Assembly (NCBI RefSeq): GCF_005885815.1
Contig: NZ_CP040602.1
Coordinates: 45,630-77,629, forward strand
Length of the DNA stretch: 32,000 nt
Origin: Thiomicrorhabdus sediminis
Lineage (GTDB): Bacteria; Pseudomonadota; Gammaproteobacteria; Thiomicrospirales; Thiomicrospiraceae
Reading direction: 5' to 3'
Under the pieces are notes generated by a model that saw nothing but the letters and a program-made list of their open reading frames with translations, did not search any database and was not told where the DNA came from. Shown piece after piece: positions 1-32,000 of this stretch. Numbering within the stretch: the first letter of the stretch is position 1; the number at the start of each line of letters is the position of its first letter. A program made the position numbers and the translations under genes.

Positions 1-2453
1 CCGAAAATGTTCTGCAGTTGATTGTTTTCTGGGAATTGACTTCAATCACTTCTTTTCTACTGATCAGTTATTGGCAACACCGCAAAGACGCGCGCGAAGG
101 CGCCAGAATGGCTTTGGCAATCACTGGTGCCGGTGGTTTGGCACTTCTTGGTGGGGTGTTGTTACTGGGTCACATCGTCGGTAGCTATCAGCTAAGCGAT
201 ATTTTATCTCAAGGCGAATTGATTCGTAATCATGCTCTTTATGAAATCACTTTGATTTTGATTCTTTTGGGGGTATTCACCAAGTCGGCGCAATTCCCGT
301 TCCATTTCTGGCTACCGCATGCGATGGCGGCTCCGACTCCAGTATCGGCTTATTTACACTCGGCCACCATGGTCAAAGCGGGTATTTTCCTTTTGGCCAG
401 GTTTTTTCCGGTCTTGTCAGGTACGGATATCTGGATATGGTTAGTCGGCGGTGCCGGGATGATCACTTTGTTGATAGGCGCTTATACCGCACTGTTCAAA
501 CATGACTTGAAAGGGTTGTTGGCCTATTCAACCATCAGTCATTTGGGATTGATTACCCTGTTGTTTGGTTTTAGTACTCAATTGGCGGCCGTCGCAGCCA
601 TTTTCCATATTATCAATCATGCCACTTTTAAAGCTTCGTTGTTTATGGTGGCCGGCATTATCGATCACGAAACCGGCACACGAGATATGCGAAAAATCAA
701 CGGCCTGATTAAATATATGCCTCATACCGCCGCACTGGCGATTATTGCTTCTCTTGCGATGGCTGGCGTGCCTTTGTTGAATGGTTTCCTAAGTAAAGAG
801 ATGTTCTTTGCAGAAGCGGTGAGCGCATCCACGGAATCGATTTACACTTGGGCAATTCCGGTATTGGTGACGATTGGTGGAATTTTTTCAGTCGCCTATT
901 CTTTGCGATTTATTCATGATGTGTTTTTCAATGGCGAGCCGGTCGATTTACCCAAACAGCCTCATGAGCCACCACGTTTTATGAAGATACCGGTGGATCT
1001 GTTGGTGATAGTCTGTTTAGCAGTAGGAATCTTGCCGATGTTCACCGTAGCGCCGATTCTGGATATCGCCGTGATAGGAGCTTTGCAGAGCGCTCCGCCA
1101 GAATACAGTCTGGCTATTTGGCATGGCTTTAATTTACCGTTGATGATGAGTGCTATCGCTCTGGCGGTAGGAGCTTGGATTTACTTCAAACGTGATGTCT
1201 TGATTGCGAGTTATGAACGTCATGAACACATCAACGCCAAGGCTTATTTTATGAGAGCCTTGGAGTATCTATTGGCATTCAGTGTCAAAGTGACCAGATC
1301 CTTTGATAAAGGTTCTCTTCAGAATGCCGCGGCATGGATCATTTTCGCTTCGATAGTCATCACAGCTTATGGTTTCTTCGCTTTCGACAGCGCCGTGTTG
1401 GGACAACGTCAACTGATGCCTGTCGATATGGTCAGCGTTATCATCGTTTCATTGCTGGTAATCGCCAGTGTGGTAACCGCTATTTGGCATAGAAAACGTA
1501 TGGTCAGTCTGGTGGTTATTGGTGTTATCGGTTTAGTGATTGCGCTGATTTTCATTAAGTTTTCGGCACCGGATTTGGCCTTGACACAAATTTCGGTGGA
1601 AATTGTCACCATTATTCTATTGTTGCTGGCTTTGTACTTTTTACCGCAAAGTACACCGAAAGAAGTTGGTAAGACAAGACTTGCCAGGGATTTGCTTCTG
1701 GCTCTGGTTTCCGGGATTGGGGTGACATTATTCACCATGATGGTATTGAGTCGTGAGTTTGATCCTATCTCTTATTATTTCCTCAATAATAGTGTCCCTG
1801 GCGGTGGCGGAACCAATGTGGTCAATGTGATTCTGGTCGATTTCCGTGGTTTTGATACTTTGGGTGAAATCGTCGTATTGGCTTTGGCCGGTTTAGGGAT
1901 CTATGCGATGTTGCAAGGATTGGCGTTGCCGGCTCCGAGCAATGATATCAAGGGACGAATCTGGAATAAGGATGCCCATCCGCTGATTCTGCAGACTTTC
2001 ACGCGTTTGATGATGCCATTGATGATTTTGGTGGCTGTCTATATTTTCTTACGTGGCCACAACTTGCCAGGCGGTGGTTTTATTGCCGGCTTGATCGCCT
2101 CCGTCGCATTGATCGTGATGTATTTATCGAACGGTATCGAATGGACACAGAAACGTTTGACTACCGATATGCATTTGGTGATCGGATTGGGGTTATTAAT
2201 CGCGACCGCTACCGGTTTGGTTGCGATGACTTTGGGTTACCCATTCCTAACATCCGCATTCAGTCATATCCATTGGCCGATAGTTGGTGAGTTTGAGATC
2301 GCCAGTGCGATCGCTTTCGATTTAGGGGTGTTTTTGGTCGTAGTGGGTGCGACTGTTATGAGCTTGGTTCAATTAGGCAAGTTAAGTACCTTGTCACATA
2401 AAAACCAGAGTGTTGTTGAATCCCAATTAAAAGAAACTAAAGGGAGTCACTAA
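1..2453 (+). CDS. mrpA: Mrp-type monovalent cation/H+ antiporter, fused MrpA-MrpB subunit (5' end lies upstream of the window)
   Basis: The frame is open from the window edge (first full codon at 3: ENVLQLIVFWELTSITSFLLI, typical NuoL/MrpA helix). It is a long polytopic protein with NuoL-like motifs (FPFHFWLPHAMAAPTPVSAYLHSATMVKAG). The C-terminal third is MrpB-like. It is followed by mrpC-G. Confidence 0.9.
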   Translation, partial: ENVLQLIVFWELTSITSFLLISYWQHRKDAREGARMALAITGAGGLALLGGVLLLGHIVGSYQLSDILSQGELIRNHALYEITLILILLGVFTKSAQFPFHFWLPHAMAAPTPVSAYLHSATMVKAGIFLLARFFPVLSGTDIWIWLVGGAGMITLLIGAYTALFKHDLKGLLAYSTISHLGLITLLFGFSTQLAAVAAIFHIINHATFKASLFMVAGIIDHETGTRDMRKINGLIKYMPHTAALAIIASLAMAGVPLLNGFLSKEMFFAEAVSASTESIYTWAIPVLVTIGGIFSVAYSLRFIHDVFFNGEPVDLPKQPHEPPRFMKIPVDLLVIVCLAVGILPMFTVAPILDIAVIGALQSAPPEYSLAIWHGFNLPLMMSAIALAVGAWIYFKRDVLIASYERHEHINAKAYFMRALEYLLAFSVKVTRSFDKGSLQNAAAWIIFASIVITAYGFFAFDSAVLGQRQLMPVDMVSVIIVSLLVIASVVTAIWHRKRMVSLVVIGVIGLVIALIFIKFSAPDLALTQISVEIVTIILLLLALYFLPQSTPKEVGKTRLARDLLLALVSGIGVTLFTMMVLSREFDPISYYFLNNSVPGGGGTNVVNVILVDFRGFDTLGEIVVLALAGLGIYAMLQGLALPAPSNDIKGRIWNKDAHPLILQTFTRLMMPLMILVAVYIFLRGHNLPGGGFIAGLIASVALIVMYLSNGIEWTQKRLTTDMHLVIGLGLLIATATGLVAMTLGYPFLTSAFSHIHWPIVGEFEIASAIAFDLGVFLVVVGATVMSLVQLGKLSTLSHKNQSVVESQLKETKGSH

Positions 2454-2852
2454 ATGGAATGGTTGATTTCAATTGCCATTGGCATAATGACGGCAGCCGG
2501 TGTAATTTTGACATTAAGAGCCAGAACTTTTCCTGTGGTATTAGGTCTGACGTTGTTGGCTTATGCGGTTAATGTGTTTTTATTTACTATGGGACGCCTA
2601 AATAGTGGTATTCCTGCTGTTATCAATGATGTGCAGACACAGTACACCGATCCCTTACCGCAAGCTTTGGTATTGACCGCGATTGTTATTGCGTTCGGTA
2701 TGACGGCGTTTTTGATAGTACTGGCGCTTAAAGCGCGTTCTGAGTTAGGTAATGACCATGTTGATGGCATTCATCTGGCGAAAGATGAAGAGTCACTTAA
2801 AGAGACCGTTCCACCTAGACAAGCTTCTCAATCAGCGGGAGGTAAGTTTTAA
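2454..2852 (+). CDS. mrpC: Mrp antiporter subunit C (NuoK-like)
   Basis: 132 aa with three TM helices. The start abuts the mrpA stop (TAAATG). Its position in the operon is canonical. Confidence 0.85.
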   Translation: MEWLISIAIGIMTAAGVILTLRARTFPVVLGLTLLAYAVNVFLFTMGRLNSGIPAVINDVQTQYTDPLPQALVLTAIVIAFGMTAFLIVLALKARSELGNDHVDGIHLAKDEESLKETVPPRQASQSAGGKF

Positions 2853-4420
2853 TGTTATTGGAGACGTTCCTACCGGTTCTGTGGCCTCTTTTGAGTGCTA
2901 TTGTTGTATTGCTTGCCAAAAGTGCCGGTTTTAAATGGCAAAGAGCCATCAGTTTTCTGGCGGTTTTTGTTTTAGTGGTAATCAACGCCAATTCGTTAAT
3001 GGTGGCTTTTGATTTGCCTCCACAGGTATACGCATTAGGTAACTGGGTGGCGCCTTTCGGCATCGTCATGGTTTTGGACCAGTTATCGGCGACCATGGTT
3101 TTGTTGACCTCTTTATTGGCCTTAGCCGCTATGTGGTTTGCGGTCAGACAACAGGTGGATCAACAGGGCTCTCATTTTCATGTGTTGTTCCAGATCCAGT
3201 TATTCGGTTTAAATGGCGCTTTTATGACCGGCGATGTATTCAACCTGTTTGTATTTTTCGAGGTTTTATTACTAGCTTCTTATGGTCTATTGCTTCACGG
3301 TGGTGGTCGATTGAAAACCCGCGCCGGTCTGCATTACGTTGCATTGAATTTGGTGGGTTCAACCCTGTTCTTGTTTGCCGTTGGTGCCTTATACGGTATT
3401 TTAGGTACACTCAACTTGGCGGATATGGCTGTTAAGGTGGCGAACCTATCGGCTGATGATCAAGGTGTGGTGGCTGCGGCTGGTCTGATGCTGTTATTGG
3501 TTTTCGGTATTAAAGCGGCGATGTTCCCTTTGTATCTATGGTTACCTCAGGCTTATGCCAATACCTCCGCTCCAGTCGCCGCCCTATTTGCGATTATGAC
3601 CAAGGTGGGGATCTATGCCATTATCCGTATTCACGGGACGCTTTTTGGCGATCAAGCTGGCGATTTATCCGCTATTCATATTCCATGGGTTTTATGGTTG
3701 GGGATTATCACTCTTGTTTTAGCTGCGCTAGGTGCTTTGGCATCGAGAAACTTGCGTGAACAGGTGGCTTATGTGGTGTTGGCTTCGATATCGACTTTAT
3801 TGATTGGTGTTGGAATTCACAGTCAAGAAGCTATGGCCGCGACTTTGTTCTATCTGATTCACTCTACCTTGATAGCTGGTGCCATGTTTTTGATTGCCGA
3901 TCTCATCCGTCAGGGACGTGGTGAGGCAGAAGACAATTTCATCAAGGCGCATGCCATGCCGAATGCCGTGCTGATGGGTGGTATTTTTATGGTCGCTGCG
4001 ATTGCTATGGCCGGTTTACCGCCGTTATCCGGATTTATGGGTAAATTACTGGTACTTTCAGCGGCTTTGGATCATGCTGATTTTTTCTGGATTTTGGCGG
4101 CTGTTCTGGTTTCCAGTTTATTGTTGATTATCGCCCTTGCCAGAGCCGGATCTTTGCTATTTTATAACGTATTGCCGAAAGAGCAGTGTCACACTGTGGA
4201 CGGTAAGCCGGTTTGTGAAGCGCCTAAATCACTCAATATAAAAGGGGTTTCTTCAATTATAGGGCTATTATCAGTAGCGATTATTCTGGTGATTTGGGCA
4301 AATCATTTCCATCAATTGACAAGATCAATTGCCACCCAGGTGTTCGATCAAAATTTGTATCAGCAGCAGGTGTTACAGGTTGAAACAATCGCTAATCCCC
4401 ACAAGGAGTTAGTGCAATGA
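2852..4420 (+). CDS. mrpD: Mrp antiporter subunit D (NuoM/N-like proton-pumping subunit)
   Basis: 522 aa polytopic protein with NuoN/M-like motifs (KAAMFPLYLWLPQAYANTSAPVAALFAIMTKVG). It overlaps the mrpC stop by 1 nt (TAATG). Confidence 0.9.
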   Translation: MLLETFLPVLWPLLSAIVVLLAKSAGFKWQRAISFLAVFVLVVINANSLMVAFDLPPQVYALGNWVAPFGIVMVLDQLSATMVLLTSLLALAAMWFAVRQQVDQQGSHFHVLFQIQLFGLNGAFMTGDVFNLFVFFEVLLLASYGLLLHGGGRLKTRAGLHYVALNLVGSTLFLFAVGALYGILGTLNLADMAVKVANLSADDQGVVAAAGLMLLLVFGIKAAMFPLYLWLPQAYANTSAPVAALFAIMTKVGIYAIIRIHGTLFGDQAGDLSAIHIPWVLWLGIITLVLAALGALASRNLREQVAYVVLASISTLLIGVGIHSQEAMAATLFYLIHSTLIAGAMFLIADLIRQGRGEAEDNFIKAHAMPNAVLMGGIFMVAAIAMAGLPPLSGFMGKLLVLSAALDHADFFWILAAVLVSSLLLIIALARAGSLLFYNVLPKEQCHTVDGKPVCEAPKSLNIKGVSSIIGLLSVAIILVIWANHFHQLTRSIATQVFDQNLYQQQVLQVETIANPHKELVQ

Positions 4421-4908
4421 ATCGTTTTTTACCTCATCCAATTTTGAGTTTGGTTCTATGGCTTGTTTGGTTATTACTTAATAATACGCTCGCTGCAGGC
4501 CACATGATTCTTGGTGCTGTTCTGGCAATCGTCATTCCGTTATTGACTTCGAAATTCTGGCCGGAATCGGTGTGTATTCGATATCCAGCGACATTATTTA
4601 AGTTTGTCGTGATCGTGCTTTGGGATATTTTGATTGCCAATGTCATCGTCGCTAAACTGATTTTAGGCAATAAACATAATTTGGAACCTAAGTTTTTGCA
4701 TATCCCATTGGATTTAGAGAATCCTCTGGCAATCGGTATTTTGGCCAATACCATTTCATTGACGCCTGGTACTGTTTCATGTGATTTGAGTGAAGATAAG
4801 AAGATATTGTTGGTGCATGGCTTGCATGAATCCGACCCTGAATCAACCATCAATGAGATCAAACAGCGTTATGAAAAGCCCCTAAAAAAGGTATTTGAAA
4901 CATGTTAG
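4417..4908 (+). CDS. mrpE: Mrp antiporter subunit E
   Basis: 163 aa with an N-terminal TM pair. There is a 4-nt ATGA overlap with mrpD. Operon position and size fit MnhE/PhaE. Confidence 0.8.
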   Translation: MNRFLPHPILSLVLWLVWLLLNNTLAAGHMILGAVLAIVIPLLTSKFWPESVCIRYPATLFKFVVIVLWDILIANVIVAKLILGNKHNLEPKFLHIPLDLENPLAIGILANTISLTPGTVSCDLSEDKKILLVHGLHESDPESTINEIKQRYEKPLKKVFETC

Positions 4909-5171
4909 AGTTGAGTTTGCAGATTGCGTTTCTATTGATTTCAATAGCTTTGATTTTGAGTTTTTATCGTCTTATAAAAGGGCCGAGTTTACCGGATAGA
5001 ATTCTCGCCCTGGATACACTTTATATCAATAGCATCGCCATTTTGGTGTTATCAGGTCTTTATCTGAACAGTAATTTGTATTTTGAGGCGGCATTACTGA
5101 TTGCGGTGATGGGGTTTGTCGGTACCGTTGCCTTGAGCAAGTACCTGCTTCGTGGCGATATTATGGAATAA
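4902..5171 (+). CDS. mrpF: Mrp antiporter subunit F
   Basis: 89 aa with the MnhF-like motif YRLIKGPSLPDRILALDTL. It overlaps mrpE by 7 nt. Confidence 0.8.
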   Translation: MLELSLQIAFLLISIALILSFYRLIKGPSLPDRILALDTLYINSIAILVLSGLYLNSNLYFEAALLIAVMGFVGTVALSKYLLRGDIME

Positions 5172-5180
5172 GGGCAGAAA

Positions 5181-5516
5181 ATGACTGAAATGACAGAAAT
5201 CCTATTGGGTTTATTGATTATTATTGGTGCGATATTCACTTTAGTGGGTTCTATAGGCCTTTATAAACTGCCTGATTTTTATATGCGCTTGCATGGTCCT
5301 ACCAAGGCGAGTACGTTAGGTGTAGGGGCTATTTTGATCGCTTCAGCGATATATTTCAGTCTCAAGCAGGACTCGATCAGTCTGCATGAGATATTAGTGA
5401 CAGTTTTTCTTTTTATCACGGCACCTATCGGCGCTCATTTGATGGCGAAAGCGGCAATCCATATTCAAGTCAGGCAAAGCCAAAAAACCAAAAATATTCA
5501 ATCAGACAATCAATAA
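5181..5516 (+). CDS. mrpG: Mrp antiporter subunit G
   Basis: 111 aa with the MnhG-like motif GSIGLYKLPDFYMRLHGPTKASTLGVG. It is the last gene of the operon. Confidence 0.85.
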   Translation: MTEMTEILLGLLIIIGAIFTLVGSIGLYKLPDFYMRLHGPTKASTLGVGAILIASAIYFSLKQDSISLHEILVTVFLFITAPIGAHLMAKAAIHIQVRQSQKTKNIQSDNQ

Positions 5517-5534
5517 TTGCCTATTTTCTCAATC

Positions 5535-5562
5535 AAAACCGGTGTATTCTCCGGTTTTTTTG
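5535..5562 (+). terminator. Rho-independent terminator of the mrp operon
   Basis: AAAACCGG-tgtattct-CCGGTTTTTTT hairpin plus T-run, 19 nt after the mrpG stop. Confidence 0.6.
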
Positions 5563-5638
5563 TATCTTGAAAAAATCCAGAACTTGGATAACTAGCGATA
5601 ATTTACATAAATCTTATCAATGCACACCATAAAACAAT

Positions 5639-6796
5639 ATGGGAAGAGTCAATAGTTTTATTGATACCATAACCCTAACAAAATTTATGATATGGATTGG
5701 AACCCAAGACCTTATGATTTTATCGACTGATATATTATATCTCGTTGTTTTAGGTGGCCTTTTGGGTGCTACTTTGAACTATTTTCAATTTGGTTTTAGC
5801 TCAAGTTTTCGTGCTTTGATTGTTGATAGAGACACTTTAGGGGCTCGTGCCTTGATTTGGATGTTAGCGATCGCCATTTTGTTATTTACACCAATGTTGG
5901 TGATAGGAGAATTGGATGAAGGTGATTATAACGGTTTTATTAGGCCGCTAACCTTAGCGATTCCTATAGGCGCCTTTATTTTTGGCATAGGTATGCAGAT
6001 AGGTTGCGGCTGTACTTCCGGTACTTTGAATCGGGTAGGGCAACTTCAACCTTTATCTTTTCTGACGCTGTTTTTTATGATTATAGGCGGAACTTTCGCT
6101 GCCTATACCTACAACAGCTGGCAATGGCTGCCTGCTGTTGCACCGGTTGCTTTTCAGCAGCAATTGGGTTGGCCAATAGGATTATTGGCACAACTGGCAA
6201 TATTGTTGTTGTTATACAAGTTTCTGTTGCGTTTTGAATATAAAAAACACCGTTATATCAACCCTCTGACAGAAAAGAAGTGGTCGTTTAAATTCGCACA
6301 TCCTTTCTTGAAAGCGGGTGTCTTATTGGCAATATTCAATGCGTTGTTATTTGCTTTTTCCGGCCAACCCTGGTCGATCAGTTTTGTCTTTCCTCTATGG
6401 GGTAAAGAGTTAGCGCAATGGGTCAGCTTACCTGTAGACTTTTTCTTTTGGGATTTTATACAGCAAAATCGAAATAGTTTTGAGCAAGGGGTCTTAAACA
6501 GTGTCAGTTTGACGACCTTTGGCGTTATTCTAGGAGCACTGGTAGTGACCCTTTTAGATAAACGCAAGAAGGTTCCATTTACCGCTTTGGGAGCAGCTAT
6601 GAGCATTATCGGTGGTTTGATTATGGGTTTTGGTGCGGTAATGGCATCCGGCTGTAATATAGGTGCCTTGTTCAGCGGTGTCGCTTCAGGAAGTTTACAC
6701 GGTTGGGTTTGGTTGGTGTTCGCTTTACTGGGGAATATTTTAGGAGTGATGATCAGAGCGCGTTTTATGCTATTGGCTAAGCCAGTCAAGGCTTAA
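5639..6796 (+). CDS. YeeE/YedE family inner-membrane sulfur-compound (thiosulfate-type) transporter
   Basis: Polytopic protein with the two family Cys motifs GCGCTSGTL and ASGCNIGALFSG in the two halves. The true start is uncertain: alternative ATGs lie at 5687 and 5714, and no clear SD precedes any of the three. Confidence 0.8.
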   Translation: MGRVNSFIDTITLTKFMIWIGTQDLMILSTDILYLVVLGGLLGATLNYFQFGFSSSFRALIVDRDTLGARALIWMLAIAILLFTPMLVIGELDEGDYNGFIRPLTLAIPIGAFIFGIGMQIGCGCTSGTLNRVGQLQPLSFLTLFFMIIGGTFAAYTYNSWQWLPAVAPVAFQQQLGWPIGLLAQLAILLLLYKFLLRFEYKKHRYINPLTEKKWSFKFAHPFLKAGVLLAIFNALLFAFSGQPWSISFVFPLWGKELAQWVSLPVDFFFWDFIQQNRNSFEQGVLNSVSLTTFGVILGALVVTLLDKRKKVPFTALGAAMSIIGGLIMGFGAVMASGCNIGALFSGVASGSLHGWVWLVFALLGNILGVMIRARFMLLAKPVKA

Positions 6797-6808
6797 CCAA
6801 AGATAAAC

Positions 6809-7351
6809 TTAAGAGTGTTGTTCACGCTTTAGTTTCGCCAGATAGGCAGCGCGTTTTTCCGGAGGCATGGCAGCCAGCATTTTCTGTAGTTTGGCTTTCT
6901 GTTCTTCGGCGAACTGACGGTTGGCATCGCTAGGCGCTTTCATTTTGACGCCGCGTTTTTCCAAGCTTTTACGTTCCGCGATCTTGTCGATTTTCTCTTT
7001 TAGAATCGCAGCGGTAAAAGGTTTTACAATATAACCGTCGACACCGGCCTGAGCGGCTTCCAGAATCTGGCTACGTTTCTGCTCGGCAGTAATCAGCATA
7101 AATGGCATGTCTTTCAAGTTTTCATCGGCACGAACACGTTTTAAAAGCTCGATGCCGGTCATTTCCGGCATGTTCCAGTCACTGACTACAAAGTCATATT
7201 TACCAGACTGAATCATTGGCCATGCTTTTGAACCATCATTTGCATCATCGATATTTGTAAAACCCAACTCTTTTAACAGGTTCGTTACAATTCTGATCAT
7301 TGTAGAAAAGTCATCTACAACTAATATATTTATGTCTTTATCAATTGCCAT
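6809..7351 (-). CDS. CheY-like single-domain response regulator with a ~55-aa charged C-terminal extension
   Basis: All receiver signature residues are present: VVDDFSTM (acidic pair), FVVSDWNMPEMTG (phospho-Asp), LITAE (Thr) and YIVKPFT (Lys). The tail is ERKSLEKRGVKMKAP...AYLAKLKREQHS. Confidence 0.85.
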   Translation of the reverse strand: MAIDKDINILVVDDFSTMIRIVTNLLKELGFTNIDDANDGSKAWPMIQSGKYDFVVSDWNMPEMTGIELLKRVRADENLKDMPFMLITAEQKRSQILEAAQAGVDGYIVKPFTAAILKEKIDKIAERKSLEKRGVKMKAPSDANRQFAEEQKAKLQKMLAAMPPEKRAAYLAKLKREQHS

Positions 7352-7720
7352 GGTATTCAGCTTCTCGTTAGTGTAGCGATATTATAAATTGCATCTTCTC
7401 TATAGCAATAGAAAACTTAGCTAGATTTGTTCCAACTTTTTGACTTTGCAAATATTTTTTACCGTCGATCAAATATTTAGCGTGTTTTTCAGCCAATAAA
7501 AAAATTACCAATCGGTAAACCGTATAAAAAAAGAGCGAATAATTTACTAAATTAGTTCAAAAAAAACAATGGTTTAAATACTAATTTAATAGGATTTTTG
7601 AGGGTTGATTTGTATTTACTCAAGTTTGATAGAAAAATTTATCGATTTTTTTGTCTGTGATTGGCTGTAACGACCGCAATGGGTATTTATTAAGGATGAA
7701 AAGACAAATTTTAGGAGTTT

Positions 7721-7750
7721 TTGACAAATTTTTGCCGTTTAACCTATATT
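7721..7750 (+). promoter_or_regulatory. Sigma70-type promoter candidate for the small ORF at 7835
   Basis: TTGACA (7721-7726), 18-nt spacer, TATATT (7745-7750), about 85 nt upstream of the ATG. Confidence 0.35.
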
Positions 7751-7834
7751 GGCATCTAAACAAGCGCTTAATATTAGGTTTCTTTTTAGGAATTTTATAT
7801 ACTGTTATCAGATTAATTTTGTTAATGGATTTTT

Positions 7835-8092
7835 ATGACTTTTATCGAGTTTAAAAAACATTTGTTAGACGCTGAAATTTCATTGCCCAAGTTCAGTAAG
7901 TTGATTAAAGTCAGTGAAAAGAATCTACAGTCTTACAAGAAAAAAGATGAAGTGCCTAATCCGATAGCGGTAATCGTGGTCTGTTTTGTGGAAATGAAAA
8001 AGGCCGGATTAGACTATAAGGAAATCGTCGAAAACCTGAATCTCAAGGCAAAAACCAAAAACGGCGGTTTTGCCAAAAAGAAAAAAGATTAA
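7835..8092 (+). CDS. Small hypothetical protein, XRE-like helix-turn-helix with a lysine-rich tail
   Basis: 85-aa ORF. The segment ISLPKFSKLIKVSEKNLQSYKKK fits an HTH pattern, and the tail KAKTKNGGFAKKKKD is basic. A 60-nt sample is 33% GC. There is a promoter-like element upstream. I recognise no family. Confidence 0.4.
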   Translation: MTFIEFKKHLLDAEISLPKFSKLIKVSEKNLQSYKKKDEVPNPIAVIVVCFVEMKKAGLDYKEIVENLNLKAKTKNGGFAKKKKD

Positions 8093-8100
8093 GTTGTCCG

Positions 8101-8565
8101 CTAATCTAATGGAATAGCGGTTTTATCAATTACTTTTCTTAATACAAAACTGGTCAAAACACCGGTCACGCCTGGAATGCGGGTGATATGGTTCAATAAC
8201 AGATCCTGATAAGCATCCAAATCCTTAACCAATACCTTTAATTGATAATCGGCAGTTTGTCCGGTGATCAACAAACATTCCAAAATATTAGGTATTTTGC
8301 TGATGGTTTCTTCGAATTCAGCAAAGCGTTCTTGCGTGTGTCTGTCCATGGCGATATTGATGATTGCCATCAAATCCAAACCAAGATTCTTGGCATCCAA
8401 CAAACAGCGATATCCGGTAATCATGCCGCTTTCTTCCAGAGCTTTGAAGCGTCTCAAACAGGCCGATGGTGACAAGCCGATTTTATCGGCGATCTCTTGA
8501 TTGCTTAAACGGCCGTTGTTCTGCAAGGTATTTAAAATCGCTTTATCGTAGTTATCCAGCTGCAT
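8101..8565 (-). CDS. lrp: Lrp/AsnC family transcriptional regulator
   Basis: 154 aa with an N-terminal HTH (LDNYDKAILNTLQNNGRLSNQEIADKIGLSPSACLRRFKALEESG) and a C-terminal RAM/AsnC_trans_reg domain. It is divergent from leuA. Confidence 0.9.
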   Translation of the reverse strand: MQLDNYDKAILNTLQNNGRLSNQEIADKIGLSPSACLRRFKALEESGMITGYRCLLDAKNLGLDLMAIINIAMDRHTQERFAEFEETISKIPNILECLLITGQTADYQLKVLVKDLDAYQDLLLNHITRIPGVTGVLTSFVLRKVIDKTAIPLD

Positions 8566-8729
8566 GATTTCACCAATTTCATTTTTTAATAAATAAAGTT
8601 GTTTCTTATTTTAATAAATTAAAATTTAATTGCTATTTATTTTTTAATATATCAAGACTTTGCAAGAAAATTAGGGTATCTAACGAATAAAATATAAATC
8701 ACAAAGTTCTAATATGGAAGTAGTAAATT

Positions 8730-10382
8730 GTGATGAACCCGAATAAGTATCAGCGAACTCCGACGCCGGATTTGCCCAATCGTCAATGGCCAAACAACCA
8801 TTTAAGCAAAGCTCCTATCTGGGTAAGCGTTGACCTGCGTGATGGTAACCAGGCGCTGGCCAATCCTATGACGGTAGAGCAAAAACTGGCTTTATGGGAT
8901 CAGTTGGTGGCGATGGGTTTCAAAACAATCGAAATCGGTTTTCCATCGGCTTCAGAACCCGAGTTTGAATTTACACGTCGTCTGATTGAAGAAAATCGTA
9001 TTCCCGATGATGTCACGGTTCAGGTTTTGGTGCAGGCTCGTGAACATTTGATTGCGCGCACTTATGAGTCATTGATCGGCGTCAATAAAGCTGTCATCCA
9101 CGTTTATAACACCACTTCAATCGTGCAGCGGGAAAAGGTGTTCGAAAAGAGCAAAGATGAAATTAAGGCGATGGCGGTGCAGGGCGCGAAATGGGTTCAG
9201 GAATATGCGATTAAAGCCGATCAAACTCATCCGGGGTCTGAGTGGGTTTTCCAATATTCACCGGAAAGTTTTTCGCAAACGGAAACCGATTACGCGGTTG
9301 AGGTTTGTCAGGCGGTCATGGATGTATGGCAACCGACGCCTGATAACAAATGTATCTTAAACTTGCCGGCAACCGTTGAAAGTACTTCTCCTAATCGTTT
9401 TGCCGACCAGGTAGAGTATTTCATTAGCCATTTACCTAATCGTGAATCGGCGTTGATTTCAATCCATACCCATAACGATAGAGGTTGTGCTGTAGCGGCT
9501 GCAGAATTGTCATTGCTGGCCGGTGCCGACCGTATTGAAGGGACTTTATTGGGCAATGGGGAGCGTACCGGTAATATGGATATCGTCACCTTGGCGATGA
9601 ATCTTTATAGTGAAGGTATTGATCCGCAATTGGATTTATCAAAACCGAATGATTGGATTCCGGTGGTTGAGCAGGTAACTCAGATCAAAACCCATATGCG
9701 TCACCCATGGGTAGGTGAAGTAGTCTATACCGCCTATTCAGGTAGTCATCAGGATGCGATCCGCAAATGTCTGTTGAAACAGGACGATAATCAAAAATGG
9801 AATGTCGCTTATTTACCGATTGATCCGAAGGATATCGGTCGCGATTATGAAGCGATTATCCGTGTTAACAGCCAGTCGGGTAAAGCGGGTTCCGCTTTTG
9901 TGTTGGAACAGGAGTACGGTTTGAACCTACCAAAATGGATTCAGATCGACTTTGCTTCGACGGCGCAAAAACTGGCCGAAAAGCAGGGTGGTATTGTCAG
10001 TCATAAAGACCTTTATCAAGCATTTACTAGGCATTATGGTTGTGATGAAAAGCGTATAGATGTCAATAACTTCCAATTGAAGCTGGACGGTGAAATCGAG
10101 AAATTGAGTTTGGATGTTGACGGTGAAACCTGGACCGGTGAGGGCAATGGTACTATCAGTGCATTATGCGACGCTTGGCAGCAGCGAACAGGTCAGAATG
10201 TAGACATTATCGATTATGCAGAACATGCCGTTCATATGAATGATGATGATAGTGGTAAAAACGCCAAGGCTATCGCCTATTTCTATTTACAGGTAGATAA
10301 CGAGAAAAAGGTCTCTGTAGCGATTGAAAAAGATTCCTTATCGGCAATGATATTGGCTGTTTTGAAAGGGCTTAAGACCTAA
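8730..10382 (+). CDS. leuA: 2-isopropylmalate synthase (long LeuA form)
   Basis: Contains [46 protein letters not shown] and a C-terminal LeuA dimerisation/regulatory domain. The track start is a GTG at 8730; the adjacent ATG at 8733 is the more likely start. Confidence 0.92.
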
Positions 10383-10408
10383 AAACTTATTATTTTTAAT
10401 TTCATGCG

Positions 10409-10443
10409 AAGCCGCAATTCTTTATGGGTTGCGGCTTTTTTAT
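10409..10443 (+). terminator. Rho-independent terminator of leuA
   Basis: AAGCCGCAA-ttctttatggg-TTGCGGCTT followed by TTTTTATT. Confidence 0.7.
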
Positions 10444-10481
10444 TGCTCTGTTGCAGTAAAAAAAAAGCAATGACCGATCAT

Positions 10482-10496
10482 TGATAACTATTATCA
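10482..10496. promoter_or_regulatory. Fur-box-like 7-1-7 palindrome upstream of the Na/Pi-cotransporter-family gene
   Basis: TGATAACTATTATCA matches the TGATAATnATTATCA inverted-repeat consensus at 14 of 15 positions. It lies 64-78 nt upstream of the ATG at 10560. Confidence 0.3.
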
Positions 10497-10559
10497 GGCA
10501 AAGTTTAAGGTTATTATTGATTTATCCCTTCATATCATAGGTATATCAAAGGCTTATTT

Positions 10560-12344
10560 ATGAAATACAGCACTGTCATTTTTGCCTTATTGTTAATCAT
10601 GGCTAACCCGGTTTTCGCTCAGGAGGCACCGGTCAAAGAGCTGGATTGGTTCACCATGACAATGTGGCTGGTTGGTGGTTTGGCGATGTTTTTATATGGT
10701 ATGGAATTGATGATCAAGGGCTTGCTGACGGTTGCCGGAGATAAGGTCAAGACCTTATTGGCGCGCCTCACTACCAACCGGGTTATGGGCGCTGTCACTG
10801 GTGCCGGTGTAACCGCAGTGATTCAATCCTCATCGGTGACGACGGTATTGACGGTAGGTTTTGTTTCGGCAGGGCTAATGACAGCAACGCAAGCAGCCGG
10901 CGTAATCATGGGGGCCAACCTAGGTACTACGGTCACGGCACAAATGATCGCCTTTAAAGTCACCAGTTTTGCCTTGATTTTATTAGCGGTCGGTTTTGCC
11001 ATTCAGTTCTTTTCCAGCTTGAAAAGACGAATCGCTTTTGGCCGACTGATAATGGGCTTGGGTTTGATCTTTTTCGGTATGAATGTGATGAGTGAAGGGA
11101 TGGCTCCATTAAGAGATTATCAACCCTTTATGGATATTATGCTATCCATGCAGAATCCATTGCTGGCTATTTTGGTGGGCGCTGTTTTCACCGCCTTGGT
11201 ACAATCTTCATCCGCTACAATCGGGGTCATTATCGTTATGGCCAGCAACGGCTTTCTGACTTTACCTGTTGGTATTGCCTTAGCTATGGGCGCTAATATA
11301 GGTACTACCATTACAGCCATTCTGGCTACAATTGGTAAGTCACGAGAAGCATTAAGAACCGGGTTAATCCATGTATTATTCAATATCTCTGCAGTCTTGA
11401 TCTGGCTGCCATTCATTCCGGAATTGGCGCAAATGGCGACCTATATTTCCAACCATGATTTGATTGAGAATGGCCAAAATTTTCTATTACTTGCAGAAAA
11501 TACTCCTCGTGAAATCGCAAACGCCAATACACTTCTTAATCTGATCAGTATGGTTATTTTTCTACCATTTATTCCGATTTTTGTCCTATTGGTACATCGG
11601 TTGGTTCCGGTTATGGAGGATGAAAAAACCCAATCATTACAAGCGGATTTTCTTGATGAAAACTTTATCGATACGCCTTCTTTGGCTCTGCAAGCGGTTA
11701 ATTTGGAACTGGAACATTATCAACAGAAACAAAACCTGTTTTATCATCGCATCGTCTCATTGATTGAAAAACCTCAGGTTGATAAATTGAGTAAAGAAAA
11801 TCTCAATATCCAACTGTTTAGAAATTACCAGCGTAGTTTATTAAGTTATTTGGGGCGGGTAGGACAAAGCGAATTAACCGCCGATGAGCAAGAACATTTC
11901 CTCTTGCTTATGTCTGTAATCAATAGCTTGGAATCAATGTTGGATGCGATTGAAAACAATATTCTCAATGTCCTACAGAACATGGTTGAGAACGAGCAAA
12001 AGCCCAGTGCAACCATGCTGGAATTGGTCGGTAAGTTGACCAATGAGGTTGCGAAATCAGTAACCAATAGTTTGCAGTCGGTTTACAAGCAAGACAATCA
12101 ATTGGCTTTACAGACGACAACAATGGAAAGCACTATCAATCTATTGTTGAAGGATTCGCTTAAACATCAGATCAAGCGCTTCCAACCTTCACAAGAAAGA
12201 CTTTCGATTTTCAGAAATGAGATGCAGTTGATCGAAGGTTTCAAACAATTGTACAGTTTGGCTAAACGTGTCGCTCAATTGCAGCTGGAAAATGCATCCG
12301 ATGAAAAAACAGAAGCGCCTAGTGAATCGCAAAAAGTCGATTAG
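10560..12344 (+). CDS. Na/Pi cotransporter family protein (NptA/YjbB-like) with a C-terminal PhoU-like helical domain
   Basis: Duplicated Na_Pi_cotrans motifs (VIQSSSVTTVL and LVQSSSATIGVII, each followed by GANLGTT / GANIGTT). The C-terminal half is soluble and helical. Confidence 0.8.
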   Translation: MKYSTVIFALLLIMANPVFAQEAPVKELDWFTMTMWLVGGLAMFLYGMELMIKGLLTVAGDKVKTLLARLTTNRVMGAVTGAGVTAVIQSSSVTTVLTVGFVSAGLMTATQAAGVIMGANLGTTVTAQMIAFKVTSFALILLAVGFAIQFFSSLKRRIAFGRLIMGLGLIFFGMNVMSEGMAPLRDYQPFMDIMLSMQNPLLAILVGAVFTALVQSSSATIGVIIVMASNGFLTLPVGIALAMGANIGTTITAILATIGKSREALRTGLIHVLFNISAVLIWLPFIPELAQMATYISNHDLIENGQNFLLLAENTPREIANANTLLNLISMVIFLPFIPIFVLLVHRLVPVMEDEKTQSLQADFLDENFIDTPSLALQAVNLELEHYQQKQNLFYHRIVSLIEKPQVDKLSKENLNIQLFRNYQRSLLSYLGRVGQSELTADEQEHFLLLMSVINSLESMLDAIENNILNVLQNMVENEQKPSATMLELVGKLTNEVAKSVTNSLQSVYKQDNQLALQTTTMESTINLLLKDSLKHQIKRFQPSQERLSIFRNEMQLIEGFKQLYSLAKRVAQLQLENASDEKTEAPSESQKVD

Positions 12345-12617
12345 CTGTTGTTCAGCCGTTTTTGTCATATTTCTTTTTTTAAATTGGATTGCTTAATTTT
12401 TAAACAATTCTTCTCAAAAAACGGCTTCCAAAAACACACCTTGATCAAGTTTTCTATATATCACTAATGCATTTGCCTATTTTCTGAACAAAAGTCCTGT
12501 GACGAGCTTTATTTTAGATATTTTTTATAGAATTTATGAAAGATTGTTTTCAGACAACTAATTTTTTTGTTCCACGTGAAACAGGTTGATAGCGCAATAA
12601 AAAATTAATCTGTTTAT

Positions 12618-13892
12618 TTGTCTTTGAATGTACACTTAGTAAATCTGAATTCTTGGTCAAAATTTATGAACCCACAATCACAATATCTATTAGTCACTGT
12701 AAATTACTGGGCATTTACTTTAACCGACGGCGCATTACGAATGTTGGTACTTTTGTATTTTTACCATATCGGTTTCAGCCCGGTAGAAATTGCCTTGTTG
12801 TTTTTGTTTTATGAAATTTTCGGCATAGTGACGAATTTTATCGGCGGTTGGATAGGTGCGCGTAGTGGTCTGCATATCACGATGATAAGTGGCTTGGCAC
12901 TACAGATGTTGGCATTGTTGATGTTAACGGTTGATCAAAGTTGGTTGACAATGGCTTATGTGATGTGTGCCCTGGCGATATCGGGGATTGCTAAGGATCT
13001 TAACAAAATGAGCGCTAAAAGCTCGGTTAAATGCTTGGCATCGGATAAAGATGGAACGCTCTATAAATGGGTTACCTTGTTAACGGGTTCAAAAAATGCC
13101 TTAAAAGGGCTTGGATTTCTAATCGGTGCGATGCTCTTTGAATGGTTCGGTTTTGCTGATGCGTTGTGGTTAATGGTGGCATGGTTAGTGATTGCTTTTA
13201 TTGTGGCTTTTATCGGTTTGGATAATCAATTAGGTAAGGCGAGCAATAAACCCAAATTTAAAGAGATGTTTTCACCCTCCGCTATGGTGAATTGGTTATC
13301 TGCCGCCAGACTGTTTTTGTTTGGTGCTCGTGATATCTGGTTTGCGGTCGCTTTACCCTTATATCTTCAATCCGCATTGGGTTGGAGTTATATAGCAGTG
13401 GGTACCTATATGGCTTTTTGGATTATTGGTTATGGACTTATCCAGGCTCTGACGCCTAAAATCTTGCGTCACCGTCAAAACCCTAATGCAACAACTGCGG
13501 CCAAACTCGCTTTTGTGTTAGGCTTAATTCCATTGCTGATGAGTTGGCAATTAATCAATATACAGGCAGCAGAACCCTTAACCTCGGTCACTACTAATGC
13601 ATCGCTAATTATCGTTATTGGTTTAATGATCTTCGGGATATTATTTGCACTGAATTCATCGGTACACTCTTACTTGATTGTCTCCGCTGCCAATGAAGAC
13701 GGTGCCTCAAAGGAGGTCGGCTTTTATTATATGGCGAATGCTGTAGGGCGTTTGACCGGGATGATGTTATCCGGCTATCTATATCAAGATTATGGTATGG
13801 AAATCTGTTTATTGGCTTCAGCAATTTTTGTTATGCTATCAGCTCTATTGGTTTGGCAAGCAAAGCCAGGTCGAACGGAATCGGCAATCTGA
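12618..13892 (+). CDS. MFS transporter, ArsJ-like (organoarsenical efflux family)
   Basis: 12-TM MFS protein. The N-terminus NYWAFTLTDGALRMLVLLYFYHIGFSPVEIALLFLFYEIFG and the loop SGIAKDLNKMSAKSSVK match my memory of ArsJ-family sequences. The likely true start is the ATG at 12666 (MNPQSQYLLV). The family call rests on recall only. Confidence 0.6.
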   Translation: MSLNVHLVNLNSWSKFMNPQSQYLLVTVNYWAFTLTDGALRMLVLLYFYHIGFSPVEIALLFLFYEIFGIVTNFIGGWIGARSGLHITMISGLALQMLALLMLTVDQSWLTMAYVMCALAISGIAKDLNKMSAKSSVKCLASDKDGTLYKWVTLLTGSKNALKGLGFLIGAMLFEWFGFADALWLMVAWLVIAFIVAFIGLDNQLGKASNKPKFKEMFSPSAMVNWLSAARLFLFGARDIWFAVALPLYLQSALGWSYIAVGTYMAFWIIGYGLIQALTPKILRHRQNPNATTAAKLAFVLGLIPLLMSWQLINIQAAEPLTSVTTNASLIIVIGLMIFGILFALNSSVHSYLIVSAANEDGASKEVGFYYMANAVGRLTGMMLSGYLYQDYGMEICLLASAIFVMLSALLVWQAKPGRTESAI

Positions 13893-13937
13893 TGGGTGTT
13901 TTATAATTGTTGGTTCCGATATCTTTGAGGAAATTTT

Positions 13938-14357
13938 ATGTGGATTCAAAAAACAATTACCCTTAAGCCTCGACGCAGAGGGTTTCATCTTATTACCTCG
14001 GAAATCCTTAATCAGTTACCCGAACTGCAAGGCTATACTGTCGGTTTGATGCATCTATTTATTAAGCACACCTCCGCTTCATTGACGATTAATGAAAATG
14101 CCGATCCATCAGTAAGAACAGATTTTGAGTCGTTTTTCAACGACATAGTCGCCGAAGATAAGCCTTATTTCACCCATACCTATGAAGGCAGTGATGATAT
14201 GCCAGCACACCTTAAAGGCAGTGTGCTCGGATTTGAACTTTCCATCCCGATACACCACGGATTACTCAATTTAGGCACATGGCAGGGCATCTATTTATGT
14301 GAACACCGCAATGACGGTGGCGCGCGTCAAATCGTTATTACTCTGCATGGTGAATAA
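13938..14357 (+). CDS. yjbQ: YjbQ/UPF0047 family protein (secondary thiamine-phosphate synthase-like)
   Basis: 139 aa. Contains ITLKPRRRGFHLIT, HTSASLTINENADPSVRTD and DDMPAHLK, which are typical UPF0047 motifs. Confidence 0.85.
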   Translation: MWIQKTITLKPRRRGFHLITSEILNQLPELQGYTVGLMHLFIKHTSASLTINENADPSVRTDFESFFNDIVAEDKPYFTHTYEGSDDMPAHLKGSVLGFELSIPIHHGLLNLGTWQGIYLCEHRNDGGARQIVITLHGE

Positions 14358-14412
14358 CGTATTTAAGTTCCTCTAACGCCTCGTTATAATGCCCAGACAA
14401 ATATTCAATTAG

Positions 14413-16488
14413 ATGGGCATATCAATGACAGTAGATTCACAAGCAGCAATCAACAATCCTTTTCTATCAGGCAGTCATTTTCCGGAATTTGATAAGTTTC
14501 ACGTGGAACATATCAGACCGGCGATGGAGTTTTTATTGGCCAATAGCAAAAATAAAGTCGAGCAATTGGTAGCTGATGAGAGCCGTCCTACCTGGCAAAA
14601 CTTTATTGAGCCGTTGGAAGAAATTGATAACCTTTTCGAAAAAGTCTGGGGGCCCATCGGCCATTTGGATGCCACCATGAATAGTGATTCATGGCATGAA
14701 GCTTATAATGATTGTCTCCAGCAAGTGACCCAATACCATACCGAAATGGGACAAAATGCAGGGCTTTATAAGAAGTTCAAAGCATTGTACGAGTCGGGTG
14801 AATTCAACCAGTATTCGATTGCGCAAAAGAAAGTGATCGAAAATGCATTGCGTAACTTTGAATTAAGCGGTATTGGTTTGCCGGCAGAACAGCAGGCCGA
14901 GTTCAAGCAATTACGTGCCAACCTGTCAAACAACAGTAGTCAATTTGCCAACAATGTTTTGAAATCAACCCAATCCTGGTTCAAGCATATTGAGGACGAC
15001 AAGATTTTATCGGGTATTCCTGAATCATCGATGGGGCTGTTACAACAGTTAGCCGAGCAAAGAGAATTGGATGGTTGGTGTGTCACACTTGACTTTCCAT
15101 CCTATTTGGCGGTTATGACTCATGCTGACAATAGATCATTGCGTGAAGAGGTATATAAGGCCTTCAGTACACGTGCCTCTAATATGGCTTTAGACATAAG
15201 TTTTGATAACTCTGAGTTGATTGAACGGATTCGAGCCGACCGTCATAAAATTTCCGCTTTACTGAATTTTAGTAACTACGCCGAATATTCTTTGGCTACA
15301 AAAATGGCTGAATCGACAGAGCAGGTGCTACAGTTCTTAAAAGATTTAGCAGCTAAATCCAAACCTCAGGCAGAACAAGAGTTAGATAATTTACAAAAAT
15401 TTGCGGCTGACAATTTAGATTTGCATGATTTAGAGCCTTGGGATATCACCTATGCATCAGAGAAGCTTAAAAATGCTTCTTTGTCTCTTTCACAGGAAAC
15501 CTTGCGACCATTTTTCCCGGTCGAAAGAGTATTGGATGGATTGTTTAGCATCACAAAGACATTGTTTGATATTCAAATCAAACAGACGGATTCTGTCGCC
15601 GTCTGGCATAAAGATGTACGCTTTTTTGAATTGAAAGATAGACATGGCGGAGTCATCGGTCATTTCTATCTGGATCTTTATGCACGTGAGAACAAAAGAG
15701 GTGGAGCCTGGATGGATTCAGCCATCACACGATGGAAACATCCACAAGGGCAGTTGCAGACACCTGTGGCATATTTGGTTTGTAATTTCACCCCGCCAGT
15801 GGGAGACAAACCAGCTTGTCTAACCCATGATGAAGTCACCACTTTATTCCATGAATTTGGTCATGGCATTCACCATCTGTTTACCAAAATGGAGCAGCTC
15901 GATGTATCTGGAATCAGCGGTGTGCCATGGGATGCGGTTGAGCTGCCATCCCAATTTATGGAAAATTTCTGTTGGGAAAGAGAGGGCCTCGATCTTATTT
16001 CCTCTCATATTGAAACAGGTGAAAGCTTGACTGATGATTTGTTTGAAGCTTTGAAAAAGGGTCGTAAATTCCAGTCGGCGATGATGATGTTGCGTCAGAT
16101 TGAATTCGCATTGATTGACTTTGAAATGCACACCTTCTATGATCCAAACACTCCGGAAGATATCCTAGAGTTGGCGAATCGAATCCGTAATCAAGTAGCG
16201 GTAATAAAGCCGCCTGCCTATGGTCGAATGCTGCATAGCTTCAGTCATATTTTTGCCGGTGGTTATGCTGCCGGTTATTACAGCTATAAATGGGCTGAGG
16301 TGCTATCTGCAGATGCGTTCAGTCTGTTTGAAGAAACCGGCGTATTGAATGCAGATACCGGGGCAAAGTTCAGAAACACTATTCTAGCTGCTGGAGGCTC
16401 AATTGATCCTATGGAGCTGTTTAAACAGTTCAGAGGGCGTGAACCCCAAATCGATGCTCTACTTCGCCATAGTGGTATTGCTGCTTGA
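14413..16488 (+). CDS. prlC: Oligopeptidase A (M3 family zinc metallopeptidase)
   Basis: HEFGHGIHH zinc motif, M3A family length and conserved C-terminus (YYSYKWAEVLSADAF). The likely start is the ATG at 14425 (MTVDSQ). Confidence 0.92.
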   Translation: MGISMTVDSQAAINNPFLSGSHFPEFDKFHVEHIRPAMEFLLANSKNKVEQLVADESRPTWQNFIEPLEEIDNLFEKVWGPIGHLDATMNSDSWHEAYNDCLQQVTQYHTEMGQNAGLYKKFKALYESGEFNQYSIAQKKVIENALRNFELSGIGLPAEQQAEFKQLRANLSNNSSQFANNVLKSTQSWFKHIEDDKILSGIPESSMGLLQQLAEQRELDGWCVTLDFPSYLAVMTHADNRSLREEVYKAFSTRASNMALDISFDNSELIERIRADRHKISALLNFSNYAEYSLATKMAESTEQVLQFLKDLAAKSKPQAEQELDNLQKFAADNLDLHDLEPWDITYASEKLKNASLSLSQETLRPFFPVERVLDGLFSITKTLFDIQIKQTDSVAVWHKDVRFFELKDRHGGVIGHFYLDLYARENKRGGAWMDSAITRWKHPQGQLQTPVAYLVCNFTPPVGDKPACLTHDEVTTLFHEFGHGIHHLFTKMEQLDVSGISGVPWDAVELPSQFMENFCWEREGLDLISSHIETGESLTDDLFEALKKGRKFQSAMMMLRQIEFALIDFEMHTFYDPNTPEDILELANRIRNQVAVIKPPAYGRMLHSFSHIFAGGYAAGYYSYKWAEVLSADAFSLFEETGVLNADTGAKFRNTILAAGGSIDPMELFKQFRGREPQIDALLRHSGIAA

Positions 16489-16541
16489 TATAAACATGAG
16501 AAAAGTAGTCAGCTAAAAATAAAATTGGATTATAGTTTTGG

Positions 16542-16567
16542 AAAGCCAACTTTTGCTGGCTTTTTTT
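16542..16567 (+). terminator. Rho-independent terminator of prlC
   Basis: AAAGCCA-acttttgc-TGGCTTT followed by a run of T. Confidence 0.55.
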
Positions 16568-16614
16568 GTCTGTGATGATCAATCCTTAAAGTATGATTGG
16601 CTAAATTGAGATAT

Positions 16615-16647
16615 AAAAAAACCCTTACTTTCATTCGAAAGTAAGGG
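16615..16647 (-). terminator. Rho-independent terminator of the DsrE-like/porin operon
   Basis: Perfect 11-bp stem CCCTTACTTTC / GAAAGTAAGGG with a 4-nt loop. On the minus strand it is followed by T7. Confidence 0.75.
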
Positions 16648-16714
16648 TAAAAAACGGCTAGCAAATTCTGGGTTCGCTATCAACCGTAGCAACGAAAATG
16701 GGTTTTTTAAGAAA

Positions 16715-18007
16715 TTAGAAAATCATCATTAGCTGCGCAGATAGGCGGTCGTCTAATGCCGTAGCAACTAATGCAGGATTTTGCGCAGCTGTATAATTAG
16801 GAGCTTTTTGATCACGCATTTCATAGTTCAAACGAACAGATGTTTTCTTATTGAAGAAATATTGCGCACCTAAAGTAGTAGTTCTAAATTCACGAAGGTT
16901 ATTAGGATCTTCAGTCCCTCTATCCAAAGCGTCATAACGAATATTAAGCTCAAGGTTAGGTTTAATGCGGTAACCTAGATCGATTTGATATGCGGTTGCT
17001 TTTTCATCTGTTTGAACAGAGAACTTTGCACCATCAGCAGGAGTTGCTCCGGCGGTTGTACCACCAAAAATCATACCATCAGCAGTGAAGTATTCCGCGG
17101 CTGCACGGTATTTTCCATCAAAGTATGTCATACCAACACCTGTACGGGTACGGTCATAATCTGCCCCATTATAGGTGCGTTTACCATTTTGGTTCCATGC
17201 ATAGAATTTCATTCCATGTCGACGCGGTCCTTTAGAATCACCAAAGATTTTTTCGGTAGAAAGGTATAGATAAGTGTCTTTTGATTCATTATCATCGGTG
17301 AATGCTAATCCATTACCATTACCTAGCATAAGCGCATAGGAAGTTTCCCAGTCGCCATTTCTGAAAGCATCAAAAACCTGAATACCAGTATCACGGGCTG
17401 CAAAGGCAGGGTCTGTACGTTCCCCTGTTGTTGGATCGAACTTCTTCTCAATTAATAATTGATCGGTTCCTGTTGTGAAGTTTACATAGTTGAAAACAGG
17501 AATACCTTTAAAGGATTCTTCAGAACCTGGTGTCTTAAATAGACCTACACGAACTCTTGCACCGTCAATTTTATTGATAGTAACACTAGCATCGGTTAAT
17601 TGGCCTTGAGAACCAGAGTTACCTGTAGTAATACCATTGTTACCTAGTTCCATCATTAAGAAGTAATTCACATCTTTATCTAATGGAAAGTTAGCACCAC
17701 GAACACCAATACGTGCACGTTTAATATTGAATCCGCTAGAGGTTTTTAGGTCAGGTGCCATTTGGTTAAAAGCAGCTTTTTTACCAGAGTATCCTGCTGC
17801 ACCACCAACAAGTGTTGGTAGTTTTGTATCATTTGTTTGTTGATAATCTACTTGAGCAAAACCCCAAACCTTGGCACGCGGTGCCTGGTTGGGTTTTTCA
17901 GTTCCTTGAAGCATTAGCCAGTTGGCTGCATTGGCTTGTGGTACGGCTAGAGCGCCCGCTAGGGCTAGTAAAATACCGGCTTTTGTTGCTTTTAATTTAA
18001 GTTTCAT
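16715..18007 (-). CDS. Outer-membrane porin, OprO/OprP (phosphate/anion-selective porin) like
   Basis: Signal peptide MKLKLKATKAGILLALAGALAVPQANA, alternating beta-strand pattern and terminal Phe (LMMIF). The segment FNIKRARIGVRGAN...LTDASVTI resembles the Porin_O_P family. Confidence 0.7.
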   Translation of the reverse strand: MKLKLKATKAGILLALAGALAVPQANAANWLMLQGTEKPNQAPRAKVWGFAQVDYQQTNDTKLPTLVGGAAGYSGKKAAFNQMAPDLKTSSGFNIKRARIGVRGANFPLDKDVNYFLMMELGNNGITTGNSGSQGQLTDASVTINKIDGARVRVGLFKTPGSEESFKGIPVFNYVNFTTGTDQLLIEKKFDPTTGERTDPAFAARDTGIQVFDAFRNGDWETSYALMLGNGNGLAFTDDNESKDTYLYLSTEKIFGDSKGPRRHGMKFYAWNQNGKRTYNGADYDRTRTGVGMTYFDGKYRAAAEYFTADGMIFGGTTAGATPADGAKFSVQTDEKATAYQIDLGYRIKPNLELNIRYDALDRGTEDPNNLREFRTTTLGAQYFFNKKTSVRLNYEMRDQKAPNYTAAQNPALVATALDDRLSAQLMMIF

Positions 18008-18054
18008 AAGATTCCTCTTAAATGCTGTCTAAATATATTTAGTTATTTGTTTGA

Positions 18055-18543
18055 CTATGGGCGTAGGTAAACAAACCCTTGTTGCTGAAGATGTGCTAGT
18101 TCTGCAACACCGCTGGCAACAATATCTTCTTTGGTAGCGTCATATAGATCTCTATCCACGTTAACGTTGCGGCCTTTTAGCGTGTTGGCGCAGACATTAA
18201 ATTTCACACCTTGCATTTTCAGCTTATCGATCTTTTGGGACATGGTTTGATCGGCATTCGCATGTTTGAACTTAGGTACATTCGTTAATGCTTCAGGCTT
18301 TAGAATCAAAGACAAACCGTTACCGTGCATGACCACACGTAAATCCAAGTTATCAGCACCTACGGCATTGATATGGTTTTGAATATTGCGCAGTGTTGAT
18401 GACTGCTTCTTAGCATTGTCATAATTGATGTGGTAAACCACTTTTTGCTTACCGTAAGCATTGTCGTTGGCTTGGACATTGCCACCTGCAAAAGCAAGTG
18501 AGACAAACAAAAAAGCTTTAAGGGTATTGAATAGTATTTTCAT
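18055..18543 (-). CDS. Secreted DsrE/DsrF-like (COG1416-type) family protein, copy A
   Basis: Signal peptide ending VQA. The core is KVVYHINYDN...LRVVMHGNG...GVKFNVCANTL...VASGVAELAHLQQQGFVYLRP. It is a paralogue of 18592-19041. Confidence 0.6.
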   Translation of the reverse strand: MKILFNTLKAFLFVSLAFAGGNVQANDNAYGKQKVVYHINYDNAKKQSSTLRNIQNHINAVGADNLDLRVVMHGNGLSLILKPEALTNVPKFKHANADQTMSQKIDKLKMQGVKFNVCANTLKGRNVNVDRDLYDATKEDIVASGVAELAHLQQQGFVYLRP

Positions 18544-18591
18544 AATGACCTCTTTTTATTGGACTTATACGGGTTGTTGTCGGTTTGCTTT

Positions 18592-19041
18592 TTATGGCTT
18601 AAGGACTTGCCACCCTGCGGCATTAAGCTGAAGAATGCGAGCCGCACCAGCCGGTACAATGGTTGCACCTTCCATAACGTCAGGTTTCTTGCCTAATTTT
18701 TTGCCGAAATTACCAAGCGTATTGGCGCAGGCTGAAAAACGCACACCGGCTTCCATCATCGGTTTGATACGTTTGGTGTTTACATTGCCGTCGAGTAGAA
18801 GACGGACACCAGGACCGAATGCAACGATTTCAATATCCAAATCTGCGCCGTAATGCTTCATAAGATTATTGGCAACATTCAAAACAAGAGTTTGCTTGAA
18901 AGGGTCTCTGTCACTGATCTGCAAAACAACCTTATTTTTTGCAAAGGTATCAGGGATTGTTGGTTCTGGGACTTCGGCAATTGCTGTATTGAGCATAAAG
19001 ATGCCTAATAACAAGACAATGCAATTTTTGATTTTTAACAT
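18592..19041 (-). CDS. Secreted DsrE/DsrF-like (COG1416-type) family protein, copy B
   Basis: Signal peptide ending AIA. The core is KVVLQISDRD...IEIVAFGPG...GVRFSACANTL...VPAGAARILQLNAAGWQVLKP. Confidence 0.6.
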   Translation of the reverse strand: MLKIKNCIVLLLGIFMLNTAIAEVPEPTIPDTFAKNKVVLQISDRDPFKQTLVLNVANNLMKHYGADLDIEIVAFGPGVRLLLDGNVNTKRIKPMMEAGVRFSACANTLGNFGKKLGKKPDVMEGATIVPAGAARILQLNAAGWQVLKP

Positions 19042-19090
19042 AAATTTTCCTCTTTGCTGGATCCCGAATTTACATCGGCTTCACTGGTAA

Positions 19091-19116
19091 TAACGAACCA
19101 GCTGGAAATTTATTCC
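19091..19116 (-). promoter_or_regulatory. ECF-type promoter candidate for the DsrE-like/porin operon
   Basis: On the minus strand GGAAT-N16-CGTTA, about 50 nt upstream of the start at 19041. This resembles the generic ECF GGAAC-N16/17-CGT pattern. Confidence 0.25.
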
Positions 19117-19189
19117 ATATTTTTGCAGCAAAGGTTTTTATGTCTAGAACAGCTTGTTTTATTTAAGGATTTGCTTATGTTTTTTTAGT

Positions 19190-19218
19190 TTTACAAAAGG
19201 TGAAAATTTCATTACTAT
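19190..19218 (+). promoter_or_regulatory. Sigma70-type promoter candidate for the ECF sigma gene
   Basis: TTTACA (19190-19195), 17-nt spacer, TACTAT (19213-19218), 28 nt upstream of the ATG. Confidence 0.3.
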
Positions 19219-19245
19219 CGAAAAAAAACTATTAATTGGGTTCTT

Positions 19246-19821
19246 ATGATTTTCAACAGCAAAGTCGCTGATCTGTTTTGTGCAGCAAAAGAAAAGAAGC
19301 GTTTGAACGATATCCTAGAAAAACGATATAGTCGTCTATATCGATTGGCCTACGCTTGGTGTCATCAAAGAGTGATGGCTGAAGATTTGGTTCAGGATAC
19401 TTTTTTAAAGGCATTGGAAAACCGCAATGATCTGTCTAGTTTAGACCATCTAGATGCCTGGCTTGCTAAAATAATGCACAATTTATTTTTGGATATTATG
19501 CGCACAAACAAGCGTTGGCAGTGGGCTGATGAAAATGAAATAGACGAACTCTATGCGCAGGCATGTAATGAAACGACCCTAATCGCTGCTCAGACTACCG
19601 AATGTATATGTAAGGCGATGGCCTCTCTGCCTTTTGAACAGAGAGAAGCCATCGCTTTAGCTGATATTCAGGGGTTTACCTATCAGGAAATTTCCGAAAT
19701 CACCGATACACCGATTGGAACCATTATGAGCCGTATTTCACGTGGGCGAGAAAACCTAGCGAAACGACTGCAGCAGCTAGAAAATACAGAACAAAAAAAG
19801 ATTATCCCATTAAGAGGATAG
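19246..19821 (+). CDS. ECF (group 4) RNA polymerase sigma-70 factor
   Basis: Region 2 is AEDLVQDTFLKALEN...WLAKIMHNLFLD. Region 4 is REAIALADIQGFTYQEISEITDTPIGTIMSRISRGRENL. Confidence 0.9.
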   Translation: MIFNSKVADLFCAAKEKKRLNDILEKRYSRLYRLAYAWCHQRVMAEDLVQDTFLKALENRNDLSSLDHLDAWLAKIMHNLFLDIMRTNKRWQWADENEIDELYAQACNETTLIAAQTTECICKAMASLPFEQREAIALADIQGFTYQEISEITDTPIGTIMSRISRGRENLAKRLQQLENTEQKKIIPLRG

Positions 19822-19825
19822 AGAA

Positions 19826-20518
19826 ATGAAAAATAGAATAGAAAATTATCAGTTACACGCCTATTTAGATGGCGAATTAACACATGAGGAATGCCTCGAG
19901 ATTGAGCAGGCATTGAAAGAAGATGCCGAATTACGTTTTAGATTGGAAAAGTTCAGTACCCTGAAATCTGATGTGAAAAAAGCTTACTTGAATTTACCAA
20001 TTGAACAATATGTTGCTACGCCTAAAGAGAAAAAAAGCAATCTTAAAGATGGTTATTTCAATATTGCCGCGTCATTGTTTTTGGGTGTTATGATTGGTGC
20101 CGGCTTGATTACCTATTCGGTTGAGCCTAATGTGATGAATTCAGCTTTGGTGGAGCAAAACCAAAGCAACAATCGATTTTTAGTGCATATTGATACCAAT
20201 GATATCGAAAAGCAGCATGCAGCCTTGTTGCAGATCGAGCAGATTTTTGTCGAATCGACCGATAAGGTGCAGGTTGATTTGGTTTCCAACAGTACAGGAA
20301 TCGAGATGTTGGATAAAAATAATCCTGCCACTGAAGAGTTGCAGGGTTTATTAAAACGTTTTGATGGGTTGACAGTGTATGCTTGTCAAAGAGCGCTAGA
20401 AAGAGCCCAAAAGGCTGGCAAGCCAATTGAACTGATTCCTGAAGCGGTATTCGATCGTCCGGCGATTGATCGTCTAGCTGAGCGTCTGACCTCTGGCTGG
20501 AAATACATCAAAATCTAA
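19826..20518 (+). CDS. Single-pass membrane anti-sigma factor with an extracytoplasmic DsrE-like domain
   Basis: The start lies 4 nt after the sigma stop, with an AGGA SD. The N-terminus is anti-sigma-like (LHAYLDGELTHEECLEIEQAL) but lacks the full HxxxCxxC motif. One TM helix (YFNIAASLFLGVMIGAGLITYSV). The C-terminal 120 aa align with the two neighbouring secreted proteins. Confidence 0.7.
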   Translation: MKNRIENYQLHAYLDGELTHEECLEIEQALKEDAELRFRLEKFSTLKSDVKKAYLNLPIEQYVATPKEKKSNLKDGYFNIAASLFLGVMIGAGLITYSVEPNVMNSALVEQNQSNNRFLVHIDTNDIEKQHAALLQIEQIFVESTDKVQVDLVSNSTGIEMLDKNNPATEELQGLLKRFDGLTVYACQRALERAQKAGKPIELIPEAVFDRPAIDRLAERLTSGWKYIKI

Positions 20519-20568
20519 ATTTTTTTCTGGCTTAGGGTATGCCGTCTTAAGCCAATAAGCGGTAACCC

Positions 20569-21897
20569 TTGATGAGCCATTCTCCCACTTCCTTTGCTGA
20601 TGTTTTTCATCAACCGAATTACAAATCCCTATTCGCCGTTCAATTTCTTGGCGCCTTCAATGACAATTTGTTTAAAAACGCTCTGGTTATCTTGATCACT
20701 TTTAAGCTCAGTCAACAAATGACCGAGACAGGACTAATGATTACTCTGGCAGCAGGTTTGTTTATTTTGCCATTCTTCCTTTTTTCGGCAATGGCGGGGC
20801 AGTTGGCAGATAAGTACCCGAAAGCCTTGCTTATTAAAAAGATCAAGCTGGCCGAAGTCTTGATTATGCTGATAGGTGGTTTGGCTTTGCTTAACCAGGA
20901 CTTATGGTTACTGTTTTTCACACTGTTTTTAATGGGTACCCAGTCGGCTTTTTTTGGCCCGATCAAATACTCTATTTTGCCGGAAATCATGCCAGAGAAT
21001 CACCTGGTCAAAGCCAATGGCATATTTAGTGGTTCGACTTTTATTGCTATTTTGATCGGTACGATTTTTGGTGGCATTGGCATTATGCTGCCGGATGGAG
21101 AGCTGATTATGGCTAGTGCGGTAATACTGGTAGCCGGTATCGGTTATGGCTTCAGTCTTTTTTTATATTCCGATCAAACCAAAAACGGTGATATAAAAAT
21201 CGACTACAACCCCTTGCAAAGTACTTGGCAGGTTATTCAAGCCACCCGGGATTTCAAATTGGCGCGCTTTGCGGTCTATGCAATATCTTGGTTCTGGTTT
21301 ATCGGCGCAGTCTTGCTTAGCCAGATTCCGGCGCTGGTTAAATATGAATTATTTGCCGATGATAATGTTGTAGTTCTGTTTTTAACCCTTTTTTCTGTTG
21401 GTATCGCCATTGGTTCGACATTGGTCGCTAGGCAATCGGATTTTATCAGTTTGCGTTGGCACTGGGTCTGGTTGGCATCAATGTCCTTGTGTTTGCTGCT
21501 GACAGTGGTTTCAATTCAAGCGACAGATTTTGCGGATTTACAAAAATCGCTCAGCGTTTCACGTGAAACATTCTTCACCATTGAGCAGTTTATTGCCATT
21601 TATCCGCTTAATCTCACCATGCTTTTTTTGGCCTTGTTAGCCATTTTGGGCGGTGCTTATATCGTGCCGCTTTATACTTTGCTGCAGACACAAACTCCTG
21701 AGTTCGCCAGGGCACGTATGGTAGCGGTAAACAATATTGTTAATTCGTTTTTGATGGTACTTTCGGCAGTATTGATCATGATCGGGTTTGCCGTTAGCCT
21801 GAGCTTGTTGAATATGCTGTTGATTTTAGCGGGGCTTAATTTATTAGTTGCCTGGCTGGTGTTTGGTTATCGACATAGTAAAAATTTTATACAATAG
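20569..21897 (+). CDS. lplT: Lysophospholipid transporter LplT (MFS)
   Basis: MFS protein directly upstream of aas, as in the E. coli lplT-aas operon. The N-terminus is FAVQFLGAFNDNLFKNAL. The track start is a TTG; the ATG at 20572 is more likely. Confidence 0.8.
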   Translation: MMSHSPTSFADVFHQPNYKSLFAVQFLGAFNDNLFKNALVILITFKLSQQMTETGLMITLAAGLFILPFFLFSAMAGQLADKYPKALLIKKIKLAEVLIMLIGGLALLNQDLWLLFFTLFLMGTQSAFFGPIKYSILPEIMPENHLVKANGIFSGSTFIAILIGTIFGGIGIMLPDGELIMASAVILVAGIGYGFSLFLYSDQTKNGDIKIDYNPLQSTWQVIQATRDFKLARFAVYAISWFWFIGAVLLSQIPALVKYELFADDNVVVLFLTLFSVGIAIGSTLVARQSDFISLRWHWVWLASMSLCLLLTVVSIQATDFADLQKSLSVSRETFFTIEQFIAIYPLNLTMLFLALLAILGGAYIVPLYTLLQTQTPEFARARMVAVNNIVNSFLMVLSAVLIMIGFAVSLSLLNMLLILAGLNLLVAWLVFGYRHSKNFIQ

Positions 21898-21923
21898 TTA
21901 CAGGATTATTTTGAGATGTATAA

Positions 21924-24089
21924 ATGAAAAGCTTATTAAAACTGTTTGTCAAAGGCTTGTTCAAGCTGTGTTATCGAGTTGAAGTCAAAGGACTGGAAAA
22001 CTACCAGGCCGCTGAAAAAAGTGGCCGCCCCTTATTGATTATCGCCAACCATGTTTCCTTATTGGATGGCCCTTTACTGGACCTGTTTATTCCCGGTAAT
22101 ACCGCCTTTATGGTCGATAAATCTCATACCCAAAAATGGTTTGAGCGATTTATTCTCTCCATGAGCGAATACTTCACCGTTGATACCCATAGTCCTTATG
22201 CCGCCAAACACATGATTGAGGAGCTCAATAAAGGCAAGCAGTGCATGATCTTTCCTGAGGGAAGGATTTCCACTACCGGTGCCTTAATGAAGGTCTACGA
22301 AGGTACCGGACTGGTTGCCGATAAAACTCAAGCGGCGGTGCTCAGCGTGCATATTGGCGGTGCCGAATTGAGCCGCTTGTCTTATCTAGACGGCACTAAA
22401 TCGGGATTTATTAAACAGCAGTGGTTTCCTAAAATCACCATAAGCATTCAACCGCATACACAAATTAGCCATCCGCAAAACCTTAAAGGGACAGAAAAAC
22501 ACAAGTTCTATAAACAGGCGGTATTCAAGTTACTGCGGGATTCGAGTTTTTTTGCTGCCGAAACCAATCATTCGTTGTATGCAGCGTTAATTAAGGCCAA
22601 ACAAAAATATCACAGTAAGGATGTCTGCATAGAAGACATCAATGGTCAGAACCTTAGTCTGAAAAAATTGACTTTGGCATCGATCATTCTTGGTAGAGCT
22701 TTGAAGAAAACGCTCAAAAAAGAAAAGCGTGTCGGTTTGATGTTGCCGAACGTATCCGGTATGCCGGCGACCTTTTTCGCTTTGCAGGCATATGGTTATG
22801 TGCCGGCTATGATCAATTTCACCGCCGGTAAGGCGGCTATTGAATCGGCTTGTGTCACCGCAGAGCTGCAAACCATTGTCACTTCACGCCGCTTTATCGA
22901 AGCGTTTGAGATTGAAGCGTTGGTCGAGTCCTTGGAAGACAAGGTTCGCTTTGTTTATCTTGAAGATATTCGTAGTGAAATCGGTATTTGGCAAAAAATC
23001 AGCGGGCTTTTAACACCGGCGAAATCCTTACCGGGTTATAAGACCGAGACGCATTTCGAGGCTGTCGTGTTGTTCACCTCAGGCTCTGAAGGGGCGCCGA
23101 AGGGTGTGGTGCTATCGCATAACAATGTCACCAGCAACATTGAACAGGCGATATCGATGCTTAATTTGATTCCGACAGAAAAGGTTTTCAATGCGTTACC
23201 GACGTTCCACTGTTTTGGCTTGACGGCAGGTCTGCTTTTGCCGGTGTTAAAAGGTGCCAAGACCTTTATGTATCCATCACCGGTGCATTATGCGGTAGTG
23301 CCGGAAATGGTCTATCAGAGCAATGCCAAATATATTTTCGGTACCGATACATTCTATAGCGGTTATGCGCGCAAAGCGGACTCTTACGACTTCTTCAATT
23401 TGCGTATGATGATTGCTGGCGCAGAGCGTTTGCGCCCAGAGACTCGAGAGCTTTATGCGAATAAATACCATCAACCGATTTATGAAGGCTATGGAGTTAC
23501 CGAAACCACCCCTATTTTGGCGGTGAATATCCCAACCGCCTATAAACACGGTTCGGTAGGTCAGTTTGTACCCGGTATTGAATACCATTTGGAAGAAGTG
23601 CCAGGTATCAAGGATGCTGGCAGATTGTTGGTTAAAGGCCCAAATGTCATGTTGGGTTACCTGATGCCCGGTGAACCGGGTGTATTACAGCCGCCAACCG
23701 ATGGATGGCACGATACCGGCGATATTGTTCAGGTCGATGAAGAAGGTTATGTCTGGATCAAAGGCCGCGCCAAGCGTTTCGCAAAGATTGGCGGTGAAAT
23801 GGTGTCATTGACCGCGGTAGAGCGTTATATCAATAAGGCAAGCCCGGAAGGTCATCACGTGGTTGTCGCCGTGCCAGATGAACGTAAGGGCGAGAAGCTG
23901 GTGCTGGTGACCGATGATGAAGGCCTGAGCAGAAAAACGGTCAGTGATGCGGCAAGATTGGCGGAAGTAGCGGAATTGATGATTCCGAAAACGGTTATTC
24001 TGGTTGAATCGATTCCGGTATTGGGTACCGGTAAAACCAATTATCCGGAAGTACAGAAATTGGCCGAGCAGCATTCCGGCGGCAGTTGA
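21924..24089 (+). CDS. aas: Bifunctional 2-acylglycerophosphoethanolamine acyltransferase / acyl-ACP synthetase
   Basis: 721 aa. N-terminal PlsC-type acyltransferase (NHVSLLDG, FPEGRISTTG). C-terminal adenylate-forming domain (FTSGSEGAPKGVVLSH, YGVTET, GDIV...GR.KRFAKIGGEMVS). Confidence 0.92.
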   Translation: MKSLLKLFVKGLFKLCYRVEVKGLENYQAAEKSGRPLLIIANHVSLLDGPLLDLFIPGNTAFMVDKSHTQKWFERFILSMSEYFTVDTHSPYAAKHMIEELNKGKQCMIFPEGRISTTGALMKVYEGTGLVADKTQAAVLSVHIGGAELSRLSYLDGTKSGFIKQQWFPKITISIQPHTQISHPQNLKGTEKHKFYKQAVFKLLRDSSFFAAETNHSLYAALIKAKQKYHSKDVCIEDINGQNLSLKKLTLASIILGRALKKTLKKEKRVGLMLPNVSGMPATFFALQAYGYVPAMINFTAGKAAIESACVTAELQTIVTSRRFIEAFEIEALVESLEDKVRFVYLEDIRSEIGIWQKISGLLTPAKSLPGYKTETHFEAVVLFTSGSEGAPKGVVLSHNNVTSNIEQAISMLNLIPTEKVFNALPTFHCFGLTAGLLLPVLKGAKTFMYPSPVHYAVVPEMVYQSNAKYIFGTDTFYSGYARKADSYDFFNLRMMIAGAERLRPETRELYANKYHQPIYEGYGVTETTPILAVNIPTAYKHGSVGQFVPGIEYHLEEVPGIKDAGRLLVKGPNVMLGYLMPGEPGVLQPPTDGWHDTGDIVQVDEEGYVWIKGRAKRFAKIGGEMVSLTAVERYINKASPEGHHVVVAVPDERKGEKLVLVTDDEGLSRKTVSDAARLAEVAELMIPKTVILVESIPVLGTGKTNYPEVQKLAEQHSGGS

Positions 24090-24107
24090 TTGTTCTTACA
24101 AAGCAAA

Positions 24108-24147
24108 GAAAACCTCCTCTGCTTATGGCTTTGGAGGTTTTTTTATT
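24108..24147. terminator. Bidirectional rho-independent terminator between convergent aas and batD
   Basis: AAAACCTCC-15 nt-GGAGGTTTT stem, with T-runs following on both strands. It overlaps the batD stop codon. Confidence 0.7.
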
Positions 24148-25795
24148 TTGGTCTATAAAGTGCGGTGAGAGCCGAATCCGTTTTGGCGGAATGATCGGTT
24201 TTATTGAAAGCGTTCATCTCTTTTTGGATACTGGCAATGCAGTCATCCGCCAATTCTGCATTTTGATAAAGATGCTTTTCCAAAGCCAGAAGTTGTTCCT
24301 GCAATAAGGGGTTTTCGATGTCATGTAATGATTCGATGTGCTGCTCAAGACGCAGTTTCTGCAAGGTTTGATGGTAGAACTGTGGCAGAGATTCAACCGG
24401 CAGTGCTTTCACTTCAGGCAAAGTAGTATGCGCTTGTATGCTTGTAGATAAGGTTTTAAGCGCGTTTAAACGCTGTTGTAATCGATAAACCCAAAAAAGC
24501 GTGCTCAGCCATAACACAACCATAATTAAGCTGATGTAGAACCAATAACCGCTGTCGGAGTTGTGCTCGCTAACAACCGTTGTTGTTTGGCCATCAATTG
24601 GCGTTGTTGGGGCGATTGAATTTAATGCCGCTAGCACTTCAATATTCTGTGCCGCCAATTCAGTCACCTGAAAATGCTGGGATTCGGTATTCCACCAGCG
24701 AATCGATATTTTCGGAACCGTGATGGTTCCTGTTGCTGTCGGTACTAAGGCTAGTTTAAGGGTTTTTATCGCCGTCACACCATTGCTATTGAGCTGCTGA
24801 CCATCCTGTTCGCTATCGATATAAACCTTTAAATCCTTGCCGCCATCAATATTTATTTTCGGCAGCTGGGTTGATTTCAAACCTTCGACACGAATAGTGA
24901 TTTCGCGACCGATACTATCGCCCAAATGAACCTGATCAACAGAATTTAACCAATTTTGATCAATCCTGACCTGTCTAGCCGGCAACCAGGGGGGAGTGTT
25001 TTGCGGAATAGGCAATACCTTGATTTTGATGGCTTCGGCACTGGCTTGGATGCCTTTTTGGCGGCCACCGAGACTGAGCATTCCGGTAAACATAGGTCCG
25101 GGAATAGTTAAAACCCCACTTTGTTGGGGAAACAACGCATAACGCCATTCGTAAACGGTATAAGCTTGACCATTGATGGTTTTGCCATAGACCGACTGCT
25201 CTTTTAAGGTTTCCGATTGGGCATTGGCGAAATTGGGCGGACGAATATTGCCGTTTAAAAGCGTGCCTTGCTGGTAGAAACGCAAGGTATAGATAACTTG
25301 CTGTTGGACAAATACCTCGGACAAGTCGGTTTTGGCTTCAAGAAAATAAGGTTTGACTCCGGCTTTATAGCTCGGCTTGGTCACCTCAATCGGGTAGGGT
25401 TTGCTTTTAACGCCTTTGAGTTCAAAAGGTGGGATCATCAATTTACCTGTCTGTTTCGCCACCAGACGCAATTGCCAACGGGTGGTGGAACTGAAATCAC
25501 CATTAATAATCTGTATTTGATTGCTTTGCTGGCGGCTCAATACATCGAATTGGTCCTGCAAAATAGAGGTATCCAGACTGGCATTGGCGATTTGAAAGTC
25601 TGTTTCCACTATGACAGTGATAATGTCGCTCAACTCAACCTTGTCGCGGTCGGCTTTAACGCTGATGGAGTCGGCAATGGCACTATTAGCGGCCAAGCAT
25701 AAAACACCAAGCAGACAAATTTGCATAAAACAATTGCTGAGCCGCTTGGTTGAGGAAAACAAAAAAAACTCTGTTGTACGGTAGCTATTTACCAT
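24143..25795 (-). CDS. batD: BatD family protein (oxygen-tolerance protein)
   Basis: 550 aa. N-terminal signal-like segment (MQICLLGVLCLAANSAIA), a large beta-rich ectodomain, one C-terminal TM (YWFYISLIMVVLWLSTLFWVY) and a cytoplasmic tail. It is the last gene of the MoxR/Bat operon. The start overlaps the upstream stop (ATGGTAA); an alternative start lies at 25726. Confidence 0.7.
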   Translation of the reverse strand: MVNSYRTTEFFLFSSTKRLSNCFMQICLLGVLCLAANSAIADSISVKADRDKVELSDIITVIVETDFQIANASLDTSILQDQFDVLSRQQSNQIQIINGDFSSTTRWQLRLVAKQTGKLMIPPFELKGVKSKPYPIEVTKPSYKAGVKPYFLEAKTDLSEVFVQQQVIYTLRFYQQGTLLNGNIRPPNFANAQSETLKEQSVYGKTINGQAYTVYEWRYALFPQQSGVLTIPGPMFTGMLSLGGRQKGIQASAEAIKIKVLPIPQNTPPWLPARQVRIDQNWLNSVDQVHLGDSIGREITIRVEGLKSTQLPKINIDGGKDLKVYIDSEQDGQQLNSNGVTAIKTLKLALVPTATGTITVPKISIRWWNTESQHFQVTELAAQNIEVLAALNSIAPTTPIDGQTTTVVSEHNSDSGYWFYISLIMVVLWLSTLFWVYRLQQRLNALKTLSTSIQAHTTLPEVKALPVESLPQFYHQTLQKLRLEQHIESLHDIENPLLQEQLLALEKHLYQNAELADDCIASIQKEMNAFNKTDHSAKTDSALTALYRPK

Positions 25796-27741
25796 GGTTT
25801 ATCCGTTGTTGTCTGATGGTTCTGATTCTGTTGATATTGATATTCGAATTTACGTTTTAGAAACAGTCCGGGTTGATCTGGAATCTGCTGTAACCAGTTA
25901 CGCTGCGCCTGTTGCTGTTCGGTTAGTGGCTCGTCTGAATCGAATTGAGCAGCCTTATTATCGCTTGGGTATTTTTGTGATTCTTTAGCAGTTTTATCAG
26001 TTAATCGAGGTTTTTTGTCGCTATCTGCATTATTTTGTTGCGAACTGCCTTGATCTTGTTTGTTGATATCGGCGTCTTTTTGTTTGCTTTCTTGTGCTTG
26101 TTGGGAAGCACCGGCTTTATCCTCCGCAGACGGATTGGCTTTTGATTTAGGATCGGCCGACTGTTTATCTCTGTTTTGAGCGTTTTGCTTTTGTTGTTGC
26201 CCTTCGTGCTTGGTGTCTTTAGTTTCTGTTGTTGGAGAAGCTTGCTCGGTCTTTTCGCTGCTTTCAGTTTTAGCGGATTCTTGTGGGTGTTGTTTGCTAC
26301 GGTTCTGATTTTGTTCGGCTTTGTTTCGCTGTTGATTAAGTTGCTCAACCACGGCCAGGTTGTCTTTGGCTTGCTGCCAATCAGGTTTGAGTTGCAATGC
26401 CTGTTTATAGGCTTTTATCGCTTCTTCAAGTTGGTTATCCATCGCCAGGGCATTGCCCAAATTATAAAACCCTTGGGCACTCTTATCGGTAGCAAAAAGT
26501 TGAGCCGCTTCTTTATATTTGCCTAGCTTATATAAAGCGCTGGCGCGCCATTGAGGGTCGGTAAATTGTGCTTCGGCAGCGCTATACTGGTTGTTTTGCC
26601 AAGCTTGGTAACCGAGTTGATCGGGTGATTTGAACAGATCGCTCCATACCGTTTCATTAGCTTGAGCATAGCTTGGTTGTGGTTGCAGGGTTAAAAGTGG
26701 TGAAATGAAAAACAGGCTGAATAAAATGCCGCGACGATAAAACAGAGCCACCGCTGGAATAATCAAAAACAGTAAAAAGATGCCGACATCCAATGGATGT
26801 TGTACCGATTTCCCCGGCTCTTTTTCATTATGGGTTGCGCCCTTATCAAATGGCGGTAACAAGCTGCCGGTTTGCTGTTTGGCGGCATTAAACTGGGTCC
26901 AGTTGAATGTCACACCTCGTTGATTGGCGACTTGCACCAATTGCCTAAAATTATCCAGTGGCAGGGTGGGATGCACTAATTGACCGCTATTGTCTTTAAG
27001 CAAGCCGTAATTGGGAATTTGTACTACGCCACCGGCTTGTGTGCCAACGGTCATTAGACTAATGCTGTAATCATGTTTTGCCAACCATTCGCTGATTGGT
27101 TGGATTTGGTCGTTTTCCAGATCATCGGTGATCCAGATAATATGCCCTTGCGTGACCTGATTACCCTTTAACAGTTTAGCCGCCAGTTGCAAAGCTGATA
27201 GAGGATCCGAGCCATAGCCCGGCATCAGCAAGGGATCGAGTGATGGCAATAGGTTGAGCAGGGTCGCGTTGTCTTCGGAGATCGGACTGATCGTATGCGC
27301 CGAACCGGCATAAGCCACCATCCCGGTGGCATATTCAGGGTGTTGTTTTAACAGGTCGGTAAGCAGATATTTAATGCGCTGCAAGCGCTCTGGCGGTATA
27401 TCGTCCGCCATCATCGACAGCGATAAATCCAAAACAATCACGTTACCTTGATGAGACTTTTTTGCCGGAATCTCTATTGCTTTAAGCCACGGGCCTGATA
27501 GGGCAAATATCATTAGAATCCAGACAAAAGCGAGCAAGGCGAGAATCATTTTCTGATTCAGGCTAGGTCCTTGTTGTGCGCTATTTGCTAGCAGTAGCTT
27601 TTGGAACTTGGCGGCAATAATCTGGTTCCAGGCACCGTTTTGATGTTGTTTTTGCCAGCCTAGATAAAGCAATAGCAACATCGGCAATAGAGCCAAAAAC
27701 CACCAAGGACGTAAAAAGTGCAATTGATTAAGGATTTCCAT
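25789..27741 (-). CDS. batB: VWA domain protein fused to TPR repeats and a low-complexity tail (BatB-BatC like)
   Basis: N-terminal TM, VWA MIDAS motif VLDLSLSM, internal TM pair, TPR repeats (YKLGKYKEAAQLF...YNLGNALAMDNQLEEAIKAYKQALQLKPD), then about 150 aa rich in Q/K/E/S/D. Confidence 0.8.
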   Translation of the reverse strand: MEILNQLHFLRPWWFLALLPMLLLLYLGWQKQHQNGAWNQIIAAKFQKLLLANSAQQGPSLNQKMILALLAFVWILMIFALSGPWLKAIEIPAKKSHQGNVIVLDLSLSMMADDIPPERLQRIKYLLTDLLKQHPEYATGMVAYAGSAHTISPISEDNATLLNLLPSLDPLLMPGYGSDPLSALQLAAKLLKGNQVTQGHIIWITDDLENDQIQPISEWLAKHDYSISLMTVGTQAGGVVQIPNYGLLKDNSGQLVHPTLPLDNFRQLVQVANQRGVTFNWTQFNAAKQQTGSLLPPFDKGATHNEKEPGKSVQHPLDVGIFLLFLIIPAVALFYRRGILFSLFFISPLLTLQPQPSYAQANETVWSDLFKSPDQLGYQAWQNNQYSAAEAQFTDPQWRASALYKLGKYKEAAQLFATDKSAQGFYNLGNALAMDNQLEEAIKAYKQALQLKPDWQQAKDNLAVVEQLNQQRNKAEQNQNRSKQHPQESAKTESSEKTEQASPTTETKDTKHEGQQQKQNAQNRDKQSADPKSKANPSAEDKAGASQQAQESKQKDADINKQDQGSSQQNNADSDKKPRLTDKTAKESQKYPSDNKAAQFDSDEPLTEQQQAQRNWLQQIPDQPGLFLKRKFEYQYQQNQNHQTTTDKPW

Positions 27742-28769
27742 TACAGCGCGCTCCTAAACCGCCATGCGGCGGCGAAAAAGCTTAATAACAGAGCCAAAGC
27801 CAAAGGCCAAATATAGAGTTCACTCCGTAACCGGTAGCTGTAGATATCATGCTCAACCGATTCCAACTGGTTGATGTGCTGATAAATCTGTGCCAGTTGT
27901 TTGGTGTCGTTGGCTTGAAAAAAGGCACCCCCGGTGATTTTGGCGATTTGTGTTAGCGCTTCGATATCCATATCCGGCTTTTGCGCGAGGAAATTATCCA
28001 AACCGACCCGGCTACGAACCTTACCGACCCCAACCGTATAGATCTTCAAGCCCATTTTCTTTGCCTGCTGGGCGGCATCGAACGGATCTACTTCGCCGTC
28101 TGTATTGGAACCGTCTGTGAGCAGAATAAGCACCGAATCGCTGAGTTTTTGTTGCTGTTTATATTGGTTGAGGTGTTTAAGGCTCAGACCTATCGCATCA
28201 CCGATAGCGGTATTGTTTCCGGCCATACCGATTTCGGTTTCCATTAGCAGGGTTTTTACCGTATTTAGGTCGTAGGTCAGAGGACTCTGTAAAAAAGCCT
28301 GACTGCCAAAGACAATCAACCCCATTCTGTCGCCTCGGCGTTGGTTGATAAACTCGGAAACCACCGCTTTGACCGCTAGCAGTCGATTGACTTCATCGCC
28401 ACCTAGATACATATCGGTTTTTTGCATACTGCCGGATAAATCGACGGCTAACATCATCTCCTTGCCGCTGGCTTCAAAGGGTGTGCTATCAAGATAGTAA
28501 ACCGGACGGGTTGCGGCCAGAATCAAGCTGATCCAGAGTAAAACCGCCAGAACCGATAGCCTCGATTTTTGTTGTTGCGGATCGATTAGGCTTTGTTCAG
28601 GCATTTGTCCATTGATGCGTTGAATGATTTGCGGTGCCAATAGCGGAGACTGCTGCTGTTTGACCGGTTTTATGACAAAGCGCAGTAGCCAGGGTAGTGG
28701 CAATAAAGCCAGCATCCACGGCCAGAGCAGATCAACTTGTGCAATATGATTCAGCAAACCGTTCCACAT
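27741..28769 (-). CDS. batA: VWA domain-containing membrane protein (BatA like)
   Basis: Two N-terminal TMs, MIDAS motif AVDLSGSM, LLTDGSNTDG and a C-terminal TM. TAATG overlaps on both sides. Confidence 0.85.
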   Translation of the reverse strand: MWNGLLNHIAQVDLLWPWMLALLPLPWLLRFVIKPVKQQQSPLLAPQIIQRINGQMPEQSLIDPQQQKSRLSVLAVLLWISLILAATRPVYYLDSTPFEASGKEMMLAVDLSGSMQKTDMYLGGDEVNRLLAVKAVVSEFINQRRGDRMGLIVFGSQAFLQSPLTYDLNTVKTLLMETEIGMAGNNTAIGDAIGLSLKHLNQYKQQQKLSDSVLILLTDGSNTDGEVDPFDAAQQAKKMGLKIYTVGVGKVRSRVGLDNFLAQKPDMDIEALTQIAKITGGAFFQANDTKQLAQIYQHINQLESVEHDIYSYRLRSELYIWPLALALLLSFFAAAWRFRSAL

Positions 28770-29317
28770 TATTGGTGATGTCCTTTAATCCATTTGTAGG
28801 CATAGTCATACCAGATCTGCACCGCATTTTTTACCGAAAGAGTTTGCTGATTGGCTATTTGTATTTCGGTTCGCTCCTGATAACCTAGCATCATAATCGC
28901 ATTGAGATTATCCGGTTGGGCAATGAACTTGCAGCGGTTCTGCAAAAAATCGAGCCAGGCTTGATCTATCAATGCCGCGGTGGCATTACGTCCATAAGCG
29001 CTGAGTGCGACCTGCTTTACCAATTGGTTGATTTCAGCGATTTTTTCGTTGGCGCTAAGATGTTCGGCCTGTTGAATGACCTGTAATTTTTTTAGTGCCT
29101 GATGGCGGTAGCGATTGCGGCGTTTCTGCTCGAGGAAATACCAAGTCACACCGACAATCGCCATTATCAGAGCGAAAATCAGTAGCCAGGAACTATAAGA
29201 AAGCGGCCACCAGCCGACAGGGTCGGGCAATTGAATATCGTGCAGTTGTTGGCCAAGCGCTGCACTTAGCTGAGTCGCATCATTCAGGTTATTCGGGTTG
29301 TCCATTACATTGGGCAC
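28769..29317 (-). CDS. DUF4381 domain-containing membrane protein
   Basis: 182 aa. Contains LHDIQLPDPVGWWPLSYSSW followed by one TM. It sits between DUF58 and BatA, as in Bat operons. Confidence 0.6.
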   Translation of the reverse strand: MPNVMDNPNNLNDATQLSAALGQQLHDIQLPDPVGWWPLSYSSWLLIFALIMAIVGVTWYFLEQKRRNRYRHQALKKLQVIQQAEHLSANEKIAEINQLVKQVALSAYGRNATAALIDQAWLDFLQNRCKFIAQPDNLNAIMMLGYQERTEIQIANQQTLSVKNAVQIWYDYAYKWIKGHHQ

Positions 29318-29332
29318 AAGACTTCGCCTCCA

Positions 29333-30268
29333 TTAGACAATTAATTGTTGTTGCATTAAAGCCGACATCGGGTTTGCCGCACTGGATACCTCTATCAGGG
29401 CGATACCGAGTTGACTGCATCGATCAAAGGTTTGCCGCCACTGCTTTTGATAAAGGTCTTGATAGGCGGCTTGGGTTTTTGAGTTACTGCTATCGAGTTG
29501 CAGCCAGTTATCGCTCTGCAAAGAGGGGGTCAGGCTAAGCCAACCGAAGTGTGGTAGCTGTTTTTCCAAAGGATCATAAATGTGGATCGCGCTGACATCG
29601 GCTTTTTTGCTCAATTGCAGTAATTCTTTGGTAGCGCATTGCGTCATATTGATCATATCGCCGATTAAAAACACCTTGTGGTTGGCGCTCGGGCTCAATA
29701 AAAGTTGTTTGAGTGCCTGAGGCCAGTCTTTGGCGTTGGGTGATTGCGGTTGACGCAACTGGTTTTGTAAGGCAATCGCCTGTTGCAGGCAAAAACCCCA
29801 CTCCGAGGTTTGACGTTTTGCCGCCTGCCAGTGGTGTTTTTGCCCGTTGAACAGCAGAGCACCGATACGTTCATTTTGCTGTAATGAGACCCAGCCCAAG
29901 ATTGCCGCGATATTTAATGCCTGCGCCGCTTTGGTATGGACTCGCGAGCCGAAGAACATATTGGCGGTCTGTTCAACCACCACCAAGGCGGGACGTTCGT
30001 TTTCCTCAATAAACAGCTTGGTATGCGGTTTTTGCGTGCGTGCGGTGACACGCCAATCTATATGGCGGATGTCGTCACCGGGTTGATATTGGCGTACCTC
30101 GCTAAAGCTCATGCCACGACCTTTTTTCAACGCAGTATGCTCACCACTGTGATGGGCGAGTTGATTGGGCTGGTGTTTGAGTTTCTTTTGCTTCACGTGA
30201 AACCTGAACGCCACCAGTTCATCCAATTGGCTGTACAGACTGTCATTATCCATAGCATTCGCAGTCAT
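29333..30268 (-). CDS. DUF58 domain-containing protein
   Basis: Canonical DUF58 core GEHTALKKGRGMSFSEVRQYQPGDDIRHIDWRVTART. It lies immediately downstream of moxR. Confidence 0.85.
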   Translation of the reverse strand: MTANAMDNDSLYSQLDELVAFRFHVKQKKLKHQPNQLAHHSGEHTALKKGRGMSFSEVRQYQPGDDIRHIDWRVTARTQKPHTKLFIEENERPALVVVEQTANMFFGSRVHTKAAQALNIAAILGWVSLQQNERIGALLFNGQKHHWQAAKRQTSEWGFCLQQAIALQNQLRQPQSPNAKDWPQALKQLLLSPSANHKVFLIGDMINMTQCATKELLQLSKKADVSAIHIYDPLEKQLPHFGWLSLTPSLQSDNWLQLDSSNSKTQAAYQDLYQKQWRQTFDRCSQLGIALIEVSSAANPMSALMQQQLIV

Positions 30269-30298
30269 AACTAAGCATCATCTCAAGATAGCGCTGAA

Positions 30299-31267
30299 TC
30301 AGGTTACCGGAACCAGTTGAAGAATCTGGTTGATAACCGTATCGCAATCAACGCCTTGTGCCTCGGCCTCGAAACTCAATAACAGCCGGTGGCGGAAGAC
30401 ATCATGGATCACCGCCTGAACATTGTCTGGGCTGACAAAGTCTTTACCGTGTAACCATGCATGGGCACGGGCGCAGCGAGACAGCGCAATGGTAGCGCGC
30501 GGGCTGACACCTACGGCAATCTGCTGGGCAAGTTCATCGGAGTAGCTTTTGGCTTCGCGTGTAGCCATGACCAGTTCGACCAGATAGGTTTTGACATTGT
30601 CGGCCACATGGATATCGAGAATCTGCTGGCGTGCCTCGAACAGCTTATCCTGAGTTAAATGGCTGGCTGCAGCGGTGGCTTCTTTGCGACGCGCTTCGTT
30701 TTCGACCAGATCAAGAATTTGACGTTCGCTTTGTGCATCCGGGTAGCCGATATTGACATGGAGCATAAAACGGTCGAGCTGCGCTTCCGGCAATGGATAG
30801 GTGCCTTCCTGCTCCAACGGGTTTTGGGTCGCCATGACCATAAAAAGCTGTTCCATCGGTAAACTGCGTTTACCGACACTGACCTGACCTTCAGCCATCG
30901 CCTCAAGCAAAGCGGCTTGCACCTTAGCGGGCGCACGGTTGATTTCATCGGCAAGGATCAGGTTATGGAAAATCGGCCCGGACTGGAATTCGAAAGCGCC
31001 GTTTTCCGGGCGATAGATTTCGGTACCGGTAATGTCAGACGGCAGCAAATCGGGGGTGAACTGAATGCGATGGAAGCTGCCTTCGATAAAATCGGCAAGG
31101 GTTTTGATTGCCTTGGTTTTGGCAAGACCCGGTGGGCCTTCGACCAGTAGATGACCATCGGCTAACAGTGCAATTAACAGACGTTCGGTTAAGTGCTGCT
31201 GACCGATAATATGTTGATTGATTTGCTGTTGTAGTTGTTGAAAATCCTGTGCGAGGTTATTGGCCAC
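30299..31267 (-). CDS. moxR: MoxR family AAA+ ATPase
   Basis: Walker A GPPGLAKT, Walker B LILADEINRAPAKVQAALLEAM, ATQNPLEQEGTYPLPEAQLDRF, 322 aa. Confidence 0.92.
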   Translation of the reverse strand: MANNLAQDFQQLQQQINQHIIGQQHLTERLLIALLADGHLLVEGPPGLAKTKAIKTLADFIEGSFHRIQFTPDLLPSDITGTEIYRPENGAFEFQSGPIFHNLILADEINRAPAKVQAALLEAMAEGQVSVGKRSLPMEQLFMVMATQNPLEQEGTYPLPEAQLDRFMLHVNIGYPDAQSERQILDLVENEARRKEATAAASHLTQDKLFEARQQILDIHVADNVKTYLVELVMATREAKSYSDELAQQIAVGVSPRATIALSRCARAHAWLHGKDFVSPDNVQAVIHDVFRHRLLLSFEAEAQGVDCDTVINQILQLVPVT

Positions 31268-31311
31268 AAATACACCCTTTTTGTTTGGCTCTAGTAAAAG
31301 CGTTTCCCCGC

Positions 31312-31340
31312 ATTATACTCAAATCGTCTCAGGGTGGCAG
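31312..31340 (-). promoter_or_regulatory. Sigma70-type promoter candidate for the moxR operon
   Basis: On the minus strand CTGCCA (4 of 6 to TTGACA), 17-nt spacer, TATAAT, about 45 nt upstream of the moxR ATG. Confidence 0.3.
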
Positions 31341-31404
31341 GGTTGAGAGCGAAAAGTAAAACTTTGTTCAGAGTGTCGTTGCGAGGAGTTGTTCAAATAG
31401 TGCT

Positions 31405-32000
31405 TTAGAGCAGTTCTATCCAGTGTTTTACCGGGGTTTTGGTGGCTTTTTGCAGGTGCATCAGGCAGCCGATATTGGCGGTGACAATAATCGGCGGTTT
31501 GGTGTCTTCCAATTGCTCGATTTTATTGGCGCGTAACTGCTTGGCGAGCTTCGGTTGAAGGATTGAATAGGTGCCAGCCGAGCCGCAGCAAAGGTGAGCA
31601 TCCTTTGGCAGGCTGACACGGTAGCCCAAACGGCGCAAGGTATCTTCCACCAGGCCGGGTAATTTCTGTCCATGTTGCAAGGTACAGGGCGAATGATAGG
31701 TGACACGCTGGTTTTTATAGTGGGTGAAGGCCGATAGATCCTGCTTGGCGAGAAATTCGGCGATATCGACACTGGCATCACTGATAATTCGCGCCTTGTC
31801 TGAGTATTCCTCATCGTTTCTCAACAGATGGGCATAGTCTTTGAGCATGACTCCGCAACCACTGGTATTACTGATAATCGCCTGACAGCCTTGTTGCAGA
31901 TAGGGAAGCCAATCATCGATATTGCGTTTGATCTTAATCAGCGCATCGTCACTGGCACAAAGGTGTTCATCCATGGCTCCGCAACAGTTTTTCTGTTCGC
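31405..32000 (-). CDS. glcF: Glycolate oxidase iron-sulfur subunit GlcF (3' part; gene continues beyond the window)
   Basis: The frame stays open to the window edge (..EQKNCCGAMDEHL..). Contains the CCG-domain motifs CCGSAGTYSILQP and IVTANIGCLMHLQ, and the C-terminus PVKHWIELL. Confidence 0.85.
   Translation of the reverse strand, partial: EQKNCCGAMDEHLCASDDALIKIKRNIDDWLPYLQQGCQAIISNTSGCGVMLKDYAHLLRNDEEYSDKARIISDASVDIAEFLAKQDLSAFTHYKNQRVTYHSPCTLQHGQKLPGLVEDTLRRLGYRVSLPKDAHLCCGSAGTYSILQPKLAKQLRANKIEQLEDTKPPIIVTANIGCLMHLQKATKTPVKHWIELL

Follow-up and report, generated by a model that had tools for sequence, protein, structure and literature searches.

The window, as the whole 32,000-nucleotide stretch of Thiomicrorhabdus sediminis DNA analysed here is called, carries a divergent gene unit that represents a genuine and so far uncharacterised variant of ECF26-like signalling. 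With its DsrE-like sensor, this variant probably senses a periplasmic sulfur species. The reading preferred here, which we hold to be rather likely, is that an ECF26-like sigma/anti-sigma pair, whose single-cysteine sensor is of the MTH1491/COG1416 branch, turns on a dsrE-porin operon in response to reactive sulfur species.

Organization of the locus

In T. sediminis the genes of an ECF sigma factor (positions 19246-19821, plus strand; 191 aa; Pfam domains Sigma70_r2, r4_2 and Sigma70_ECF) and of its anti-sigma factor (19826-20518, plus strand; N-terminal zf-HC2 anti-sigma motif in Pfam) are divergent from a three-gene operon on the minus strand. The operon begins with dsrE149 (18592-19041), coding for a DsrE-like protein of 149 aa (PF02635, E = 2.5e-5), and continues with dsrE162 (18055-18543; 162 aa, DsrE-like, PF02635 E = 1.5e-11) and a porin gene (16715-18007; 430 aa, Pfam Porin_O_P, PF07396). 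All five reading frames were recovered at the same coordinates as in the first-pass annotation, which had also correctly described intergenic gaps of 48 and 47 nt in the operon, AAGAGG-type Shine-Dalgarno sequences (AAGAGG precedes all three start codons) and an operon interior in which no terminator-like hairpin is found. The intrinsic terminator of the operon (16621-16648, minus strand) has a stem of 12 bp, 5 of them GC pairs, a loop of 4 nt and then a TTTTTTT run, and lies 66 nt downstream of the porin stop codon; this is essentially the single strong terminator previously placed at 16615-16647. A hydrophobic, signal-peptide-like N-terminal segment is present in each of the three minus-strand products, as had been proposed for the two DsrE-like ones.

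Anti-sigma factor and sensor domain

The cytoplasmic anti-sigma domain (residues 1-55; 19826-19990, plus strand) scores 24.3 bits against zf-HC2 (cut-off 22.2); D15 and L18 are invariant, C23 is not conserved, and the HxxxCxxC zinc motif is absent from this domain. A single transmembrane segment (residues 78-99; 20057-20122, plus strand), conserved as AASLFLG and the only strongly hydrophobic 19-residue window of the protein, separates it from the periplasmic DsrE-like sensor domain (residues 116-230; 20171-20515, plus strand). A Pfam search gave no DsrE match in this ectodomain. BLASTP aligned it end to end with the 149-aa protein (E = 1e-5), and profile-profile comparison with the secreted family by hhalign gave a probability of 88.8% (E = 2.5e-6, 111 columns). 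The structure of MTH1491 (PDB 1L1S) was matched by the profile of the anti-sigma family with E = 0.006, by that of the 149-aa family with E = 3.6e-14 and by a joint profile of sensor and secreted domains with E = 5e-25. The AlphaFold model of the sensor domain reached a pLDDT of 92.7 and a pTM of 0.84 from an alignment of 32 rows, 9 of them secreted DsrE-like sequences, which may favour the shared fold. Its top Foldseek match was 1L1S (TM 0.83/0.92, rmsd 1.3 Å), and the ten best matches all have the DsrE/YchN fold. BLASTP, hhalign, AlphaFold and Foldseek thus agree with the earlier suggestion of a third DsrE-like domain in the anti-sigma ectodomain, one paralogous to the proteins that the anti-sigma probably regulates.

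Three sensor residues, His121 (codon 20186-20188), Asn155 (20288-20290) and Cys187 (20384-20386, all plus strand), are invariant in an alignment of 21 diverse family sequences, which share 22-58% identity with the window protein; in the model Cys187 opens a helix directly after strand b3. The family of DsrE-type anti-sigma factors is large: clustered at 50% identity, it yields 625 clusters at a limit of E <= 1e-3 and still 308 at E <= 1e-10. Almost all of its 150 best matches have a length of 215-263 aa and carry the domain C-terminally.

Secreted DsrE-like proteins and porin

The 162-aa and 149-aa types are paralogues (hhalign E = 1.5e-17). Homologues of the 149-aa protein number 1742, and each of the 21 family members aligned starts with a hydrophobic leader and has the invariant cysteine. 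Each periplasmic DsrE-like module, whether secreted or part of the sensor, has one cysteine, which is aligned across all three; in the mature secreted proteins it is Cys105 of dsrE149 (codon 18727-18729, minus strand) and Cys118 of dsrE162 (codon 18190-18192, minus strand). At the positions of the sensor's invariant His and Asn the secreted 149-aa type carries Gln and Phe, so that sensor and carrier may differ in what they bind or in how they bind it. The first-pass annotation had called the domains DsrE/COG1416-like and argued from the sulfur carriage of the DsrE/TusD family; the DsrE/YchN fold stands, but all three domains belong to the uncharacterised MTH1491/COG1416 branch, outside DsrE/TusD proper, so persulfide carriage can be suggested only by analogy. 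Sequence profiles did not connect canonical DsrE and TusD with the window domains, to which they are related by fold only (TM about 0.7).

The 430-aa product is an outer-membrane porin with a signal peptide and a distant member of Porin_O_P (33.5 bits, cut-off 20.9). It shares 40-67% identity with the module porins of eight other loci, a family with numerous invariant Arg and Lys positions. The earlier designation as an OprO/P-like, anion-selective porin is not borne out: the Pfam threshold is passed only weakly, and even the family profile detected no sequence similarity to solved porins in the PDB, OprP and OprO included.

Promoters and sigma factor

A predicted ECF-type promoter of the dsrE-porin operon (19092-19116, minus strand; -35 GGAAT at 19112-19116, -10 CGTT at 19092-19095) lies 50 nt upstream of the dsrE149 ATG. 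It is the one match to the motif in the 32-kb window, where 0.06 would be expected. When the intergenic regions are aligned, TGGAATAA is the longest stretch without any variation. The motif GGAAT-N16/17-CGT(T/C) is directed at dsrE149, 46-101 nt upstream, in 10 of the 11 loci with dsrE149 beside the pair; in L005 the -35 box is present, with no CGT at the expected spacing. In shuffled regions the fraction with a match was at most 0.005 per intergenic region. With the -35 box made stricter (GGAATWW), the motif has a single match in ten of the 17 loci scanned and two matches in another two, all of them in regions that flank the sigma gene.

The motif is also directed at the sigma gene in L040, L112, L114, L115, L118 and L120. 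In the window no ECF motif faces the sigma gene; a consensus scan instead predicts a sigma-70-like promoter (19190-19218, plus strand; TTTACA-N17-TACTAT), which is kept in L001, L003 and L004/L002. Between the two divergent promoters lies an AT-rich block (19120-19185), seen as conserved columns in an alignment of seven intergenic regions and accounted for by neither promoter.

By sequence, the dsrE-porin promoter motif agrees with the published ECF26 consensus of -35 GGAAT(A) and -10 CGTC/GT (PMC6180224, PMC6527743). The sigma factor of the window shares 30% identity (E = 1e-21) with Sinorhizobium meliloti RpoE6, a member of ECF26, the group that takes in the sulfite/thiosulfate-responsive RpoE4 and SigE (PMC3511301, PMC6180224, PMC6527743). 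In a neighbour-joining tree without support values, the window sigma falls with all 18 sigmas paired with DsrE-type anti-sigmas in one monophyletic clade, and its sister clade contains RpoE6. Promoter match and tree position classify the sigma as ECF26-like, which is not a formal ECF-group assignment. The first-pass annotation had recognised no characterised ECF group with a DsrE-like sensor or this gene combination; the sigma factor is not an orphan type, as its promoter fits the ECF26 consensus and it groups beside an ECF26 member.

Distribution and link to sox genes

The arrangement of dsrE149 and porin divergent from sigma and anti-sigma recurs in ten loci (the window, L001, L003, L005, L039, L040, L042, L043, L113 and L119) from at least four genera and distant GC-rich lineages, with differing flanking genes. 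This synteny, together with the conserved ECF-type promoter, supports the view that the five genes form one functional unit. One part of the first-pass proposal that has to be amended is its pair of DsrE-like genes: dsrE149 and the porin gene are the core, and dsrE162 is accessory, being found in the window, L001 and L043. In L116 a gene of the 162-aa type (59% identity) replaces dsrE149 and porin as the sole divergent partner of the regulators. The named hosts of the window-like module, Thiomicrorhabdus, Hydrogenovibrio, Thiomicrospira and Thiosulfativibrio, are sulfur oxidisers. L045, L112, L114 and L115, whose flanks are informative, have no adjacent DsrE, porin or sox gene. In L039, genes for cytochrome b561 and YceI adjoin the anti-sigma gene.

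Two GC-rich loci, L118 and L120, have the sigma/anti-sigma pair embedded among sox genes, with no secreted DsrE-like gene beside it, and lend independent support to the sulfur connection made in the first-pass annotation. The order in L118 is a TsuA/YedE-like transporter, ECF promoter, sigma, anti-sigma (DsrE-like), soxY, soxZ, soxA, soxX and soxB. A gap of 27 nt containing GGAGG separates anti-sigma gene and soxY, the pair is co-transcribed with soxYZAXB, and SoxY, SoxZ, SoxA and SoxX exceed their NCBIfam equivalog cut-offs. In L120 the order is soxY (ending GGCGG), soxZ, a hairpin, ECF promoter, sigma and anti-sigma.

Comparison with known systems

The sigma/anti-sigma pairs RpoE4-EcfR4 (sorT) and RpoE1-EcfR1 of S. 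meliloti and SigE (sorAB) of Starkeya novella belong to ECF26 and control sulfite oxidation. They share with the window the promoter (-35 GGAAT(A), -10 CGTC/GT) and a small adjacent regulon coding for periplasmic sulfur-handling proteins. Autoregulation occurs in some members only (PMC3511301, PMC6180224, PMC6527743), and Starkeya sigE, like the window sigma gene, is without an ECF promoter. The sulfite systems differ in that their anti-sigmas have a COG5662/RsiW-like rather than a DsrE-like periplasmic domain, their targets are sulfite dehydrogenases and not DsrE-like carriers, porin or sox genes, and their hosts are alpha- and beta-proteobacteria.

DsrEFH, TusBCD and YchN have the same alpha/beta fold as the sensor (Foldseek TM 0.68-0.72 to 1JX7, 2HY5_A and 2D1P_A) and the conserved cysteine after the third strand, which is the active-cysteine position in DsrE and TusD. 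DsrEFH and TusBCD are cytoplasmic hetero-hexamers with DsrF/H or TusB/C that pass sulfur to DsrC or TusE, whereas the window domains are found in periplasmic proteins or in a membrane protein and have no F/H partners. Nearest to all three domains by sequence and fold are MTH1491 (PDB 1L1S) and ST0148 (PDB 2PD2), COG1416 proteins of unknown function and without a known regulatory role; unlike the window domains, these are archaeal and cytoplasmic, with neither signal peptide nor membrane anchor.

RseB-RseA-sigmaE and CpxP-CpxA are envelope systems in which the sensor is subject to feedback from a periplasmic protein of its own regulon, and the periplasmic products of the window regulon could exert a similar feedback. 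Unlike the DsrE-like proteins of the window, the accessory protein in those systems is not known to be paralogous to the sensor domain.

Alternative explanations

The invariant His121 and Cys187 could bind soft metals or react with oxidants, and the pair might accordingly sense general envelope thiol, oxidant or metal(loid) stress instead of a sulfur growth substrate, with a protective operon that buffers or excludes the toxic species. ECF26 subgroup 1 has been linked to catalase and cytochrome b561 (PMC7826278), the latter found with YceI in L039, and sulfur genes are absent around L112, L114 and L115. We nevertheless think this unlikely, since the pair lies within sox clusters in two loci, once in a transcript with soxYZAXB, the named hosts are obligate sulfur oxidisers, and the conserved module has no metal-efflux or detoxification genes. 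A similarly small chance is given to the secreted DsrE-like proteins being mainly regulators that form mixed MTH1491-type trimers with the sensor and set its stability, in the manner of RseB with RseA or CpxP with CpxA, the porin being the only true effector; this is compatible with the preferred reading and does not exclude it. The nearest structural relative, MTH1491, is a homotrimer (PMC5495134), the fold is common to sensor and secreted proteins from end to end, and in L116 the regulators face a secreted DsrE-like gene alone, with no porin gene. The 149-aa family, however, is far more conserved (51-77% identity) than the sensor domain (22-58%) over comparable spans, which fits a protein that has a substrate or partners of its own, and no such gene accompanies the pair in L118 and L120.

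Import of phosphate or another non-sulfur anion, by a true OprO/P-type porin with the DsrE-like proteins as simple periplasmic binders, would fit the Porin_O_P match and the many invariant Arg and Lys residues. It is highly improbable, given a porin with no detectable similarity to OprP, OprO or other solved porins and a module linked to neither Pho-type regulation nor pst genes; it also leaves the invariant single cysteine of the three DsrE-like modules and the sox linkage unexplained. That the neighbourhood arose by chance and has no regulatory meaning can hardly be credited, as the arrangement is kept in ten loci with unrelated flanks and the oriented promoter, in its stricter -35 form, is confined to sigma-flanking regions; conservation and orientation of the promoter and the shuffle test reject it.

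Proposed mechanism

Under the preferred reading of a sulfur-responsive ECF26-like pair, residues 1-55 of the anti-sigma would, judging from its architecture, hold the sigma at the membrane in the resting state. A periplasmic reactive sulfur species, possibly sulfane sulfur, polysulfide or a thiosulfate-type compound, would act on the His121/Asn155/Cys187 pocket, most likely by persulfide or thiosulfonate formation on Cys187. The anti-sigma would then be inactivated by proteolysis or conformational change, and the freed sigma would bring RNA polymerase to the conserved, putative target site GGAATAAA-N13-CGTT, 50 nt upstream of dsrE149. A single transcript of dsrE149, dsrE162 and porin would end at the terminator (16621-16648) and supply an outer-membrane channel together with one or two single-cysteine carriers, located in the periplasm and sharing the sensor's fold. 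These may take up, buffer or hand on the same sulfur species, for instance towards Sox, thereby exerting feedback on the sensor. The Thiomicrorhabdus sigma operon would be read from its sigma-70-type promoter without autoregulation; in other lineages the same ECF motif may also drive the sigma gene and, in at least one, soxYZAXB.

The membrane sensor thus shares its fold with the secreted proteins under its predicted control, and since related switches sit within sox clusters, this switch may reveal how sulfur-oxidisers sense extracytoplasmic sulfur compounds.

Gene organization

The five open reading frames of the module lie exactly at the coordinates assigned to them by the first-pass annotation. 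On the minus strand the 149-aa DsrE-like gene (dsrE149, 18592-19041), the 162-aa DsrE-like gene (dsrE162, 18055-18543) and the porin gene (16715-18007) form one operon; on the plus strand the ECF sigma gene (19246-19821) is followed by the anti-sigma gene (19826-20518). The HMM searches proposed in that annotation were run, and Pfam recovers the porin (Porin_O_P), both secreted proteins (DsrE, PF02635), the sigma factor (Sigma70_r2, r4_2 and Sigma70_ECF) and, in the anti-sigma factor, the N-terminal zf-HC2 anti-sigma motif alone. The reported gaps of 48 and 47 nt within the operon were found, as was AAGAGG ahead of each of its start codons when the sequence was read. A hydrophobic leader begins each of the three minus-strand products, in line with the signal peptides proposed for them, and the strong terminator described after the operon is present as a 12-bp stem with a T-run (16621-16648, minus strand), the sole terminator-like site there. 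A scan of positions 16400-20700 found no Rfam family. An NCBI protein of T. sediminis, titled only 'zf-HC2 domain-containing protein', has the same sequence as the window anti-sigma factor (100% identity).

The interval between the anti-sigma stop codon (20518) and the next gene, 20519-20568, contains no terminator-like site. An MFS transporter gene (20569-21897) and an acyltransferase/AMP-binding fusion gene (21924-24089) follow as an LplT-Aas-like pair, and the order anti-sigma, MFS, acyltransferase/AMP-binding is kept in four of the compared loci (L001, L002, L003 and L043). Because no terminator was seen and the order is kept, it is possible that transcription from the sigma operon runs into these genes. 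A Bat/MoxR-type operon at 24143-31267 on the minus strand (BatD, VWA-TPR, VWA, DUF4381, DUF58 and MoxR AAA ATPase) is probably unrelated to the module; MoxR- and transglutaminase-type genes also occur near the DsrE-type sigma/anti-sigma pair of locus L114.

The secreted proteins and the porin

The 162- and 149-aa proteins score 44.9 and 24.9 bits against PF02635 (cut-off 22.7), and the former is a clear paralogue of the 149-aa type (hhalign E = 1.5e-17). The 149-aa protein has 1742 homologues; across the sampled lineages identity to the window protein is 51-77% with the Cys invariant, and all 21 aligned members of this type carry an N-terminal hydrophobic leader. An NCBIfam match of the 162-aa protein to XopAF (21 bits, cut-off 200) was dismissed as noise; neither the porin nor the 149-aa protein had any match in that search.

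The porin had been described as OprO/P-like and anion-selective. Membership in Pfam PF07396 was confirmed (33.5 bits, cut-off 20.9, 339 of 370 profile positions covered); the closer likeness was not, as no match to OprP or OprO was obtained and PDB sequence searches with the single sequence and with a 9-sequence profile returned no solved porin at E ≤ 1. Because of this lack of similarity, anion selectivity is only a possibility, at which the many invariant Arg and Lys residues of the family hint.

The DsrE-like domain of the anti-sigma factor

[quoted passage not shown] Since residues 78-99 form its single hydrophobic span, the last ~130 residues should be periplasmic. The N-terminal domain's lone Cys, C23, is not conserved across the family, and a cytoplasmic redox switch is unlikely because the HxxxCxxC zinc motif is absent from the protein.

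The periplasmic part, or ectodomain, had been interpreted as a third copy of the DsrE-like fold. Pfam is blind to this domain (no match of the anti-sigma factor to PF02635 above the gathering score; a weak precomputed match exists for the homologue P0304), yet BLASTP, profile, profile-profile and structure comparisons agree on it. The BLASTP alignment of the anti-sigma factor with the 149-aa protein (E = 1e-5) runs end to end and pairs the cysteines. PDB 1L1S (MTH1491, a COG1416 DsrE-like protein) is matched over positions 117-227 by a profile built from ten anti-sigma homologues (E = 0.006). When profiles of the ectodomain and of the secreted 149-aa family were compared, they aligned over 111 columns with a probability of 88.8% (E = 2.5e-6). 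Residues 108-230 were modeled by AlphaFold without templates, with pLDDT 92.7 and pTM 0.84; the underlying 32-row alignment took in nine secreted DsrE-like sequences and could bias the model toward the shared fold; the sequence comparisons that point to a third DsrE-like domain are independent of this mixed alignment. This deeper-alignment model replaced an earlier run on the full-length protein with 10 close homologues, which was poor (pLDDT 52). In a structure comparison of the kind called for by the first-pass annotation, the best PDB match of the model was 1L1S (TM 0.83/0.92, rmsd 1.3 Å), followed by 2PD2 and then by DsrE-like 3PNX, YchN, DsrE of DsrEFH and TusD. The DsrE/YchN fold is common to the ten best matches. 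All three DsrE-like domains of the module belong to the MTH1491/ST0148 branch, and canonical DsrE and TusD are reached from them by fold only.

Each periplasmic module contains exactly one Cys, and the three cysteines align; in the ectodomain model the residue lies right after strand 3, at the helix start. This sole Cys is invariant in each module and, by analogy with DsrE/TusD, is a candidate persulfide or thiosulfonate site. Across 21 aligned sequences from diverse members, D15 and L18 of the anti-sigma domain are invariant, as are six ectodomain residues: His121, Asn155, Gly158, Cys187, Trp225 and Tyr227. At the positions of the sensor's invariant His and Asn the 149-aa protein has Gln and Phe, and the 162-aa type has His at both. 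The DsrE/TusD relay is a cytoplasmic hetero-oligomer with DsrF/H or TusB/C that delivers sulfur to DsrC or TusE, whereas the window proteins have signal peptides or periplasmic topology; F/H-type partner genes were found neither in the window nor in any compared locus.

Sigma factor and promoters

With about 190 aa and sigma2 and sigma4 domains only, the sigma factor is of the ECF type (group 4). Its domains score above the cut-offs (Sigma70_r2 47.7, Sigma70_r4_2 54.1 and Sigma70_ECF 28.3 bits), as does the whole protein against TIGR02937 (77.9, cut-off 42.9); all NCBIfam equivalogs stayed under cut-off. Group ECF26 includes RpoE1 and RpoE4 of S. meliloti and SigE of Starkeya (PMC6180224, PMC6527743). 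With RpoE6, an ECF26 member encoded on pSymA, the window sigma factor shares 30% identity (E = 1e-21). A neighbour-joining tree of 78 sigma factors, calculated without support values, unites all 18 partners of DsrE-type anti-sigma factors in one clade, sister to the clade with RpoE6. The ECF26 promoter consensus, -35 GGAAT(A) and -10 CGTC/GT (PMC6180224, PMC6527743), equals the motif found upstream of dsrE149. On the promoter match, and with RpoE6 identity and the tree as proxies for group assignment, the sigma factor is called ECF26-like. ECF26 anti-sigma factors have a COG5662/RsiW-like periplasmic domain (PMC3511301, PMC6180224), whereas that of the window family is DsrE-like.

The aligned intergenic regions have in common an invariant block, TGGAATAA, which read toward dsrE149 is GGAAT-N16/17-CGT(T/C), located 46-101 nt ahead of the gene's start. 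The motif faces dsrE149 in 10 of 11 loci with this gene (nine of the ten regions examined first, then L119), the exception being L005, where the -35 box alone is kept; for any one intergenic region a chance match has a probability of at most 0.005. The window site, GGAATAAATTTCCAGCTGGTTCGTT at 19092-19116 on the minus strand, is the single match in 32 kb (0.06 expected). With a stricter -35 box (GGAATWW) 17 loci of 1.6-32 kb each were scanned; ten have one site and two more have two, and none of the 17 has the motif outside the regions flanking the sigma gene.

In six loci (L040, L112, L114, L115, L118 and L120) the ECF motif is directed at the sigma gene, which implies autoregulation. The sigma operon of the Thiomicrorhabdus group has instead a conserved sigma-70-like promoter, TTTACA-N17-TACTAT, at 19190-19218. 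Starkeya SigE drives sorAB and not its own promoter (PMC6527743), and the window sigma factor appears to be alike in this respect. Between the ECF-type and sigma-70-like promoters, at ~19120-19185, the Thiomicrorhabdus, Thiomicrospira and Thiosulfativibrio loci have in common a conserved AT-rich block that neither promoter explains and that could serve as an UP element or bind a further regulator. GGAATA -35 boxes are often arranged back to back as inverted repeats, as in L112 (5335-5365, GAAATATTCCACGGCGGCATGGAATATTTC) and in the intergenic regions of L113, L116 and L040, and the window -35 box lies inside a near-palindrome, TGGAAATTTATTCCA, at 19103-19117. Such boxes may represent two divergent ECF promoters on one palindrome, or an operator.

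Conservation and gene neighborhood

Conservation of the neighborhood, likewise proposed as a check, was found: the order anti-sigma<-sigma / dsrE149->porin recurs in nine further loci with unrelated flanks. These are a Thiotrichales MAG (L001), Thiomicrorhabdus sp. Milos-T2 (L003), Thiomicrospira sp. WB1 (L039), Thiosulfativibrio zosterae (L042), the metagenome contigs L040, L043, L113 and L119, and a GC-rich gammaproteobacterial MAG (L005) with identities of 48% (porin), 52% (DsrE), 36% (sigma) and 28% (anti-sigma). All named hosts of the window-like module are sulfur oxidizers. The 162-aa gene is accessory: it occurs in the window, L001 and L043, and L116 has a gene of this type (59% identical) as the sole divergent partner of the sigma/anti-sigma pair. 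No comparable partner gene adjoins the pair in L045, L112, L114 or L115.

In L045 the product of the divergent gene (649-2265, minus strand) is a secreted protein of 538 aa that has a D-rich acidic stretch and matches no Pfam family; it may be an alternative target of the DsrE-type regulator family. At the end of L043 (8538-8672), downstream of the aas-like gene, lies an extra dsrE149-like fragment (53% identity over 45 residues); the counterpart position in the window is occupied by the BatD-like gene. In L111, a contig that begins at the sigma gene, COX3-like, CbbQ/NorQ-like AAA, VWA (NorD-like) and COX1-like genes of haem-copper oxidase or NO-reductase type (2278-7306) are located downstream of the DsrE-type anti-sigma gene. 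In Thiomicrospira sp. WB1 cytochrome b561 (PF01292) and YceI genes (L039, 2146-3309) adjoin the anti-sigma gene; cytochrome b561/YceJ-type genes are reported neighbors or targets of ECF26 sigma factors (PMC7826278, PMC6180224).

When a profile of just the ectodomain was used for an exhaustive search, 625 clusters (50% identity) were retrieved at E ≤ 1e-3 and 308 at E ≤ 1e-10; almost all of the best 150 matches are 215-263 aa long with the domain C-terminal, the anti-sigma architecture. A word-indexed search with the single anti-sigma query gave 10 relatives only, a strong underestimate compared with these hundreds. The metagenome scan used the generic anti-sigma motif alone and delivered mostly unrelated anti-sigma factors (3 of 68 loci useful). 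L008 (Burkholderiaceae), found via the anti-sigma N-terminus, aligns over most of the anti-sigma length and was rejected as a member, its C-terminal domain being non-DsrE.

Some members of the family are labeled 'intracellular sulfur oxidation DsrE/DsrF family protein' by JGI. Literature searches found no paper describing DsrE-type anti-sigma factors or linking ECF or anti-sigma factors to DsrE; for COG1416 the matches were confined to a transcriptome study and to reports on genomes or plasmids, and the ECF re-classification paper nowhere mentions DsrE. The Hydrogenovibrio genome paper notes five dsrE homologues and says no more on them. A Thioalkalivibrio arsenite transcriptome with regulated porin and DsrE-like genes was judged unrelated, as the porin gene adjoins a TonB receptor gene and not a DsrE gene.

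Linkage to sulfur oxidation

On contig L118 (64% GC) the order, all on one strand, is a TsuA/YedE-like transporter gene, GGAATAAATCGGCAGGTTGCCGCGTC, sigma, anti-sigma with DsrE-like domain, a 27-nt gap containing GGAGG, and then soxY, soxZ, soxA, soxX and soxB; SoxY, SoxZ, SoxA and SoxX score above their NCBIfam equivalog cut-offs. L120 has soxY (ending in GGCGG), soxZ, a hairpin, GGAATAAACCCTCTTTCATCGCCGTC, sigma and anti-sigma. From the gene order in these two loci, co-transcription of the pair with sox genes is predicted for at least one lineage. The YedE/YeeE (TsuA-like) family gene of L118 (97-1197, plus strand) lies directly upstream of the operon; the window encodes a 'Sulf_transp' membrane protein of this family at 5639-6796 on the plus strand, 13 kb from the module (PF04143, E = 1.3e-50). 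The gene may be a recurring partner, or its presence a coincidence.

Proposed mechanism and significance

The module probably acts as an ECF26-like switch in which the single-Cys periplasmic DsrE-like domain of the anti-sigma factor would detect a reactive sulfur species that probably modifies Cys187, whereupon the sigma factor would be set free. From the GGAAT/CGTT promoter the freed sigma factor would then transcribe the genes of an outer-membrane channel and of periplasmic carriers, one or two in number, that share the sensor's fold. These products would handle the same sulfur species and feed back on the sensor. Architecture, fold, conservation of the family and of the promoter, and the sox linkage are shown by the comparisons above; use of the promoter by this sigma factor, the nature of the signal, the Cys chemistry and the route of anti-sigma inactivation are inferred. 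The activation mechanism of ECF26 is itself still hypothetical (PMC6180224).

MTH1491 forms homotrimers (PMC5495134), so assemblies that mix the sensor with its secreted paralogues are a live alternative or addition. A further reading, which we consider rather unlikely, is a periplasmic sulfur relay for signaling: sulfane sulfur admitted by the porin would be loaded on the secreted carriers and passed to Cys187 directly or via mixed trimers, so that the loading of the carrier pool, and not free ligand, would set sigma activity, and the system would be the Sox master switch in some lineages. If true, this relay would be a persulfide counterpart of a phosphorelay.

The module is real, conserved and uncharacterized, and it merits experimental follow-up. 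Its hosts include the cultivable organisms Thiomicrorhabdus, Hydrogenovibrio and Thiomicrospira, and it provides a delimited sensor domain in which three residues are invariant, together with a predicted promoter and a small regulon of two or three genes for channel and carriers. In neutrophilic sulfur oxidizers, outer-membrane sulfur-transfer proteins still await experimental identification (PMC10045233). Linkage with soxYZAXB suggests that the Sox pathway is under ECF-based control, of which we know no earlier description. For the MTH1491/COG1416 branch, for which structures have been solved since 2002 and a function is lacking, the module would give the first functional handle.

Follow-up and report, generated by a model that had tools for sequence, protein, structure and literature searches.

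To our knowledge, little is understood about periplasmic sensing of reduced sulfur in chemolithotrophic Gammaproteobacteria and Betaproteobacteria, or about how these bacteria regulate their Sox and sulfur-uptake genes. The regulators of sulfur oxidation that we know of are located in the cytoplasm; they comprise ArsR-type SoxR and the ECF26 pairs, for which the mode of sensing is obscure. Here we describe a locus of Thiomicrorhabdus sediminis, situated in a 32-kb window (i.e., the whole stretch of DNA that was analyzed), that is a predicted ECF sigma/anti-sigma switch and whose features suggest an input domain so far undescribed.

The nearest functional precedent for this locus is the ECF26 pair RpoE1/RpoE4 of S. 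meliloti, which responds to sulfite, controls sorT, and provides a precedent for ECF sigma factors that are responsive to sulfur compounds (PMC3511301). Both systems are ECF pairs tied to inorganic sulfur oxidation, and both adjoin their targets (candidate targets, in the case of T. sediminis); however, a COG5662 domain takes the place of DsrE in the anti-sigma factors of ECF26 (PMC3511301), and the hosts are Alphaproteobacteria. In its architecture, the T. sediminis anti-sigma factor is closest to class I factors of the RseA/MucA type, with which it shares a zf-HC2/RseA_N-like N-terminus, one transmembrane (TM) helix and a gene placed directly after that of the ECF sigma factor, but the domain on its periplasmic side resembles DsrE and not RseA_C. 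The ZAS (zinc-binding) anti-sigma factors, such as RsrA and ChrR, differ from it in the HxxxCxxC motif, which is absent here. SoxR, the ArsR-type sox repressor, is comparable in that it regulates the genes for periplasmic thiosulfate oxidation (PMC13122954), yet it acts as a one-component repressor in the cytoplasm and is related neither in sequence nor in mechanism.

For the input domain itself, the closest described proteins are MTH1491 (PDB 1l1s) and ST0148 (2pd2), which match it in fold from end to end, in the position of the cysteine and in a G-W-x-Y-I motif at the C-terminus. These are cytoplasmic, stand-alone archaeal proteins of about 110 aa, whereas the domain considered here is predicted to be periplasmic and is fused via a TM helix to an anti-sigma domain. 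The characterized sulfur carriers DsrEFH, TusBCD, DsrE3A and DsrE3B/3C belong to the same superfamily (Foldseek matches 2hy5, 2d1p, 3mc3 and 2qs7, with E from 1e-4 to 8e-4) and are remote from our domain in sequence. They are trimeric and have one reactive cysteine that carries a persulfide or thiosulfonate (PMC4175335, PMC11094781): The conserved cysteine of DsrE3A forms Cys-S-thiosulfonate with tetrathionate (PMC4175335), that of DsrE3B/3C is persulfidated by polysulfide, trimers are general among DsrE-type proteins, and DsrEFH and TusBCD are rings of three paralogues (PMC11094781). Unlike the DsrE-like domain of the anti-sigma factor, these proteins serve in the cytoplasm as relays to Dsr, sHdr or tRNA thiolation and do not act as regulators.

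Results

Gene order

The features of the locus are collected in Table 1. The ECF sigma protein, which consists of Sigma70 regions 2 and 4 only and has the size expected of such proteins (about 190 aa), scored 77.9 bits against NCBIfam TIGR02937, for which the cutoff is 42.9. Its stop codon is separated by a gap of 4 nt from the start codon of the anti-sigma gene, the product of which is 100% identical to a T. sediminis protein annotated only as 'zf-HC2 domain-containing protein'. A divergent intergenic region of 204 bp separates the sigma gene from the first gene of an operon that encodes two DsrE-like proteins (A and B) and a porin. Proteins A and B are 28% identical to one another (E=4e-13), and each starts with a few basic residues, followed by a hydrophobic stretch and an AxA-like site; read by eye, these N-termini look like signal peptides. 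The window encodes exactly three paralogous periplasmic modules, i.e., the C-terminal domain of the anti-sigma factor and proteins A and B, and no RseB-like partner is encoded at the locus.

Table 1. Features of the sigma/anti-sigma locus and of the divergent operon in the T. sediminis window.
Feature	Position	Strand	Description
Terminator-like hairpin	16621..16648	-	12 bp stem, then T-run; 3' of porin gene
OprO/OprP-family (phosphate/anion-selective) outer-membrane porin gene	16715..18007	-	430 aa; Pfam Porin_O_P E=3.7e-8; last gene of divergent operon
DsrE-like protein A gene (putatively secreted)	18055..18543	-	162 aa; Pfam DsrE E=1.5e-11
DsrE-like protein B gene (putatively secreted)	18592..19041	-	149 aa; Pfam DsrE E=2.5e-5; first gene of divergent operon
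Candidate ECF-type promoter	19092..19116	-	GGAATAAA-N13-CGTT; 51 nt upstream of start codon of DsrE-like protein B gene
Sigma-70-like promoter	19190..19218	+	TTTACA-N17-TACTAT; consensus scan; upstream of ECF sigma gene
ECF sigma factor gene	19246..19821	+	191 aa; Pfam Sigma70_r2, Sigma70_r4_2, Sigma70_ECF
Anti-sigma factor gene	19826..20518	+	230 aa; ORF; anti-sigma domain at N-terminus, then one TM helix, then DsrE-like domain at C-terminus
Predicted cytoplasmic anti-sigma domain	19826..19990	+	Residues 1-55; without zinc motif
Predicted single transmembrane segment	20057..20119	+	Residues 78-98; N-in/C-out; hydropathy maximum starts at residue 78
Predicted periplasmic DsrE/YchN-fold domain	20168..20515	+	Residues ~115-230; MTH1491-like branch; profile vs. 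PDB, AlphaFold, Foldseek
Codon of Cys187	20384..20386	+	Invariant and sole periplasmic cysteine; C in 144/144

Family and topology of the anti-sigma factor

A word-indexed search yielded a first set of 10 homologues. When a profile of the C-terminal domain was then scanned with HMMER against 1.84 billion cluster representatives (clusters being counted at 50% identity), it matched 614 proteins at E<=1e-3 and at least 293 at E<=1e-10. Nearly all of the best 150 matches are 215–263 aa long, have the domain at the C-terminus and share a single architecture, such that the combination first seen in the T. sediminis protein (anti-sigma N-terminus, TM helix and DsrE-like domain) is not peculiar to it; the few shorter proteins among these 150 are mostly fragment-like. 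Large as it is, the family is known almost wholly from environmental sequences. Conservation was assessed across 144 representatives, most of which are only 22–30% identical to the window protein.

At the N-terminus, Pfam zf-HC2 matches residues 10–31 of the window protein (E=3.3e-5; 24.3 bits against a curated cutoff of 22.2) and RseA_N matches weakly; scanned individually, 41 of the 144 members match zf-HC2 and nine match RseA_N. Two claims that the initial annotation made for this region hold: The YLDGEL signature of anti-sigma factors occupies residues 13–18, and HxxxCxxC is missing, both from the window protein, in which inspection of the alignments places Q, E and E at the positions of the zinc ligands, and from every family member (0/144). 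Lacking this motif, the family falls outside the ZAS class, and the anti-sigma factor is therefore not a cytoplasmic zinc or redox switch. A full-length AlphaFold model, run with 10 close homologues, was poor overall (pLDDT 52) and has N-terminal helices at residues 7–14, 20–32 and 34–55, with pLDDT values of 71–89. Foldseek returned nothing significant for this full-length model, apart from a weak resemblance to MucA(cyto) (prob 0.77), and a phmmer search of the PDB with the N-terminal 102 residues produced no match.

Hydropathy and positive-inside analysis, rather than a dedicated topology predictor, provide the basis for the topology. A hydrophobic 19-mer scoring above 1.4 occurs in 140 of the 144 members, with a median start at residue 78. 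In the window protein, the 15 aa preceding the TM segment contain four K/R residues and those following it contain none, and the family averages 3.52 K+R before and 0.72 after the segment (144 members). Because there is one TM segment with this charge bias, and because the zf-HC2/RseA_N-like N-terminus must meet a cytoplasmic sigma factor, the DsrE-like domain is predicted to be periplasmic, which agrees with its initial placement outside the cytoplasm. In all features tested, the protein thus corresponds to a class I, single-pass transmembrane anti-sigma factor, for which binding and inhibition of the sigma factor are predicted.

Fold of the periplasmic domain

The C-terminal half of the window protein, when searched alone, matches no Pfam or NCBIfam entry, and family profiles are needed to place it. 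A 40-sequence profile of the domain (A5) detected 1l1s in the PDB at E=3.8e-19, covering residues 5–112 of its 113, and 2pd2 at E=8.9e-7; of the 144 members scanned individually, 29 reach Pfam DsrE, the best at 2e-7. Modeling of the domain alone from 40 diverse sequences (AlphaFold, AF2) gave a pLDDT of 91.8 and a pTM of 0.83. The top Foldseek match of this model in the PDB is again 1l1s (TM 0.81/0.92; rmsd 1.3 A), and the ten best matches (1l1s, 2pd2, 8uja, 1jx7, 3pnx, 2hy5, 2d1p, 2qs7, 3mc3 and 2fb6) all belong to the DsrE/YchN superfamily, those below 1l1s including YchN, DsrEFH, TusBCD and DsrE3A-type entries. The predicted structure is hence of the DsrE/YchN type that had been surmised from the letters of the sequence, and, as judged by sequence, modeled fold and cysteine, the C-terminal ~115 residues form a predicted DsrE/YchN-superfamily domain of the MTH1491 branch.

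This same structure, 1l1s, is the best PDB match for all three periplasmic modules of the window (E=2.3e-10 for protein B and 7.8e-8 for protein A). It had been proposed that the domain aligns end to end with the mature parts of both neighbors, on the strength of motifs that are all present (including LTVYACQRAL and the C-terminal SGWKYIKI) and of a shared cysteine whose spacing was given correctly: Counting the cysteine, it is the 44th residue from the C-terminus of the anti-sigma factor (C187/230) and the 45th from those of protein A (C118/162) and protein B (C105/149). When the last 132 residues are compared with the two neighbors by pairwise BLASTP, the result is marginal (E=0.009 and 0.005). 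The A5 profile, by comparison, assigns 48.0 bits to protein B and 31.8 bits to protein A, with the cysteines in register, and no more than 1.9 bits to any of the remaining window ORFs of 80 aa or longer; among 1000 shuffled controls for each neighbor, the maxima were 6.7 and 9.0 bits, vs. 48.0 and 31.8 observed. Moreover, hhalign of the fused domains against a profile of free periplasmic paralogues drawn from many loci (A7) yields a probability of 99.84% and E=1.9e-30 over 118 aligned columns, the cysteine again being aligned. The proposed end-to-end homology is borne out by these scores, which lie far above the controls.

A recent local duplication was considered as the source of the three modules and rejected: Against a profile of the fused family, the window domain scores 137.6 bits and the neighboring proteins 48 and 32 bits. 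The window domain is of ancient standing within a large family of fused proteins and was not copied recently from the adjoining genes.

Conserved residues and Cys187

Among the 144 representatives, just three residues are invariant, i.e., D15 of the anti-sigma domain, C187 and W225, with L18 being nearly so; H121 (138/144), N155, G158, A186, G198, A213, R220, G224 and Y227 are conserved in at least 90%. In all but two of the members (142/144), exactly one cysteine occurs beyond the TM helix, which excludes an intramolecular disulfide switch and fits the idea of a single reactive thiol. Cys187 is situated in the domain model at a strand-to-helix junction, between strand E78-82 and helix H84-92 (domain numbering), and it aligns with the cysteines of MTH1491, ST0148 and both neighbors. 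The cysteine is also retained in all free paralogues that adjoin fused genes. Alignments of the free-paralogue profile with 3pnx and 2fb6 are weak; the cysteine is aligned in them, and they provide the sole link between C187 and Cys78 of DsrE.

Neighboring genes and promoters

One set of related loci was retrieved with a 12-sequence subfamily alignment. Wherever upstream sequence was available (24/24 loci), the fused gene lies directly 3' of a homologous ECF sigma gene, the sigma homologues having E-values from 1e-25 to 1e-81. A divergent free DsrE-like gene is present in 13 loci, and an orthologous porin stands beside it in 10 of these 13; most type-1 loci carry a single free paralogue instead of two. 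Nine loci (type 2), often present as the second such locus of a Thiohalobacter or Thiogranum genome, are without a DsrE-like or porin neighbor, and their surroundings differ, with examples being a SulP permease, a multihaem cytochrome, a Crp-like regulator and SPFH/NfeD: Apart from a conserved secreted protein of 531 aa that belongs to no known family, we found no common regulon among the genes neighboring type-2 loci. Given these nine loci, the predicted regulon is not uniform. At another locus (L008), the sigma/anti-sigma pair is followed directly by cytochrome c-soxY-soxZ-soxA-soxB (soxXYZAB). The named hosts are Thiomicrorhabdus, Thiohalobacter, Thiogranum, Methylomarinum and Nitrosomonadales, to which are added gammaproteobacterial and betaproteobacterial MAGs; those identified are mainly sulfur-oxidizing Gamma- and Betaproteobacteria (Thiomicrorhabdus, Thiohalobacter, Thiogranum). 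No metal-resistance genes adjoin.

Inspection of the divergent regions, combined with pattern searches, revealed an ECF-type motif, (G/T)GAATAAA-N12-14-C(G/A)TC, that is shared across loci. In the 32-kb window, the pattern GAATAAA-N12-14-CRTY has a sole match (0.40 expected), which is the element upstream of the DsrE-like protein B gene (19092-19116), and the motif recurs at the same place and in the same orientation, upstream of the free DsrE-like gene, in L001, L005, L008, L009, L011, L012 and L021. Outside Thiomicrorhabdus, nearly every locus, type 2 included, has the motif 5' of the sigma gene as well; we looked for it upstream of the sigma gene in the window and in the other loci of the genus Thiomicrorhabdus, where it is absent. 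At this position, the window has instead a sigma-70-like promoter, the scan score of which is, by itself, no better than chance; its TTTACA element and the region around its -10 hexamer are shared by both of the other Thiomicrorhabdus loci, L001 and L005.

We infer from this distribution that the sigma factor recognizes (G/T)GAATAAA-N12-14-C(G/A)TC and that it would therefore drive the DsrE-like/porin operon, the evidence for which is comparative and does not amount to proof. By the same reasoning, the sigma operon appears to be autoregulated in most genera other than Thiomicrorhabdus, and in at least one organism the sigma factor probably drives soxXYZAB.

Discussion

Because characterized DsrE proteins carry sulfur on their conserved cysteine, we propose that Cys187 is the site at which this switch is operated. 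Reactive sulfur in the periplasm (polysulfide or tetrathionate-type compounds) would persulfidate or thiosulfonate Cys187, either directly or by relay from the free DsrE-like paralogues, with which the DsrE-like domain of the anti-sigma factor may form trimers; the modification would inactivate the anti-sigma factor, via a conformational change or regulated proteolysis, and the freed sigma factor would raise both outer-membrane anion uptake and periplasmic sulfur-carrier capacity. That sulfur is bound by the domain cysteine, and that sulfur is the signal, we infer by analogy, and we consider the chances to be about even that C187 is persulfidated or thiosulfonated, by one route or the other, and that the anti-sigma factor is inactivated as a result. 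A more specific version, which we advance as a tentative possibility, is that carriers loaded via the co-regulated anion porin pass sulfane or thiosulfonate sulfur to Cys187 in a mixed trimer, leading to release of the sigma factor and thus to control of sulfur uptake and, in some lineages, of Sox genes. If this relay reading is true, it would be the first case of an ECF system under the control of protein persulfidation or thiosulfonation, and DsrE proteins of the MTH1491 type would acquire their first assigned function.

Several points weigh against modification of Cys187 by sulfur. We found no report in the literature of demonstrated sulfur-transfer activity for proteins of the MTH1491 branch, and the signal could be another thiol-reactive species. 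Also counted on this side are the type-2 loci, which are without DsrE-like and porin genes, and the Thiomicrorhabdus sigma operon, which is without an ECF-type promoter.

An alternative explanation is that the domain is a docking module that forms mixed trimers with the secreted paralogues, so that the switch reports their amount, folding or loading, i.e., a form of product feedback. The generally trimeric state of DsrE-type proteins and the three-paralogue rings of DsrEFH and TusBCD (PMC11094781) are as this explanation would have it, as are the three paralogous modules of the window and the free paralogue that adjoins in 13 loci. However, mere docking has no need of an invariant single cysteine (144/144), nine loci have no adjoining free paralogue, and most type-1 loci supply one such paralogue instead of two. 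We regard docking as rather unlikely on its own. It is combinable with the relay version of Cys187 modification by sulfur.

Sensing might also involve thiol redox state, a metal or a metalloid, with Cys187, possibly together with His121, forming an intermolecular disulfide or binding Cu(I) or As(III)/thioarsenate, and with no sulfane sulfur being carried. There is a single reactive cysteine and a histidine kept in 138/144 members to serve such a role, and the expression of DsrE/F-like genes changes under arsenite in Thioalkalivibrio (PMC6620896). Nevertheless, an intramolecular disulfide is ruled out by the one periplasmic cysteine of 142/144 members, the genomic context is that of sulfur oxidation (sox genes and sulfur-oxidizing hosts), and metal-resistance genes do not adjoin, all of which make this explanation improbable.

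More improbable still is that the domain is a relic, serving as a ligand-less structural module of the periplasm (e.g., for protease recognition or stabilization) while the sigma factor responds to general envelope stress: Although the domain of the window protein fails to match Pfam as a single sequence, conservation at about 22–30% identity is both strong and specific (C187, W225, Y227, H121, N155, G158 and R220), and linkage to the paralogous carriers, the porin and sox genes has likewise been conserved. Finally, the pairwise BLASTP E-values of just 0.005–0.009 would allow the similarity to the neighboring proteins to be ascribed to chance or composition, but this is refuted by the hhalign result (E=1.9e-30), by shuffle maxima (9.0 and 6.7 bits) far below the observed 31.8 and 48.0, by the best PDB match that the three proteins have in common and by the fold confirmed with Foldseek.

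Modification of Cys187 by reactive sulfur, if it operates as proposed, would point to an undescribed route by which bacterial genes are switched on by such compounds. The locus provides a testable candidate sensor, with one invariant cysteine on a small and well-predicted domain, a defined promoter motif, and a compact candidate regulon whose members are an anion porin, DsrE-like carriers of the periplasm and, in certain organisms, sox genes. The ECF repertoire would gain a new input domain, the MTH1491 branch of DsrE proteins would become accessible to functional study for the first time, and sulfur-carrier chemistry would be extended into the periplasm; and a sulfur-responsive, orthogonal sigma/anti-sigma pair could serve as a biosensor. 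We found no description in the literature of an anti-sigma factor with a DsrE domain, and neither DsrE nor sulfur comes up in the main text of the paper that reclassified the ECF sigma factors. In the databases, some members of the family are labeled 'intracellular sulfur oxidation DsrE/DsrF family protein' by JGI/IMG, and at NCBI they are listed as hypothetical or zf-HC2 proteins.

Promoter and copies of the sigma/anti-sigma operon

In Thiomicrorhabdus, the autoregulatory ECF-type motif that precedes the sigma/anti-sigma operon in other genera is replaced by a sigma-70-like promoter, which is conserved between the window and the two further loci of this genus, L001 and L005 (see table); this substitution suggests that expression of the operon is constitutive rather than self-amplifying.

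Three metagenome-assembled genomes (MAGs), two from uncultured Thiohalobacter and one from Thiogranum, each carry two copies of the ECF sigma gene paired with the gene for the DsrE-type anti-sigma factor (L014/L016, L013/L024 and L020/L025). In two of the three, the operon for secreted DsrE-like proteins and a porin stands beside one copy and is absent beside the other; in the third, the contig stops just upstream of one copy. These two-copy genomes point to paralogous switches that have been subfunctionalised.

The Thiohalobacter loci without DsrE-like or porin neighbors (L016, L018 and L024) have in common a conserved secreted protein of about 531 residues, which matches nothing in Pfam, NCBIfam or PDB. 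At L016 its gene is preceded by the ECF-type motif, (G/T)GAATAAA-N12-14-C(G/A)TC, and the protein may be an alternative member of the regulon.

Features of the window and of related loci
Feature	Location	Strand	Remark
YeeE/YedE-type membrane protein gene (Sulf_transp)	window 5639-6796	+	Pfam E=1.3e-50
Sigma-70-like promoter of the sigma/anti-sigma operon, TTTACA-N17-TACTAT	window 19190-19218	+	conserved in L001, L005
MFS transporter and acyltransferase/AMP-binding fusion	window 20569-24089	+	directly downstream of anti-sigma gene
MoxR-type AAA ATPase, DUF58, DUF4381, VWA, VWA-TPR and BatD-domain genes	window 24143-31267	-	
Sigma/anti-sigma pair and sox genes	L008:7806-11736		metagenome contig k141_1006502
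Secreted protein, ~531 aa	L016:2598-4193	-	
Secreted protein, ~531 aa	L018:1-1346	-	
Secreted protein, ~531 aa	L024:3472-5234	-	
ECF-type motif ahead of the ~531-aa protein gene	L016 4290-4312	-	

Neighboring genes and taxonomic distribution

At L008, a distant member of the family, a free DsrE-like gene lies upstream of the pair in divergent orientation, and downstream of the pair, in the same orientation and beyond a 68-bp gap, come genes for cytochrome c, soxY, soxZ, soxA and soxB. Because no ECF-type promoter of their own was seen ahead of these sox genes, the sigma operon and the sox genes may share a transcript.

In the window itself, we read the MFS transporter and the fusion protein as an LplT-Aas-like pair for lysophospholipid recycling. 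Synteny of these genes extends to all Thiomicrorhabdus loci but not to other genera, and the pair is therefore probably unrelated to the switch. The set that begins with the MoxR-type ATPase is, by our reading, an ordinary Bat-type operon. The Sulf_transp gene, 13 kb upstream, has as neighbors an operon for an Mrp-type antiporter and the gene of a stand-alone response regulator; no connection between it and the ECF locus was established.

One locus, L010 (DSDH01000421.1), comes from a MAG labeled Phycisphaerales. It is close to L011, from a gammaproteobacterial MAG. L010 and L011 show 71% and 65% identity, respectively, to P0163, a metagenomic family member that served as scan query. The label of L010 probably reflects a binning error and not a true occurrence in planctomycetes.
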